Assembly (NCBI RefSeq): GCF_964194155.1
Contig: NC_135895.1
Location: 9,424,001 to 9,488,000 of the forward strand
DNA length: 64,000 bases
Direction of reading: 5' to 3'
From: Cetorhinus maximus
Taxonomy: Eukaryota
Shown: piece by piece, positions 1 to 64,000 of the stretch
How the letters are laid out: every line of letters begins with the position of its first letter
Position numbering within the stretch: the first letter of the stretch is position 1
Notes under the pieces: model-generated
Told to the model about the DNA's origin: nothing
The model's input: the letters and a program-made list of their open reading frames with translations, nothing else
Databases searched by the model: none
Position numbers and translations under genes: made by a program

Positions 1-125
1 TAAACGTCTTCTGCACTCTCTCCAATGACTTCACGTTCTTCCTATAGTGTGGTGCCCAGAACTGTACACAATTCTCCAGCTGAGGTCTAACTAATGTCAT
101 ATATAAATTCATCATTACCTCCCTC
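1..125 (-). mobile_element. CR1-A LINE ORF2 fragment
   Basis: Minus strand reads [28 protein letters not shown], the CR1 ORF2 C-terminal motif seen in other copies here. Confidence 0.85.
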
Positions 126-276
126 TAATTGAATGACTAGAACAGACCAGAGGGGCTGACTGGCCTCCTCCTATTCCCTTGTTCCCAACTCAGCACACTT
201 GTTTGTAAAATCATTCAGCAATAGCGAGATTAAGGACAGAGCTGTAGCATTTTGTAGGAAAGTGAGAGAGAGCGTT

Positions 277-352
277 TACACACACACGCGCGTGCACACA
301 CATGCACGCACGCACACGCACACACTCTACACACACGCACAAGCGCACACAC
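277..352. repeat. Degenerate (CA)n/(CACG)n microsatellite
   Basis: acacacacacgcgcgtgcacacacatgcacgcacgcacac... Confidence 0.9.
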
Positions 353-741
353 ATGGAAAGTGGATTTAACATGTCTAAAAATACCTGCACAAGAGAGTGA
401 ATAGTTTTTCTTTTAACCATTTCTGATTATTGATCATTGTAACTGCGTATGTTATCACTGAGGCAGCGATGGACCTTCTCTGCTATTGAGGCATTGATCA
501 CTGGATATAGCCCAGACAGCAAGGAGCATATGGTATTTTTAAAAAGTCCTTGATAAGTCTGCATGACAGAGTTAATAGACTGATCAACCAGCTTTATAGC
601 TGATGCGCTGTTAACACTGCAGGGATCCTTCATTCAAGACTGGGCAGCAGCCAAGATGAAGATAGAAGGCTCATGCTCCAATCAGAGCAGTGTTTTCCAC
701 AGACATTACAGCAAGGAACAAGCCATTTGACCCAACTGATG

Positions 742-1135
742 GAGACGCAATGGCATAGTGGGAATGTCACTGCACTAAGAACCCAGAGGCCCAGGCTAAT
801 ACTCTGGAGACATGGGTTCAATTCTGACCACGGCGGCTGGCGGAATTTAAATTCAATTCATAAATCTGGAATGAAAGCTAGTGGTCTCAGTAATGGTGAC
901 CATGAAATTCTCATCAGTTGTTGTAAAAACACATCTGCTGCACTAAAGTCCCTTTAGGGAAGGAAATCTGCCACCCTTACCTGTTCTGGCTACATGTGAC
1001 TCCAGACCCACAGCAATGTGGTTGACTCTTAACTGCCCTCTGAAATAACCTACCAAGCCAGTGAATTCAAGGGCAATTAAGGGTGAGGCAATAAATACTG
1101 GTCTTGCCAGTGATGCTCGCATCCCATGAAAGAAG
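742..1135 (+). mobile_element. SINE-B: tRNA-headed non-autonomous element sharing 5' and 3' parts with LINE-B
   Basis: A-box-like tggcatagtgg, B-box-like gggttcaattc, body ggaaggaaatctgcc...gactccagacccacagcaatgtggttgactct, tail caagggcaatta...caataaat...catcccatgaa. Confidence 0.85.
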
Positions 1136-1621
1136 GGGAAAAAAAAGCTCCATGCCAGTGTTTGTGCTACACACTAGCTAGCTGTGGGCTGTAATGTGCT
1201 TTGGAACTTGTTAAAAGGTGTTGAAAAAATGCAAGTTCTTTCTTTCTTTTCACCTGATAGCTGCTATATAAAGGAACTTAGGAATACACAAAACCAGGAA
1301 AGAATCATCAAGGTCCCTCTCATACTTAAGTGCGTTTTGTGAGAGACTGGAACTAAATCTTTCCAAAGAAGGTAACAGTAATGAGATTCAAAATGCTGTA
1401 ACACATTAATCGTTAACTTGTGCTGCCATTATCAAGGTCAAGTTGCCCTGGTTTGTTAGAATTTGAAATTAATTTATACCAAAATAGGCATTGTTAGTGG
1501 GGACAATGGGAGGCCACGTGGTTTGACACATGACCTGTTCGATACGACCCTGAACTCCATCGGAGTGGCACTATGACTGGCCTCAGCTCCCATAAACGCA
1601 GGACAAGGGAAAAGCAAAAAC

Positions 1622-2610
1622 TAATTATTTACAAAAATATATTAATGACTTAGAGGAGGGAAAGTGAATGTCACCAAGTTTGTGGGTGACGCACAAATAG
1701 GTGAGAGGGCAAATGGTGAGGGTGACACAAAGAGTCTACAGAGGGATATAGACAGATTAAGTGAGCGGGCAAAAACTTGGCAGATGGGATATAATGTGGG
1801 AAAATGTGAGGTTCTACAATTTGGCAGGAAGAATAGAGGAGCTGAATATTATTTAAATGGAGAAAGACTGCAGAAAGCTGCAACACAGAGGGATTTGGGG
1901 GTCCTCATGCATGAATCCCATAAAAGCTCACATACAACTTCAACAGGTAATAGGAAAGGCAAATGGAACATTGGCCTTTATTCCAAAGGGAATGAAGTAT
2001 AAAAATAGGGAAGTCTTGCTAAAACTATACAAGGCACTAGTTAGACCACACCTAGAATACTGTGAACAGTTTTGGTTCCATAATCTAAGGAAAGATATAC
2101 TGGCATTGGAGGCAGTCCAGAGAAGGTTCACTAGGTTGATCCCGATTATGGAGGGATTTTATTATGAGGAGAGGTTGAGTGGGTTGGGCCTGTACTCATT
2201 GGAGTTTAGAAGAATGAGAGGCGACCTTATTGAAACATATAAGATTCTTAGGGGGCTTGACAGGGTAGATGCTGAGAGGTTGCTTTCCCTTGTGGGAGAG
2301 TCTAGGACCAGAGGGCATAATCTCACAGTAAGGGGTCACCCCTTACAGACAGAGATGAGGAGGAATTTCTTCTCTCAGAGGGTAGTCAATCTGTGGAATT
2401 CTTTACCGCAGAGGGCTGTAGAGGTGAGATCATTAAGTATATTCAAGGCTGTGATAGACAGATTTTTAATCAGTAAGGGAATCAAAGGTTATGGGGAAAA
2501 GGCAGGAAAATGGAGTTGAGGATTATCAGATCAGCCATGATCTCACTGAATGGTGGGGCAGACTCGATGGGCCGAACAGCCTATTTCTGTTCCTATGTCT
2601 TACGGTCTAA
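1622..2610 (+). mobile_element. CR1-A LINE 3' fragment (end of RT, ORF2 C-terminus, 3' UTR), frameshifted
   Basis: ORFs 1664..2002 and 1857..2519: [53 protein letters not shown]; typical 3' tail gatcagccatgatc...cctatgtcttac. Confidence 0.95.
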
Positions 2611-3712
2611 AACTGACCAGCATTCCGGCTCTTGACTGCTGTCTGGTGACCTCGACTGGGCATTGCACAAGTGTGCACATTGGTTAAGGGCAGGGTCGGC
2701 TTTGACTCTCCTCGGACTGCCCCTATATTTACAGCCTAGGTGTATGCGCACACAACCACTTTGAACAAAGTAGGTAATAAGGTACTAGCCGAGTTATAAT
2801 ACATGGAGTAGATGTCAACCAGAGAGAAGGCTTCCACTTATGAACAAAAGCCTTGGACCAATGTTCAGGTTAAAAAGGAAACAATTAATTTTAAACTCAA
2901 CGGATCTTGACTGTGGATTTACAATCCCATGGCCACTTAGTGACTGTTGCAAATTATCATCAACAAACCCACAGGTTAACTGCACCGCCCCAAGGCTTCG
3001 AATCTGAATAAAAAGGCCCTTTCGGCCTTCTCGATAAGCAAATGGTGGCCGGAAGGGAGCTCAAAGCCTCTTCTCTATGGTAGCTGTTTTTCAAGCCCCC
3101 TCAGTGCAGGCCGCGCTGTCAAATGCTTTATCACCGGCTGGCAATTGGGTCAGCGAACAGATTAGGATGTTTACATCAGGCACTCATTTGAGAGATAAAT
3201 CTTTTAAACCGCTGAAAGGACCAGGAGTCAGTCGGGACGTGAACGTCTGCCAGGCTAGAGCAAGGGAAATTAAATAAATAGGGAGGGAAATGAAATGCCC
3301 AAAAGTGAAATCAAACAATGCAATTTAATGATGTCCTTGACGTGGTGAGCGGCTCTGTGTAACTTATCAGTTTGTTAGTAAAGGGCAAGCTGCGGTAGAG
3401 TTGACAGCATCCTCCGCAAATGATCCGGCATCACAAGGCAGCACCTGTCATTCCTGAGGAGGGCCACATTTGGAACAATTAGATCATTGTTTCAGTCTGA
3501 CTGTGTAAGCACCAAGCTGCCTTGTCTAATGCCCTGCTCCTACTCCGGCTGTGTGTTGACAGAGGAAGGAAGCATACACTTGGCTTTCAGGGTCTGAATG
3601 ACAACTATCAGCCCCGTGAGTAAGCAAAAGCAGGCTTCTCTTTGTTTCCCCAACCGACTCCCCCACCCTCCACCCCACCCCCAATCTCCCGACATGAATG
3701 CATATGGTTACC

Positions 3713-4178
3713 GTGGCGCAAGCGTCAACTGTGGCTCTTGTCTTTCAGACCAAAGGATGTAGATTCAAGTCCCTCAGCCCCCAAGAGACTTAAACACAAA
3801 AACCTCATACTGCAGTGGGAGTGTTAGCCTAAAGGTGCACTGTCCACAAGGTGCATAGCAGTTTGCCATTGCACTTATGGGTGTGATATTAAACCATGGC
3901 TAGCTTTCTCCGGCATATGTAAAAGCTCCCTTTTTAAAGAAGGGTAGGGGGGCTCCCCTTGGCATTCTAGCAGATGTTTATCCAACAACCAAGCCACTTA
4001 AAAGATTACCAGGACATTATATCACATTGCTGTTTGTGGGAGCTTGCTCTGTGCAAATTGGCTTCCATGTTTCTGACATTACAACAGTGACTACATTTCA
4101 CAAATACTTCATTGGCTGTAAAGCACTTGGGGATGTCCTGAGATTGTGAAAGGCGTGATATAAATGCAAATCTTTCTC
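3713..4178 (+). mobile_element. Deu-domain tRNA-SINE (SacSINE1-like)
   Basis: tRNA-like head, Deu-like core and L2-type tail (cacattgctgtttgtgggagcttgc...gtgaaaggcg..ataaatgcaa) shared with several copies in the window; family name from recall. Confidence 0.75.
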
Positions 4179-4234
4179 TAACCAGGAGCCCTTGTCCAAA
4201 TGACCATTTTTCAAGGTTTAGGCTCAAATAGCAC

Positions 4235-4347
4235 CTGCGGAATTTGACGGGGCCGGGGTTGGAAAATGCAGCGATCCATTCAAAAGTCCACTGACTTCGG
4301 CGGGACTGGAAAATCCCACCGGTGGGAGGGGCTGTAAAATTCCGCCC
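4235..4347. mobile_element. Short (~115-130 bp) MITE with Harbinger-like termini
   Basis: gcggaattt...aaaattccgccc inverted termini; homologous in opposite orientation to 47261-47390 and 40816-40910. Confidence 0.7.
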
Positions 4348-4409
4348 TATGGTGTTGGCAGGTTATTCAACTACGGGGGGCATCTCCGTTAAACTCATCG
4401 TCCAATATC

Positions 4410-4605
4410 CACACCGTTACTTCGCTGGGGCTGGGTCAAAATCCTGGACCCTCCATCCCTAACAGCACTGTGGGTGTACCCACACCACATGGGCTGCAGC
4501 AGTTCAAGAAGGCGCCTCACCACAACTTTCTCAAGGGGCAATTAGGGGCGGGCAATAAACGCTGGCCTAGCCAGCGACGCCCACATCCCACGAATGAATA
4601 AATAA
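4410..4605 (+). mobile_element. LINE-B 3' end
   Basis: gggtcaaaatcctgg...ttcaagaaggc...caaggggcaattagg...caataaa...cccacatcccacgaatgaata. Confidence 0.85.
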
Positions 4606-4689
4606 AACCACGCGGACTGCAACGGCATCTGGAGCACTCCATTCACCTTTGGGATTCGGTAGAATGACACTGGGGCTAAGAGAGTTAAA

Positions 4690-5912
4690 TCCTGCAGGCA
4701 GGATGCCTTAACTTAAGGCTTGTGTCCCTTCGAGATTAGAAGATTAATGAGTGAATGAATCGAGATGCTTAAAATGTTAAAACAATCTGATAGGGTAGTG
4801 AAAAACTATACCCTCTAGTGGGGGATTCAAGAACAAGAGGGGTGTAATCTTAAAACTGGAGCGAGGTTGTTAAGGAGTGAAATCAGGAACCACTTTCGCT
4901 CACGCAAAGAGTCGTGATAAGTTGGAACTCTCAGCCTCAAAACGTTGTGGAGGTTGGAGCAATTGAAGTTATTAAGGCTGGAACCTTCCGCTCTCGCCGG
5001 CGGTGAGCCTAGAGGCAGGAAGGGCATCTACTGAGGTGGGATGGGGGCTGAGCGGAACCCACTGCCTTCCCGCCCCCGCCAGAATTGAGCTCTGGTTGAC
5101 ATGGCCAACCAGCTCCGCCGCCTATTGAGGCCCTCCAGCGGACAGCTAATGACCACTTAGGGGCTTCAACCCCCCCGCCACTGGTACTAACCCAGCTGTA
5201 GGCGGGGCCTGTCACCATGCGGTGCGCGTGACAGGTAAAGCGATACAGCTTGTCACCTCTGCAGCAGGGCCCCTCGGTCAAAGGCACCCAGTGCCTGATT
5301 GAGGAACTGGACATCAGGAAGTGAGGAGCTCACCGAGAGTCCTTGTCCACTGATCTCCATGCACCCTTCTGCCCGCAACCTTCCCCCCCCCCACCGACCC
5401 CCACCCCACAAAATCCCCCCATCCCTCCTCCCACATTACTTACCTGCGGCTTCGGCTGCTCCGCGACTCTGGGACTCTGATGCCTGTCCTCCAGGCAGCA
5501 ACCACGGCCTACCTAGTGCCGCTGCTGAGCACGAGAGCTGCCGGCCTCTGGTTGGTCAGCAGCTGCTTGGTAGGTGAGACTTCCCCCACCCCCCCACCCC
5601 GGGGTCTTGATTCCAGGGGGAGGCCCATCACTGACTTTGCCACGGGCCTGATTGGCTTGTGGTTCGGAGGGCCTTCCTGAAAGAGCGCAGCGTGGGCCTC
5701 TCATTGGCTCCCCAGCCGGCCTGTCAGACATCCAACGCCTCACCAAGATTCCGCCCGAAACGTGAGATCGATAGATTTTGGGACAAAGCTGTCAACGGAT
5801 ATGGAGCTAAGGTGGGAAAATGGAGTTGAGGTGCAGATCAGCCATGAGTTCATTAATGATTAACGGAGCCAGTATGAGGGGCTGAATGGCCTCTTCCTGT
5901 TTCTACGTTCCA
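4690..5912 (+). mobile_element. CR1-A 3' fragment split by the MITE at 4975-5756
   Basis: CR1 homology (attagaaag...gtgaaatcaggaaccac) stops at ~4974 and resumes at ~5757 (gagatcgatagatttt...gaatggcctcttcctgtt). Confidence 0.8.
4975..5756. mobile_element. GC-rich Harbinger-like MITE
   Basis: Imperfect TIRs aggctggaacctt / aagattccgccc; interrupts a CR1 copy. Confidence 0.7.
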
Positions 5913-6084
5913 ATAGCAAAAGGGCGGAGGTAACCTTGGCTGGTGTTTCCCCACCATATCACAGGGGCACTGAGGTCAATCGCCACCCTAGCTGTGACTA
6001 ACTCAGGATGGACAGGAACTGAACTGGAATCCTGCTGTCCATCACGATACCCTTACTAAATGAACACTGCTACTGCGGACTCAT

Positions 6085-7625
6085 TGAACCATGGAAATTT
6101 ACAGCATGGAAGGAGGCCATTAGGCCCATCATGTCCGTGCTGACTGACAAGTAGCCATCCAGCATGAACCCACTTTCCAGCTCTTGGTCCGCAGCCGTAC
6201 ACTTTACGTCACTACAAAGGTGTATCCAAGTACTTCTTCAATGTTATGAGGGTTTCTGCCCCCACCACCCATTCAGGCACTGAGTTCCAGATCTCCACCA
6301 CCCCCAGTGAAAAAGTTTCCCCTCGAATCCCCTAGAAACCTCTGACATCTTCCTTTAATCCATGCCCCATGGGTTATAGATCCTTCAACCAATGGGAATA
6401 GGACTTTCCTATCCACTCTATCTAGGCCCCTCATCATTTTAAACACTTCAACTAAGGGCTAAGTTTTACGTTCGCCGGACGGGCACACGCCTGGACCCGA
6501 TCGGGTGTAAAATAGCGCGCGATATTTTGCTCGGTGGGCGCGCGCAGGAGAGTCGGCAGTGCGCCCACCAACAATTAAAAGGCCTATTAAAGCCCTTAAG
6601 GAATTAATTTATTTGTATTTTTTGCTGCCTGTTCAAGCGTTCGGTTGGCGGGCGGGTGAATAGGCCGGGCGGCCTTTGCATTTTTAACGAAACCTCATCC
6701 ACGGGCGGGATGAGGTTTCCAACTGTAAATAACAATCCATTAAGTATTTTTCACCATCATTTTAAGTATGCCCCTCTTCGTGTGACTGAGTCACACGTGG
6801 GGACATGTTTATATCATCTTTAAAATCTTTATTTTCGCTTTCACGTTTCTTCAGCCCCTGAGGCAGCTCTGAGCCCTCCGGGAGCTTACGGCGCACGCTC
6901 CCCTGGGTGTGTGTGTGCAGACTTCCACGCTCACCCTCCTCCCGCCCCCCGCCCCCGACCCCGGCAGCGCTGAGTGTTTCAGCAGCGCCTTTCACACACG
7001 GGCTGGCCGTTAATTAGCCAGCCAGCGTGAATTCGCAGCCGAGGCCCGATCGCGGGCGGCGGGGCTTTTCCCGGCCGCGCCCGGCGACATCAAAACTCAG
7101 CCCTAAGTCACTCAGCCTCCTCTGATCCCAAGAAAACAACCCTAACCTATCCAAACTCTCGTCATAACTAAAATTCTCCAGTCCAGGCAACAACCTCGTA
7201 CATCTCCTTTGAGTTCGATCACACCTTTCCGATAACACGGTGACAGAGCAGACGGTACTCTGGCTGTGGCCTAACTAGTGTCTTATACAGTTCCAGTTAA
7301 CCTCCCAGCTCTTATATTCTAAGCCTTGACTATAAGGCAAGTATCCCAGATGCCTTCCTGAGCATCTTATCTACCCGCCCAGCCATCTTCAGGGGCCTGT
7401 GAACACGCACTCCAAGGTCCTGCTATTCCCCTACACTTCTCAGTATCCTACCAGTTATTCCGTATTTCCTTGCCTTATCAGCATCCCCCAATGCAATTAC
7501 CTCACACTTTTGACTGAACTCCATTTTCCACTGTTCCACCCATACGGCTAACCCATTGATATCTCCCTGCAGACCGCAGCTTTTCTTCTTCAGTATCAAC
7601 CACGCGGCCAATTTTTCTATCATCT
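6085..7625 (-). mobile_element. CR1-A 3' fragment interrupted by MITE 6456-7103
   Basis: Minus ORFs QRRCTRLLPGLENFSYDESLDRLGLFS, FILADDRKIGRVV, LQGDINGL; homology is collinear across the MITE. Confidence 0.9.
6456..7103. mobile_element. PIF/Harbinger-like MITE (~650 bp) with TAA target-site duplication
   Basis: TIRs gggctaagtttt / aaaactcagccc; TAA at 6453-6455 and 7104-7106; internal hairpin gaaacctcatcc...ggatgaggtttc. Confidence 0.88.
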
Positions 7626-7654
7626 GCGAGAATGAAGACGCGTCTTTCATTGCA

Positions 7655-7785
7655 GGCCTGGCCATTTTTTTTCTTGGAAAAGGAATAACTTGCAGGGCAA
7701 CGGAGAAAGAGTGGGACTTCTTTCAAAGAGCCAGCACAGGCACAATGGAGTAAATGGCCTCCTTTTTGTGCTGTAAGGCTCTTCG
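7655..7785 (+). mobile_element. CR1 3' tail fragment
   Basis: tttcaaagagccagcacaggcacaatgg...aatggcctcct...tgtgctgtaa. Confidence 0.7.
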
Positions 7786-7789
7786 ATTG

Positions 7790-8150
7790 CCAGCGGTGCC
7801 TGGTAACACTCCCGCCTCTGAGTCAGGTGGTCGTGGGTTTGAGTCAAAATCCACAGACTTGAAGCACAAAAATCCAGGCTCACACTCCAGTGCCAGGCCG
7901 AGGGAAACGTCGGAATGCCAGCTGTAAATCTGCTTTCTCAGGCGAATGCTAAAGATCCCTGGCACTGTTTCAAAGAAGAGCAGGGGAGGTATTCTGGGTG
8001 TCCTGGCCAACACTTCCTCCTCAATATTATTGCACTGTGGGGGCTTGCTGTGCGCAAATTGGCTGCCGGTGGCTACTCTTCAAAGTGGTTCGTCGGGGGT
8101 AAAACGCTTTGGGACGTCATGTGGCTGGGAAAGGTGCTACAGTAATGCAC
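7790..8150 (+). mobile_element. SacSINE1-like Deu-SINE
   Basis: Head ggtaacactcccgcctctgagtcag...gggtttgagtc; Deu core aaagatccctggcactgtttcaaagaagagcagggg...gtgtcctggccaa; L2-type tail. Confidence 0.8.
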
Positions 8151-9084
8151 CTTTTACCAGAGAGCTTTAACTTGCTTTGCTGCAAAGGAGCTGATACTAC
8201 AGAGGCTTGTCCGGCTTGCAGCTACCAATGAAAAAGTCAGGACATGTGCGAGGTGAGTAATTTAACACCAGCCGCCTGAACTGATTTTTCTCTCTCTGTG
8301 TTGCCCTCCCCCACCAGCTCCTTTGAGGAATTCATTCAGCTCGACTCATCCTGAATCAAAATGAGTGTGACCAAGCGGGAACAGGAATTAACCTTTGACG
8401 CCAGACTCTGAAGTATTCTTGCCCTCAATTGCTAAAAATACAAATTTAATTAACTTATTGCAACTAATTTCTGTCAGGGTTATTGTTAAAGGTCGCGGCA
8501 GGGTGAAAGGCAGCTTTAAACAACGAAACCCTGATTACCTTGCCTATACTGAATGACTAACTCCGACAGGAATCATTGCCGTGTGGGATCACTCTTCGGG
8601 GCTGGGGTGACATTCCTTTTTAATTAATATCTGCAGCACCATTACCTCCGCACCATTGGGACTTATGTTGCAAAGCAGCGACCCCCACCACTCACCCACC
8701 CACCCACGCCCACCACAGCAACACCCTCCCCCTCCCCCGGCATTACTCTTTACTCCCTTCTTCATTTTATTTCTTTTCTTTTGACCTTTGACAGTAAGGT
8801 GTCTAAAGCTGGTGCCTCAAGAGTGGCGGAACCTGCGCTAGATGCCAAACTGTATGGCGTTAAAGTCCCACCAATGGTTTCATTGGTCAACCATCATAAA
8901 GCTAGTGAGACATCCAGAGAATCAGCCCACGGGGGCAATGAGAGACATCGGGAAGCCCAAGTAACTCCTGTCCCATTACTGTATACGTGAATGGCTGTAT
9001 AGATAGACAGATAGGCCAATAAATAGGGATACATAGATAAAAAGAGATACAATTTTAAATAATACACAGACAGATATGTCGCTA

Positions 9085-9620
9085 AAATCACAGAAACATA
9101 GAAGCAAGAGTAGGCTATTCGGCCCCTCATGTCTGTTCTGCCATTCAATTGGACCGTGGCTGACGTAGAAGTAGGCAAAGTAGACGTGGAGCGGATGTTT
9201 CCCCTTGTGGGGCATTCTAGAACGAGAGGCTATAGTTTTAGGCTAAGGGGTGGTAGATTTAAATCAGAGATGAGGAGGAATCACTTTTCTCAAGGGGTCG
9301 TGAATCTGTGGAATTCACTACCTCAGAGTGCAGTGGATGCCGGGACGCTGAATAAACTTAAGGAGGAGATAGACAGATTTTTAATTAGTAACGGGTTGAA
9401 AGGTTATGGGGAGGGGGCAGGAAATTGGAGTTGAGGCCGAAATGAGATCAGTCATGATCGTATTGATTGGCGGGGCAGGCTCGAGGGGCTGAATTGCCTA
9501 CTCCTGCTCCTAGTTCTTATGTATCTTCTACCTCAATGCCATGTTCTCATACTATCCTCATATCCCTTGGTGTCATTGGTATCTAGAAATCTATCGACCA
9601 CTGCTTTGAGCATACTCAAT
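9085..9620. mobile_element. Nested CR1-A 3' ends: plus-strand copy (~9166-9522) inside a minus-strand copy
   Basis: ORF 9129..9434 MFPLVGHSRTRGYS...RRNHFSQGVVNLWNSLP; the minus-strand tail stops at ...gtggctga and resumes at atcttctacctcaa. Confidence 0.85.
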
Positions 9621-9644
9621 ATCTAAGCGTCAACAGCCCTCTGG

Positions 9645-12322
9645 CTTAGCTGCACTCGTCCAGGCAAGTGGGGAGTATTCCATCACACTCTTGACTTGTG
9701 CCTTGTAGATGGTGGACAGGCTTTGGGGAGTCAGGAGGTTAGTTACTCGTCGCACTATTCCTAGCCTCTGACCTGTTCTTGTAGCCACAGTATTTATATG
9801 GCTAGTCCAGTTCAGTTTCAGGTCAATTGTAACCCCCAGGATGGTGATAGTGGGGGATTCAGTGATGGTAATGCCATTGAGCATCAAGAGCCAATGATTG
9901 GATTCTCTCTTGTTGGAGATGGCTGTTGTCTGACACTTGTATGGTGCGAATGTTACTTGCCACTTGTCAGCCCAAGCCTGGACATTGTCCAGGTCTTGCT
10001 GCATTTGGACATGGACTGCTTCAGTATTTAAGGAGTCTCGAATGGTGCTGAACATTGTGCAATTATCAGCAAACATCCCCACTTCAGACCTTTTGATGGA
10101 AGGAGGGTCATTGATGATGCAGCTGAAGATGGTTGGACTGAGGACACTACCCTGGGGAACTCCTACAGTGATGTCCTGGAGCTGAGATGTCTGACCTCCA
10201 AAGACCACAACCATCTTAATTTACGCTAGGTATGACTCCAACCAGTGGAACGCTTTCCCCCTGATTCCCATTGACTCCAGTTTTGCTGGGGCTCCTTGAT
10301 GCCACACTCGGTCAAATGCAGCCTTGATGACAAAAGCAGTCACTCTCACCTCACCCCAGGAGTTCAGCTCCGTGGCTGAACCAAGGCTGTAATGAGGTCA
10401 GGAGCTGAGTGACCCTGGCAGAACCCAAACTGAGCATCAGTGAGCAAGTTATTGCTAAGCAAGTGCCGCTTGATAGCACTGTTGATGACCCCTTCCCATA
10501 CTTTACTGATGATCGAGAGTAGACTGATGGGGCGGTAATTGGCCGGGTTCTATTTGTCCTCCTTTTTGTGACAGGACATACTTGGGCAACTTTCCACATT
10601 GCCAGGTAGATGCCAGTGTTGTAGTTGTACTGAAACAGCTTGGCTAGGGGCGTGGCAAGTTCTGGAGCACAAGTCTTTAGTACTATTGTGGAATATTGTC
10701 AGGGCCCATAGCCTTTGCAGTATCCAGTTCTTTCAGCCATTTCTTGATATCACATGGAGTGAATTGGTTTGGCTGAAGACTGGTATCTGTGATGCTGGGG
10801 ACATCCACAGGAGGGCGAGATGGATCATCCACTCGGCACTTCTGGTCTGAAGATGGTAGCAAATGCTTTTAGCCTTATCTTTTGCACTGATGTGCTGGGC
10901 TCCTCTATCATTGAGGATGGGGATATTTGTGGAGCCTCCTCCTCCAGTGAGTTGTTTAATTGCCCACCACCATTTACGACTGGATGTGACAGGACTGCAG
11001 AGCTTAGATCTGTTCCGGTGGTTGTGAGATCGCTTAGCTCTGTCTGTTCACTTGCTGCTTCTGCTGTTTGGCATGCAAGCAGTCCTGAGTTATAGCTTCA
11101 CCAGGTTGACACTTCATTTTTAAGTATGTCTGATGCTGCTCCTGGCATGCCTTCCTACAATTTTCATTGAACCAAGTTTGATTCCCTGGCTTGATGGTAA
11201 TGGTAGAGTGGGGGATATGCTGGGCCATGAGGTTACAGATTGTGGTTGAGTACAATTCTGCTGATGGCCCATAGCACATCATGGATGCCCAGTCTTGAGT
11301 TGCTAGATCTGTTTGAAATTTATCCCATTTAACATGGTGGTAATGCCTTGGAGGGTATCCTCAATGTGAAGGGGGGACTTTGTCTCCACAACAACTGTGC
11401 AGTGGTCACTCCTACCAATACTGTCATGGACATGCATCTGCGGCAGGCGGTTTGGTGTTCTTCCCTCTTGTTGGTTCCCTCGCCACCTGCTGCAGGACCA
11501 GTCTAGCAGCTATGTCATTCAAGACTCAGCCAGTAGTGGTGCGACTGAGCCACTCTTGGTGATGGACTCTGAAGTTCCCCCACCCAGAGTACATTCTGCA
11601 CCCTCGGTGCTTCCTCCAAGTGGTGTTCAACATGGAGATACACTGATTCATCAGCTGAGGGAGGGTAGTATGTGGTAATCAACCAGTTTCCTTGCCCATG
11701 TTTGGCCTGATGCCATGAGACTTCATGCAGTCCACAGTCAATGTTAAGGATTCCCAGAGCAACTTCCTCCTGACTGTATACCACTATACTGCCATCTCTG
11801 CTGGGACACAACACATCCAGGGAGATAGTGATGGTGGTGTCATTCCGTGAGGATGACTATGTCAGGCTGTTGTGAGACAGCTCTCCCAATTTTGGCACTA
11901 GCTCCCAGATGTTAGTAACGAGGACTTTGCAGGGTTGAGATTGCTGTTGTCGTTTCCAGTACCTAGGCCAATGCTGGGTGGCCCATTTGGTTTCATTCCT
12001 TTTTTGTGACTTTGTAGCAGTTTGATACAACTGAGTGGCTTGCTAGGCCATTTCAGAGAGTCAACCACATTGCTGTGGCTCCAGAGTCACATGTAGGCCA
12101 GACCAGGTAAGGTTGGCATATTTCCTTCCCTAAAGGGCATTAATGAACCAGATGGGTTTTTACAACAATGGTTTCATGGTCATCGTCAGACTTTGAATTC
12201 CAGATTTTTATTGAATTCACATTCCACCATACCCTGGCAGGATTCGAACCCACATCCCCAAAGCATTACCCTGGGTCCCTAGATAACTAGTCCAGCGACA
12301 ATACCACTAGGCCATCACCTCC
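9645..12322 (-). mobile_element. LINE-B, 5'-complete but 3'-truncated and decayed: tRNA-like head, AP endonuclease and RT (CR1-group non-LTR retrotransposon)
   Basis: Minus strand: head 12322-12029; APE motifs KVLVTNIWELVPKLGELSH, QPDIVILTE, LITTYYPPSADES; RT GVPQGSVLSPTIFSCIIND, MFADNCT, LGVTIDLKLNWTSHI, IYKAQVKSVMEYS (ORF 9630..10214). Confidence 0.9.
12240..12322 (-). promoter_or_regulatory. tRNA-derived internal Pol III promoter (A and B boxes) at the LINE-B 5' end
   Basis: Minus strand A box tggcctagtgg (12314-12304) and B box ggttcgaatcc (12250-12240); anticodon-like arm ctgga-ctagtta-tctag. Confidence 0.75.
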
Positions 12323-12559
12323 GCTAAATTGGGCCTGTGTCAGCTCTTTGAAAAGCTATCCAATTAGTCCCTATTTCCTGCTACTTCTCCATAACCTTGT
12401 AAATTATTTCCCTTCAAGTCTTCATCCAATTCCTTTTGGAAAGTTCTTGCTAACTTTGCTTCCACTGGCTCTTCAGGCAGTGCATTCCGGATCACACAAG
12501 ATAAAAAAAAATCAGATCACAGGACACTCAGAAACAGATGGAGGATCAGAGGGAGAAAT

Positions 12560-12900
12560 GGTCCCAATGCCATTTAACGAAGGCTTCCCGCATCCCGAGA
12601 CACATGAAGCAGCCAAAACACATGCTTATGTCTGTTTTCCACAGCTTGCTTTCCCTGGAACAGGCCTCTACCCTGAAGGCGGAGGCTATAGCTTGAGGGC
12701 CACCACTCCTCATCAAGCATGGCTGACCTGGAGATTCTCCCTCTCTTACCACCTGCCGTAGGGCATGTTGGAAGGATTTGCAGGTTGATATTCAACCTGT
12801 TGAACGCATCTTCCTTGGTCATCAAGTCCCGGAGTGGGATTCCAAACCCAGAGCTTTTGGTTCAGAAGTAGGGACACTACCACAGCACCACAGGAACCCC
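12560..12900 (-). mobile_element. Third tRNA-headed SINE family (single copy in window)
   Basis: Minus strand tcctgtggtgctgtggtagtgtccctacttctgaacc...gggtttggaatcccac has A/B-box-like spacing, followed by a body unrelated to SINE-B or SacSINE1. Confidence 0.55.
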
Positions 12901-13139
12901 CTCACTTAACAAAGGTTACAACATAGTTGGATAAAGGGTTGTACTAAACTACATCGACCAGTAGATCTCAAAGTTCAATTCCTCCTGGTGTTGGTTGCTG
13001 TGTTGAGACAGTATTTATAAGATCTGCCCATGTTCCCTGGACCAGGGAGAGTAAAATGAGCTGAAAACTGCCCATTGACTGCAGCTGTAAAGGGCTGGAT
13101 AGTGGGTGTTAGGAGAGGCCAGCCCTGGGCTTGGGAGGG

Positions 13140-13480
13140 GAGATGGTGGAGTTGTGGTAATATCAGGGTAATCCAGAGGCCCAGGCTAATTCCCTGGGGG
13201 AACATGGGTTCAAATCCCACAATGGGAGCTGGTGCAATTTGAATTCAATGAATAAATCTGGACTATAAACCTAGTCCATGAAATTATTATCATTGCTGTA
13301 CTAATCACTAATGCCCTTTAAGGAAGGAAGGAAATCTGTCGTCCTTATCTGGTCTGGCCTCCATGTGACTCCAGACCCACAGCAATGTGGTTGACTCTTA
13401 GTTGAAATGGCCTAGCAAGCCTTTCAGTTCAAGGGAAATTAGGGATGAGCAACAAAGTGATGTCACAACACATGAAAGAG
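13140..13480 (+). mobile_element. SINE-B
   Basis: B box gggttcaaatccc; junction ggcctagcaagcctttcagtt|caagggaaattagggatg. Confidence 0.88.
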
Positions 13481-14231
13481 TATATATATTTTTTTAAATT
13501 ACCCTCCCAGCATTGAAGGCATAGTGTGACTCCCAAGCTTCACTCATGTGAAATTGGGTGAGGTGATGCAGCAGGGGAGGGGGCGTTTCTACCACCTGAA
13601 ACCATTCCCCACCTACAGGGAGGAGGTAGTGGGGAAGGGGAGGTTGGAAACTAAGACCATGGAGATCATGGGCAAGAACTTGGGAGTCAACCTCCTGCAT
13701 TTGAGAAGACGAGCAGCTGTTAGAATCATGCTCTCCAATATATTCATTGTGCGCAAATTAATTCACCACATACACCAAGGTGTAGCTTTGCTTCACTGCT
13801 CCCTTTAGTGCAAATGAAGGATGTAATAATTGCTATAAATAGACACATCAATTAGCAGTCAATTGCTATTGATGGGGACACTGCATGAATTTGTCACAAT
13901 CCCTTAAAGTGAAGGAGTCCCAAGTCATCCAGCATTTGAGGCAGCCAGCATTTGGCTCATCGCATGGTGTGGAGTATTGAAGAGAGTCTGTGGTGCAGAA
14001 CCTCTCCTCAAGAGTGCAAGAGTTCAACATTTCTCACTGGATTTTTCACAGACTAATTAGCCAATAATGAACTCAAGGACGCTGTTTTCTCCCCCCGCCT
14101 GATTGTATCAGTGATTGTTTCACTGTTTGGTTTTAATCTCCCGCTACAGCCTGGGACTGATGCCCTTTCACGGTTACTATTAGACCCAGCCCCTGAGTGC
14201 CATGACAGCTGCTTTGATGTCGGTTTTGCAG

Positions 14232-14650
14232 CAGTGGGCAGCACTCACACCTCTTAGTCAAAAAGTTGTGGGCTTGAGTCCCACCCCAGAGACTTGAGCT
14301 CAAAATCTTGGCTGACACTTCAGTGCGGTACTAAGGGAGTGCTGCAGTGACAGAGGTGCTGTCTGTTGGGTGGGGTAATTTAAGACCCCATCCAACCTCT
14401 TGGATGGACATAACAGATCCCTTGATGCTATTTTGAAGATGAGCAGGTGAGTTCTCCCTGGTGTCCTGGCCAGAGCTTTTCCCTCCACCCAAGATTATTA
14501 AAACAGATGATCTGACCATTATTGCATTGCTGTTTGTGGGATCTTGCTGTGCACAATTGTCCGCCACGTTTCCTCCATTGCAATACTTCAGAGAGCTTTG
14601 GGATGTCCTGAGGTTGTGAAAGGCACTATATGAACGCAAATCTTTCTATT
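14232..14650 (+). mobile_element. SacSINE1-like Deu-SINE
   Basis: Head, Deu core agatcccttgatgctattttgaagatgagcagg...ggtgtcctggcc, tail gttgtgaaaggcactatatgaacgcaa. Confidence 0.8.
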
Positions 14651-15225
14651 TTCTTGTAAACCAACACTTCTTTATGCTGCCCATCAGAGAGGTACAAAGT
14701 TGATGCATATGCCCCTCTCCGCACCCCTGCATGATTCACACACCATAAGCACAACCCCTCTCACTCAGTGAACTCAACATCTGGTCCTCTGTATAACATA
14801 TTGAAAATTCCTATCAATACCGTCACCAATATTTATTACCCTCATAATAAATCAAAGGGAAAGATGAGAATACATAAGGTCATGATGGACTTCCAAACCT
14901 AAATCAATTCAACACTGGAATTAAATAAGTACAGGGCTGGGCTGGTTGGCATCCGCCATTTCTTAAAGGGCTGCCTTTTTTTTTACTTTGTTGCATGTCA
15001 GTCATACAACCTTGTCCTTTGACAGCTCAGCTACACATAACATAAATTCACCAAAGCGGCAATTTTCAGCTCCACTGCCTCGTCTGAAGGGGCAGGTTCT
15101 ATGAAGCGGGTGGGTAGACAGGGGGAGCATTGGGTAGCATACTTCTCTCAGGTTTATAGCCACAGCAACAAAGTTGGAATCATTCTCCACCGCATCACAC
15201 TACCCAGGAGGTCCCAGTTTTCCAT

Positions 15226-15448
15226 TAAGATAAAAGCAAAATACCGCGGATGCTGGAAAACTGAAACAAAAACAGAAAATGCTGGAAAAACTCAGCAGGT
15301 CTGACAGGCTCTTGGAGCAAGAAACAGAGTTAACGTTTCGAGTCCACATGACTCTGAAGAAGGTCATACGGACTCGAAATGTTAACTGTGTTTCTCTCTC
15401 CCCAGATGCTGCTAGACCTGCTGAGTCTTTCCAGCATTTTCTGTCTTT
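15226..15448. mobile_element. Penelope-like family A termini in inverted (palindromic) arrangement with 15-bp TSD
   Basis: Arms ~15260-15352 and ~15362-15448 are near reverse complements; flanks gtcccagttttccat (15211-15225) and gtcccagatttccat (15449-15463). Confidence 0.8.
15354..15383 (+). ncRNA. Minimal hammerhead ribozyme motif (Penelope-associated)
   Basis: CTGAAGA a ggtc atacg gact c GAAA tgtt: both catalytic boxes around a short stem II; stem I 5' strand missing. Confidence 0.6.
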
Positions 15449-15499
15449 GTCCCAGATTTCCATCCTTGGCCTGTGTTGAATTAGCAATGGTTGTGGGGG

Positions 15500-16777
15500 G
15501 GAGGGGAGGGAGTGGGGTGAGGTTGGGCCCATACTCATTGGAGTATCTTGTTGAAAAATTTAAGGTCTTGAGGAGGCTTGACAGGATAAATCCCTCTCAT
15601 GGTGGGATCCAGAACTAGGGGGCACAGTTTCAAATTTTGATAAAGTCCCACATACAATGTTAGTTTGCAAAATTAAAGCACATGGGAATGGGGCTCATGT
15701 ATTTGTATGGATTGAGAATTGCTTAACAGACAGGAAACAGAGAGTAGGAATAAATGGGTCTTTTTCAGAGTGGCAGATGGTGACTAGTGCAGTACTGCAG
15801 GGATCAGTGCTTGGGCCCCAGCTATTCACAATATATATCAATGATTTTATGAGGGAACCAAATGTAATATTTCCAAGTTTGCTGACAACGCAAAACTAGA
15901 TGGGAATGTGGATGGTGAGGAAGATGTTAAGAGGTTTCAAGGCGATTTAGACAAGTTGAGTGAGTGGTCAAATACATGGCAGATGCAGTATAACGTGGAT
16001 AAGTGTGAAGTTATCCACTTCAGTAGGAAAAACAGAATGGCAGAGTATTATTTAAATGGTGATAGATTGGGAAATGTTGATGTACAAAGGGACCTCGGTG
16101 TCCTTGTACACCAGTCACTGAAAGTAAGCTTGTGGTGCAGCAAGCAGTTAAGAAGTCAAATGGTATGTTGGCCTTCATTGCGAGAGGACTTGAGTACAAG
16201 GCTGTCTTACTGCAGCTGTACAGGGCCTTGGTGAGACCACATCTGGAGTATTGTGTACAGTTTTGGTCTCCTTACCTATATTTTTTCCATAGAGGGAGTG
16301 CAGCGAAGGTTTACCAGATTGATTCCTGGGATGGCAGGATTTTTGTCTGAGGAGAGATTGGATCGACTAGGCCTGTATTCACTGGTGTTTAGAAGAACGA
16401 GAGGAGACCTCACTCAAATGCATAAAATTCTGGCAGGCATGGACAGACTGGACGCAGGGATGATGTTTCCTTTGTCTGAGGGGTCTAGAACAAGAGGTCA
16501 CACTCTCAGGGTATGGGGTGGGCCATTTAGGACTGAGATGAGGAGAAACTTCTTCACTCAGAGGGTGGTGAACCTGTGGAATTCTCTACCACAGAAGGCT
16601 GTGCAGGCCAAGTCACTGAATGTATTTAAGAAGGAAATAGATTTCTGGACTCTCAACGTATCAAGGGGTGTGGAGAGAGAGAGCTGGAGTATGGCATTGA
16701 GATAGAGGGTCAGCCATGATCATATGGTGGAGCAGGCTCGAAGGGCTGAATGATCTGCTCCTGCTCCTATTTTCTAT
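15500..16777 (+). mobile_element. CR1-A RT to 3' end (short fragment 15500-15632 followed by a longer copy)
   Basis: RKQRVGINGSFSEW...QGSVLGPQLFTIYIND, FQGDLDKL, LYRALVRPHLEYCVQFWSP, RRNFFTQRVVNLWNSLP. Confidence 0.95.
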
Positions 16778-17450
16778 GGCCTGAATTTTCCCGTCGGCGA
16801 GTTGGGGGTGGGGCCCGCTCGCCAACGTGATAATGACATGGGATGACATTGGGAGGAACCCCCGACGTCATCCCGCCCCATTTAAATATTGAGGAAGGTG
16901 GGCGGACAGCGAAATCAGCTGTCCGCCCGTCGACCTGTCAATGGCCAATTGAGGCCATTGACAGGATGATTAAGGTAGTTAAAGGCCCTGCCCGTCCAAC
17001 CTTAAGGCTGGCGGGCAGGCCAGGAGCCCCAGCGGACTTCTGAAAAAACATAAAACCTCATCCACTGGCGGGATGAGGTTTCATGTCCGCTTTAAAAATG
17101 TTTAATAAATTTTATGTGATATTTATTAAAATGTCCCATCTCGTGTGACATTGTCATATGAGGAGGATATGTTAATAATTTTTTATTTTTTTCTATTTTT
17201 TAAGTTTGTAAAACTTTCACTGATCTCCCTGAGACAGCACTTAGTCTCAGGGAGATGTGCGCTTGCACGAAAGAGCGCACATTGACAGATGGGGAATCCC
17301 TCCCCTCCCACACAGGAAGCACATAGTGCTTCCCGTCGGCCAGGCCGCTGGGCGGGCCTTAATTGGCCCGCCCACTCAAAATGGCGGCGGGGTCCTCTTC
17401 GGCGGCGGAGTTCGGCTGCCCGCCCGCCAACCTAGGGCAAAATTCTGCCC
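16778..17450. mobile_element. Harbinger-like MITE inserted in a CR1 3' tail
   Basis: TIRs ggcctgaattttccc / gggcaaaattctgccc; removing it restores ctcctattttctatgtttctatg (cf. 47217-47243). Confidence 0.88.
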
Positions 17451-17464
17451 ATATGTTTCTATGT

Positions 17465-17740
17465 TAAGGGGTCTCCTACTTAAGATGGAGATGAGGAGGA
17501 ACTTCTTCTCTAAGAGGGCATCGAGTGTCTGGAATTCTCTTCCCCAGAGAGCGGTGGAGGTTGGGTTATTGAATAGATTCAAAGCTGAGTTAGGCAGATT
17601 TTGAGTGACAAGGGGGTCAAGGGTTATGGGGGACAGGCAGGAAAGCAGCATTACGGTCTCAATCTGATCAGACATGATCTCATTAGCTGGCTAAGCAGGC
17701 GCGAGGGGCCGAATGGCCTACTCCTGCTCCTACTTAGATT
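17465..17740 (+). mobile_element. CR1-A 3' end
   Basis: EMRRNFFSKRASSVWNSLPQRAVE and tail gaatggcctactcctgctcct. Confidence 0.9.
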
Positions 17741-18257
17741 CCTACAAGGTGCTACTTCTGGCATCATATTAAGAAGAGGTAAATTGACCCCACTTCCTAC
17801 TGCTAGAGATGTGAACTTGGGGTGGTTGGACTCAAGGTCCCAAACATAGGCTGCGTAATTAGTACAATAAGCGTTATTACAACCTGGAGTTTAAACTTTC
17901 CACATTTTAACCAAAGATTTTAGCAGTGAGGCCTTAAAATTGAAGAAAGTGGCTAGACGGAGGGGAAGATTTGCAGTTTGTGTAAAGTGCATTCTCCTCC
18001 CGTCCCCCACAAGTTCTTGGATGAAAAGCAAACTAATAGGATGCTCTGTGTTTGGACATCTGCGCTTATTGGCACAGCCTCATTCCCTTGCCGACTAAAT
18101 CATTCGGATCTAGCAGTAGCCTACCTTCTTCACAAATCTCTAATGTCGCTTTTTTCTTAACTACAGGGTTGTTTGGCAGCAATGGGTTTACAGCCAGACG
18201 GCAACTCACATCCATGTCCTTGATACCATTAGTCTCCGCTATTCCAATACAAAACCT

Positions 18258-18360
18258 TTCCCAGTTCTGATGAATGGTCATCGATCTGAAGCTAACCCTG
18301 TTTCTCTCTCCTGACCTGCTGATTATTTCTGGCATTTTCTGTTCGATTCCACTCTTCCAG
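18258..18360 (+). mobile_element. Penelope-like family A terminus with degenerate hammerhead
   Basis: cagtt CTGATGA atggtc atc gatct GAAG ... tgacctgctga..atttctggcattttctg. Confidence 0.7.
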
Positions 18361-18384
18361 TGCTCTCCTGGCCCGTCTCTCATC

Positions 18385-18870
18385 TTCCGTGCTCCAAAAA
18401 CATCCAGAGTTCTGCTGCCTGTATCCTAACTCACATCAAGTCCTCCTTGCTCATCGCTCCTCTAGCTCGCTGGCCTAGATTGTCGCCCAGTCCATCAATG
18501 TTTTGATTCTGACCTTCTCATTCTGGTATTCAAATCCCTCCAAGGCCTCACATTACATAGTATCTCCAGCCTGCTCCAGAGGTATCACCCTCCAGGAACT
18601 CTGCCTTCCACCACATTCTTGCCTCTTGTAACTCCCCGCTCATTGTCAGCCTTGCCTTCAGCTGCCAAGGCCCTGAGCCTCGACATTTCCTCCTGAAACC
18701 TCTCCTTTCTTTACTCCCTCTCTTCATCGAGACTTACCTCTTTGACCAAGCTTTTGGTCACCTGTCTTAATATCTCTTTATTATGGCTCGGAATCAACTT
18801 CTGTCTGTCTGATAAGTGCTTTGGGATGTTTGCCGAGGGCAAAGGTGCTATATAAATGCAAGTCGTCATT
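18385..18870 (+). mobile_element. L2-clade LINE 3' fragment
   Basis: Decayed IQ.SAA.IL...HWL..KILIL.FKSL.GL-type C-terminus; tail ctctttgaccaagcttttggtca...aaaggtgctatataaatgcaagt matches the SacSINE1-like tail and 41660-42048. Confidence 0.75.
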
Positions 18871-19529
18871 CTAGTCTCGATTCCCAGTCACAGGCAGCAG
18901 GATGGGAATTACAACTGGGCCCTGGGACCCCAGGTCAGGACAAGAAAAGAAACAAGGGGTTGAGGTTGAGGGGGGGTCAATGCTCCTGATCGCCATCGAG
19001 TGACACCCCCTGCAACCTCACCACCCGCACCCCCCACCCCCTTTCTTTAAAGGCAGGGAACCAGTGCAGGCTGACCGAGGACTGGATCCTGAAACAGAAA
19101 CTGAAAAAGCAAGTTGTACTTACTAAAGTGGCTTAACCATGATTCTTAGTCTTTTGCTGGTATTGAAATGAATAAATGTGTGGATCCATTGCAGTCAGTG
19201 GCAAATATATAACAGTAAGATGGGTTGATGAGATGAACCATTTTGTGCAGACAATTTGATTGTGGTATGAATGCTTGATGCTCGCTGAATATTATCACGG
19301 AAACCAACCACTTAGAGCTGGACAAGGGAAGAATAATGGCACTTCACATGGCTGATTGTTAAAGAATTTTACTTCTGTCGCCCAGCACGCACAACTAGGA
19401 GGCAAGATAGCTTCCAAATGCTTTTAAAAAGCTATCACACTGGAGGTCAGTGTTTGCAGGATCATCCAGCCATGTTTACATCAATTGTCTTTATTAAGGT
19501 GATAGTGCACCAAATGAAGGAGCCAGAGG

Positions 19530-19910
19530 TCATAAGGTCATGAGAAATAGAAACAGGAGCAGGCCATTCAGCCCAAGAGCCCGTTCTGTCATTCAACAAG
19601 GTCATGGCTGATCTGATTGTGGCCTTAACTCCACTTTCCTGCCTGCGCCCCCCATAACCCTCGACTCCCTTCTCAACCGAAAATCTGTCTAACTCAGCCT
19701 TGAGTACATTCAATGACCCAACTTTCACTGCTCTCTGTGGAAGAGAGTCCTAAAGACTAATGATCTTCTGAGAGAAGAAATTCCTCCTCATCTCCATCTT
19801 AAATGGGAAATCCCTTATTTCTAAAATGTGCCCCCTCGTTCTAGATTTCCCCACAAGAGGAAACATCCTCTCAGAATCTTACACGTTTCAATAAGATCAC
19901 TTCTCGTTCT
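19530..19910 (-). mobile_element. CR1-A 3' end
   Basis: Reverse complement of gagatgaggaggaatttcttctctcag and of the CR1 tail. Confidence 0.88.
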
Positions 19911-19911
19911 T

Positions 19912-20365
19912 CAGGCAAGGCGACTGGTTTTTCCGGCGACCCCAATATCAAGCCCCTATGGGTGCCCTGAGCCCACCAGTGCAACCTTCCGAGTGGTGGC
20001 CCCTGCTTCGCCGTCTTTAGCGGGACGCGGCCCAATCAGTGGCGCTGGAGCAATGCCAAGCCGGCAACCCCGCCCGGAGAGATGGGCGTTGCCAAGGCAG
20101 GCAAGGACACCTCAACATGGAGGCGACCTTGGTTGTCTGCGAAGAAGTTGTAAATCAGGGACGCCCAAAGCCAGGAAGCCAGACTGAAGGGGAAACAGCC
20201 CTGCTGCTCTATTCATGGACAGGACAGCAGCCTCTTATCCCTGTGGCTCATCACTGCGACATGGAGCCTTTGGCTCCGACAGGCCCCCTGGGCTGTTGCA
20301 CAGAGCGCCACTTTGATTGAGCTGGCAGCCCCTACACATGGCAAAACACAAGCGTCGGCTACACA
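19912..20365. mobile_element. GC-rich probable DNA-transposon remnant
   Basis: CpG-rich; shares the motif ctcaacatggagg with the MITE at 25764-26259; no clear TIR pair found. Confidence 0.35.
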
Positions 20366-20374
20366 ATGGCCCCT

Positions 20375-21135
20375 CAGTGTCATTCGCTGTTTGTAGGAGC
20401 TGGCTGCGTGCAAATTGATTGCCCTGTTTTCTACATCACAACAGTGTCTGTGCTTCAAGTTGGCCTGAAATTCCATAAGACATAGGAGCAGAAATTAGGC
20501 CATTCGGCCCATCGAGTCTGCTCCACCATTCAATCATGGCTGATAAGTTTCTCAACCCCATTCTCCCGCCTTCTCCCCATAACCTTTGATGCCCTTACCA
20601 ATCAAGAACCTATCTATCTCAGCCTTAAATACACTCAATGACCTGGCCTCCACAGCCTTCCGTGGCAATGAATTCCATAGATTCACCACTCTCTGGCTAA
20701 AGAAGTTTCTCCTCATCTCTGTTCTTAAAGGTCTTCCCTTTACTCTGAGGCTGTGCCCTCGGGTCCTAGTCTCTCCTACTAATGGAAACATCTTCCCCAC
20801 GTCCACTCTATTCAGGCCTTTCAGTATTCTGTAAGTTTCAATCAGATCCCCCCTCATCCTTCTAAACTCCATCGAGTATAGACCCAGAGTCCTCAAACGT
20901 TCCTCATATGCTAAGCCTTTCATTCCTGGGATCGTTCTCGTGAGCCTCCTCTGGACCCTCTCCAGGGCCCAGCACATCCTTCCTGAGATATGGGGCCCAA
21001 AATTGCTCACAATATTCTAAATGTGGTCCGACCAGAGCCTTATAAAGCCTCAGCAGCACATCCCTGCTTTTATATTCTAGTCCTTTGAAGCTCCTCGCTG
21101 CCTTTAGAGGCGCTACATAAACGCAAGTCTTTTTC
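20375..21135 (+). mobile_element. SacSINE1-like 3' half interrupted by a young CR1-A
   Basis: SINE homology 20375-20473 resumes at ~21085 (gaggcgctacataaacgcaagtc). Confidence 0.7.
20475..21084 (-). mobile_element. Young CR1-A 3' fragment
   Basis: ORFs 20552..21010 and 20904..21140 give a nearly intact ORF2 C-terminus; tail nearly identical to 24570-24717. Confidence 0.95.
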
Positions 21136-22002
21136 ACCATGACCCGGGTTACTGGGCGGGCAGCCCCTGAAGCCGGGCAGCTTTCTGCTCAAAGCCAGTG
21201 TGGTGGCCGCGGGCTGTATAACCGGTTGGCAGCCGGTTAAAGCAATCTCTCTGGGATCTGCATTGTGAAATTTACTTGGCGTGCGGCCCAGGCTTACCCA
21301 AGGATGACGGAACGAGCTTGATGTCAGAGACGTCTCGCTTGCAGTCAAAGTCACCCATAACAAGCCCCGGTTTGTGGCATTAAGCATTTGTCATTGCTCA
21401 ATGAGGGGCTGCGACTATCTATTTCTATAAACCGTGACAGCTTCCGTCATCCCCTCCCCCTCCCCCCCCCAACCCCCCGAACTCCCCCGGCATTAGACCC
21501 AACAAATCACAACTGAACTGTCTTCAAAAAGACAAGGGCACTCAGTTCCTCCCATTTCTGAACTGTGTACTAATCCAAAGTGATAACTGAGATACCATTG
21601 GGGAAGACAGTGATACAGAGAAGCTGCCAGTCGACAGCTATTAGCCTCTAATTGACCCCGGGACTGATTCAGACGGCTTCCCCCCACCCCCTCCACCCCC
21701 ACTCCGCCACCACCATACCCCCCCTTCAAACACGGAGGGGTTAAGCTAAGCTTTTAAAGGGACCTAGCCTCAGCAGCAAAATAACACATCAGGGCATTAC
21801 CACGCTCAAATAAGGTGATGAATATTTGAAAACAGTTTAAAGGGAAGAGGCAGCACACTGGGACAAAGCGGCTTACTCTCTGAGAGAGGCAGAAAAGGGA
21901 CTGGATATGTGTGTATACAAGTATATCGAGGACAGTGTGAGTGTGTGCATGATCAGGTACATGAGTTCAGAGCTTGTGTGTACAGAGGTGGGGGTGTGTG
22001 TT

Positions 22003-22370
22003 GGAGTTGCCAACCCTCCAGGATTGCCCTGGAGTCTCCAGAGATTGAAGATTAAACTCCAAGATCCTGTTGGGAATGACCCTGGATAAAAAACTTAGGG
22101 GACATCCAAAGAAAAAAAAAAATAGAGCCTTTTTCCAGGCTCTTTGGAACTACTTTGCTTATCGCTAGAGAAAATATGGGAGATAGGAAAAAGATTGTTT
22201 GATTAGATGATTGTTGGTTAACAATCAGCCAAGGATGATTCTGAATGCTTTCTCAGTCAGCCATAGGAAGGCAGAGCACACCAAGGTTAGATAACCAACG
22301 ATTGCAACTTGGGGGTGGGATGGTTGGAGACAGAAGGTCACGTGATAAAACCAGTCAACCAGAGATGTTG
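22003..22370. mobile_element. Possible hAT-type MITE remnant
   Basis: Begins ggagttgccaaccctccagg, resembling GGGTTGCCAAC-type hAT termini; right TIR degenerate. Confidence 0.4.
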
Positions 22371-22439
22371 TGGAGGTGGGTGTAAGTGTGTATATGAGAA
22401 TGGGAGTGGGAGAGAGCAACAGTGCATTTTTAAAATTAT

Positions 22440-23232
22440 TATTTCACAGGATGTGGGCATCGCTGGCTAGGCCAGCATTATTGTTCATCTCTGGTTGCCC
22501 TTGAGAAGGTGGTGGTGAGCTGCCTCCTTGAACCACTGCAGTCCATGTGGTGTAGGTACACCCACAGTGCTGTTAGGGAGGAAGTTCCAGGATTTTTGAC
22601 TCAGTGACAGTGAAGGAACAGCAGTATATTTCCAAGTCAGGATGGTGAGTGGCTTGGAGGGGAACTTGCAGGTGGTGGTGTTCCCATGCATCTGCTGCCC
22701 CTGTCCATCGAGATGGCAGTGGTCACAGGTTTGGAAGGTGCTGTCGAAGGAGCCTAGATGAATTGCTGATGTGCATCTTGTAGATGGTGCACACTGCTGC
22801 CACTGTGCATCTATGCTGGAGGGAGTGAATATTGAAGGAGGTGGATGGGGTGCCAATCAAACAGGCTGCTTTGTCCTGGTTGTTGTTGAGCTTCTTGGGT
22901 GTTGTTGGAGCTGCACTCATCCAGGCAAATGGAAAGTATTCCATCACACTCCTGACTTGTCCGTTGTAGATGGTGGACAGGCTTTGGGGAGTCAGGCGGT
23001 GAGATACTCTCCATAGAATTCCCAGCCTCTTACCTGCTCTTGTGGCCACAGTATTCGTATGGCTGGTCCAGTTTAGTTTCTGGTCAATGGTAACCCCTCC
23101 CCCATCATGTTAGTTGTGGGGGATTCAGTGATGGTAACATCATTGAATGTCAAGTGGAGATTGTTGGATTCTCTCTTGTTGGAGATGGTCATTGCCTGAC
23201 ACTTGTGTGGCGCAAATGTTACTTGCCACTTG
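22440..23232 (-). mobile_element. LINE-B 3' fragment
   Basis: KWQVTFAPHKCQAMTISNKRES, ATRAGKRLGILWRV, QDKAACLIG, complete 3' tail. Confidence 0.92.
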
Positions 23233-24279
23233 AATGTGAGTAAAGAGCAGGAATTTGTCTCAACCAATGGTGCAATACAGGTGGCATTAGATCGACTGCC
23301 CATTGTATGCAGGGCCATGGGACTTAGTTTTCCCTTGAAGTCTATAGAATTAAATATCAATTACTGCTTATAACAGGTGATCAATCCCATGCCGGCACAT
23401 TTTGCTCCACTGATCAAGACAAAATTCTACCCCTAAGTGTTTGGGAGCGAGTATGTGTAAGAATCCCCATGCAGAAAAAGTACAACATTACTGATTTATG
23501 GTGAACTGGGAGTCTGCTCGATAGCTCGATAACCATACATTCAAATCAAAATATTTCAAACTGCTGGTCATCGACATTTTTTGACTAAACTGGGTAAGTG
23601 TCAAGTGTGGGTCATTGAATTAAAAAGCAGTACCTGAATGACAGATGAAAATTAACCCCATTTTCCAATAAGCTTTTAGGGAGTGGAAATTCGTCCCTTT
23701 AGTCTCTCTTGGAGCCACATCCATTGTTTGCACTTTATTACTGGACCGATTTGAAGTCTGCAGCCAGACACCGAGTCTGGACAGCGCAGGCAGGTTAATA
23801 TGAAGGCCGCCTAAAGTGCCCACTTTCGGGACTGAGGGGCTTCACCTCGTCTTCATAGACAGGCCGTCTCCTCAGGTCAGGTTCATCTCCGAGCGATCCA
23901 TTTATCGAGAGATTGAAAATCAAGTGGTCTCTTTAGACAGCCTTCCCTGTGCATTATTCATTACGATGAGTGAACTCGACTGAGATCTGTGGTCGTTGTA
24001 GACACACAACTGTAAATGGGCTAACAATATTGGCAAGAGCTAATTCAGTACATCCATCACTGAGGGAGATTGATGTCTCCTTCACTGATTGAAACTTGAT
24101 TAATGTGCTGCCATGACTCACTGGTTGAGGGCAGAATGGCCGAAAATTTTCCAGCGGAGCTGCTTGGCCTATCAGGCAAGCCGAAAATCCACCTCACCTT
24201 AATCAAGGGCACTACCAGTGGACCAGATAATGTAGACTAACTAATGTAGACAGTGGAACCTGAGGAAACAAAATGCAAA

Positions 24280-24717
24280 ACTAATCTACAAAGTCATTAT
24301 TATTCCAATGAGCGAGTGATCAATCTACGGAACAAACTCCCTAGAGAGGCCTAGATGGAAGTTGTTGGGACTGAATCATTCAAATGCAAATTAGATAGAT
24401 TTGTTTCAGAAAATAACATTTTGAGATACAGGATATGAGTTAATTTCAGACATGACATGTGGGAAGTGTCGCATGCTTGGGAGGGACTTGTAACTTTGGA
24501 CCTACAGTTCTCAAAGCTCTTCATCACCGGGGATTTCCACTCATCATGTCTGGGTCTTATAGACTCATCGGTTTTTGATTGGTAAGGGGATCAAAGGTTA
24601 CGGGGAGAAGGCGGGAGAATGGGGTTGAGAAACTTATCAGCCATGATTGAATGGCGGAGCAGACTCGATGGGCCGAATGGCCTAATTTCTGCTCCTATGT
24701 CTTATGGTCTTATGGTC
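24280..24717 (+). mobile_element. Old CR1 3' fragment (~24280-24560) plus young CR1-A 3' end (~24570-24717)
   Basis: gagtgatcaatctacggaacaaactccc; ggtaaggggatcaaaggttacggggagaag...tcttatggtcttatggtc. Confidence 0.8.
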
Positions 24718-25763
24718 ATCGGCAGAGCTTGATCACTTCACTAAACAACTCCATTGCAACACCTAGGATGGCAGAAGACAAACCTTGGTCCTTTCTTATC
24801 TAGCTATCTGTATGTGCACAGAATTCTGTGTCGGCCCATTCCATTTTCCCAAAAGCTACTTCTGTTTGTTTTTACACTGGGACCCTGACCCAGAATGATT
24901 TATGAAATGCCAAATCGGCCACATCCGATGAACTGTATCCCAACATCAACATCCGGTTCGGAGATACATGCAACTTGTTACTGTTAAAACATTTGGTTCC
25001 ACCACATTTTCAGTTAGGCCAGGCCGGATGCGATCAACCTCTCAAAGCAAGCTTGGCCAAGAAGCAGAAAGGTGAAGAAGGAACTTTCTCTGTCTAAGGC
25101 TTACTAGCGATCGAGGACGGGCTTACGGAAGCTTAATTCAAATCCAACTTATATTCGCTCCCAAAGCACAAGATGGGCATCCAGAAGCAGAATGGACAAA
25201 GTAGATCACAAAGAAGACCTTTGAAGAGGCCCATGCATTTATAACAACTGCTCAGGTGGGTGGGTGGGAAGCAGCGATGGAAGTGGTCATGTCCACATCC
25301 TTACCCACTTCCAGGGAACAAACAGAAAAAGATTTGAGAAGCTCCAGAGATTCGAGCTGACTGCATGATAAATCGATAGGCTACGCCTGCTGCCTGATAT
25401 TTTATTGAGCAGCAAAAAGATCACTGATGCGTAATGCCTGCAGAGATGGTCACGAGTGGCGGTATTAGGAATAAATGGTTTGAAATTGCTCTGCCTTCTG
25501 GTTGAAAAGAAAGCTTAATAAAGAAGGAGTTTTTGACGTGACAACCCGGGTGAGGTGGCACCATCTAAGCAATATCTTGTCACCCAACTGAGGACGGTTG
25601 CCATAACAACGGTGAGACTGCAAGGACAACTCGGGCCATCTTCAGCCTCACTGCCCTTTATCATCAATACAACAGAATTCAGAACAGCAGAGTTGAAGTG
25701 AAATGAAAAAAAAAACGTGACATTTAAGGATTAAACGATCCTGAGTGTTTTAAGTCAGTCATC

Positions 25764-26259
25764 GGGACGGAATCTAATAGGCATGAGTGCTATTGGCTTT
25801 AAGTTCCTGAAAGTACAGCCTGCTCCATGGCCCTGAAATGGAGGGACCCCCTCGGTGGCACCGGACATCCCTGCATCTCAGGCACAGCTGCTGGAGGGTT
25901 GACCCCTCTGATCACCGGGGCTCGCCTCCGTGGCTTCAGCACATTTGAAAAGAAAATTAACCCACCCTTCCAGGGCATCTCAACATGGAGGTGCCCTCTC
26001 CTTCTTCCCGCAGCCTCAGCAGTTGACCACCTCACTGGGTGGCGCTGCTGAGGATGTTGAGCTCCAGCCCTCTGATTGGGCCGGGAGCTCTGAGAGGCAG
26101 GCTGGGCCTACCTGAGTGGGACTGTGGTCCCGCTGGCAGCCTCTCAATTGGTTGCCACTGGTAAAATCGCCCGCTGTCCCACCCGCCACCACGCGCACTC
26201 TTGGGATCTGCTTTTAACCCTGGCGGTGGAAATTCCTCACTTGAGGTAAAATTCGGCCC
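25764..26259. mobile_element. Harbinger-like MITE
   Basis: Termini gggacggaatct / aaaattcggccc; GC-rich interior. Confidence 0.65.
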
Positions 26260-26394
26260 AGTGCGCCGTTGACCCTGGGCTTTGTCGCAACTGAGACCAG
26301 TTCCATTCTTATCTGACCTCCATTCCCAACAGGGCAGAGATCAGCAGCAGGCAAACCCTGGCTGATTTTTTTTTCCCTAGAGCTCTATGCTGAG

Positions 26395-27325
26395 TTACAT
26401 TGTATTTACTGCACAGAAGAATGTTGACCCTCCTGATTTATGGTTTATGCTCCACATGAACCTCCTCCCATCCTTCATCATATAATTCCGTCAACATACT
26501 ACTTCCATTCTTTCCTCTAACACGTCTTTATCTAGCTTTGCCCTTAAATGATCCTTTGCTATTCACTACTCCATGTGGTAACATTTGCTTTTCATTCATT
26601 CAACGTGAGCATCACTGGCTAGGCCAACATTTTTTTTGCCCATCCTTAATTGCCATGGTGGGAATTGAATTCAGATCCCCAGAGCATTAACACTGGATCT
26701 CTGGATTACCAGTGCAGTGACGATACCACTACAGCACTGTGCTCCACATTTTCAAAGCTCTCTGTGTAAGACGTTTCTCTTGAATTCCATTTTGGATTTA
26801 TTAGTGACTGGATCTCCCCAACAAGTGGAAACACCTTCACTATGTCTACCTGACAACTGTTTCATAATCTTAAAGACATCTATCAGGTCACCCTTCAGTC
26901 TTCTTTTTTTTCAGGGAAAAGAGCCCTGGCCTGTCCAATTTTTTCCTGGTAAGTATAACCTCTTGGTGTCATTCTTGTATAACTTTTTTGCACCTTCTCC
27001 AGTGTCACTATATCCGTTTTATAATATGGAAACTGAAACTGTTCACAGCGCTCTCAAGGTGGTCTAATCAAGGTTATATTCAAGTTTAGCATAAACTTCT
27101 CTGTCTTTCGATTCTATTCCTCTAGAACGGAACCCCAGTGAAGATGTTTCCACTTGTGGGGGAGATCAAAACTAGGGGCCATAAATGTAAGAAAGTCACT
27201 AATCAATCGAAAAGGGAATTCAAGAGAAACTTCTTACCCAGGGAGTGATGAGAACATGGAACACATTACCACATGGAGTAGTTGAGGTGAATACCATAGA
27301 TATATGTAAGGGGGAAGCTAGATAA
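26395..27325. mobile_element. Old minus-strand CR1 fragment containing a partial minus-strand SINE-B (~26585-26732), followed by a plus-strand CR1 piece (~27140-27325)
   Basis: ttcataatcttaaagacatctatcaggtcaccc (CR1 reverse complement); ggtgggaattgaattcagatccccagagcatta (SINE-B head reverse complement). Confidence 0.7.
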
Positions 27326-27681
27326 ACCCATTTTTTAATGGCCTTTGTAATTACTTCTGGTGATGTGTACCCCTCAGATCCCTCTGTTCTTCTAACTCAT
27401 TCAGACCCTTATTTTCCAAGGGGATACAGGAATACCCCACTCTAAGTGGTACATACTTTCCTGGAAAGCACTACATTAATCGAAATTACATATATTGAAG
27501 CAAGTTTTCCAATTTAAATGTATGTAATATCAGGAGATGCATTCCCATCCCAAGATTTATAGCCCCAATGAGGAACATACACAAGTACACGTTATTTATC
27601 AGCCAAAAATAAGAAACCACAATGTAAATAAATCTTCTACATTCCCAGTGATGTGACAAAGAACCAAAGAGAACAGGTTTT

Positions 27682-27870
27682 ATTGCTGAAAAGAGAAACA
27701 TGTTGCTGAAGCTTGTCATCTTGCACTCATCAGGACAAATGCAAGAATGCCAAATTTCAAACGATCACAACAATTTATACCACAGGAGAAAATGGTGCTG
27801 ATTGGTTGGCAAGTCAACTTTGATTGTCCAGGACGTTGCCATGGAGAAAGCAACGAGGGGCTATAGGCTC
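27682..27870 (-). mobile_element. Penelope-like family B terminus with hammerhead motif (27703-27738)
   Basis: Minus strand ttgtc CTGATGA gtgcaagat GACA agct tc; homologous to 51895-52275 and 59540-59830. Confidence 0.75.
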
Positions 27871-29534
27871 CCCAAGCTCCTCGGTCATTCAAAAATGGCG
27901 CAAGGCTTGCACTCATAGGCTCATAGATGTTTACTGCACAGAAGGAGGCCATTCGGCCAATCATGTCCATTCCCACCACCCTCTGGGTGAAAAAAAATTC
28001 TCCTCAACTCCCCTCTTAGCCTTCTACCTCTTACCTTAAATCTACGCCTCCTGGTTATTGACCCCTCTACTAATGGAAAAAGTGTCCTCCTATCCACCCT
28101 ATCTATGCCCCTCATAATCTTATACACTTCTATCAGGTCTTCTCTCAACCTTCGCTGCTCCAAGGAAAACAACCCCAGTTTATCCAATCTTTCCTCATAG
28201 CTCAGACCCTCCAGCCCAGGCAGCATCCTGGTAAATCTCCTCTGCTTCCTCTCCAGTGCAATCACATCTTTCCTATAATGTGGTGACCAGAACTGCACAC
28301 AGTGCTCCAGTTGTGGCCTAACCAGCATTTTATACAGTTCCAGCATAACCTCTCTGCTCTTGAATTCTAAGCCTCGGCTAATAAAGGTAAGTATCCCAAA
28401 TGCCTTCTTAACCACCTTATCAACCTGCCCTGCTACCTTCAGGGATCTATTGGATATGCACACCAAGGTCTCTCTGATCTTTAGTACTTTCCAGGGTCCT
28501 ACCATTCATAGTGTAATCCCTTGCCTTGTTAGCCCTCCACAAGTGTATTACCTCACACTTTTCCAGGTTGAATTCCATTTGCCAGTACTCTGCCCACCTG
28601 ACCAATCCATTGATATCCTCCTGGAGCTTACGGCTATCCTCCTCACTATTTACCACCCTACCAATTTTTGTGTCATCCGCGAACTTCTTGATCACACCCC
28701 GTACGTTTAAGTCCAAATCATTTATGTACACCACAAACAGCAAGGGCCCCAGCACTGAGCCCTGTGGAACCCCACTGGAAACAGACTTTCAGTCACAGAA
28801 ACATCCCTCTACCATCACCCTCTGCTTCCTGCCTCTCAGCCAATTTTGGATCCGTCGTGCTGCTTTGCCTTGGATCCCATGGGCTCTTACTTTCTTGACC
28901 AGTCTGCCATGAGGGACCTTATCTAAAGCCTTGTTAAAGTCAATGTAGATCACATCAAATGCATTACCTTCATCCACACTCCTAGTTACCTCCTCAAAAA
29001 ATTCGATCAAATTTGTCAAACACGACCTTCCCTTAACAAATCCATGCTGACTGTCCCTGATTTATCCTTGTCTCTCCAAGTGCAGATATATTCTGTCCCT
29101 CAGAATTCTTTCTATTAACTTCCCTACCACCGAGGTTAGACTGCCTGGCCTGTAATTTCCTGGTCTATCCCTTCCTCCCTTTTTTAATAATGGGACAACG
29201 TTAGCAGTCCTCCAGTCCTCTGGCACCTCACCTGTGGCCAGAGAGGAGTAGAATATTACCACCAGGGCCCATGATATTTCTTCCCTTGCCTCCCTCAACA
29301 GCTTGAGATACATCTCATCTGGGCCTGCAGATTTATCCACTTCTAAGGCTGCTAAACCCATTAGTACCTCTTCTCTCTCTATGTTAATTTCCTCTAACAT
29401 TTCACAGTCCTCCACCCTGATGTCTATACCTTCATCATCCTTTTCCATTGTGAAGACCGACGCAAAGTATTCATTGAGGACTGCACCCATGTCTTCCGGG
29501 TCGACACACTCTGACCTAATTGGCCCTACTCTTT

Positions 29535-29643
29535 AACAAAAACAGAATTACCTGGAAAAACTCAGCAGGTCTGGCAGCATCAGCGGAGAAGAAAAGAGTT
29601 GACGTTTCGAGTCCTCATGACCCTTCAGCAGAATATTATTGTT
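29535..29643 (-). mobile_element. 109-bp Penelope-like family A terminal insertion with perfect 15-bp TSD
   Basis: ttggccctactcttt at 29520-29534 and 29644-29658; interrupts CR1 ORF2. Confidence 0.88.
29601..29631 (-). ncRNA. Minimal hammerhead ribozyme motif (core variant CUGCUGA)
   Basis: Minus strand CTGCTGA a gggtc atgag gactc GAAA cg TC. Confidence 0.6.
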
Positions 29644-30107
29644 TTGGCCCTACTCTTTCCCTAGTTATTTTCTTGCTCTTTATATATTTAAAAATAAACC
29701 TTTGGGTTTTCCTTTATTCTACCAACCGATGCTTTCTCAGACACTCTCTAAGCTTTCCTAATTTCCTTTTTAAGTTCCTTTCTGCACTTTTTATGCTTCT
29801 CTAGGGACTCTGCCGTACTGAGCCCTCATTATCTGCCATAAGCTTCTCTTTTTTTCTTAATCCCAACCTTTATGTCCCTTGACATCCAGGGTTCTCTGGA
29901 CTTGATTCCCCCCCTTTGTCTTTATGGGAATATATTCGCCCTTTACTCTCATATTTCCTTCTTGAATACCTCCCACTGCTCTGACACAGTTTTATCTGCA
30001 AGTAGCTGCTCCCAGTCCACTTGGGTCAAATCGTATCTCATCTTAGTAAAATTAGCCTTAAATTCCTTTTGTTTATAGAGAGTGGCTCCCTGTGCCTGAA
30101 TGAATGT

Positions 30108-30295
30108 CATACAAACATACGTATTAGGAGCAGGAGTAGGCCACTCGGCCCCTCGAGCCTGCTCCGCCATTCAACAAGACCAGGGCTGATCTGATTGTAA
30201 CCCTCAACTCCACATTTTGCCCACCCACCATAACCTCTGACTCCCTTGTTGGTCAAGAATCTATCTGTCTCTGCTGCAAAAATGTTCATTGACCC
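30108..30295 (-). mobile_element. CR1-A 3' end
   Basis: ORF 30107..30289 DRFLTNKGVRGYG plus tail. Confidence 0.88.
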
Positions 30296-30959
30296 TGTTG
30301 ACTTTGTTCAAAAACAGAACAAGTTTTGTTTTCCCCAACTGCTCTATAACAAGGCAAGGTTGGCACCCAACACCCACCCCCAATCCTTTCATCTCCTGGT
30401 AGCAGACGTCTGTTCCATAACTGAATAGCTTCTCGTCCTCGGTTCTCTTCTTCCTGCAGATCCAGTAATCGCTCTCCAGGCGATGGGAGTGCTGGAGGCA
30501 TTAAGCACTTCAGCAAGCCCCAGGATATCCAGAATGCAGTGCTGGTGCTCGACGTTGGAGCTGTCAGGCTCCTAGTCAACTTCCTGGGGCTCTACTCTGC
30601 GCTCCAGAGGTGTGCAAGATGTGTGAGTGGCCGTGGGCCACTACACTGCCAGTGTCGCCGTTGCCGTGGAACATACAGAGCCACAACACGCACATTAAGC
30701 ACGCCCATAATGTGGCCACAAGCGAATGACCAACGGAAAAAACCAACGACACCATTCCAAGGAGTTTTGAGGATGGGGGAACGGGGGGCAGGGGGTAGGG
30801 GGTAGTGGGGGATAGAACAAAACCTAAGCTGAAAGTTCTAGAGAATGGGGAAACAGCCCTTTCATTATTTCACCAGCCAGCAACTATGCAGGTGGTTACA
30901 AAAGCTTTTGCACCCAGTTCCCAACTACTTAATAATAGTGCATGTAGCACGTACAAATA

Positions 30960-31840
30960 AGTGGGTAGTAATTTTTTTCAACTCCTTGATAACAAAGCTA
31001 CATTATCGAAAGTACTTAGAATGAGGTGTATGTGGCATCCTTATCTGTCCTACCAAAATGTGTTACGTTGCATTTATCTACATTGACGTTCACTTGCAAA
31101 ATACACTCCTCCCATTCTTCAAGTTTAGTAAAGCTTCCTGTATTTTGTCGAAGTCCTCCTAAATTGGGTCATTGGTAAATTTTGAAACTACGCTTCCTAT
31201 CCATTTACGTGAATGGTGAATAATAGTGGTCCCAGAATCGATCCCTGTGGAACACAACAGTCTGAGTACTGACCTTGAACTCCTGCTCTCTGCTTTCAGT
31301 TTTGCAGCCAGTTTACTGTTCATTCTGCCACTTCTTCCTAGAATTCACATGTTCCGACATTAGCCATGAGTGTACTATTTGGTATCTTATTGAAGCCTTG
31401 CTGGAAATCCAAATATTTCATGTCAATTTCATTACCCCTGTCTATCCTTTCAGTTACTCCTTCAAAGAATTCAACAAGGTTGGCCCAGCATAACTTTCCC
31501 TCTTGAAATCTGTGCTGACAATTCTATTACATCTTTGAGTCACGATTCTATTTTCTTTCCTAATGCTGATGTTAAGCTAATTGGTCTGTAGTTCCCTGGA
31601 CTTGTTCTGTCTTCCTTTTTATATATAGGAACCACATTAGCTGTCCACCAGTCCTCTGACACCATTTCCTTTTCCAATGAATTTTTATATATATGTAATT
31701 GTCTCTCTGCTATCTCTTCCCTAACTTCCATTAATATTTAGGGATGCAATCCTCTCCAAGTTTGATTAGTTTATCAATTACCTCCCCCTTTCTAGCTTAA
31801 ATGCCTTTATATCTTTTTTGAGCACTCCTTTGAATGTCAC
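30960..31840 (-). mobile_element. Old CR1 RT fragment
   Basis: EDWWTANVVPIYKKEDRTSPGNYRPISLTS; ccacagggatcgattctgggacc (PQGSILGP). Confidence 0.8.
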
Positions 31841-31889
31841 GTCCAGCGCGTTTGCCTTGCTATTTACCGGGGAGACTTGATAATTATTT

Positions 31890-31995
31890 AAGATACAAAC
31901 AGAAAATGCTGTAAACATTCAATAGGTGAGGCAGCATGTGCGGCGAGGGAAACAGAGTTAATGTTTCAGATTGATGACCTTTTGCCAGAACTGAA
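31890..31995 (-). mobile_element. Degenerate Penelope-like family A terminus
   Basis: aaacagaaaatgctg...gaaacagagttaatgtttcagattgatgacc...cagaact. Confidence 0.7.
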
Positions 31996-32862
31996 AAAAT
32001 GTCACAAAGCAGGCAGCTGAAAACTAGCACCCTCAGCAAGATCACCAGACCTGTGATTCCAAAGGCACAAACACCAATATGATGGGCACTTTGTAAGTCA
32101 AGGCGGGGTGGGGGTGTGTGTGTGGAGGAATAAAAAGCACCTGGGCAAAAAGAGTGGCTGAATGTTTCTCAAAAGAAGGTAGAAAACAGAATCTGACACT
32201 TTCACCTGTTCAAAAGGGAATCTACCACTGATGCTGAGAAAACCCCCATATTTTCCTTTAGAACCGTCAACATCTATTACATGAGCTGAAACATTCATCA
32301 TCTGCAGTATTTGCTGTTTTGTTGTGCATGGTTTTCATCTCTGGTCCATTTTGCTGTCGCACACTTTCTCTCATAATCAATATTTTTTCATTTACAGAAC
32401 TTGGCAGCTGTAAGATACCCAAGAACATATTGTGTTTGAACACACACCAGACTAGATACAGATATCATGTGAGGAGGGGACAGTAAATCATAAGTTAGAG
32501 GACAAAAAAAGGGCCTCCAGATGAAAGAAAAGCCGTTCAAGAAATAAAGGCATGAAAAAAAAACCAACGTGGCATCCAACAGGGACTTCGTTGAATCAAA
32601 GTTTCAGCTACTTCCTCCAGTGTATTGCATGTTTGAACTTTAGTATCAGACACATTTTAAGGAACATTACTTTGCCAGAGAACACTTCTCGCCTGTTGTG
32701 AAGTTAACTGACTTGGCACCAACCAGCAATTGGACTAAAGAGCTCCGCAACCAGATGGGTAAGCCGTGGCTCAGTTGGTAGGACTCTCGCCAGAGTATGA
32801 AGGTCATGGGTTCAAATCCCACGTCTGAGACTTGAGCATCAAAGCAAGGCTTGGCTCTCCAG

Positions 32863-33035
32863 CAATGTTCCCTCTAAGCTGTGTGACTGTGCAGCAATGA
32901 AGCTCCCCCACAGGCTGCATACAAGTCTGCCCCTTTAAATTGCCATGTATGTATGGTCATGCAAAAAAATTTAAAGGGGCCCCTGCACTTGAATAAATCG
33001 TCTATGCTGCCCAAAAAAAAATCGAGGGAACATTG
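32863..33035. mobile_element. hAT-like MITE (173 bp)
   Basis: Perfect 12-bp TIR caatgttccctc / gagggaacattg; flanks ctctccag and cactcgg are both decayed versions of the host sequence cactccag (8-bp TSD). Confidence 0.8.
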
Positions 33036-33049
33036 CACTCGGTGCAGTA

Positions 33050-33853
33050 ATAGATTGAGTGAATGAGTGAAATTACAGCAAATGGATTTCAATTAAGAGG
33101 CAAATCTGGATGAAGAAAGAATAGAACGGGGCACTTCCTAAATGGCGAACAGCTCAATTGGAAGTCCAAAGAGACATGGGGATGGGAGTCCAGATACAGA
33201 GATCATTTAAGAGTCATGAACCAGCACAGAAAATAATCAAAAAAGCTAATGGAATGCTGGCTTTGTATCTCGAGGAATAGAATACAAGTGGGCAGGCGTC
33301 AGGTTTCCGCTATGGTTGGACCACACCTGGGGGACTGCAAGCTGGATTGGACACCACGTTTTAAGGAATTATCCCTTGGGATTGAAGGGAGCGCAGTGTA
33401 GATTTACCAGAATGATACCTGGACTCCAAAGATTAAATTACTGGGAGAGATTACACAAATTAAGATTGTATTTTATGGAATTTAGAAGATTAAGGGTGAC
33501 TGATTGAAATTTTCAAGATATTCGAAAGTGAAAAGACAGGGTAGATAGAAAGAAACTATTTCCACTGGTTGAGGAGTTCAGGTGGAGGGGGCATAGTCTA
33601 AAAATTAGAGCCTATCCATTCAGCAGTGAAATTAGGAATCACTTCTACATGCAAAGCGGTAGAAGTTTGGAACATTTCTGCAAGTGAAAATTGATGCTAG
33701 ATCAATTGTTAACTTTGAATCTGAAATTGATAGATTTTGTCAACCAAAAGCAATAAGGGATATGGGGCAAAGGTGAGCATGTGGAGTCAGGCCACAGATT
33801 AGCCATTGTTTAGCGGAACAGACTCAAGTGGTGAGTGGCCTCCTCCTGTTCCT
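33050..33853 (+). mobile_element. CR1-A 3' fragment
   Basis: QCRFTRMIPGLQRLNYWERLHKLRLY..EFRRLR and CR1 tail. Confidence 0.88.
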
Positions 33854-34261
33854 AAATCTTACTGAGGGAGTGCTGCACTGTTAGAGGTGCCATCTTTTGT
33901 GTGAGATGTTAAACCTCTCCTGAAATTATTAACCTAATTAACCTGAGTGCAGAATCCACGGGAACTGTTGAGGTTAAAGGTGTTGTGTTTGATTGAATTA
34001 CTGGAATGGTTGCTCACAATCAATGATTCCCATGTGGAATAGCCAGTTGATAACCATGTGGTCTGAAACTTGGGGAAGATTACTCACCCGAAGAGAGGAA
34101 TTTGGAGCAGAATCTCAGGCAGGCTGCCCACCGCACCCCTTCCCCCATAAGTGATGCTGAGGTTCACCGCCTTCCCGCACAGAATCGGAACGGCTGTGGA
34201 ATCCAGTTCACCCAGTCATGAATAACACGCTGTTTCCCACGGCTGGAGAGTCTAGAATTAG

Positions 34262-34863
34262 GGGTAGAATTTTTCCCTCGTCAGACGGGCACAGGCCCGA
34301 CCTGAACAGGAGGAAAGTAGTGTGCGATGATGTCAGGCAAGCCTCCCGACGTCATCACACGCATGCACGATATTTCGGTCAGCGGTAAGAGGCCTGTTAA
34401 GCCCATTCATTAATTAATTGGGCGAATCGGCCCAAGCGGCCTTTGGATTTTCGAGGAAACCTCATCCATGTTTCCGATGTTGATTAAAGATAAAATAAAC
34501 CATTTAGAACTCATTTTCAACACGTACCTGCTCAGGTGTCAGGCTCACCTCAGTGGACGTGTTTTCTTTTTTCTTGAAGACTTTATTTTTAACGTGAAAG
34601 ACCTTCAGCTCCCTGAGGAAGTTCTGTGCCTTCAGAGAGCTTTCACTGAGCGCATCCACGCTCGCCCTCCTCCCGCCACCCGCCACCCCGGCAGCGCTGA
34701 GAATATCAGTGCGTGTTTCCCACTGGGCTGGCCATTAACTGATCGGCCAGCGTGAAATCGCGGGGTCGGGGCCTGATCACGGGCGGGCGGTCCGTTGCGC
34801 GGCCACTCTCCCAGGCCTGCCCGCCCACCACCTCGCCCGCCCGACGAGGTGAAAACTCTGCCC
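34262..34863. mobile_element. Harbinger-like MITE inserted in a CR1 3' fragment (34230-35110)
   Basis: TIRs gggtagaatttt / aaaactctgccc; flanks TAG / TGG; homologous to 6456-7103. Confidence 0.88.
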
Positions 34864-35959
34864 TGGGAGTCACAGCCTCAGGACGAGGGGTCGGGAGAAA
34901 GGGCTTCACTCAGATTTGTGAAGCTTTGAGTTCTGTCCCTGTGGGCTATGGATGTTCATTGAGTGCATTCAAGGCAGGGATGGATAGATTTTCGGACACG
35001 AAGGTAACAACAGGGATATTGGGATAGTTCTCAAAAGTAAAGTGAGTAAAGATCAGGCATTATCTCACTGAGTTCAACGGGCCACATGGCCTACTAATGC
35101 TGCTATTTTTTAATGACAAGACCTACATAAAGTTGACGTACTCCAGGGCGAGTGTTGCACACGAACACAATGTCATAGCGTGGAGTGTTGTCACGGGCAA
35201 CAACAAAAAAACCTCCCTTTCGGACACCTCCTGTATGGTTAGTTGAGATTGCACGGTGACCTCAGCTGCGCTTTCATTTGCTGCCAATGCCGCTTGCTGG
35301 GACGTACTTTGGTCGTGGGCTGTTTCACGTGTGCAATTCGTGGGGTGGAAGTGGTCGCAGGCTGCCTGGAAATGGTTTTGGAGGGTTACATAGAAATTAT
35401 AGCTCAGAAACAGAAACAGTTCAGCCCAACCGATTAACGTAACCGTTCACGTTCCAAACAAGCCTCCTCCCACCCTACATCCTCTAGACCTAGCTGACAG
35501 CATCCAGTATCGATTTGGAAGAATTAAATCGGATTGTCTACCTTGTTGGGTTTTTTTTTCAATGCGAGAGAGCTGCTGTGACTTTCAGCCATTGGCAGAA
35601 AATAGGCAGCAATGAATGGCCTCCACCCATCGGACAGTTAGCTGTAGTTAGCCGACCTGCAGTTAGCCAACTTGCAATGTCCCAGAGGGATGAGGCTGCA
35701 GGGAAGGGAGGGTTATAGGGTCTCCCTAATATATGTGGAAGGGAAGGAGAAAATTGACTATACTGAACTAAGGCAAGGAGGTTCTCTAAGAGTTGAGAGA
35801 GATAGAGAGAGGAGGGGCAAAACACCACTGCTGTTGACCAATATTATTCCCAGTCATTATTACATACACTCTAATTGATATACGTAACTGCTTTTGGAGA
35901 TTTATCTGGAAGCAACTGACAATCCTATTACTTATTGCTTACCCATATCCTCACAAACG

Positions 35960-36150
35960 AGCACTAAAACCAGAATGTCTGGTCATGGTCACATTGCTGC
36001 TTGTGGGACCTTGCTGTATGTGGGCAAACTGGTTGCCGCGTTTCCTGCGTAACAACAGTGGCTGTACTTCAAGAGCCATCTCAGTGGCTGTAAAGCACTT
36101 TGGGACAGCCGAGGTCGCACGCGGCGCCATATAAATGCGGGTACTTTCTT
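35960..36150 (+). mobile_element. SacSINE1-like 3' half
   Basis: cacattgctgcttgtgggaccttgctg...gcggcgccatataaatgcg. Confidence 0.75.
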
Positions 36151-37202
36151 TTTTCACTGGTCCCACAGTTTTTTGATCCACTACCTGATCCATTTTACAC
36201 GTTGGCTCCCTCTTCGTGTCAAGAGCTTCCGGACGCGCATCTTCCCTCACCCTTCGGCACTTTGCTTGCAGGGATCCAACACTCTCGTGCACCTTTGACA
36301 AGCTCAAACACGTTTGAGATGAGAGAGGGTCTGAACGTATATTCACACACGCGCGCAGACTTGAAAAGGGAAATTCTGCAGAGCTATCAAGAAAGTGCAG
36401 GATTAATTGGATGGCTCTTTTTGAAAGATTAAGCACAGATATGATGGACCAAATGCCTTCCTCCTGTGCTGTTAAGATTCTGTGATTTGACAAAAGCTAG
36501 TAACCGCACTAAACGTGCACCAAAGCATCAGCAAAATGGAGAAGCCTGAACTGCGACCCAGATTTGAAAAACATTTATGCAACGTGATAGCCACTTTTCA
36601 TATTCCCTTTGGATTTTCTTTTTAAGCAGTTTCGTACAAAATGCCCATAGTAATAGGATGCAATTCGACTGTCAGACAGCAGTTTCATGTCGAGTCATTA
36701 ATTATCCTTCATTCTGACAGCAATTCCACTGACACTAACAAGGCTGGTGAAGCAAAGTGTAGTTAGTCATGAGCTAGGAATGAATATGAATAACCGACCT
36801 TTTCTGAATAAACATAACTCTAAACAGTTATACCCCATTACTAAGGTAACCAATATGATACCTTCTACTGAGTGTACATAATTCAAACATCTTGCTGCCT
36901 CAATGTTTGCTCAGAAATGAAATCTAACATGTGCAGCCGTCTGCTATTTACCAAGAACGAGCAGAAAAGAGTGAATAGAACTGGTTACCTTATTCAGACA
37001 CACAAAAGGAGCGCAGATTGCCCTGTTGTTTAATTTATTGCCGTCTTTTGTTATTTTACGACATACACAGCAAGCAAATAATAACCACCTTGTTTAAATA
37101 CTCTCTGCTCAGAGTGATGACAGTGGCCTGATCTGCTTAGATGAGTGTGTCGCTTAACCAATACAAAACTTGGGAAGGGTTCCAATAGCTGGCTGTCAGG
37201 GG

Positions 37203-37218
37203 AAAGAGAGAGAGAGAG

Positions 37219-37249
<31 letters not shown>

Positions 37250-37339
37250 CGGCGCTGAGATAGAGAGAGGGAAAGAGGAGAAAGAAGGAAAGAGAAAGAA
37301 ATAAGAAAGAAAGAGAAATAAGGAAAGTAAAAAGAAATA
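37203..37339. repeat. (GA)n and purine-rich tract, continuing at 37971-38098 after the MITE
   Basis: gagagagagag...aaagagaaagaaataagaaag; abuts the tail of a minus-strand SacSINE1-like copy (38097-38250). Confidence 0.85.
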
Positions 37340-37970
37340 GGGCAGAGTTTTATGTCCTGCGGGCGGGTGCGCACCCGAACTGATCGAGCGTAAAATGATG
37401 TCGGGTGAGTGTCCCAATGTCATCGTGCACCCACGCGATATTTCGGTCGGCGGGCACGCGCGAGAGTTGGCAGCATGCCTGTCGACAATTAAGAGGCCGA
37501 TTAAGGCCATTACGGTATTCGTTAAGGCAGATTTTTCGCTGCCCGTCCAACCTTACGGTTGGCGGGTGGGCAAATCGGCCCAGGCGGCCTTGACATTTTT
37601 GAGGAAACCTCATCCACGGGCGGGGCTGAGGTTTCCGACATTAATTGGAAAAAAAATTTAAAACGTTCTGACATCATTTTTGTTCTGTTTATGTTCGTGT
37701 GAGGGAATCCTGCGTGGGGGGGACATGTCTATCAGATTTTCAGAATCTTTATTTTTGTTTTTAAAACCCTTCAGCTTCCCGAGGCAGCTTTCAGCTCCCC
37801 CCATGCCCCGCGCTGACTCCCTGCGCTCACCCTCCTCTCGCGCGTTTCACATTGGCAGCCCGTTAATTGGCCAGTCAGCGTGAAATCGCGGTCGGAGGGC
37901 CGATCGCGGGCTGCAGAGACCATTCCCCGGCCCCTCCCGGGCCCGCCTGATGACCCGGGACATTCTGCCC
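37340..37970. mobile_element. Harbinger-like MITE
   Basis: TIRs gggcagagtttt / gacattctgccc; flanks ATA / ATG; homologous to 6456-7103. Confidence 0.88.
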
Positions 37971-38096
37971 ATGAAGAAGGGGGGAAGAAAAAGGAGGGAA
38001 GAGAAAGAGTACGGGAAAGAGGGAAAGAGAAAGAAAGGCAAAACGGAAAAGGGGAAGGAAGAAAAGGAGAAAGAGAAAGAAAGAAAGCGGGAAAAA

Positions 38097-38250
38097 AAGG
38101 ACTTGCTTTTATATAGCGCCTTTCCCAGCCTCCAGGCACATTCGAAAGCACTTTACAATCGATGAAGTACTTTTTAAATGAAATCACCATTGTGATGTCA
38201 GAAGAAGGGCAGCCAATTTGTACATCGCAAGCTCCCACAGACAGTCATGT
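38097..38250 (-). mobile_element. SacSINE1-like 3' half
   Basis: gacttgcttttatatagcgcctttc...gcagccaatttg...gcaagctcccacagacag. Confidence 0.75.
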
Positions 38251-38252
38251 GA

Positions 38253-38518
38253 TTTAGGACTGAGATGAGGAGAAATTACTTCACTCAAAGGGTCATGAAT
38301 CTTTGGAACTCTCTACCCCAGAGGGTAGGGGAAGCTCCATCAGTGACTATACTTAAGGCTGGGTTGGACACAGTTTTGGTCTCTCAGGGAATCAAGGGAT
38401 ATGAGGAGTGGACGAGGAAGTGGAGTTCAAGCTCAAGGTCAGCCATGGTCGTATTGAATGGCAGAGCAGGCTCGATGGGCCGAATGGTCTACTCCTGCTT
38501 CTATTTCTTGTGTTCTTG
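38253..38518 (+). mobile_element. CR1-A 3' end
   Basis: MRRNYFTQRVMNLWNSLPQR. Confidence 0.9.
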
Positions 38519-38519
38519 A

Positions 38520-38920
38520 GAGGCTCGTGCACTCCAACGATCCCTTGAACAATGCCATCGGGAATTCCTTGCTCCTGGTTAGGCCACTCATGGTGACAAG
38601 GGTTGGTGGGGGGTGGTGGTGGGGGAGGTGCCAGATAAAGTGCAGTCCAAAAAATCCTCAAGAGCAGAACCGGCAAAGTAAGGCCGCGCGTCTCACCGAC
38701 TGTGAAGGTGGAAGAAGGCTGCAGTGGCAAGATGGGCCTGGTCATCGTGGTTTGACATGTCAAAGAAATCTGAGCATCAAGATCCTGTGGACAATGATGG
38801 CATCCCAAGGTCCCCACGTTAAACAAAGCCCGACGCAGGCTTCTACCAGGGTCCATTTGCCAAGTCCTGTGGTGATGGAGAATTGGCAATGGGGGCAGGG
38901 CATTGAACCTGGGAGACCCT
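38520..38920 (+). mobile_element. Possible RTE-clade 5' region
   Basis: gatccc...atgccatcggg...ctcctggttagg...gccagataaagtgcagtccaaaaaatcctc resembles recalled fish RTE (Rex3/Expander) 5' sequence; not verified. Confidence 0.4.
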
Positions 38921-40597
38921 AGTCAAGAATCTACACAAGGCAACAGGTGCATGAAGGTCATTGGACATCTGTGTAGGGAAGAGACGAGCAGTAAAGAGCT
39001 GCATCTGCATCTGATCTCAATGCCTCGGCTTATTAAAGGAAGAAAGACAGAATTTGGATTCCTTATTGCTAAGCAGCACGCCCCCAGTGGAAAACACGTA
39101 TGGCTGTACATTGGATGAGGTTATAGTTGACCTGACGCCCATCTCCTCCCCCAGCCTTACCTCCAAACTCGATCGTAAATAATGAACGGTGGTGATATAT
39201 GAATAAAGGTGGAGACCACCCATGGATCGGCAAGGAGTCAACACTTGCGGCAAAGGAGGGAGGGGAGAAAAGGGAGAAGGAGAGAAAAGAGAAAAAAAAA
39301 AATTCTGGTGCGTTCTTTGAACAGCAAGCTGATTAATGGTTTGGAATGGTGGTGCTGCATATTCTCAATCTGTTACAAAGCTCACTACGCAAGCAGGCTT
39401 ACCTCCTCCGGGTTAGTGACCTCAAGATTGTCTGAGCTCTCAGACAGCAAACCAACAACACATGAGAGTGGTTAACTATAAAAGCAAGCGAAACGCTGCA
39501 AAAATAATTCCCCATTCAGCCTCTCCTAGCCAATCTGTTTCGGATTAGAACCCATCACGAGGGTTACCTCTGTTCCTTGTTTTGTGTTTTTTAAGGACAC
39601 CAACAGTGAAAATGTCCACTTTACAGAGGGCATTTTTCTGTCCTGGTACATCATACCCGCACACAGATGCCAGCTCAAACCAACCAACCCAAGTTTGAAT
39701 TGTACGCCAATGTATCTTCTTTACGGACTTTCTTTAACACGTGCCAATAGAGCCACATCAACGACTCCAATTGATTAACAGTTATTATACAACCTCCCTC
39801 AGGAAAAAAAAACAGTCTCCGTCTCCCCAGTATTAAACTATCAAGCAGAAGCTTAAAGAAGAATTCAAGTCTTCCACCTCTCCCTCTCGTGAATCTTACT
39901 GAACTGACCCCGCACCACCAGCACATCAACATTCTCCTGTGGAATACCTGACACGTATTAACAAACAACTGCACTAAGACGTGTAGGATATATACTGTGA
40001 AATGAGGTTGTCTCATAAGACAGATGTTTCAAATGTTTTCTCGGAGTACTGCTGGCTAACTTATCCATTCAGTTCTGGCTGAGTTCCACTCTTTCAATTC
40101 TCAGTTGACATCTCAAATGTTGAGCAGAACATATTTACCTATCATCTTGTTTTTATGCTTTACAGTGACTAATTTCAAAAGGTATAATCCACACCCACAC
40201 AGTGTTAGTGAGAGGAGTGCTGCAGGGCATTCAATGTACAAATATATATATATATCTGTAGACATTCCATAATTTATACTCGCGAACCAATCTGATTAAT
40301 GCACATTCTCAAGCTATTCAGTGGAGATAATGCTCCCCCACTGAATTCAACACAAATACGTCTGGTTTTCCTATTAAAAGAAAGAGCTTCTCATTTTGTG
40401 TGTTAGTTTTCTCTCGTTCGATTCAGGCTCCTGCCGGGTTTTACGGTCCTCCCAGATCCTTTGGCGCTTTGCGTCGAGTGGACCAACTTCACATGCGAGT
40501 CGAGGCGTCGAAAGCGAGACGTTTCACTTCTGTGGCCATCTGCACGTCTCGGGGAAGTTGCACTGGCGCTCTTCTGACTGTTATATTTTCTTCTGTA

Positions 40598-40815
40598 CGT
40601 TCATGGGATGTGGGTGTCGCTGACCAGGCCAAAAGTTATTGTCCATCCCTCATTGCCCTTGAGGAAGCGGAGGTGAGCCATTTTCCTGATCATCCTGAGT
40701 GGCTTGTTTGGTTACCTCATAGGGTAGTCAAAAGTCAATCACATAGCTGTGGGTCTGGAATCACGTGTAGGCCAGACTGGGTGAGGACGCCAGATTTCTT
40801 TCTCTAGAAGACATC
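40598..40815 (-). mobile_element. SINE-B variant retaining a longer LINE-B tail
   Basis: Minus strand ...caagccactcagg|atgatcaggaaaatggctcacctccgcttcctcaagggcaatgagggatgg. Confidence 0.75.
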
Positions 40816-40910
40816 GGGTGGAGTTTTATGAGCCCTCCCGCCGGGGGAATTTTCCAGTCCCCCCAGAGTCAATGGACTTATGAACAGCTCACTGCATTTT
40901 CCAGCCCCAT
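40816..40910. mobile_element. Short MITE, truncated
   Basis: gggtggagtttt...ccctcccgccggggg..ttttccagtccc...gtcaatggact; homologous to 47261-47390. Confidence 0.65.
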
Positions 40911-41325
40911 CCCTCAACGCCATCCAGGACAAAGCAGCCTGCTTGATTGGCATCCCATCCACCACCTTAAACATTCAATGCCTCCACCACCGATGCAGGG
41001 CAGCAACTCACCAAGGCTCCTTCGACAGCAACTTCCAAACCTGCCACCTCTACCACCCTGAAGGACAAGGGCAGCAGATGCATGGGAACGCCACCACCTG
41101 CAAGTTCCCCTCCAAGCCGCTCACTCTCCTGACTTGGAAATACATTGCGGTTCCTTCCTGGGTCAAAATCCTGGAACTTCCTCCCTGACAGCGCTATGGG
41201 TGTAACCACACCAGATGGACTGCAGTGGTTCAAGAAGGCAGCTCACCGCCACCTTCTCAAGGGCAATTAGGGATGGGCAATAAATGCTGGCGTTGTCAGC
41301 GGCACTCATATCCATGAGCCAATTA
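40910..41325 (+). mobile_element. LINE-B 3' end
   Basis: LNAIQDKAACLIGIPSTTLNI and complete tail. Confidence 0.9.
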
Positions 41326-41659
41326 AAAAAAAGGGTACCAAAATGCTGAAGTGGAAAATCCTAACCAGAGCACTGGCAGAATGTCCGAGCATATGCAGGT
41401 GGTGGGGAGGCGGAGGGGGGGTGTCAGGTGGAACACTAGAAACAGTCCATGTCCAAGTGATCTGCGCTGGATTTTATGCACTACACGAGCCTTCTCCTAC
41501 CTCACCTCGTCTCGTCTCATTCGCTGAACACATCCTCTTCTTCCTTGCTTGCTCATGAACTCAAAAGGTTGCCTCTGGTGTCATGTCATGTGACAGGAAA
41601 TCAAGATTACACTACAGATGCCCCGACACACACTAAGCATTTGCCCTTAGTCCTGTTCG

Positions 41660-42048
41660 CCCATCGTCCCTGCGCTTGCTGACGTATCATAGCTTCCACC
41701 CCAGCGATGCCTCGATTTTAAAATTCTCACCTGTGTTTAAAACGCTCCATGGCCTCATCCCCACTTTATCTCTGTAACCTTCTGCACTCCTCCCTGTCTA
41801 TTCCTGATTTTAAACATTCCACCACAGGTGCAATGGGCTCTAAGCTCTGGAATTCCCTCCCTAAACCTTGCCACCTCTCTACCTCTCTCTCCTCTTCTAA
41901 GACGCTCCTTAAGACTGACCTCTTTGACCAAGCTTTTGGTCATCTGCCCTCATATTTCCTTTTGAGGCTCCGGTCAAACTTTGGTTGATAAATCTCCTGT
42001 GAAGCGCATTCGCTATGCTAAAAGTGCTTGATTAAATGCAAGTTGTTG
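41660..42048 (+). mobile_element. L2-clade LINE 3' fragment
   Basis: cctcgattttaaaattctc...ctccatggcctc; KLWNSLPK; LLKTDLFDQAFG; tail taaatgcaagttgttg. Confidence 0.78.
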
Positions 42049-42455
42049 TAAAGAAAGATGGAATTGTGACAGCACGATCACATATTGCAATCTAACAAAG
42101 CATTTTATTGACCGCGTTGGTGGACTACTCGATGGTCAAGTCTGGTCTGCCTTCGCCACACATGGAACCCAGTCAGGGATCGCTGAATAGCTATCGAGCT
42201 TCCTGGCCCAGTTTCAGACTCCTAAAATAGGGATCAGAGAGAAGCTTTCCAGATTCTTTCACAGCCCTGCCTCCACCCCACCCCCCCGCACCCCACCTCC
42301 AAACAAACCCCTGAGATTAGAATGGCTTTTTAAAAAAAAAAAATCGTTTTGCTTCTCATCCAGCAGATCACAGGGCTTCTGGGTGGGGTTGAGTCTGTAA
42401 GACGCTACACAAGGCATTGTAGTTGCGTAGGGTAGGTTTGGTGGACCAGAGACCC

Positions 42456-42499
42456 TTTCACTGTCTGCCATTGACTATTTCACTGTCTGCCATTGACTA
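42456..42499. repeat. Perfect 22-bp tandem duplication
   Basis: tttcactgtctgccattgacta x2. Confidence 0.9.
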
Positions 42500-42696
42500 T
42501 ATGTGCATGAGAAAGGGAACATTAGCTCAAGTTCACAAGGGGTGAAATATTGCAGCTCCCCATCCCCTAAGATCCTTTCATCTACCCCCCACCCCCCCCA
42601 CAATCATTGGTTGCAGCTGCAAACAGCTAACTCGGTATGGACTGGGAATTAACTACAGGACCTCCTGACGTGGGTGACTCAGCTAACTCCCAGCTG

Positions 42697-43135
42697 AGGC
42701 TCAGTGAGTAGCATCTTCACCTCTGAGTGAGCAGGTGCGGATTCAAGTTCCACTCCAGGACTTAAGCACAAAAATCTAGGTCGACATGCCGAGGGAGTGC
42801 TTCACTGTTGGGGATACTGCCCTTTGGACGGGACATGAAGCTAAGGCCTCCTCAGTCCTCCAGGTGTAGGGAAAAGATCCCAGGAAACTATTTCGAAGAA
42901 GAGCAGGGGTGTTATCCCTGGCCAATATTTATCCCTCAATCAACACCCCTAAACCAGATTGTTACATTGTTATTCATGGGAACTTGCCGTGTGCAAATTG
43001 GCTGCTGTGTTTGCTGTATTACAACAGTGACTACGCTACAGAAGTGCTTACATACATATGTACATCCTCTATCAGCTGGAAAATGCTTTGGGACATCCTG
43101 TGGTTGTGAAAGGCGCTATAGAAATGAAAGCTTTT
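42697..43135 (+). mobile_element. SacSINE1-like Deu-SINE
   Basis: Head ggctcagtgagtagc...ttcaagttccac; Deu core aagatcccagg..ctatttcgaagaagagcagggg; tail aaaggcgctatagaaatg. Confidence 0.82.
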
Positions 43136-43559
43136 TTTGAACGCCTGAGCCATGAAGGGGAGTGAGAAACCAAGGACATTCTTTTTTTAATTTAAGGGAC
43201 AGCCTGATCATTTTGCTTGAGGTATTTGCACCAGCTCCCCATTCTCATTTCTGAACCATTCCATTTTCGACACACTCGGAGAGGGTATCGATCAATAGTC
43301 AGTTTGAACAACGCCTCACAATGGATTTTCTGCACTGCCTGAATAGCAATGAGTGCTCTTTCCAGAGACAAAGCACCACGCCAATTAACAAGCACTTCCC
43401 TGCTCCGACCCCCAGCCTAGACCATCGAGTCTGATCCATGCTAGGAGCAAACTAATGAACTTGAAGACTGGAGGCAGCCGCGATGGCTGTAAAGTTTGCT
43501 GGAGCACAGCTATGAAATATTGATGTCCTTCCAAGGACCGGAAAATATTGATGAAAAAA

Positions 43560-43935
43560 AAAAAGAAAGACTTGCATTTATTTAGTGCTCTTCACAACCA
43601 CTGGATGTCCCAAAGCGCTTTATAGCCAGTGAAGTTCTTGTCGAAGTTCAGTCACTGTTGTAATGTAGGAAATGTGGCAGCCTACGTGCAGAAGACAAAC
43701 ACCCAGCAATGTGATGACAATCAAATAATCTGATTTTCGCGAATGATTTTTTTGTTGACTGAGGGAATAATTATTGGCCAGAACACCGGGGATAACTCCT
43801 CTGCTCTTCTCGAAATAGCGCCATGGAATGTTTTACAGATCTACCCAAACAGGCTGATTGGGCTTTGGTTTAACGTCTGATCCAAAACATAGCACCTCCG
43901 ACAGTGCAGTGCTCCCTGCAGACTGCACTGGAGTC
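43560..43935 (-). mobile_element. SacSINE1-like Deu-SINE (head missing)
   Basis: gacttgcatttatttagtgc...ttggccagaacaccgggg...ctgctcttctcgaaatagcgccatgg. Confidence 0.8.
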
Positions 43936-44166
43936 AATAATTTACAAACCCCGTCATGAGCTGTGGTTATTACAGCCCAATGTTTGTCTGGAGGAACAAA
44001 TGTAAAAGGGATTCAGAAATGAGGTTATAACGAGCAGTGAGAGTGAGGTCTTGATAATGGACTGGGGTGTGAAACAGGCAGGTCAAATGAGGCTCACTGA
44101 CTCAAAGCAGGTAAGATGAATCATCCCAGTCTACATGCACTGAAAGACATGGAAAACCAAAACCGT

Positions 44167-45185
44167 AGGCTGGATTTTACAGGTTCAAGCGGGATATGGG
44201 AGGCGGAATGGGAAGTGAGTGGTCCGCTCACTCCCTCCCCACCATCAGTAAAAGGGAGGCAGTGACGGTGGTATTGTCACTGGACTAGTATTCCAGAGAC
44301 CCAGGGTAATGCTCTGGGCACCTGGGTTTGAACACCACCATAGCAGCTGGTGAAATTTGAATTCAATAAAAATATGGAATTAAAAGTCTGATGATGATGA
44401 CCATGAAACCATTGTCGTAAAAACCCACCTGGTTCACTAATATCCTTTAGGGAAGGAAATCTCCTGTTCTGGCCTACATGTGACTCCAGGCCCACAGCAA
44501 TGGGGTTGACTCATAAATGCCCTCTGAGCAAAGGCAATTATGGATGGGCAATAAATGCTGGCCAAGCCAGCGAAGCTGAATTTAAAAAAGCATGGCAAGC
44601 CAAGTGTTGGGCACACAATTAGCAGCTTCCTAGTTTTACATTGGGAAGTGGGGGGTGGGGGACTTCATGCCCAACCGGGTGTCTAGGCTGGGACATCTGG
44701 CGGGAGAGAAGTGGAAGTCAGTCACGGCCACCAATTTAAAGGCCCCGATCTCTCACTCTCTCCTTATTTGTTATGGCAGCCTAAAAACTGTAAAGAAATA
44801 AAGCTGAATTACATCCAAACACTGCCATCTTCGCCAGCAGAAGCTACTGCTCCCTGCCACCACGGTCCCATTGGCAGGCCTTTCCTTCTGCCCTTGCCTC
44901 ATACCTGGCATAAATGACTCCCCAACTCCTCCCCGTCCGAGGCCCAATAAATGCAGTGGGCAAAGAAAAATTGCCAACAGTTGGCTCTTTAAGAAGCTCA
45001 ATAGCTTGTTAATTGGCTGTGCCAAAATGACAGGTGGGCCACCAATTTCGGCATCCGCTCACCTTCCGTATTATCGGAGCCTGGTGGCATGGCGTCAGAT
45101 TGCCAACCGGACATCATCACGCCATATTTTACAGAAGCGCCCGGGGTGGTGGCATGCCTGATGTACGTCCGTAAAATCCAGTCCC
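44167..45185. mobile_element. Harbinger-like MITE carrying a SINE-B insertion
   Basis: TIRs aggctggattttac / gtaaaatccagtccc. Confidence 0.72.
44262..44590 (+). mobile_element. SINE-B (short-junction variant)
   Basis: Head gtggtattgtcactggactagtattccag...gggtttgaacacc; junction gccctctgag|caaaggcaattatggatggg. Confidence 0.88.
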
Positions 45186-45369
45186 ATTATAGTAACGCGA
45201 TGTCTCAGCCTATGTCACTCTGTCACTGAGCCACAGCGGTAAGAGGTGCCAGGCTCGATTCCTGCAGCCACTTCCCTAATCCTAACCACACCTCCCACAC
45301 CTCCCCTTCCCATGGTGAGCTAGCTGATCCCTCAGTCGGGAAGGCCACAATCAGTCTTTTTAAAAAATT

Positions 45370-45700
45370 CTTTGACAGGATAGGGAAGGCCAATATTTGG
45401 TCGCCCATCCCTGATTGCCCTTGAGAAGGTGGTGGTGAGCTGCCTTCTTGAATCACTGCAGTCCATGTGGTGTAGGTACACCCACAATGCTGTTAGGAAG
45501 GATGTTCCAGGATTTTGACCCAACGACAGTGAAGGAACAGTGATATAGTTCCAAGCCAGGAATGTGAGTGACTTGGAGGGGAACTTGCAGGTGGTGGTGT
45601 TCCCATGCATCTGCTGCCCTTGTCCTTCTAGGTGGTAGAGGTCGTGGGTTAGGAAGGTGTTGTTGAAGGAGACTTGGTGAGTTGCTGCAATGCGTCTTGT
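45370..45700 (-). mobile_element. LINE-B 3' end
   Basis: Highly similar to 22490-22780. Confidence 0.88.
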
Positions 45701-45945
45701 AGAGTCGTGAGTCTTTGGAACTCTCTTCCTCAAAAGGTGGTGGAAGCAGAGCCTTTGAATATTTTTAAAGCAGAGGTAGATAGATTCTTGTTAAGCAAGG
45801 GAGTGGAAGGTTATCGGGGCCAGGCAGGAATGTGGAGTTGAGGTTGCAGTTAGACCAGCCATGTTCTTACTGAATGGCGTAGCAGGCTCGAGTGGCTGAA
45901 GGCCTACTCCTGCACCTAATTCGTACAGTCATATGTTCATATGAT
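45700..45945 (+). mobile_element. CR1-A 3' end
   Basis: tttggaactctcttcctcaaaagg...ggcctactcctgc. Confidence 0.85.
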
Positions 45946-46419
45946 GGGCATGCAGAGTACAAGACAACTGCAAGCTGCTGCCTTATGGAGACAGAAATGC
46001 CTTGGTCCAATCAGAAGAGTTAGTTTGCAGCTGAGGTTTAGAGAGCTACACCCATTGCCTTTACTGCTTATTAAACCCTGAATTATTAGTCAAAGTCTTA
46101 AATGGACACCAAATGGTGGTGGGGGCTGCGGGGGTGGTATTGGGGCTGGTGGAGGGAAAGGATTCTTGTTGCCTCCTCACAGTCAGTCCACTTGTACATT
46201 TCAATGGCACCAAGACCTGGAGAACTGTAGATCAGTACATGCACGTTTCCTGGGGAATAGATCAAAATGCTCTCTTAGACTTTGTATTTTTAACAACAGA
46301 ATGCGAGTTACGCGGAGAGACTAGACGGACGGTCGTTGTTCAAAGTTGTGAAGGGTTTTGATAGAATAAGTCAGGAGGAGTGGTTTGCTCTGGCAGAAGG
46401 GCTGGTAGTCCGCAAAACC

Positions 46420-47245
46420 GCATCCACCACCCTTTCAGGCAGTGCATTCTAAAGGGTAATAGCTCATTACACAATAAATGCTATCATCTCCTCTCTGGCA
46501 CTTTTGCCAACCCTTAATCTTCTCAATTATAGGGAACAGAAGCCACAACGTCTTTAATCAATCTCTCTAACTGTAATCCCCCACCCTGGTAATATGTTGG
46601 GGAATCTATGGAGGACTTCTTCTGTGGTGTTTTATATTTTTCTTATAATGGGATTCCCAAAACCCAATACAGAACCCCCACAGATTGCTCTCAGGTCCTT
46701 GTAGAAATTTAACATTGCTTTCGAGGCCTAGAGAAACAAAGCCTAACTCAATCCTTCCTTTCACCAGACTGTTTCCAGTGACGGCAGGATTGTCGTATGA
46801 GGAGAGATTGGGCTGACTAGACCTGCACTCACTGGAGTTTAGAAGAATGAGAGGAGGTCTCATTGGCACATGACAGGGATGGACCGACTGGATTCAGGGA
46901 TGATGTTTCCTCAGGCTGGGGGTGGGGGCACCTAGAAGAAGGGGTCACAATCTCAGGATGTGGGGTAGGCCATTTAGGACTGAGATGAGGAGAAACCTCT
47001 TTAGTCAGAAGCTGGTGAACCTGTGGAATTGTCTACCACAGGAGGCTGTGGAGGCCAAGTCACTGAATATATTTAAGCAGAAATAGATAGATTTCTGGAA
47101 TCTAAAGGCATCAAAGGGTATGGGGAGAGAGCGGGAGTATGGCGTTGAGACAGAGGGTCAGCCATGATCATATTGAATGGCGGAGTAGGCCCGAAGTGGC
47201 GAATGACCTACTCCTGCTCCTATTTTCTACGTTTCTATGTTTCTT
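46420..47245. mobile_element. CR1 fragments: old minus copy (~46420-46760) and plus 3' end (~46760-47245)
   Basis: gaggagagattggg...ggagtttagaagaatgagagg; tail closely similar to 16330-16777. Confidence 0.85.
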
Positions 47246-47260
47246 TAATCTTCGGGATAT

Positions 47261-47390
47261 TGGCTAGAATCTTCCAGCCCCTCCCACCAGGTGGGATCTT
47301 CCAGTCCCGCGGAAGTCGAGGGCCTTTTGAACGGCTCGGCGCATTTTCCGGGCTCACCCCTGCTGCTCCGGGGCCGGAAAATTCCAGCCT
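47261..47390. mobile_element. Short (~130 bp) MITE
   Basis: TIRs ggctagaatcttcc / ggaaaattccagcc. Confidence 0.75.
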
Positions 47391-47914
47391 CTGCTTCCGT
47401 TTCTCGGATCTCATTGTGAGTAAAATGGCCGCCACATTTGCCTTCAAAACAACAGTAATTACATTTGTAAACTAATCGATGGGCTATGAAGTGCTTTGGG
47501 ATTTACTGAGGATGTGAAAGATGCAACTTCATTATATGTGTCTATTAAATATTTAATAAAGAGAACAACCATAATGGACTGGTTCTCACTTTCTTAGATA
47601 CCCCACCACTAGTAATTTTGGCTGTAAAGGAAGGCTGAAGGAGGCTTTTCATATGGGATGGGAAATAAACAAATGCACAAAACTTTTCACAATTTTTACA
47701 ATGCATGTTCATTCCTAGTGGATTTACCAATTCATATGGGTATAGTGCAAAACTGATTGTTGACTCCTACTTCAGACAGACACATGCAAAAAATACAAAT
47801 GCATGTTTTACTTTAGTTAAAAGGAGGCTGGCTTAGCCTCCACCCCAGCGTGCACAAGCTCCTTCTCTGTCCTGAAATATGAGTACGTGTGAAAATGAGA
47901 GAGTGAGGGACTAT

Positions 47915-48730
47915 GGGCTGAATTTTTATCAAGTCGGGATGACTCAGGAGCCCTATGAAAATGGCGGACGGGTCCTGATTCTTGGATTCCTGACCCATTC
48001 TTGGGCTGTCTGATTTACGTGAGTGCCTTTAAAAGGTGCGGGCTAGCATGGGACAAGTGCCCACACTCAACACTCCCACCCTGGCCGGCTCCATTGCAAG
48101 GATAGGCACGACCTACTCCTCCACAATTTTCATGCAGTCGAGCCAGATTTTCAAGAGTTGTGGCTCGCAGCCCTTCAGAGAAGTCATGAACCGTGGTCTG
48201 CATGAGGAGACCTTTTAAAAGGTCCTCCTCTTGGCCCATATGCCAGGGTAAGGCCCCCCAACCTCATGGTCCCTCATACCCCCAATGCCAAACTATGCCC
48301 CTCCACCCACCCCATGGTCCCTCATACCCGTGCCAAGCTATGGTACTCCACCCACCCCCTCAAGCCCTCGTACCTCCTATGCCAAGCTATGGCGCATCCA
48401 AGCCCATTGGCACACTCTACACTGTACAGAACCAATTAACTCTATAGTGATGGTAGGATGTATACAAAAAACTTTTTAAAAAAGTCATTCATTCATTACT
48501 TTCCACTATATTCAAAAAAAGTTATTTTACTACAAGGCAATAAAAGTATCAATCATTTAGACCCTTTAAAGTATCAATAACATAATCCACAAGACCTGGA
48601 AACCACTTAACCTTGTGTAAATCAACATCATGAAATTGAGTGTAGAGATCAGAGACCCAGAGCTGTCAATCAAGCAATGTTTTCCCTGGGACGCAGTTGT
48701 TTCAACAAGAGTAATGGATGTCTGAGTCTC
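47915..48730. mobile_element. One end of a larger Harbinger-like element with internal tandem repeats
   Basis: Starts gggctgaatttt; imperfect repeats catggtccctcataccc...tgccaa.ctatg at ~48255-48395; right TIR not found. Confidence 0.5.
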
Positions 48731-48739
48731 TATGTATGC

Positions 48740-49320
48740 AGGTCAGATGCTGGGAATTCTGCTACGAGTAACTCACCTCCTGACTCCCCAATGCCTGTCC
48801 ACCACCTACAAGGCACAAGTCAGGAGTGGGATAGAGTACTTTCCACTTGGCTAGATGATTGAAGCTCCAACAACACTTAAGAAGCTTGACATCATCCAGG
48901 ACAAAGCAGTCCACTTGATTGTCACCCATCCACCATCTTCAATATTCACTTCCTCCACCACCAACGCACAGTGGCAGCAGTGTTTACCACCTACAAACTG
49001 CATTGCAGCAACTCATCAAAGCTCCTACGACAGCACTTTTCAAACCTGTGACCTCTACCACCTCAAAGGGCAGTGCAGCAGATGCATGGAAACACCACCA
49101 CCTGCAAATTCCCCTCCAAATCACACACCATCCTGACTTGGAACTATATCGCCGTTCTCTCACTGTCGCTGGATCAAAACCCTTGAACTCCCTCTCTAAC
49201 AACACTACAACACATGGACTGCAGCAGTTCAAGAAGGCAGCTCGCCATCACCTTCTCAAGGGCAATTATGGATGAGCAATAAACACTGGCCTGGTCCGAT
49301 GCCCATATGCAGTGAAAGAA
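48740..49320 (+). mobile_element. LINE-B 3' fragment
   Basis: APTTLKKLDIIQDKAVHLI and tail caagggcaattatggatgagcaataaa. Confidence 0.9.
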
Positions 49321-50059
49321 TATAAAAGTTGCCTATTCTAAGCAATAACAACATGAAATTCTAACAATATTTCATTTCCCAAGAAAAATTGAAATTGGAA
49401 ATAGTCCTTGCCCACCTGGGGTGTCTAGGTTCTCTGGCTGAAGGCACATTATTACTAGCAACTGCTTCTGATTCAGCAGGTTTTCTCTCCAGAACATCAT
49501 TGCAGGGATTCAGGTTAACAACCCAATGAAGTGCTGAGAAATGCTGTCCAACATTCCATCCTTTGATTGAGACATTTACATTAGCCTGAACAGGGTTTAA
49601 AGATCTCATTATCACTGTGCACAGAAGTACGTAGTGTCCTGACCAATAGTCTCCTTCAACCACCACCACCAAAGACAGATCACCTAGCTTATTGTCTCGT
49701 TGCTGCTTGAGGCATTTTCCTGTGTGTAAAATGGCCACTGTATTTACCAATTTAATAAGAGTTACTAGATTTCAAATTAACTTATTGCAATAAAATCCTT
49801 TGAGATGTTTCAGAGACAAATTGCTACATGAGTAAAAGCCCTTCTTAGGTATACATAGATGAAAAACATACATTCTTATATGAGTAAGAAGATCGGAGGA
49901 TTGTTTTCAACATGGCGAATTAATTCAGAAGTAAAATACATCCTGCCTGATGTATTTGTTATGTACAAGCTCGCATTAGCACCCGATGAGCACGATTTCA
50001 TTTCCACTTGTGACTGTGTGCACAAGCCAGGGAAGCATATGGTCTTTAAGTCAACAAAA

Positions 50060-50212
50060 AGCGCACGCACACACATGCATAGCCGCATGCACACATACCC
50101 ACACAAGCATATGCACGCACACGTGCACATGCATGCCACCGCGCACATGCACAGCCACATGCACACACACACACGCATATGCACACACACACACACACAC
50201 ATTCGCGCACAC
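50060..50212. repeat. Degenerate (CA)n/(CATG) microsatellite
   Basis: gcgcacgcacacacatgcat...acacacacacacac. Confidence 0.9.
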
Positions 50213-50274
50213 AAAAAATCCAATTCACAGCCTCTCAAGTATGTTTAAATAAAACCCTCTTAAATATAATAGAT

Positions 50275-51215
50275 ACTAAAAAACAGAAAACACCTGAAAT
50301 ACTCAGCGGGTCAGGCAGCATCTGTGGAGATAGGAACAGTTCAGATTTCAGGTCTGTGAACTTTCATCAGAACTGGGAAAGTTGGAGATGCTAAGGTTTT
50401 AAGTGAGTGAAAGTGGGGAAGGTAGGAAAAAGAACCACAAGGGAAGGTCTGTGATGGGGCGAAAGACAGGGAAAGTTAAATGACAGAAGAGCTGGTGGTG
50501 CAAGACCAAAGTAAAGAAACAAATGGTGTGTCAAGAGGAGGTGTGAATGGCATAAAAATGACCAGCTTATGTCCGAAAGGAAAAACAAGAGAAAAACAGG
50601 ATTAGAACCAAAACCTGCAAAGAAAAGGAAACAGAATGGGGGCAGAGATTATGACCTGAAATTATTGAACTCAATGTTGAGTCCAGAAGGCTGCAAGTGC
50701 TTCATCAAAAGATGAGGTGCTGTTCCTCGAGCTTATGTTGCAATGCTGCAGCAGGCCAAGGACAGAGAGAGCAGAGTGGGAGCAAGGTGGAGAATTAAAA
50801 TAACAGGCAAGCGGAAGCTCAAGGTCATGGGGTTGTGGACTTAATGGAGGTGTTCCCCAAAATGGTCACCCAATCTCCATTTGGTCTCCCCAATGTACAG
50901 GAGACCACGTTGTGAGCAGCGAATGCAGTAGACTAAATTGACAGAAGTGCATTTAAATTGATGTTTCACCTGGAAGGAATGTTTGGGGCCTTGGACGGTG
51001 AGGAGAGAGGAGGTAAAGGGGTAGGTGTTGCATTTCCTGCACTTACAAGGAACATGCTGTGGGATAGAGATGGGGTGTTGGCAGTGATTGAGGAGCGGAC
51101 CAAGGTTTTTGGGGAAGGAACGCTCCCATCAGAATGCTGAAAGGGAAGTGGACGATGTGTTTGGTGGTGGCATCATGCTGGAGGTGCCGGGAATGATTCA
51201 GGGCCTCGGCAACTG
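50275..51215 (-). mobile_element. Penelope-like retroelement family A 3' part with decayed GIY-YIG endonuclease and terminal hammerhead (50342-50374)
   Basis: Minus strand NLVYCIRCSQRGLLYIGETKWRLGDHFGEHL (~50850-50940) and KLEEQHLIF..LQPSGLNIEFNNF; downstream agtt CTGATGA aagttc aca gacct GAAA. Confidence 0.88.
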
Positions 51216-51282
51216 ATGGCATGGCCACTGATGGTGGAACGGTTAAAATTGGGAATGCACAAGAGACCAAAATTGTTTACCA

Positions 51283-51391
51283 GGACAAAAACAGAAAATG
51301 ATGGGAAAACTCAGCAGGTCTAACAGCATCTGTGGAGAGAAAGACAGAGTTAACGTTTCGAGTCCATATGACTCTTCTTTAGAGCGGAAGG
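51283..51391 (-). mobile_element. 109-bp Penelope-like family A terminal insertion with 10-bp TSD
   Basis: ttgtttacca at 51273-51282 and 51392-51401; minus strand CTAAAGA a gagtc atatg gactc GAAA cgtt. Confidence 0.85.
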
Positions 51392-51404
51392 TTGTTTACC
51401 AAAA

Positions 51405-51800
51405 TTTCTATGCTTTTTCACTCTGCGCTTCTATCAATAATAAATCTGATGAACAGCCTTCTCAGCTTATCAAGCGACCTTGAAACTGTGTGCATGTATA
51501 CCTCCAGCTCTCTCTGCTCCTCCACCCCATTTAAAATTGTACTATTTAATTCCTAATGTTGCTCCTCATTCTTCCTCGCAATATGTAACATTGAACACTT
51601 CTCTCCATGAAATTTCACCTGCCGTGTCAGCCCATTTCACCAGCCTGTCTCCATCCTCTGCTGTTTCTATTCTCCTCATTGGTTGCCATATTTCTGAGTC
51701 TTATCTCATCTGCAAACTTTGAAATTATGCCCTGTACACCCAAGTGCAGGTAATTAATGTATAATCAAAGGAAGAAGTGGCCCTAATACCCAGTCTTTAA
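51405..51800 (-). mobile_element. Old CR1 RT fragment
   Basis: catctgcaaactt (reverse complement KFAD), gtcagcccatttcaccagcctgtc. Confidence 0.6.
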
Positions 51801-51894
51801 ACTTGGGGGCCAGTCTTTTGATACCCATGGGACCAAACCCCAGCACTACAGGAGAGGAGGATAATAGGATGGCAGAAAGGTTTAATGAAACGAA

Positions 51895-52275
51895 AGGCAA
51901 TTTGCAAGAGTACAAAATTGTAAAGGGAACAACAATTCATACCGCATGAGAAGAGAGTGCTGATTGTTTGGGGGGTGGACTCTGATTGGTAGCGGCTTTG
52001 GAGAATGCACCAGTTAACTGATAACTGCCAAGCTTTGATTAAATTCAATCCAGGCTTGGCAGCCTTGACAAAGCTTGGCAGTTAGCTGTCAGTTATCGGT
52101 TAACTGGTGCATTCTCAATAGCAGCATCTCTACCAGAGTCTGCTTGCCAACCAATCAGCACTCCCTTCTCATGCAGTATAAATTGTTGATCTCTTTACAA
52201 TTTTGTATTCTTGCAAATTGTCCTGGTAAGCGCGAGACGAAAAGTTTCAACAACATGTGTCTGTTTTCAGTGATA
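51895..52275. mobile_element. Penelope-like family B termini in divergent inverted arrangement
   Basis: Arms ~51895-52037 and ~52069-52223 are near reverse complements; right arm continues into a degenerate hammerhead at 52218-52253. Confidence 0.8.
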
Positions 52276-53499
52276 ATCAGGTTCTACGCTGCCAAAAGGC
52301 AACTTAGACAGCACACGTTCTCTTCTCCACAGCCTAATGAGCATGGTCAGGGTCATGAACTATAATATGTCTGAAGAAGAACCCATCGAGCTGGAGTGGA
52401 AGTCATCCTTAGTCTCAAGGGACTGTCTAAGAAGAAGGGATGTCTGATCATATTGGTAGGTTGTGATTTATAGACTTCATTTATAGATGAAGTGGACATC
52501 TTGGCCGGCACTGTTGGGTGGCAATCACTGAAATAGGGAGTGTTGCCATGTTTTGTTCTAAATCATTTAGAGTTAAGTGCAAAGCGAATACTCAGGATGG
52601 TAATCTTTTTTTATTGGATCTTCACAGAGAGGCCTCATCTCCTTGCAATCCCCCATCCAAGATATTCTGATTAGTATGCAACATATTGTACCTGATCCCT
52701 CAAAGGGAAGCCTCTGGGTGATACTGAGAGAAGATAAAGCCTTAACCCATATGTGTTCATGCCAAGTAGTTGAAACAATGATCCCTCAGGTCGGAGGAGG
52801 ATAAAGTGACCTTCCTGATTAAACACAGCCCCAGATCACAGGGTGCTGACCTTGATGAATGGACAAGACCACGATGTGTACCATTTGAAAATCTGGGCTC
52901 CTCAGTGGTGTATTAATAATAACACCCTTTCCAAGGGAGAACTTTGAAATGCTTTGTCTCAAAAAAAAATCGCCCTCAGAAGGGATGGTATCAGTGAAGC
53001 GTGCCATTATATTTTGTGAGGTCTGAGACTGTGAAGCCAATGCTTCCTCTAATAGTACTTTCAACAACAAGAACTGCCTAATTAACCCTCAACACTAAAG
53101 GATGACTTATTGCTGATTATCACAGGTTCTGCAGCAGGTAAAGACAGCTGCCTTGGGAAGCCAGCAATCTGATTAAGTAAATTCCAGTGAAAATTGCCAT
53201 AGCCAGCATTAGTCCGGTCCCAGATGATAATTTATCACGCAGGAGGTGTGGCCAATTATACTGAAGATTGTGCAGTCTTATTAAAGTTGCTCCAAGCAAC
53301 ATGTTGATGAGAAGCACATAATGGTGCATAAAGACTTAGCTCTTTGGGAGAATCGGTCAGCTCCATTTGCATTGGGCAGAGGGTGAAACATCCCTTGCAA
53401 CAGGAAATCCATGTGCCAGCCACACGGTTTTAATCTGACTATTAGTGTGTCCCTAGTAAACCTTAAATTTAATCTGCAATCCGACGTTTCATACGTATG

Positions 53500-54193
53500 G
53501 GGAAGAATTTTCCGGTCGGTGAGTGGGGGGCGGGGCCCACTCGCCGACGGGTAAAATGACGTGCGGCGATGTCGGGCGGGTGTCCCAACGTCACCGCCTG
53601 TCGTTTAGATTTTCGGTTCGGCGAGCGCGCAGCCGACACCGAACTATCGACGGCCTATTACAAACTAATTAAAACAGTTAACTGAGCTGCCCGTCCAACC
53701 TTAAGGTTGGCGGGTGGGGGGCAGGCGAAGAGCCCAGGCGGCCTTTGCATTTTTCATGGAACCTCATCCGCGGGCGGGATGAGGTTTCATGAAGTGTTTT
53801 AAAATTCAATAAAAATTATTTTAAAAATTCATTGACCATGTCCCAGCTCAGGTGACACTGTCACGTGAGGGGACATGTTTTAAAAGTTTTCTTTTTCCTT
53901 TATTTAAATTTTAAAACCTGAAGCTGATCTCCCTGAGGGGCACCTCCCTGCGCCTCAGGGAGATTTCTGCATGCGCGAAAGAGCGTAGGCCCCGACTCAG
54001 GGAATCTGCCCCCTCCCCACCCCACCCACCTGCCCGCACAGGGAGCGCTCAGCACTTCCAGGCACGTGTCATGCTGGGCTGGCCTTAATTGGCCCGCCCA
54101 CGTAAAATGGTGGCGCGGACCCGTTCAGGGGCGCCGATCGGGGTTAGGCCCGCTCCCGCACAACCCCACCCGATGGGGGGGGAAATTCAGCCC
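53500..54193. mobile_element. Harbinger-like MITE (same subfamily as 16778-17450)
   Basis: TIRs gggaagaattttcc / ggaaattcagccc; flanks ATG / ATT. Confidence 0.88.
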
Positions 54194-54744
54194 ATTGAGA
54201 GAAGGGAACATTGTCTGTAGTGTCGGGCTGGTTGGCCTAGCGAAGGTTTAAATAACAACTTTTTCCCTCACCATTTTTAGGTTAAAACATGTACGCACAA
54301 GAAACGGTGTACCTGTGTTTGTGTGTGTGTGTGTCTGTGTGTCCTATTCCTTAACTTTCCCATTAACGTTCAGAGAGTTTGATCAGGAAGATTGGGAATG
54401 AACCTGCGATTGCTGTATGTTATTTTATTTTTATTTTTCCCTTCCCACTAATAGGTTATCCGTCGCTATTGGAAGAATTCATTTTTAAAAGAGAAAGATA
54501 AATTATTCATTTTCAAACGCCAAAGAGAGCAGGGTTCTATAATATTGAACAAATATTCTCCTCTTTTCTAGATTAAAAAAAAAAATAATTCAATTCCCAC
54601 ATTTATTGCACACTCCAAAATGCCGGAAAACATGACAAATAAAGTGACAAGCATCAACATTTTCTGGAGTGAACACATCCAGGAACATCAACTGAAAATA
54701 AATCTTGCGCTGTCAATATTAGTATCCATCTCCAGATTTTCATG

Positions 54745-55160
54745 TCTCAGTCACACCCCAGTAGGTAACACTCTTGTCTCGGAGCTAGAAGCTCAGTTCT
54801 AGTCCCATTTCCGAGATTGGCATTTCAATGAAGCACTGTTCGAGAGCTACACTGTCAGAAGTGACGCCTTTCGGATGAGACGTTAAACCAAGGCTCCGTC
54901 TACTCTCTCAGGTGGACATAAAGGATCCCATAGCACCATGTCAAAGTAGAGCAGGGAGCTCTCCTCAGTATTCTGGTCAATATTTATCCCTCGACCAACA
55001 AACAACACTGAAAACATATTATCTGGTCACTTATTTCATTGATGCTCGTGGGACATTGCTATGCACAAAGTGATAGCCGCACTTCCTAGATTGTAGCAGT
55101 GGCCACATTTCTAAATTGATTGGCCTTGGGAGATCCTGAGGTTACGAAAGGTGTATTTCT
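54745..55160 (+). mobile_element. SacSINE1-like Deu-SINE
   Basis: ctttcggatgagacgttaaaccaagg...aaggatcccatagcacc...gtagagcaggg...tggtcaatatttatccctc. Confidence 0.82.
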
Positions 55161-55599
55161 TTGTTCATGCACATATGTGTTTTTGACACCTGCAAAGAAA
55201 AATGTTAGCTTAAACTCTCAGAGTCCAGGCAAAAGTTACACCGTGCCAGAATTAACTCAAAACATGTAACCGTTTGGATATACCAACACCTTAATATACA
55301 GGCAGATTTCCCTTTGCACTTTCAGTTTAATTAATTGTTTTTGAGCTGTCAGCTGTATTGGGGTTTGTCAATGTTTTTGAAGGAGCTTAGTTCTAGGTTT
55401 CTGTTATAATATGCCTTTAGAGGATAGCAGCATGACATCACTAGAAAGTGATCCAGACTTAGTTTCACTTTTGCTTTGTGCAGAGCGCACACACAAAGCT
55501 CTGGTGTCTTCAAGCTTTATACCTAGAACTGTTCTCATGTGCCTCGTCTAAACAAATGAACCCACAAAATGTTTACCAAACCCTTTGTAAGCGATTATG

Positions 55600-56685
55600 A
55601 CCTCGGGAGGTTTCTGATCATCACAGATGCCAGTCTTCAGCCTATTCAATTCACTCCATGTGATATCAAGAAATGGCTGAAGGCACTGGATATTGCAAGG
55701 CTATGGGCCCTGACAATATTCCGGCAATAGTACTGGAGATGTGCTCCAGAACTTGCTGCGCCTTTGGCCAAGCTGTCCCAGTACGGTTAGAACACTATGG
55801 GGAAGGTGGTGGCGTAGTGGTATTGTCACTGAACTAGTATCCCAGGGACCCAGGATAATGCTCTGGGAATGCTGGTTCAAATCCCACCATGGCAGATGGG
55901 GTGAAATTAGAATCAATTAAAACCTGGAATTAAAAGTCTGATGGTGACCATTGCTGACTGCCATAAAAAGCTATCTGGTCCACTAGTGTCCTTACCTGGT
56001 CTGGTCTGACTGTGACTCCAGACCCACAGCAATGTGGTTGACCCTTAAATGCTCAAATGCTCTCTGAACAAGGACAATTAAGGATGGACAATAAATGCTA
56101 GCCTAACCAGTGATGCCTACATCCCATGAATGCATAGGAAAAAATCTACCTGGCAATGTGAAAAGTTGTCCTGTACACAAAAAGCAGGGCAAATCCAACC
56201 CTGGCCAATTACTGTCCCATCAGTCTACTCTCAATCATCAGTAAGGGGTCATCAACAATGCAATCAAGTGTCATTTGCTTAGCAGAATTCTGCTCACTGA
56301 TGCTCAGTTTGGGTTCTGCCAAGGTCACTCACCTTCTGACCTCACTCATTATATCCTTGATTCAAAGATGGACAAAAGGGCTGAAGTCCAAAGGCGAGAG
56401 TGACTGCCCTTGACATCAAACCAGTACCATCTTGAAGGACAAGGGTAGCAGATAGATGGGAACACCACCACCTGGAAGTTCCTCTCCAAGGCATTCACCA
56501 TCCTGACTTGGAAATATATCACTGTCACTGGGTCAAAATCCTGGAACTCCCTCCCTAATGGCACTGTGGGTGTACCTACACCACATGGCCTACAGTGGTT
56601 CAAGAAGATGGCTCACCACCAAGGACTATGAGCGACGGGCAATAAATGCTGGCCTAGCCACTGATGCCTACATCCCATGAGCTAA
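55600..56685 (+). mobile_element. LINE-B RT and 3' fragments interrupted by a SINE-B (55798-56135)
   Basis: aaggctatgggccctgacaatattccggcaatagtactg (KA.GPDNIPA.VL); resumes at atctacctggcaatgtg; 3' end at 56420-56685. Confidence 0.85.
55798..56135 (+). mobile_element. SINE-B (short-junction variant)
   Basis: A box tggcgtagtgg, B box ggttcaaatcc; junction ctctctgaa|caaggacaattaaggatgg. Confidence 0.88.
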
Positions 56686-58044
56686 TAATAAATATTAAAA
56701 CACAACAGGTTGCTATGTTGGTTTAGCTGCTTTACTGAAAACAAAGAACTCTGTCCTACTTTCAATAGACTATGGAACTCCTCCCCTCAGTCAATCTATC
56801 CTTCCAACAATCTCTTGGATTTAAAAACCCTGGGTTTGATCTCACTGAATAACAATTTACTGATCTACATTATCTGTTCTGCCTGGGCTACGTCCAGTTT
56901 AACATTTAACCTGAAAGATGGCACCTCTGACAGTGCAGCATTCCATCAGTGCTAGTATTGGTGCATCAGCTGAGATATACTCTCTGGAGTTGGGCTTAAA
57001 CACAAAATCATCTGATTCAAGGCAAAAGTGCTAGGAACTGAACCACGTTTGACACTAATTAAGATATTAAAGTCGAAAAAGATATAAAACCATATTGGCA
57101 CAGCATGAGCAACATCCATGGAGTTCCCTATAAGTGGGACAGGAAGGACAAAAGAGTCCAGGCTGAAATCTAGACGGTTAGTTGCTGTGATTGGTTTCCG
57201 TGGAAGGATGAACTAGATGGGCCAAATGGCCTCTTCTCTCTCTTTCTTAGTGATCCTTGCAAAGCCTATAAATCATTTAAAACATTGGCGGGCTACTACA
57301 AAGGGACTCAACAAAAGTCGATGTCAACACAGCTGTTGTGAGTTTAACCAGGATGGGTAAATTGGGGGGGGGGTGCGCTCAAGCACAGAATTGCACAGGT
57401 CATGGCAATGGCAAAATAAGGAAATGTTGCTTTCCACATCACTGGAGTCTCTCAGCTGGCTGAATGCAGCCCCTCACTCCTAACATCGACATGCCAGGCA
57501 CAGCCACAATAAAGCACAGCAAACTGGATAGGAAATCGTTGCAGCATTTCTAACATCATATTTTCAGCGTTTACTTCCCCGCTGGCCGCAGCCTCCCCAT
57601 CCTGTCCCACATAGCGAGTGCCGACTAATATGAGGAATTATGACTGAAATACTGATCAAGGTTGAAACGTTCTCCTGGTTTTATTGCTTCTCTTTTTTAG
57701 TTCCATCCTGGTCAAACAGCATAGACCAAACGCCAATAATTCAAATTCCAGATCCTCATATCCAAAATCACCACATGCGCTGTCAGAAGACAGTTTGTAT
57801 ATATTATGTTGCAAAATCCTGCTCAGTTAATCCCATATTCAACTTGTCATACATGAATGTGCCCTTCCATCATTCCTTTGAATGAAGCCCACTGGGGTGA
57901 TGAATAATAATCACTGCTGTTGGGAGATTATAGGCCTATTTTCATTCACTGTATTCACCTGTTTAAAGTCATGTCCGCCAGGAATTGATGAGACAACGTT
58001 GTAAAATTCACCTGGGATTACAGGACCAGGATTTCATTTTTTTT

Positions 58045-58855
58045 TTAATCCATACACGGGATGTGGGCTTCCCTGACTGGGCCAGCATTTATTGCCCATT
58101 CCTAGTTGCCCTTGAGAAGATGGTGGTGAGCCGCCTTCTTGAACCGCTGCAGTCCATGTTGTGTAGGTACACCCACAATGCTGTTAGGGAGGGAGTTCAA
58201 GGATTTTGACCCAGCAACAGTGAAGAATGGTGAGCGTTTTGGAGGGGAACTTCCAGGTGGTGGTGTTCCCATCTATCTGCTGCCCTTTTCCTTCTAGATG
58301 GTAGTGGTTGTGGGTTTGGAAGGTGATGTCTAAGGAGCCTTGGTGAATTCCTGCAGTGCATCTTGTAGATGGTACACACTGCTGTTCCTGAGCGTCGGTG
58401 GCGGAGGGAGTGAATATTTGTGGATGTGGTGCCAATCAAGAGGGCTGCTTTGTCCTGAACAGTGTCAAGCTTCTTGGAGTGTTGTGGGAGCTGCACTATC
58501 CAGGCAAGTGGGGAGTATTCTATCACACTCCTGACTTGTGCCTTGTAGACAGTGGATAGGCTTCGGGGAGTCAAGAGGTGAGTTACTCGCTGCAGGATTC
58601 CTAGCCTCTGACCTGCTCTTGTAGCCACAGTATTTATTTGGCTAGCCCAGTTCAATTTCTGGTCAATGGTAACCCCCAGGATGTTGATAGTGGGGGATTC
58701 AGTCATGGTAATGCCATTGAATGTCAAGGGGGCGATGGTTAGATTCTCTCTTGTCGGAGATTGTCATTGCCTGGCTGTTGTGCGGCACGAATGTTACTTG
58801 CCACTTCTCAGCCCAAGCCTGGATATTGTCCAGGTCTTGCTGCATTTGGACATGG
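58045..58855 (-). mobile_element. LINE-B 3' fragment
   Basis: ORF 58197..58727 TFNGITMTESPTINILGVTIDQKLNW...RAGQRLGILQRV...YKAQVRSVIEYS. Confidence 0.93.
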
Positions 58856-59084
58856 AAGATATGAAAGACTGAGCCACTGTCAGGGAGCACATAGGACGCT
58901 GTCACTCCTCAGCTCCCCAAGTTCATACAACATGGCTTTGAAATGAGAAACTGTTCTGTGAAAGAGTGGCCACTCTGCTCCTCGTGGGCAGGGCAATAGT
59001 CCCCCACGCTGCCAACAGTCAGAAGCAGGCACATCCCGCAAATGCAGACTGCCAACCTCAATCAGGCTTTGTCATGATATGGGA

Positions 59085-59345
59085 GAGAAAGAGAAAAGGA
59101 GAGATAATGATGTCATATATGAGACAGAGTAAGGACAAATAAGAGTGAGAGAATGAACAAGTGAGTGGGTGTGAGAATGACTGAATGCAAGGGTGCAAGA
59201 GTGAGAACATGAAAGTACGCAAGTGTGAATAAGTGAGTGAGAGAGATTGTAAGAGAGTTGGTGAGAATGAATGAGTGTGAGAGTGTGAATGAACGGGTGA
59301 GTAAAAGTCAGTGGAGAGTGAGTGTACGAAAGAGGATGAAAAAGA
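59085..59345. repeat. Low-complexity (GAGT/GAAT)-like tract
   Basis: gagtgagagaatgaacaagtgagtgggtgtgagaatga... Confidence 0.75.
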
Positions 59346-59539
59346 AACAGAATTTCCCCATCCAGCTTTCCTTCATTTACCATCAAAAGTGGGATTGCCT
59401 TCATTGATGGCACATCCTAATTCAACGTATCCTAGCAACAAGAGCGTTGAGTACAGCCACCGAGTCTGAAACTCTAAACTCTTGTCTCCCCGATCATCGT
59501 GAGACATTATGGAAATAGCAGTCAATAAACAGATATGCA

Positions 59540-60260
59540 TATTGCTGAAAAAGAGAGATGCTGTCGACGGCTTTTTGTCTTGCCCTCATCAGGACAGGTC
59601 TGCAAGAATACCAAACCTCAAAGGGAACAACAATTTATACTGCATGAGAAGAGGGTGCTGATCTGATGGCAAGTGGACTCTGATTGATAGGGGCATTGCC
59701 ATAGAGAATGCACCAATGAACAGTTAACCACCAAGCTTTTGTTTAAGTTCAAACCAGGCAATTCAACTTTGATTGGTCACGGCATTGCCATGGGGAATGA
59801 ACCAGGCAATGGCTGTCCCCCAAGCCTTTGCTTAGCTGGAAAAGGCGCAATGGATGGACATTGTCTACAATGTATGGGTATTCCAGTACCAGAGAATTCC
59901 CACTCGAAGTCAATGGGCCTTTGGCTGCTCTGTCAAATTTTCCATCTAGCCCGTGACGATTACTGCCATGGGCAGGGTAAGAAATCTCAGCCATTCCTTT
60001 TCTTTACAAAGGACAGGGCCCTGTGTGTGAATATATGTAGCTTCTAGCATGTGTAAGTGAGCCACACTGTGAGCCTGACTGATAATCTTAAATTGGTTGT
60101 CAGTATCATTCCCAGTACAATCAGGATTGTTTATTAAGTGCTGTCCAATTGGGGAATCACATCTCAAGTTGGACACTATGTTTCGAGTTTGTAAGCACAG
60201 GCTACTTGAGTACAACCAGTATTTTGCCTGTAGCGTACAGCTGAAGGACATATTATTTGA
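59540..60260 (-). mobile_element. Penelope-like family B 3' part with GIY-YIG C-terminus and terminal hammerhead (59561-59597)
   Basis: ORF 59946..60251 DSPIGQHLINNPDC...FKIISQA..HLHMLEATYIHTQGPVLCKEKE; minus strand ctgtc CTGATGA gggcaagac AAAA agccgtc gacag. Confidence 0.82.
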
Positions 60261-60607
60261 TACGATTCATAGATCCACACATGCCCAAAGTTATGTGGCT
60301 TTTCAAGTAGGTCAGCACCTTCCAGTCAAAATACTGTTGGGAAAACATATTAAGGAACAGAAGAGGGAGAGTTGAGAGTATAAGTTCTGAGAATATCTTT
60401 GCTGATAAACCACAGTATAAAATAACTTCAAATCTGAAGACAATATTAAATGAGAGAAGATGGATGTGCGTATGTTAGCACAAGGGAGGGTCTAAAAAGA
60501 GTTCAAATTTAACAAGGTTCAGTTGGCTACTGACTATGATACTGGACTAGCAATCCAGGGGTCACAAGTTCACATTCCACCATATCAAGTTTTATAAAAT
60601 TCAATTT

Positions 60608-62037
60608 CAGGATGTGGGCATCGCTGGCTGGGCCAGCATTTATTGCCCATCCCTAATTGCCCTTCAGAAGGTGATGATGAGCTGCCTTCTTGAACTGCTG
60701 CAGTCCCTGTGGAGTAGGTACACCCTCAGTGCTGTTAGGGAGGGAGTTCCAGGATTTTGACCCTGTGACAGTGAAGGAGTGGCAATATATTTTCAAGTCA
60801 GGATGGTGAGTGGCTTGGAGAGGAACTTGGAGGGTGGTGGTGTTCCCATGTGCCTGCTGCCCTTGCCCCTCTAGGTGGTAGCAGTCGTGGGTTTGGAAGG
60901 TGCTGTCTAAGGAGCCTTGGTGAGTTTCTGCAGTGCATCTTGTAGATGGTACTCACTGCTGCTACTGGGCGTCGGTGGTGGAGGGAGTGAATGTTCATGG
61001 AAGGGGTGTCAATCAAGCGGGGCTGCTTTGTCCTGGATGGTGTCAAGCTTCTTGAGTGTTGTGGGAGCTGCACTCATCCAGGCAAGTGGAGAGGATTCCA
61101 TCACACTCCTGACCTGTGCCTTGTAGATGGTGCTGGCTCTTTGAAAGAGATAGTCTTGTCCCCCTTGCCCTTTCCACATAGCCCTGCAAATGTTTCCTCT
61201 TCGAACATTTATCCAACTCCCTTTTCAAAGTTGTGACCGAATCAGCTTTCTCCACCCTTCAGGCAGAGCGTTCCAGCCTCCCCTGTCAAAGCTATTCATA
61301 ATTTTGAACACCACTATTAAATCTCCCATTAACGTTCTCTGCCCAAGGAGAACAAACCCAGCTTCTCAAGTCTCTCCATATAATTGGGGGGAGTCAGGAG
61401 GTGAGTTACTCGTCGCACAATTCCCAGCCTCTGACCTGCTCTTGTAGCCACAGTTAGTCCAGTTCAGTTTCTGGTCAATGGTAACCCCCAAGTTGTTGAT
61501 AGTGGGGGTTTCAGTGATGGTAATGCTGTTGAACGTCAAGGGATGATGGTTAGATCCTCTCTTGTTCGAGATGGTCATTGCCTGGCACTTGTGTGACATG
61601 AATGTTACTTGCCACTTGTCAGCCCAAGCCTGGATATTGTCCAGGTCTTGCTGCATTTGGATATGGACTGCTTCAGTATCTGAGGAGTCACGAATGGTGC
61701 TGAACATTGTGCAATCATCAGCGAACATCCCCACTTCTGACCTTCTGATGGAAGGAAGGTCATTGATGAAGCAACAGCTGAAGATGGTTGGGCGTAGGAC
61801 ATTACCCTGAGGAACTCCTGCAGTGATGCCCTGGAACTGAGATGATTGACCTCCAACAGCCACAACCATCTTCCTTTGTGCTAGGTATGATTCCAACCAG
61901 TGGAGAATTTTCTCCCTGATTCCCATTGACTTCAGTTTTGTTAGGGCTCCTTGATGACACACTCGGTCAAATGCGGCCTTGATGTCAGGGGCAGTCACTC
62001 TCACCTCACCTCGGGACTTCAGCTCTTTTGTCCATGT
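60608..62037 (-). mobile_element. LINE-B RT to 3' end, interrupted by a CR1 piece at ~61132-61383
   Basis: ORF 61366..62085 DIKAAFDRVCH...GVPQGNVLRPTIFSCCFINDLP..MFADDCT; complete tail. Confidence 0.93.
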
Positions 62038-62149
62038 TGCAAAACTGAATTCAGTAAAAATGGTAATTCCTGGACTGTGCCCCAAAAAATTACCATGGAA
62101 GTTACTGGATTCTTATTAAAAATCCAGCTGATTGACCTCAACACAGTCT

Positions 62150-62390
62150 GGCCTCCATGTGTCCAATTCTAGTGTCTCACTTTAGTAAGGCTGGTTAAAG
62201 CTTTGGAGAGAGCGCAGAGGAGATTTACTAAAATGGTACCGGGACTGGAGCCAGCACCATCTACAAGGCACCAAGTCAGGAGTGTGATGGAATATTCTCC
62301 ACTTGCCTGGATAGCTCTTCCAAAGCGCCAGCACAGGCACAATGATCTGAATGGCCTAATTCAGAGCTGCACTATTCTATGATTCTATGA
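62150..62390 (+). mobile_element. Rearranged CR1 3' fragment with an internal LINE-B-derived patch (62248-62312)
   Basis: VQF..SHFSK..KALERAQRRFTKMVPGL, then LINE-B sequence, then CR1 tail ccagcacaggcacaatg...ttctatgattctatga. Confidence 0.75.
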
Positions 62391-63589
62391 CTCCAATGTG
62401 ATTGACTCTTAATCCCCTCAGGCAAACTGGAATCGACACTAAACGCATGGTGCCTAAATCTTAAAAAAACCCCATTAAAATGCAGGAATGACGACCGGAA
62501 TTGAAATACCCTTTTCTATATTTGAAACAATGCAAAGCAACTTTCTATAGATTTGTGTGATGCTACTTTTGTCCATAAGTTATTGCATTTCACAGATATG
62601 TGGAGTGATCAAAATATTTTTGCAATGCAGGATTAGGTTTTTTTTTTAATTCTTTAATGGGACGTGGTTTACCAGTCTTTGTTTTAACAGAGAACATTAG
62701 TGGACAAATTGGGTTTTTGATAACAGTATTGTACCGTCCACAATTGTTTCTTTCTGCCCATTAACGCAGTGGGATTTTAATTTAGAATCCATTATTTTCT
62801 TGGAATGAAAATTGGTCACTTTCCTCAGCAGGCAGGCTTAATAGTCCACCAAATGAAAATTACCTCCATAATGTGCTCTTCACAAGAACGTACGGGCGCT
62901 GAAAAAGATCCTTGACGCCCAAAATACTATACTGCGTCTCGTACCAGTCTATTTTATTTTCAGCGTATTGCCACCTTAATTAAAATAAGCAATTGAAGGC
63001 CGCTTCATGCAGACATATTAACATGTTTAATACCAAGGACTTCCGAGTCTGCTTTACAATAAAATGTGTGTGAAAGCCCTCTTCAAAGTGGGCAGAGCGA
63101 GTTCAAACCTAGAGATGATCAGTGGTGGCCTAGCCCTCTCCGACCCCAGCGACAACAGCAAAAAAAAAAAAATCTCTTCATGAAAATCGTCAGATGCTGT
63201 TATAGAATTCATCTCAAAAGCTGTGAAAATGTCACATAAAGAATGGAAGAAAGCAAGCAGTCCCACATGCAAATGTCATTGAAAACGAAAGGGCCCCCAC
63301 TTTCAAGCACACAGTCAGCGTACCAATGTGCTTTTGTCCAATTGTTTCAGTATATCATTTATCTGTGCTATTTTGAAGTTGGAGTCCTATTACTAAAATC
63401 TCCTTTTTGCATTCTTCCCTTAATTTTCCTTCCCGTTAGACAAGTTGCCGAGGGATTCATACACAAATTAGTTCCCATCGCATTCAATAGGATTGGGGCA
63501 CTGTCTGTCACTCCCTTTCTTTATTCTATTTCTTAGTACATGGGCACCGCTTGTAGGACCACATATACTGCCGTCCATAAGGAACAAAA

Positions 63590-64000
63590 AAGGTGCAATT
63601 ACGTTGCTCGGTTTAGTCTATAGGCCGCCACCAGTGGGAAAGATGTAGAGGTACAAATTTGCAAGGAAATTACTGATAAGTGCAAGAATTATAAAATGGT
63701 TATAACGTGGGACTTTAATTATCCAAATACAGACTGGGATAGTAGCAGTGTAAAGGGCAGAGGGGCAAGAGTTCCATGAGTGTGCTCAGGAGAAATTTCT
63801 ACAATTGTATGTTTCCAGTTCAATGAGAAAGGAGGCATTGCTGAACCTCGTTCTTTGGAATGAGGTGGGCCAAGTGAATCAAGCATCAGTAGGGGTACAT
63901 TTAGGTGACAGTGATCATCGTAAATGAGGTTTCGGTTGGCTATGGAAAAGGACAAGGGACAATCCAGAGTAAGAATAATTAACTGGGGAAAGCCAGCTTC
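63590..64000 (+). mobile_element. CR1-A ORF2 AP-endonuclease fragment (runs off the window)
   Basis: VYRPP, QICKEITDKCKNYKMVITWDFNYPNTDW (GDFN-like motif), HLGDSDH. Confidence 0.85.

Follow-up and report, generated by a model that had tools for sequence, protein, structure and literature searches.

How does a LINE come to begin with what looks like the internal promoter of a tRNA gene, and which RNA polymerase would then transcribe it? RNA polymerase III is normally reserved for short non-coding RNAs, and a run of at least four T residues on the non-template strand is its terminator in vertebrates. The working rule, as given in the passages of PMC10886601 on which we draw, is that LINEs depend on RNA polymerase II for their transcription and SINEs on RNA polymerase III. 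The element considered here lies on the minus strand of the window (by which we mean the entire 64,000-nucleotide stretch of basking shark DNA that was analysed), where a tRNA-like head beginning at about 12324 opens a decayed and frameshifted LINE copy with the following features:

12229..12324, minus strand: tRNA-derived head closest to tRNA-Ser(AGA), spanning family positions 1 to ~95 (sequence; tRNA comparison, z=8.0; weak Rfam tRNA match in copy L036)
12304..12314, minus strand: A box (sequence; column tallies over copies)
12240..12250, minus strand: B box (sequence; column tallies)
12029..12228, minus strand: body of ~200 bp common to the LINE and the SINEs (sequence comparison)
11898..11996, minus strand: short AUG-initiated frame, 32 codons in the window copy and 35 in the family, overlapping the endonuclease start in a different frame
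11390..11919, minus strand: AP endonuclease domain, broken by frameshift in the window copy (Exo_endo_phos_2 match in copy L036)
9648..11389, minus strand: linker, then reverse transcriptase (about 10560-9825), then a portion of the C-terminal region (sequence, Pfam)

The initial annotation had described a tRNA-like head with both boxes on this strand, and these indeed lie at 12314-12304 and 12250-12240. It had also seen the head and body run on into AP-endonuclease motifs some 100 bp later and then into a reverse transcriptase; in agreement with this, the junction between body and LINE falls at 12029|12028, VTNIW begins 109 nt further on at 11919, and Pfam RVT_1 matches at 10196-9825. The QPDIVILTE motif sits one frame over from VTNIW because the window copy is frameshifted. 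The head and body, which it had called identical in layout to the SINE-B copies, are not identical to the neighbouring SINEs in sequence: the window contains four such copies that are full, and they match the head and body of the LINE at 72-81%. The copy stops at 9648, which is family position 2818 of 3283, and the last ~465 nt, including the tail, are gone. Adjoining this truncated 3' end, at 9179-9521, is another kind of repeat, present about nine times in the window, which looks like a canonical CR1 3' end.

The arrangement is by no means peculiar to this locus. A 261-nt query across the junction gave 7,193 candidates in the genome, and all of the 40 that were scored span the junction, 39 of them outside the window and with 84-87% identity. 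An exact 23-mer at the junction occurs 3,542 times (its reversed control, 0), and since the copies deviate by about 6-9% from the column majority, we infer that the true copy number is several times higher. Twenty fetched copies have sharp common ends ~3.28 kb apart. To characterise the 5' end, 58 loci were chosen without using the head, namely the 29 top-ranked by endonuclease DNA and the 29 top-ranked by the protein of the reverse transcriptase region: 27 of these begin at nt 1-5, and the starts of the rest fall in the head or body (12), the leader (7) or the ORF (12). The full-length copies have a single, sharp common start ~10 nt ahead of the A box; the 31 truncated copies have scattered breaks with no common sequence at the break, although one pair shares 56 nt elsewhere. 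Among these 58 loci, picked by endonuclease or reverse transcriptase, there was no alternative 5' end, no other 5' UTR and no ORF1. The genome-wide junction and the shared 5' start support the earlier proposal of an autonomous, single-ORF retrotransposon with a tRNA-derived 5' end.

The column majority of the family is 3,283 nt long and holds one frame of ~975 codons, broken solely where copies are divided between CGA and TGA in a column (CpG-type TGA). The frame extends into the tail, which consists of a stem-loop followed by a short A-rich run. When target-site duplications were looked for, a match of 5-8 nt turned up at 5 of 11 full-length copies, no more than a loose search would yield. 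Viral contigs contained no relative. Contigs of four presumed RNA runs cover the stretch; contigs cannot reveal start, strand or polymerase. LINE protein fragments also occur fused into predicted shark gene models, anoctamin-7-like and FERM domain 7-like among others (P0007, P0009, P0042 and P0059), and these fusions are probably annotation artefacts.

The initial annotation could not say whether the element was already catalogued. As a family it is: this is the elasmobranch Zenon of PMC13343379, with which it shares a single APE-RT ORF, the lack of an ORF1 and an A tail. The first 400 nt match CarCar_Zenon-1 by eye, head, body and junction included, and the lengths are 3,283 and 3,288 nt. Within the first 400 letters, again by eye, the head opens all seven elasmobranch consensus rows (CarCar_Zenon-1, RhiTyp, ScyCan, HypSab and SquAca_Zenon-1/2/3), which come from five species including a ray and the dogfish; three hagfish and coelacanth Zenon rows have no head there and do contain runs of at least four T. 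Intact ORFs are few according to PMC13343379, with 3 of 612 in stingray and 1 of 1,419 in whale shark, the species in which expression would be likeliest. What PMC13343379 does not report is a tRNA head, a Pol III signature, a SINE partner or an offset AUG frame: "tRNA" appears 0 times in its text and supplement, and "polymerase" 0 times in its text. Our literature search met with no description of a tRNA-headed or Pol III-transcribed autonomous LINE, and neither the tRNA head on an autonomous element, nor the T-run avoidance, nor the derived SINEs were found in print; Repbase and Dfam, which lay beyond its scope, might note the head.

The single ORF for AP endonuclease and reverse transcriptase that marks a Zenon is present, with Pfam matches to both domains in natural copies, and short A-rich tails are seen in other copies, that of the window copy being lost. 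A canonical vertebrate CR1 it is not, since it has no ORF1 and a reverse transcriptase that is 32% identical to that of the genome's CR1 and placed apart from it. In a quick reverse transcriptase tree, which contained no named Zenon, the element clusters with 20 mostly unnamed proteins (one from amphioxus, one from a moth; SH-aLRT 97), away from the genome's CR1. The absence of ORF1, to which the initial annotation had drawn attention, is real: the 436 nt between the element's start and the endonuclease motif hold only the 35-codon frame. It is nevertheless not the surprise, because the Zenon clade always lacks an ORF1, whether the head is present or absent; and because Zenons without a head lack it too, the loss of ORF1 is independent of the head, a point that we count against the Pol III reading.

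The head itself is a degenerate likeness of a tRNA. Among 24 unique tRNAs (10 anticodon types) of the same genome its best match is tRNA-Ser(AGA), with z=8.0, an isotype that is tentative because a Ser motif served as the seed for the tRNA set, from which many isotypes are missing. The Rfam tRNA model matches the head in one of three loci, at 20.8 bits against a cut-off of 29, and ARAGORN called 0 tRNA genes in the window. Likely, the head was first acquired from an older SINE by a template switch. A second plausible route is suggested by analogy with the mammalian tRNA/LINE-1 chimeric insertions (PMC13174262, drawn on in part), in which a small RNA is fused at the RNA level to the 5' end of a LINE; those are one-off events at 21 loci, mostly with antisense tRNA halves, unlike the amplified Zenon family. 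Elsewhere in the genome, one tRNA-Ser 3' motif recurs exactly about 50 times in a dispersed cluster of tRNA genes (G000:C24:38-64 Mb).

If RNA polymerase III reads through 3.3 kb, one would expect a lack of T-runs that is limited to the sense strand, and the sense strand of this family does avoid them. In the column majority there are 0 TTTT where 4.3 are expected (P 0.0085) and 6 TTT where 21.5 are expected, with A-runs at normal levels (14 AAAA against 14.7 expected); an independent copy set reproduced the results for both T-runs and A-runs. When the synonymous codons of the ORF are permuted, TTT is observed 4 times against 12.8 expected, a count as low being reached in 0 of 2000 shuffles, and TTTT 0 times against 2.1 (P 0.09). 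The deficit is less marked when shuffling preserves dinucleotides, TTT then giving P 0.03 and TTTT P 0.2; the TT dinucleotide is depleted overall (ratio 0.69), and codons prefer to end in C. Natural copies carry TTTT at 0.21/kb (29 copies) and 0.34/kb (20 copies), compared with 4.03/kb in 29 CR1 copies of similar age, whose T content is 23% against 21-22% in the Zenon copies and whose use of Pol II is assumed. No TTTT at all is found in 26 of the 49 natural Zenon copies, as against 0 of the 29 CR1 copies, and the genome's CR1, processed alike, has 13 TTTT in 2,878 nt. A canonical CR1 ORF2 fragment of this control family lies in the window at 27921-29532 (minus strand) and contains more TTTT than its base shuffles do.

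As a wider control we took 80 metagenome LINE loci, 54 of them with a frame of at least 450 codons. TTTT is present in 54/54 of these ORFs, and their observed/expected ratios for TTT are 0.66-1.72 as compared with 0.22 in the Zenon family, the control ORFs being distant (26-42% identity) and mostly richer in T (22-37%). Among the matches listed in regex and relaxed ARAGORN searches of these LINEs, none showed an A box paired with a B box upstream of any of the 54 ORFs, and the relaxed ARAGORN tRNA calls looked like noise. Phe, both codons of which begin with TT, makes up 1.8% of the Zenon protein; its share ranges over 2.3-7.3% among 51 homologues between 850 and 1,200 aa long, two of which (P0067 and P0220, both close and unnamed) are nearly as Phe-poor at 2.3% and 2.5%, and TTA accounts for 0 of 88 Leu codons.

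Because a tRNA-derived head is combined with T-run avoidance on the coding strand, transcription by RNA polymerase III is the likely explanation, and we would give a probability of about 0.7 to the reading that this is an autonomous 3.28-kb single-ORF Zenon LINE with a tRNA-derived A/B-box head that is transcribed by that enzyme from end to end. We also count in its favour that the same head drives SINEs of high copy number. The more elaborate proposition, that such a Pol III-transcribed coding retrotransposon has been kept across sharks and rays, purged of terminators, translated by a cap-free recoding mechanism and has repeatedly spawned SINEs by internal deletion, has perhaps slightly better than an even chance of being correct. 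According to this scheme, TFIIIC would bind the internal boxes, with the result that each full-length insertion would carry its own promoter. Selection would have removed the TTTT terminators, at a cost in Phe and TTA codons, allowing Pol III to read 3.3 kb, and the resulting RNA would be without a normal cap. The enzyme translated from it would recognise the stem-loop tail at the 3' end and achieve insertion of the element by target-primed reverse transcription, with no ORF1; in the L1/Alu system, as described in part of PMC2666806, Pol III transcripts are retrotransposed without ORF1p. Internal deletions that keep the head and the tail would then give ready-made SINEs, likely on at least two occasions.

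The weakest step is how translation, likely begun at the AUG at family position 348, would pass into the frame of the endonuclease, whether through re-initiation or a -1 shift. Ahead of residue 290 there is no Met in the long frame, and this, together with the need to translate an uncapped RNA, we count against the Pol III reading. AUG-348 is intact in 28/34 copies and opens the 35-codon frame that overlaps the endonuclease start; this frame has a coding-like base use, its offset to the endonuclease frame is kept in 30/34 copies, and the AUG is found in the consensuses of all five species, the stingray row having the same offset by eye. The likely route is a -1 shift ahead of the conserved TNI motif or else re-initiation, and no clear slippery site for such a shift was identified. 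A start at the TTG of the junction can be set aside, as TAA follows it in many copies and its frame varies between species (by eye).

The alternative that survives best, unlikely as we judge it, is that the head is a genuine part of the LINE and that RNA polymerase II makes the coding RNA, either from a cryptic promoter in the head or the body or by read-through; the boxes would then persist solely through exchange of 5' ends between LINE and SINEs, and the loss of T-runs would be a by-product of a codon bias for C over T. The TT ratio of 0.69, the preference for C-ending codons and the weak significance under dinucleotide control all lend themselves to this explanation, and these we count against the Pol III reading along with the distance and T-richness of the control ORFs and the Phe-poor homologues. 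Nevertheless, the TTT deficit persists under codon permutation, which preserves codon bias; it concerns sense-strand T alone and is absent from CR1 and from the 54 other ORFs. An AATAAA 45 nt upstream of the 3' end could serve Pol II, but another occurs at position 115, inside the 5' region. PMC10886601 describes LINE RNAs as products of Pol II, and a capped RNA would be easy to translate; the sharp start of full-length copies ahead of the A box argues the other way.

Doubtful to a greater degree is a mixed use of polymerases, in which Pol III makes the template that is reverse transcribed and the protein comes from copies read through by Pol II, the element being autonomous only collectively. 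This would account for the sharp start and the T-run avoidance with no need of cap-independent translation, and the genome offers tens of thousands of copies for such read-through, many of those in the whale shark being intronic according to part of 10.1101/443036. An enzyme supplied in trans would, however, relax selection on the ORF, and yet the column majority keeps an open frame of ~975 codons; moreover, the 12 ATGs listed upstream of position 348 would hinder scanning of a capped read-through RNA. Finally, a single-locus accident, in which a SINE, its tail since lost, had landed next to a 5'-truncated LINE, has virtually no probability left: a SINE of the same kind does lie 800 bp away, but the 3,542 exact junctions, the like consensuses of five species and the lack of any alternative 5' end among the 58 loci rule it out.

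Should the Pol III reading be true, a LINE with a SINE-type promoter would be a natural and long-lived Pol III messenger RNA, its coding sequence shaped by terminator avoidance, and would offer in one element a means of testing the translation of uncapped Pol III RNA, whether the need for ORF1 goes with the polymerase, and the origin of SINE heads and bodies. Depletion of T-runs would also serve as a simple screen of repeat libraries for further LINEs of this kind. Non-SINE retroelements with a Pol III promoter derived from a small RNA are already represented by Cassandra, Helenus and Ajax (TRIMp3), but these, in the relevant part of PMC10886601, are LTR elements that are non-autonomous, measure 0.3-1.3 kb and lack a coding frame, unlike the Zenon LINE.

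The 5' end of the LINE joined to its own tail makes up the SINEs of the window, each identified by sequence:

741..1134, plus strand: type-1 SINE, LINE 5' end joined to LINE tail
13137..13470, plus strand: type-1 SINE, ~800 bp from the LINE and on the opposite strand
44251..44600, plus strand: type-2 SINE
55800..56135, plus strand: type-2 SINE within another copy of the LINE

In type 1, family position 315 is joined to tail position 3216-3217, and the tail is present in 25/30 loci; 3,312 exact junctions of this type occur in the genome. In type 2, position about 292 is joined to about 3217 (25/25 loci). Type 1 departs from the LINE at 12029 and type 2 about 23 family positions earlier. Upstream of the junction, 17 diagnostic columns group the LINE with type 2 and 3 group it with type 1, and at 0 do the SINEs stand jointly against the LINE; type 1 resembles, by eye, the 5' end of dogfish Zenon. 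The head tree is poorly resolved save for the split of the type-1 SINEs. The simplest reading of these sequences is that the headed LINE, in the course of its evolution, gave rise to SINEs at least twice, the alternative being that LINE and SINE have swapped 5' ends.

Several known systems resemble parts of this arrangement, judging from portions of the papers cited. The tRNA-derived SINEs of class SINE2 (for example SacSINE1 of sharks, the CmiSINEs of PMC5499810, and HE1) have, like the LINE, a tRNA head with A and B boxes, a body, and a tail shared with a partner LINE; they are short and non-coding, as are the two derivatives here, and share the tail alone, whereas here it is a 3.28-kb APE-RT LINE that bears the head (boxes present, Rfam match weak, ARAGORN negative) and the body. 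Persaeus, an internally deleted derivative of a lepidopteran Zenon, is short and combines the 5' and 3' ends of its Zenon as the shark SINEs do; in the portion of PMC6740152 consulted, however, neither it nor its Zenon has tRNA homology or a Pol III promoter, while the shark deletion product is a tRNA-headed SINE. In the bipartite SINEs derived from RTE and Vingi elements the body is related to the 5' region of the LINE and the tail comes from the same LINE, as here, but the tRNA head was added to a non-autonomous piece and not, as here, to an autonomous element (PMC5786205).

The type-2 SINE at 55800..56135 lies within a LINE copy at 55601-56680 (plus strand), at family position 1843/1847 and with no clear duplication, and since it is inserted inside that copy it must be younger than its host. 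At 7843-8170 (plus strand) the window also holds what we take to resemble a Deu-domain SINE. Elsewhere in the genome two identical-looking SINE loci (L160 and L161, G000:C15:56.69-56.70 Mb) lie 7.2 kb apart and are probably a tandem duplication.

Follow-up and report, generated by a model that had tools for sequence, protein, structure and literature searches.

What kind of element occupies the minus strand at positions 9645–12322 of the window (the whole 64,000-nt stretch of Cetorhinus maximus DNA analysed here), and why is its sense strand almost free of runs of four or more T? The sequence-only reading had proposed selection for full-length read-through of a protein-coding retroelement by Pol III (RNA polymerase III). 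Our answer, which the features of the locus and its family make probable, is an autonomous non-LTR retrotransposon, here as a decayed copy, with a tRNA-type SINE head and a T-run-poor sense strand. Pol III likely transcribes it over its whole length, and its RNA likely serves as both message and template.

The family element is a non-LTR retrotransposon of ~3.25 kb (~3270 family positions; full-length copies 3.1–3.3 kb). A tRNA-like head is followed by a SINE-type body of ~200 nt, a single endonuclease-RT (EN-RT) ORF and a tail. The window copy has an intact 5' end, lacks ~470 nt of the 3' end and aligns to family positions 1–2804 of ~3270. Its long ORF (9648–12024, minus strand) encodes a basic leader, an APE-type endonuclease and a reverse transcriptase (RT) and is disrupted by private stops and frameshifts; the family majority has 969 codons from stop to stop. 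RVT_1 was detected on the window frames and on locus L081, and Exo_endo_phos_2 together with RVT_1 on locus L062. Dispersed copies, a fixed 3' end, variable 5' truncation, an A-rich tail, the lack of LTRs and an ORF with APE endonuclease and RT identify the family as a LINE. The 5' tRNA-like head with A and B boxes and the lack of an internal Pol III terminator (no T4 in the majority sequence of 21 copies) are characters of SINE2 elements. These are short and non-coding, which applies to the free short derivatives of the family and not to the LINE with its 3.1–3.3 kb and 969 codons. A first look for the family RT yielded 413,420 candidates in the 3.99-Gb genome.

The tRNA-like head (12230–12322, minus strand) has a Thr-type loop and a long extra arm according to relaxed ARAGORN. 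The sequence-only reading lacked any mention of a head with A and B boxes. Pol III read-through predicts a 5' Pol III promoter, and a pair of boxes is indeed present in the mobile head: a putative type-2 A box at 12314–12304 and a putative B box at 12250–12240, both on the minus strand. The A box was assigned by sequence, by comparison with the box consensus, and by its position and variants across 21 copies. The B box is exact in 6 of the 21, and six more differ only by CpG decay. Relaxed ARAGORN called a tRNA in 14 of 20 full-length heads, nine of them as Thr(AGT), compared with 23 out of 200 pieces of ORF and 12 out of 200 heads after shuffling as controls. Default ARAGORN and Rfam did not detect the head, which is visible only at the relaxed threshold with controls. 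Full-length copies start at the tRNA head with near-consensus boxes. The SINE-type body (12030–12229, minus strand), common to the free SINEs, contains several short upstream AUG frames and presumably resembles the Deu domain. Directly behind the head, 113 nt into the element, is a conserved AATAAA (window 12207–12212, minus strand).

The association of head and ORF was examined in two sets of copies. A query selected to span the head-ORF junction had 16,127 candidates, of which the best 40 were scored, and the head is joined to the ORF in all 39 other copies of these top-scoring 40. The second set was taken from a search with the RT protein, which listed 150 copies, and comprised 20 of them. 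Full-length copies of 3.1–3.3 kb (n=20) came from both, 17 of the 39 junction-picked and 3 of the 20 RT-picked copies. Five RT-picked copies reach the first 16 nt, two end in the body and 13 are cut at scattered points between 316 and 1776, one of these at the edge of the fetched stretch. No other common 5' end was found among the 20 RT-picked copies, 15 of which are shorter. Three flank matches considered as an alternative 5' end are other repeats and lack an anchor at one or both junctions. Four of the 20 full-length copies have flanks that rejoin one interrupted repeat within 1–6 nt; head, ORF and tail therefore insert together. One of the 20 has a clear 12-bp target-site duplication; four others have gaps of 1–6 nt instead. 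The fixed junction, the rejoining flanks and the headless truncated copies rule out a separate SINE inserted beside a LINE, as well as a LINE that targets SINEs. The single mobile unit consists of the head, the SINE body, one EN-RT ORF and the tail. The body-ORF junction is also bridged by contigs in runs from four coded organisms. Two near-identical loci ~1 Mb apart on contig C1 (L201 and L202) represent a segmental duplication and not independent insertions.

Other pieces of the family in the window are 5'-truncated or rearranged. The copy at 58038–58856 (minus strand) has a complete 3' end with AATAAA, a short hairpin and an A tail. A 3' end is also present at 22436–23232 (minus strand) and, together with the RT region and in two pieces, at 60599–62038 (minus strand). 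Plus-strand 5'-truncated copies are located at 48738–49327 and, more diverged, at 40917–41332. A 3' fragment lies at 45388–45703 (minus strand), and rearranged LINE fragments at 55601–56692 (plus strand).

Free SINEs have the first 280–300 nt and the last ~80 nt in common with the LINE, with several junctions. The SINE at 744–1146 joins the LINE head and body to the last ~80 nt, the one at 44255–44576 has both LINE ends, and the one at 13168–13470 (end approximate) is another junction variant; all three are on the plus strand. The fourth, at 55804–56144, has the orientation of the rearranged partner-LINE copy in which it is nested. A mini-element at 26583–26732 (minus strand) joins the tRNA-like head almost directly to the LINE tail and has no body. 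The free SINEs are either deletion products of the LINE, or the LINE was born when an ORF joined such a SINE. Should the assumed Deu likeness of the body hold, capture of a SINE head by the LINE is favoured, because SacSINE1-like elements are described as old and common to shark and coelacanth (PMC5499810).

The scarcity of T-runs is a property of the whole family. The sense strand of the 9645–12322 copy has a single T4 (10332–10335, minus strand) and 11 A4, in line with the earlier statement that antisense T-runs are common. This T4 had been regarded as a probable post-insertion mutation. The homologous site near 61987 reads AGGGG and none of the 20 other full-length copies has TTTT there, which identifies it as a private change. 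Sense T4 runs are absent from 22440–23232, 58045–58855, 61385–62037 and 40910–41325, and one is present within 48740–49320, at 49037, as had been seen by eye. The window's 24 family pieces together span 9,403 nt and contain 3 sense T4 and 44 A4. The column majority of 21 copies has no T4 and 6 T3 in 3,280 columns.

The sequence-only reading had suggested to count T4 in the consensus against shuffles. The consensus is indeed free of T4, but the count by itself is not significant against codon shuffles: the 969-codon majority ORF has 0 against 2.0 expected in synonymous-codon permutations that fix protein and codon counts (P=0.087). Base shuffling of the ORF gave 3.5 expected (P=0.027), a dinucleotide shuffle of the whole element 1.6 (P=0.19). 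With about two expected, the T4 count was dropped as the main statistic. Shorter and imperfect runs are more informative. The majority ORF has 4 T3 against 12.5 expected, and none of 5000 codon permutations was as low; the dinucleotide shuffle of the whole element gave 6 against 11.2 (P=0.03). Windows with four T out of five occur once (10.8 expected), as do degenerate T-tracts (6.7 expected). Runs of A, C and G are at expected levels, and isolated TT is not depleted (70 against 69). Nor was there depletion of pyrimidine tracts, of sites resembling splice acceptors or of poly(A) signals. Avoidance of UU dinucleotides, splice acceptors or poly(A) signals as the cause is thus unsupported. TA is mildly depleted (99 against 117).

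The LINE differs from CR1 elements of the same genome. T4 runs occur at 0.21 per kb in the LINE (21 copies) and at 3.86 per kb in CR1 (19 copies, 3' part only), T3 runs at 3.4 and 12.2 per kb, at a similar T content (0.214 and 0.229). The observed/expected ratio of T3 is 0.32 for the LINE and near 1 for CR1. Sense T4 runs of the window's CR1-A were confirmed at 2070, 2157 and 2463. CR1 fragments are abundant in the window, and several distinct CR1 families (67–80% alike) with ordinary T-run content are present at 1626–2608, 15823–16779, 20473–21079 and 27921–29532. The CR1 control argues against the A-richness of LINE sense strands, raised earlier as a caveat, as an explanation. The other caveat, that copies are not independent, was right: one family is one evolutionary sample. 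T4 gain after insertion is approximately neutral (0.67 against 1.0 simulated), so the purge of T-runs belongs to the master lineage and a post-insertion mutation bias is ruled out as the cause.

Base composition, codon use and a Phe-poor protein could by themselves produce a lack of T-runs without selection on runs, an explanation we regard as very improbable. The ORF has 20% T, 18 Phe in 969 residues and no TTA, which fits the low T4 expectation of about 2. An amphioxus-containing sister group (P0164, P0016, P0018, P0025 and P0026) is equally Phe-poor (1.5–1.8%) and may share the T purge. GC-balanced relatives also have few T4, with 1 in 953 codons (L226), 0 in 401 (L152) and 0 in 372 (L094). 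L226 and L152 are not T3-depleted, and the composition-matched L226 has 15 T3 against 18 expected. With protein and codon counts fixed, the depletion of T3 and of four-of-five windows in the shark ORF persists, and runs of the other bases are unaffected. Among 118 related ORFs, mostly AT-richer and from few hosts, the minimum observed/expected ratio of T3 was 0.74 for 61 metagenome ORFs and 0.81 for 57 others. These ORFs came from 80 metagenome loci and 72 loci on host contigs in symbiont bins; 19 and 14 loci, respectively, were left out for lack of a 400-codon ORF. L291 was dropped, as its longest ORF was a non-relative, and L127 was retained among the 61 despite having no protein match. For T3, the composition explanation is largely refuted. 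One related ORF with 37% T (L165:446-3664) has 16 T4 against 24 expected and no detected A+B pair.

The depletion is T-specific, starts at run length three and includes degenerate T-tracts. Human Pol III is reported to stop at T4 and at degenerate elements resembling T≥5 (PMC3141230). The missing class of sequences is that at which human Pol III stops, which fits terminator avoidance. The selection proposed by the sequence-only reading thus gained support, and from it we infer Pol III transcription. The tRNA-headed architecture and the purge of T-runs are observed features of the family.

In the preferred reading, TFIIIC would bind the A and B boxes, and the first G residues would be the site of Pol III initiation. 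Any lineage that acquired a terminator would have been unable to make full-length RNA and would have died out, leaving a sense strand purged of T-tracts. Pol III would pass through the A tail and stop at a T-run in or beyond it. The LINE protein would bind the 3' hairpin and the A tail, and a new copy would be inserted by target-primed reverse transcription. The free SINEs, whose two ends match those of the LINE, likely rely on the LINE enzyme. T-runs also occur at the 3' end of many copies. Before the A tail, 11,481 exact matches in the genome have a single T and 5,269 have at least four. Among the first 100 matches listed with at least two T, a hand count gave 31 T2, 9 T3, 12 T4, 32 T5 and 16 longer runs, with T5 as the mode. 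Tails of old B2 SINE copies are reported to gain T after insertion (PMC8466645). The tail T-run was therefore set aside as ambiguous as an inherited terminator and does not provide independent support for Pol III.

Alternatively, the head may be a captured passenger on a Pol II transcript that starts in the SINE body or results from host read-through, the T-runs having been lost for another reason, for example to escape RNA decay, pausing of Pol II or immune detection of U-rich RNA. Published accounts have autonomous non-LTR elements transcribed by Pol II (PMC10886601, PMC5786205) and ascribe weak processivity to Pol III, SINEs measuring 100–700 bp (PMC10886601), which counts against a Pol III transcript of this length. 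A capped RNA would ease translation, the LINE has two AATAAA signals at its 3' end, and TA is depleted as well as T-runs. RNA data consist of contigs from 24 runs, their kind guessed, and show the presence of the family and not start, strand, cap or polymerase. Their coverage has a 3' bias and declines towards the 5' end, the pattern expected if truncated copies were passively transcribed. One run, the coral metatranscriptome X13, contains a fraction of 0.32 of the element's words and is likely contaminated. CR1 elements in the same genome and host have not lost T-runs, and the undepleted TT, pyrimidine tracts and acceptor-like sites do not point to a general avoidance of U-rich RNA. Full-length copies begin at the tRNA head with its near-consensus boxes, and the AATAAA behind it would be unfavourable for a Pol II message. 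On balance, we consider a Pol II origin unlikely.

Translation poses a problem for the Pol III reading. The ORF itself was under purifying selection in head-bearing lineages. Variants common to at least four copies comprise 23 synonymous, 12 non-synonymous and one stop, whereas singletons comprise 258 synonymous, 724 non-synonymous and 33 stops. The predominance of synonymous changes among shared variants shows that the protein was selected in head-bearing masters. Within the majority ORF, residue 284 is the first AUG; most copies lack an earlier one that would open the ORF, and seven AUGs are located in the body upstream, which makes it genuinely hard to see how an uncapped RNA would be translated. 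An AUG in strong context is in frame with the long ORF (12049–12051, minus strand), but two codons behind it most copies have a stop, this one among them; of 1,918 matches, 94 among the first 100 listed carry the stop. Another conserved AUG, at 11996, lies out of frame. The uncapped RNA would be translated by a non-standard route, which may be read-through or re-initiation past the two-codon frame at 12051 or an entry that needs no AUG. Translation of L1 ORF2 is AUG-independent. According to the title of a 1995 study by Gunnery and Mathews, Pol III RNA can reportedly be translated. Pieces of the LINE ORF are also found in two shark gene models (P0061, anoctamin-7-like; P0064, storkhead-box-like), either by exonisation or by annotation error.

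Pol III might also make template RNA only, with protein supplied in trans from Pol II read-through or from a few open-AUG copies, so that most full-length copies would be giant SINEs. Poor translation is expected of an uncapped RNA that has many AUGs upstream, and the prevalent stop behind the in-frame AUG adds to this; 115 exact matches read open at this AUG against 1,918 for the wider pattern. These open copies are no closer to the majority than others (69–91%) and do not look like younger drivers. The mostly synonymous shared variants and the open majority ORF of 969 codons are best explained by masters that each used their own protein. We rate this division of labour as slightly less likely again than a Pol II transcript. 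The preferred reading in its full form is a natural 3.3-kb protein-coding, self-mobilising Pol III retrotransposon. It would have taken over a SINE promoter, avoided terminators, had its uncapped RNA translated without a standard start, reached hundreds of thousands of copies across sharks and formed SINEs by internal deletion. To this extended scenario we give a little better than an even chance.

If true, a selected 969-codon ORF behind a tRNA promoter breaks the division of polymerases between LINEs and SINEs and provides a natural Pol III message. The standard division assigns LINEs to Pol II and reserves Pol III for short non-coding SINEs (PMC10886601, PMC5786205), and the relevant parts of four publications keep this division or leave it unchallenged (PMC10886601, PMC5786205, PMC4758252, PMC5381603). 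An autonomous tRNA-headed LINE was not found in the open literature searched; subscription papers, Repbase or Dfam may already hold a consensus. Three questions could be addressed in one construct: the reach of Pol III without terminators, the translation of uncapped RNA in vertebrates and the origin of SINEs by deletion from a tRNA-headed LINE. The family makes up a large part of the ~4-Gb genome and bears on the expansion of shark genomes.

Gene models of Heptranchias and Heterodontus match parts of the LINE protein with an identity of 71–75%. The nearest proteins are from invertebrates: amphioxus (41%), brittle star and crab. In a FastTree phylogeny of 110 RT regions with midpoint root, the LINE groups with invertebrate EN-RT proteins, separate from shark CR1 (local support 0.96), and hence outside the CR1 clade proper. 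CR1-Zenon is a candidate clade for the LINE. Atlas matches were generic RVT_1 clusters only, a cluster look-up yielded no names, and viral contigs contained no relatives of the element. The A+B box pair was absent from 58 related ORFs, of which 36 had 300 nt or more upstream, and from 25 metagenome loci, with a detector that recognises only 11 of the 20 true heads. The bacterial symbiont bins of clam, mussel and snail hosts contain dozens of LINE contigs from animals (L220–L290), a sign of host contamination.

The CR1-Zenon label has been used for whale shark repeats (10.1101/443036) and for the partners of bivalve SINEs (PMC11481361). Elements of this kind resemble the shark LINE in the APE endonuclease and RT, the motifs of the CR1/L2 group and a length of ~3.3 kb, at which the ORFs of Zenon-1/2_Hm end (PMC4016481). 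In contrast, the relatives with available DNA have no upstream A+B pair and normal T-runs. The Deu-SINE SacSINE1 of sharks and LmeSINE1 of the coelacanth have, by their description, a tRNA-like head with A/B boxes and a body of ~200 nt (PMC5499810). SacSINE1 is non-coding, ~460 bp long and has an L2-type tail (PMC5499810), whereas in the LINE of this genome a 969-codon ORF lies behind the head, and its free SINEs bear the tail of their own LINE. SINEs on bipartite RTE and Vingi LINEs likewise combine a small-RNA head with LINE-derived parts and have both ends in common with a LINE (PMC5786205). Their head sits on a non-autonomous, deleted LINE, and the parent LINE is described as a Pol II transcript (PMC5786205); here, a coding and selected LINE bears the head. 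Cassandra, Helenus and Ajax (TRIMp3) are retrotransposons with a Pol III promoter from a small RNA (PMC10886601). Unlike the shark LINE, they are non-autonomous LTR elements of 0.3–1.3 kb, and their autonomous partners are argued to need Pol II (PMC10886601). B2, Dip and Ves, all of them T+ SINEs, share AATAAA, T-run and A tail with the 3' end of many copies of the family (PMC8466645). They are short, non-coding and mammalian (PMC8466645), whereas the commonest end in the shark family has a single T and its T-runs may be post-insertion.

Follow-up and report, generated by a model that had tools for sequence, protein, structure and literature searches.

The origin of a SINE is usually explained by the fusion of a small-RNA gene to the tail of a LINE. 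In sharks and rays, the tRNA-derived SINE HE1 has its tail in common with the CR1-like LINE HER1, which carries the canonical CR1 tail. HE1 was classified as a V-SINE (PMC4824008), and the shark SINEs treated in PMC5499810 have L2 tails and belong to the CORE and Deu types. How SINE bodies originate has been called enigmatic (PMC5786205), the heads of ZenoSINEs are of unknown origin (PMC6685494), and CR1-Zenon was reported as the partner of many bivalve SINEs (PMC11481361). As sources of ORF-less bipartite elements, the sections of PMC5786205 on this subject name only RTE, Ingi, Vingi and R2. Repeated origin by internal deletion is already known as a mechanism from Persaeus, a short non-autonomous element of Lepidoptera that combines the two ends, 5' and 3', of the single-ORF CR1 Zenon LINE and for which at least four origins were proposed (PMC6740152). 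The literature search, with Repbase, Dfam and most subscription papers outside its scope, yielded no account of the LINE and SINE described here or of a Pol III-transcribed LINE, and the element may already be deposited in a repeat database.

The window analysed here, a stretch of 64,000 nt, is repeat-rich vertebrate DNA dominated by two LINE families, canonical CR1 and the family here named LINE-B. The RT pieces of LINE-B are matched at 79% and 64% by gene models from the basking shark, Cetorhinus maximus, and the host is accordingly regarded as a shark. The vertebrate CR1 tail motif occurred 14 times in the window (0.24 expected), in no case within LINE-B or its short relative SINE-B. Since this motif is absent from both elements and the V-domain motif is absent from the window, identity of the pair with HE1/HER1 was rejected.

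Several other repeats were observed in passing. Two CR1 3' ends, at 20473-20613 (-) and 24567-24707 (+), are 96% alike, carry the exact tail motif and represent a subfamily much younger than the remaining CR1 of the window. A further SINE-like family, presumably similar to the shark Deu-SINE SacSINE1, lies at 3932-4177, 14431-14647, 35989-36154, 38097-38256, 42872-43138 and 43556-43909, with one weak Deu motif match inside it at 43821-43835. A short repeat (4255-4351, 40812-40914 and 47267-47361) adjoins LINE-B or SINE-B pieces at two sites, and a MITE-like repeat with inverted arms of ~90 nt is found at 15265-15452, 29535-29628 and 51283-51384. As modelled in the basking shark, 3'-5' exoribonuclease 1 (protein P0068) has LINE-B RT as its N-terminal ~85 residues, which would be either an exonised repeat or an annotation artefact.

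LINE-B is a high-copy shark LINE with a single ORF (endonuclease and RT) and a tRNA-Thr-like head in its 5' UTR. Only one head-bearing copy is present in the window (9648-12322, minus strand) and its 3' end is missing, so that the element termed LINE-B was assembled from overlapping copies 79-88% alike, the tail being supplied by eight other copies (Table 1). In the headed copy, the head (12322-12029) is followed by 32 nt, the ATG at 11996, and remnants of endonuclease and RT. The head, with its tRNA-like part and about 200 nt, makes up nearly the entire 5' UTR, in which about 230 nt in all follow the tRNA-like part. There is neither an ORF1 nor room for one, the single endonuclease/RT ORF is interrupted by many frameshifts and stops, and no intact full-length shark LINE-B protein was found among the protein matches. 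The nearest full-length relatives are single-ORF proteins of ~935-980 aa, with 34-43% identity over the RT and without RNase H. In the RT tree (55 rows, quick method), LINE-B grouped with seven single-ORF relatives and three rows, two of them named Armadillidium (98), and stood apart both from the window CR1 (99) and from the six rows that carry RNase H (99). Classification as canonical vertebrate CR1 was rejected on the RT tree, the absent tail motif and the lack of room for ORF1; classification as an RNase H-bearing I or Ingi element was rejected because the relatives are without RNase H and the RNase H rows fall beyond the branch supported at 99. LINE-B is presumably similar to CR1-Zenon. 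A 22-nt head pattern gave no match in viral contigs and metagenome contigs, and a profile scan of metagenomes returned 80 distant non-LTR loci (23-38% identity), none similar to the head or tail (best E=0.025), which were used as controls for T-runs.

Table 1. LINE-B and SINE-B features in the window (J1 to J4, junction types; w/o, without)
Feature	Positions	Strand	Basis
LINE-B with 5' end: head, 32-nt spacer, single broken endonuclease/RT ORF	9648..12322	-	tblastn, 983-aa relative covers 11952-9648
tRNA-Thr(AGU)-like head, long variable arm; A box 12304-12314, anticodon loop 12284-12290, B box 12240-12250	12229..12322	-	
Remaining LINE-B 5' UTR, i.e., SINE-B 'body'; w/o V, Meta, UCON3, Deu motif	12029..12228	-	
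ORF remnant, first ATG 11996-11994, endonuclease then RT, w/o ORF1	9648..11996	-	
LINE-B hosting J2 SINE-B; own internal deletion of ~870 nt at 56419/56420	55619..56700	+	
LINE-B, 5'-truncated, RT end, tail stem-loop, A-rich end	22427..23232	-	
LINE-B, 5'-truncated, with tail	58040..58856	-	
LINE-B, 5'-truncated, with tail	60590..61139	-	
LINE-B RT fragment	61388..62038	-	
LINE-B, 5'-truncated, with tail	48738..49330	+	
LINE-B, 5'-truncated, with tail	40913..41317	+	
LINE-B, 5'-truncated, with tail	45387..45703	-	
LINE-B tail, tail reference for read mapping	4401..4607	+	
SINE-B, J1 (13429/13430)	13137..13495	+	alignment
SINE-B, J1 (1067/1068)	741..1142	+	alignment
SINE-B, J2 (44528/44529)	44254..44589	+	alignment
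SINE-B, J2 (56068/56069), nested in same-orientation LINE-B, w/o clear target-site duplication	55799..56144	+	
SINE-B, 5'-truncated, J3 (40695/40694), 33 extra tail bases	40586..40814	-	
Short SINE-B, J4, tRNA part and tail at GGCA (26654-26651)	26588..26745	-	

A sensitive BLAST search with the LINE-B head gave seven copies in the window at E<1e-10, namely the LINE at 12322 (minus) and six copies of SINE-B, besides two weak matches at 24704-24732 and 62394-62419 (E about 0.02-0.03). According to the preliminary description, each SINE-B is the 5' region of LINE-B joined to the LINE-B 3' tail by one of at least three junctions. This anatomy was confirmed: all six copies end in the LINE-B tail, with zero unassigned bases and nothing foreign between head and tail. 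The three junctions also stand. J1, ...CAGTT joined to CAAGGG, is present in two copies, of which that at 1067/1068 is more diverged; J2, ...CTCTGA(G/A) joined to CAA.G, is likewise present in two; and J3, with one copy on the minus strand, reads ...CCACTCAG and then 33 extra nt, where ~30 extra tail bases had been reported. A fourth junction, J4, was added from a single minus-strand copy in which the tRNA part alone is joined to the LINE-B tail at a GGCA microhomology. The copy positions given earlier were right at the junctions, whereas two copies extend outward at the 5' end by a few more bases, to 13137 and 44254.

The 33 extra nt of J3 can be aligned, with 22 identities, to the 32 nt that come after a shared CAG in the LINE tail, and the microhomology at J1 and J2 is at most 1 nt. 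The junctions are nested (J3>J1>J2>J4), with the tail entered at the identical base by J1 and J2. Between J1 and J3, the head homology stops within 2 nt of one point and the tail entries are 32 nt apart. At five SINE-B copies, a search for target-site duplications of more than 6 nt gave none. One unit of a 7-nt tandem repeat is lost in both the LINE head (12170, -) and the J2 copy at 44254 (~44400, +), and seems to be retained in the second J2 copy (55799); the common loss would reflect either parallel slippage or two separate births of J2.

The tRNA-like nature of the head was most evident in the majority sequence of the six heads, in which ARAGORN at a relaxed score of 90 reported a tRNA-Thr(agt) with a long variable arm, a score reached by 1 of 300 shuffles. 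Among single heads, none of the six passed at 90, five passed at 80, and nothing was reported at the default setting. In Rfam, the tRNA-Sec model covered the full length of the head at a non-significant E=5, and no significant tRNA was obtained with single head copies. The B-box motif is recognisable in five of the six heads, and 73.6% of the cloverleaf pairs are paired vs 25-51% in slid controls; the covariation count, in which the variable-arm helix was out of register, gave zero double changes. The 5' ends of the LINE and the SINE coincide, 8-13 nt upstream of the A box.

As in SINE2 elements, SINE-B has a tRNA-like head with A and B boxes, a tail common to its partner LINE, and amplified copies, the last point being based on the two copies each of J1 and J2 in 64 kb and on a J2-sized joint in reads. 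At the same time it consists solely of the 5' end and the 3' end of one LINE, as a SIDE does; the Persaeus definition of SIDEs, however, excludes tRNA homology and a Pol III promoter, and the head of SINE-B is tRNA-like. SINE-B behaves as a SIDE that is a tRNA SINE as well, because its parent LINE carries the tRNA head. Membership in older SINE groups was rejected: a motif from the V-SINE primer had no match in the window at up to 3 mismatches, short MetaSINE and UCON3-SINE motifs had none, and the Deu motif had six, which is the chance level, none of them in SINE-B (the last three as motif tests, not full alignments). The short conserved word of CORE (PMC5786205) was absent from the SINE-B alignment, a comparison at the level of this word.

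Reads from other sharks bear on the question of whether the headed LINE is a family. Four of 24 sequencing runs, from three shark species (three contig runs and one raw-read run), were mapped on 4380-12400 with a cut-off of 80% likeness; since this cut-off was combined with a targeted-capture library in the raw-read run, read depth is not copy number. Six of the 15 joints listed (from 8,840) link the ORF side at 11898-11938 to the head side at 12013-12022. Contigs bridging ORF and head numbered 26, 17 and 16 in the three contig runs, and as their shorter sides are up to 45, 61 and 46 letters long, they enter the shared head at 12029. Raw-read depth was ~19,500 over the RT, 2,000-2,600 over the 5' part of the ORF, 4,500-6,200 over the head and 0-3 over unique flanks, the drop from the RT to the ORF 5' part being as expected from 5' truncation. 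The alternative of an isolated chimera at 12322, in which a SINE RNA was template-switched onto a truncated LINE and no headed family exists, would suit the fact that this LINE is the sole headed copy in the window, without a 3' end and lying between other repeats. It is very improbable in view of the bridging contigs, several per organism in three organisms, the head and ORF depths of the same order, and the join falling just before the first ATG. The tRNA-headed parent assumed in the preliminary description is thus a real multi-copy element, its ORF-head bridges being present in all three organisms.

SINE forms were recovered from the same data. A head-to-tail joint (12057 to 4536) was covered by 479 reads with about 172 starts. 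In reads of 144 letters with one side of 61, no more than 22 letters can lie between head and tail, which agrees with J2 but not with J1. Among the 15 joints listed of 8,840, the head-to-tail joint of J1 was absent. Loose ends at 12169 (743, 537 and 730 contigs) open with the J1-type head variant at a consensus agreement of 0.44-0.46, and both head types are therefore widespread. At least two junction forms, J1 and J2-sized, have spread as families. Other read joints skip 446-792 nt within the LINE body, some of them on deep contigs (depth 743-1871 vs ~50-70 for single-copy contigs), hinting at further amplified deletion forms.

With regard to the direction of origin, the divergence from the majority was 17% for SINE tails and 16% for LINE tails (p=0.9; 6 and 8 copies, three rows poorly aligned), which supports the view that SINE-B is no older than LINE-B. 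The reverse direction would require a conventional SINE, made of tRNA, body and LINE tail, whose head was taken as 5' UTR by the LINE-B lineage, with the junction variants arising inside the SINE family. Precedents for such a step exist, since LINEs form 5' chimeras with small RNAs including tRNA (PMC13174262) and Ingi-3_AC may have acquired a piece of Ceph-SINE (PMC5786205). The capture point, however, must have hit the boundary between SINE body and tail within 2 nt in a head of ~290 nt, the body matches no ancient SINE domain tested, and the SINE tails are no more diverged than those of the LINE; this direction is consequently considered unlikely. Under deletion, the match of the head ends is automatic, whereas capture needs a match within 2 nt, and deletion from LINE-B is therefore favoured as the proximate origin of SINE-B. 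An older capture of a now-lost SINE, followed by deletion, is compatible with this explanation too.

The number of births is a separate matter. The preliminary description had regarded SINE-B as an internal-deletion derivative born repeatedly; the first part is upheld by the anatomy and the multi-copy headed LINE, whereas the second is weakened by the nested junctions, the tail breakpoint shared by J1 and J2, and the head tree. In a seven-row tree of LINE and SINE heads (one LINE head and six SINE heads, unrooted), no fork reached 80. With five rows, the J1 pair formed a clade (95.7/95), and AU tests did not reject mixing of J1 and J2 heads (p=0.21 and 0.11). The J1 pair has about five features (four substitution columns and indel blocks) that are absent from the LINE head and both J2 heads, the latter showing the LINE-type diagnostic features. 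A single birth followed by serial deletion would start from a J3- or J1-like SINE, with J2 and J4 arising secondarily in the SINE lineage or in single inserted copies. The nesting of the four junctions, the common tail base of J1 and J2, the singletons J3 and J4, and the seven-row tree without a supported fork agree with it, and it is a serious possibility, though somewhat short of an even chance. It is opposed by the fact that J1 is more than one deletion away from J3, since a cut from one TCAAG repeat to the other would leave 3 bases too many, and by the LINE-type heads of J2, on account of which J2 must, under one birth, have branched before the J1 head changed. J3 and J4, as single copies, could be post-insertion deletions, and for J1 and the J2-sized form, separate births from the LINE and derivation of one from the other are about evenly balanced. 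Repeated births of SINE-B are plausible rather than established.

Whether the head also serves as a promoter for LINE-B can be considered from the distribution of T-runs. On the coding strand, runs of at least four T terminate transcription by Pol III, degenerate runs having a partial effect (PMC3141230). In the 11 LINE-B pieces (7,684 nt), runs of at least three numbered 25 for T, 109 for A, 92 for C and 104 for G. Five runs of at least four T were present, three of which lie within 70 nt outside LINE homology, and the other two are private changes, so that no such run is shared in 3,168 aligned columns, the 5' 1.5 kb of which is represented by one copy. By comparison, runs of at least four T number 19 in 5,786 nt of the window CR1. 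The TTT/TT ratio over T content was 0.46-0.51 in LINE-B (binomial p=0.002-0.005, non-redundant sets), 1.0-1.4 in the window CR1, and at minimum 0.62 with a median of 1.04 in the 80 non-LTR loci. Under an amino-acid-preserving null, 14 runs of at least three T were observed vs 24.8 (p=0.003) in pooled copies, which are not independent; in a single LINE-B copy the figures were 8 vs 13.3 (p=0.036). Synonymous T was avoided before TT (2:14 vs 170:228, p=0.018).

Other comparisons gave weaker or no differences. Dinucleotide shuffles showed no significant deficit in runs of at least four T (5 vs 7.5, p=0.21, the three runs outside LINE homology included), nor did the codon null (1 vs 4.0, p=0.07), Phe TTT:TTC was no more skewed than the other two-fold codons (p=0.84), C-runs were likewise low in one of three sets (p=0.018), and 2 of 40 control ORFs have 0-1 runs of at least four T. 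One control non-LTR element (L050:131-1838), whose 5' end lies outside its contig, has no such run in 1.7 kb (2.2 expected). The hagfish consensus sequences CR1-3_EBu and CR1-7_EBu, the latter judged by eye to be akin to LINE-B, have 26 and 8 TTTT matches (PMC7245038, supplement 2). Among the 3' ends of 14 LINE-B and SINE-B copies (e.g., 22427, 45387, 60590 and 13490), four have a run of at least four T beside the A-rich tail, and AATAAA lies upstream of these runs, inside the stem-loop region of the tails. This pattern is that of T+ SINEs but could equally be tail decay, as runs of at least four T occur at 5.1 per kb in the non-repeat DNA of the window.

LINE-B would most simply be read by Pol III from the same start as SINE-B, because no other promoter region is left and the sense strand is without inherited runs of at least four T. 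On these grounds, Pol III reading of LINE-B from the start of the head is suggested tentatively, the chances being rated slightly below the balance. Alternatively, the head could be a processing signal: LINE-B would be transcribed by Pol II, either by read-through from outside or from a cryptic promoter that lies within the 200-nt body, and an RNase P-like cut would be made on the 5' side of the tRNA-like fold, comparable to the action of the ribozymes of R2, RTE and Ingi. The poverty in T-runs would in that case stem from base composition alone or from selection against premature polyadenylation or splicing. Such a function would accord with the 5' self-cleaving ribozymes described in several LINE clades (PMC5786205) and with the weaker deficit under the dinucleotide and codon nulls. 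It appears rather doubtful, given that the A and B boxes are recognisable, that an RNase P product is likewise uncapped, and that the window CR1, the 80 other non-LTR elements and the two hagfish CR1 sequences keep T-runs.

Taken together, a headed single-ORF LINE from which SINE-B arose by removal of the middle, and which Pol III may itself read, is the best explanation and is considered probable, if by no means secure. The middle of LINE-B would have been removed by template switch or by recombination at short microhomologies, and the head is joined straight to the tail stem-loop that the LINE RT would recognise. As the 5' end of the parent would already hold an internal promoter for Pol III, the deletion product would at once be a functional tRNA-type SINE, requiring no fusion of tRNA and tail; Pol III transcription of the whole LINE would turn any deletion into an instant SINE. 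The strongest form of this reading, in which LINE-B would be an autonomous coding element of ~3.2 kb, read end to end by Pol III, purged of T-runs and acting as a SINE factory with several births, is regarded as rather unlikely.

Parent and offspring side by side, without a fusion step, offer a testable origin for SINE head, body and tail together, and if the deletion reading is true, a textbook-looking tRNA SINE and its 'body' would be the 5' UTR of the parent LINE. A Pol III transcript is without an m7G cap, and its translation would need another route, a point against Pol III reading of LINE-B. If LINE-B is a Pol III unit, it would represent a natural, translated Pol III transcript of kilobase scale, and the question would arise of how a reverse transcriptase is made from uncapped RNA. 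As a signature, the lack of T-runs is inexpensive to use and allows any LINE library to be screened.

Compared with the known systems, SINE-B is similar to Bov-tA, AfroSINE, CoeSINE4 and SINE2-1_ACar in combining a tRNA head, a piece of a LINE 5' UTR and a LINE 3' end (PMC5786205). Bipartite SINEs, however, are described as gaining their tRNA head after deletion of RTE or Vingi, the parent being headless (PMC5786205), whereas the parent LINE-B is headed. RTE-1_DAn and elements related to it are, like LINE-B, LINEs holding a tRNA-like sequence, which in their case matches many SINE2, but RTE-1_DAn belongs to the RTE clade, unlike LINE-B (PMC5786205). In the T+ SINEs B2, Dip and Ves, which are Pol III elements, AATAAA is combined with a T-run terminator and an A tail, as in the tails of LINE-B and SINE-B, where the T-runs may be tail decay; they are non-coding and mammalian, unlike LINE-B (PMC8466645). 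A further parallel is Persaeus, which likewise consists of a CR1-like LINE reduced to its 5' and 3' ends, with variable breakpoints and microhomology at the breaks (PMC6740152). Persaeus, however, is without tRNA homology or a promoter for Pol III and retains the ORF start, whereas the 5' end of LINE-B is itself tRNA-like and SINE-B is without coding sequence.
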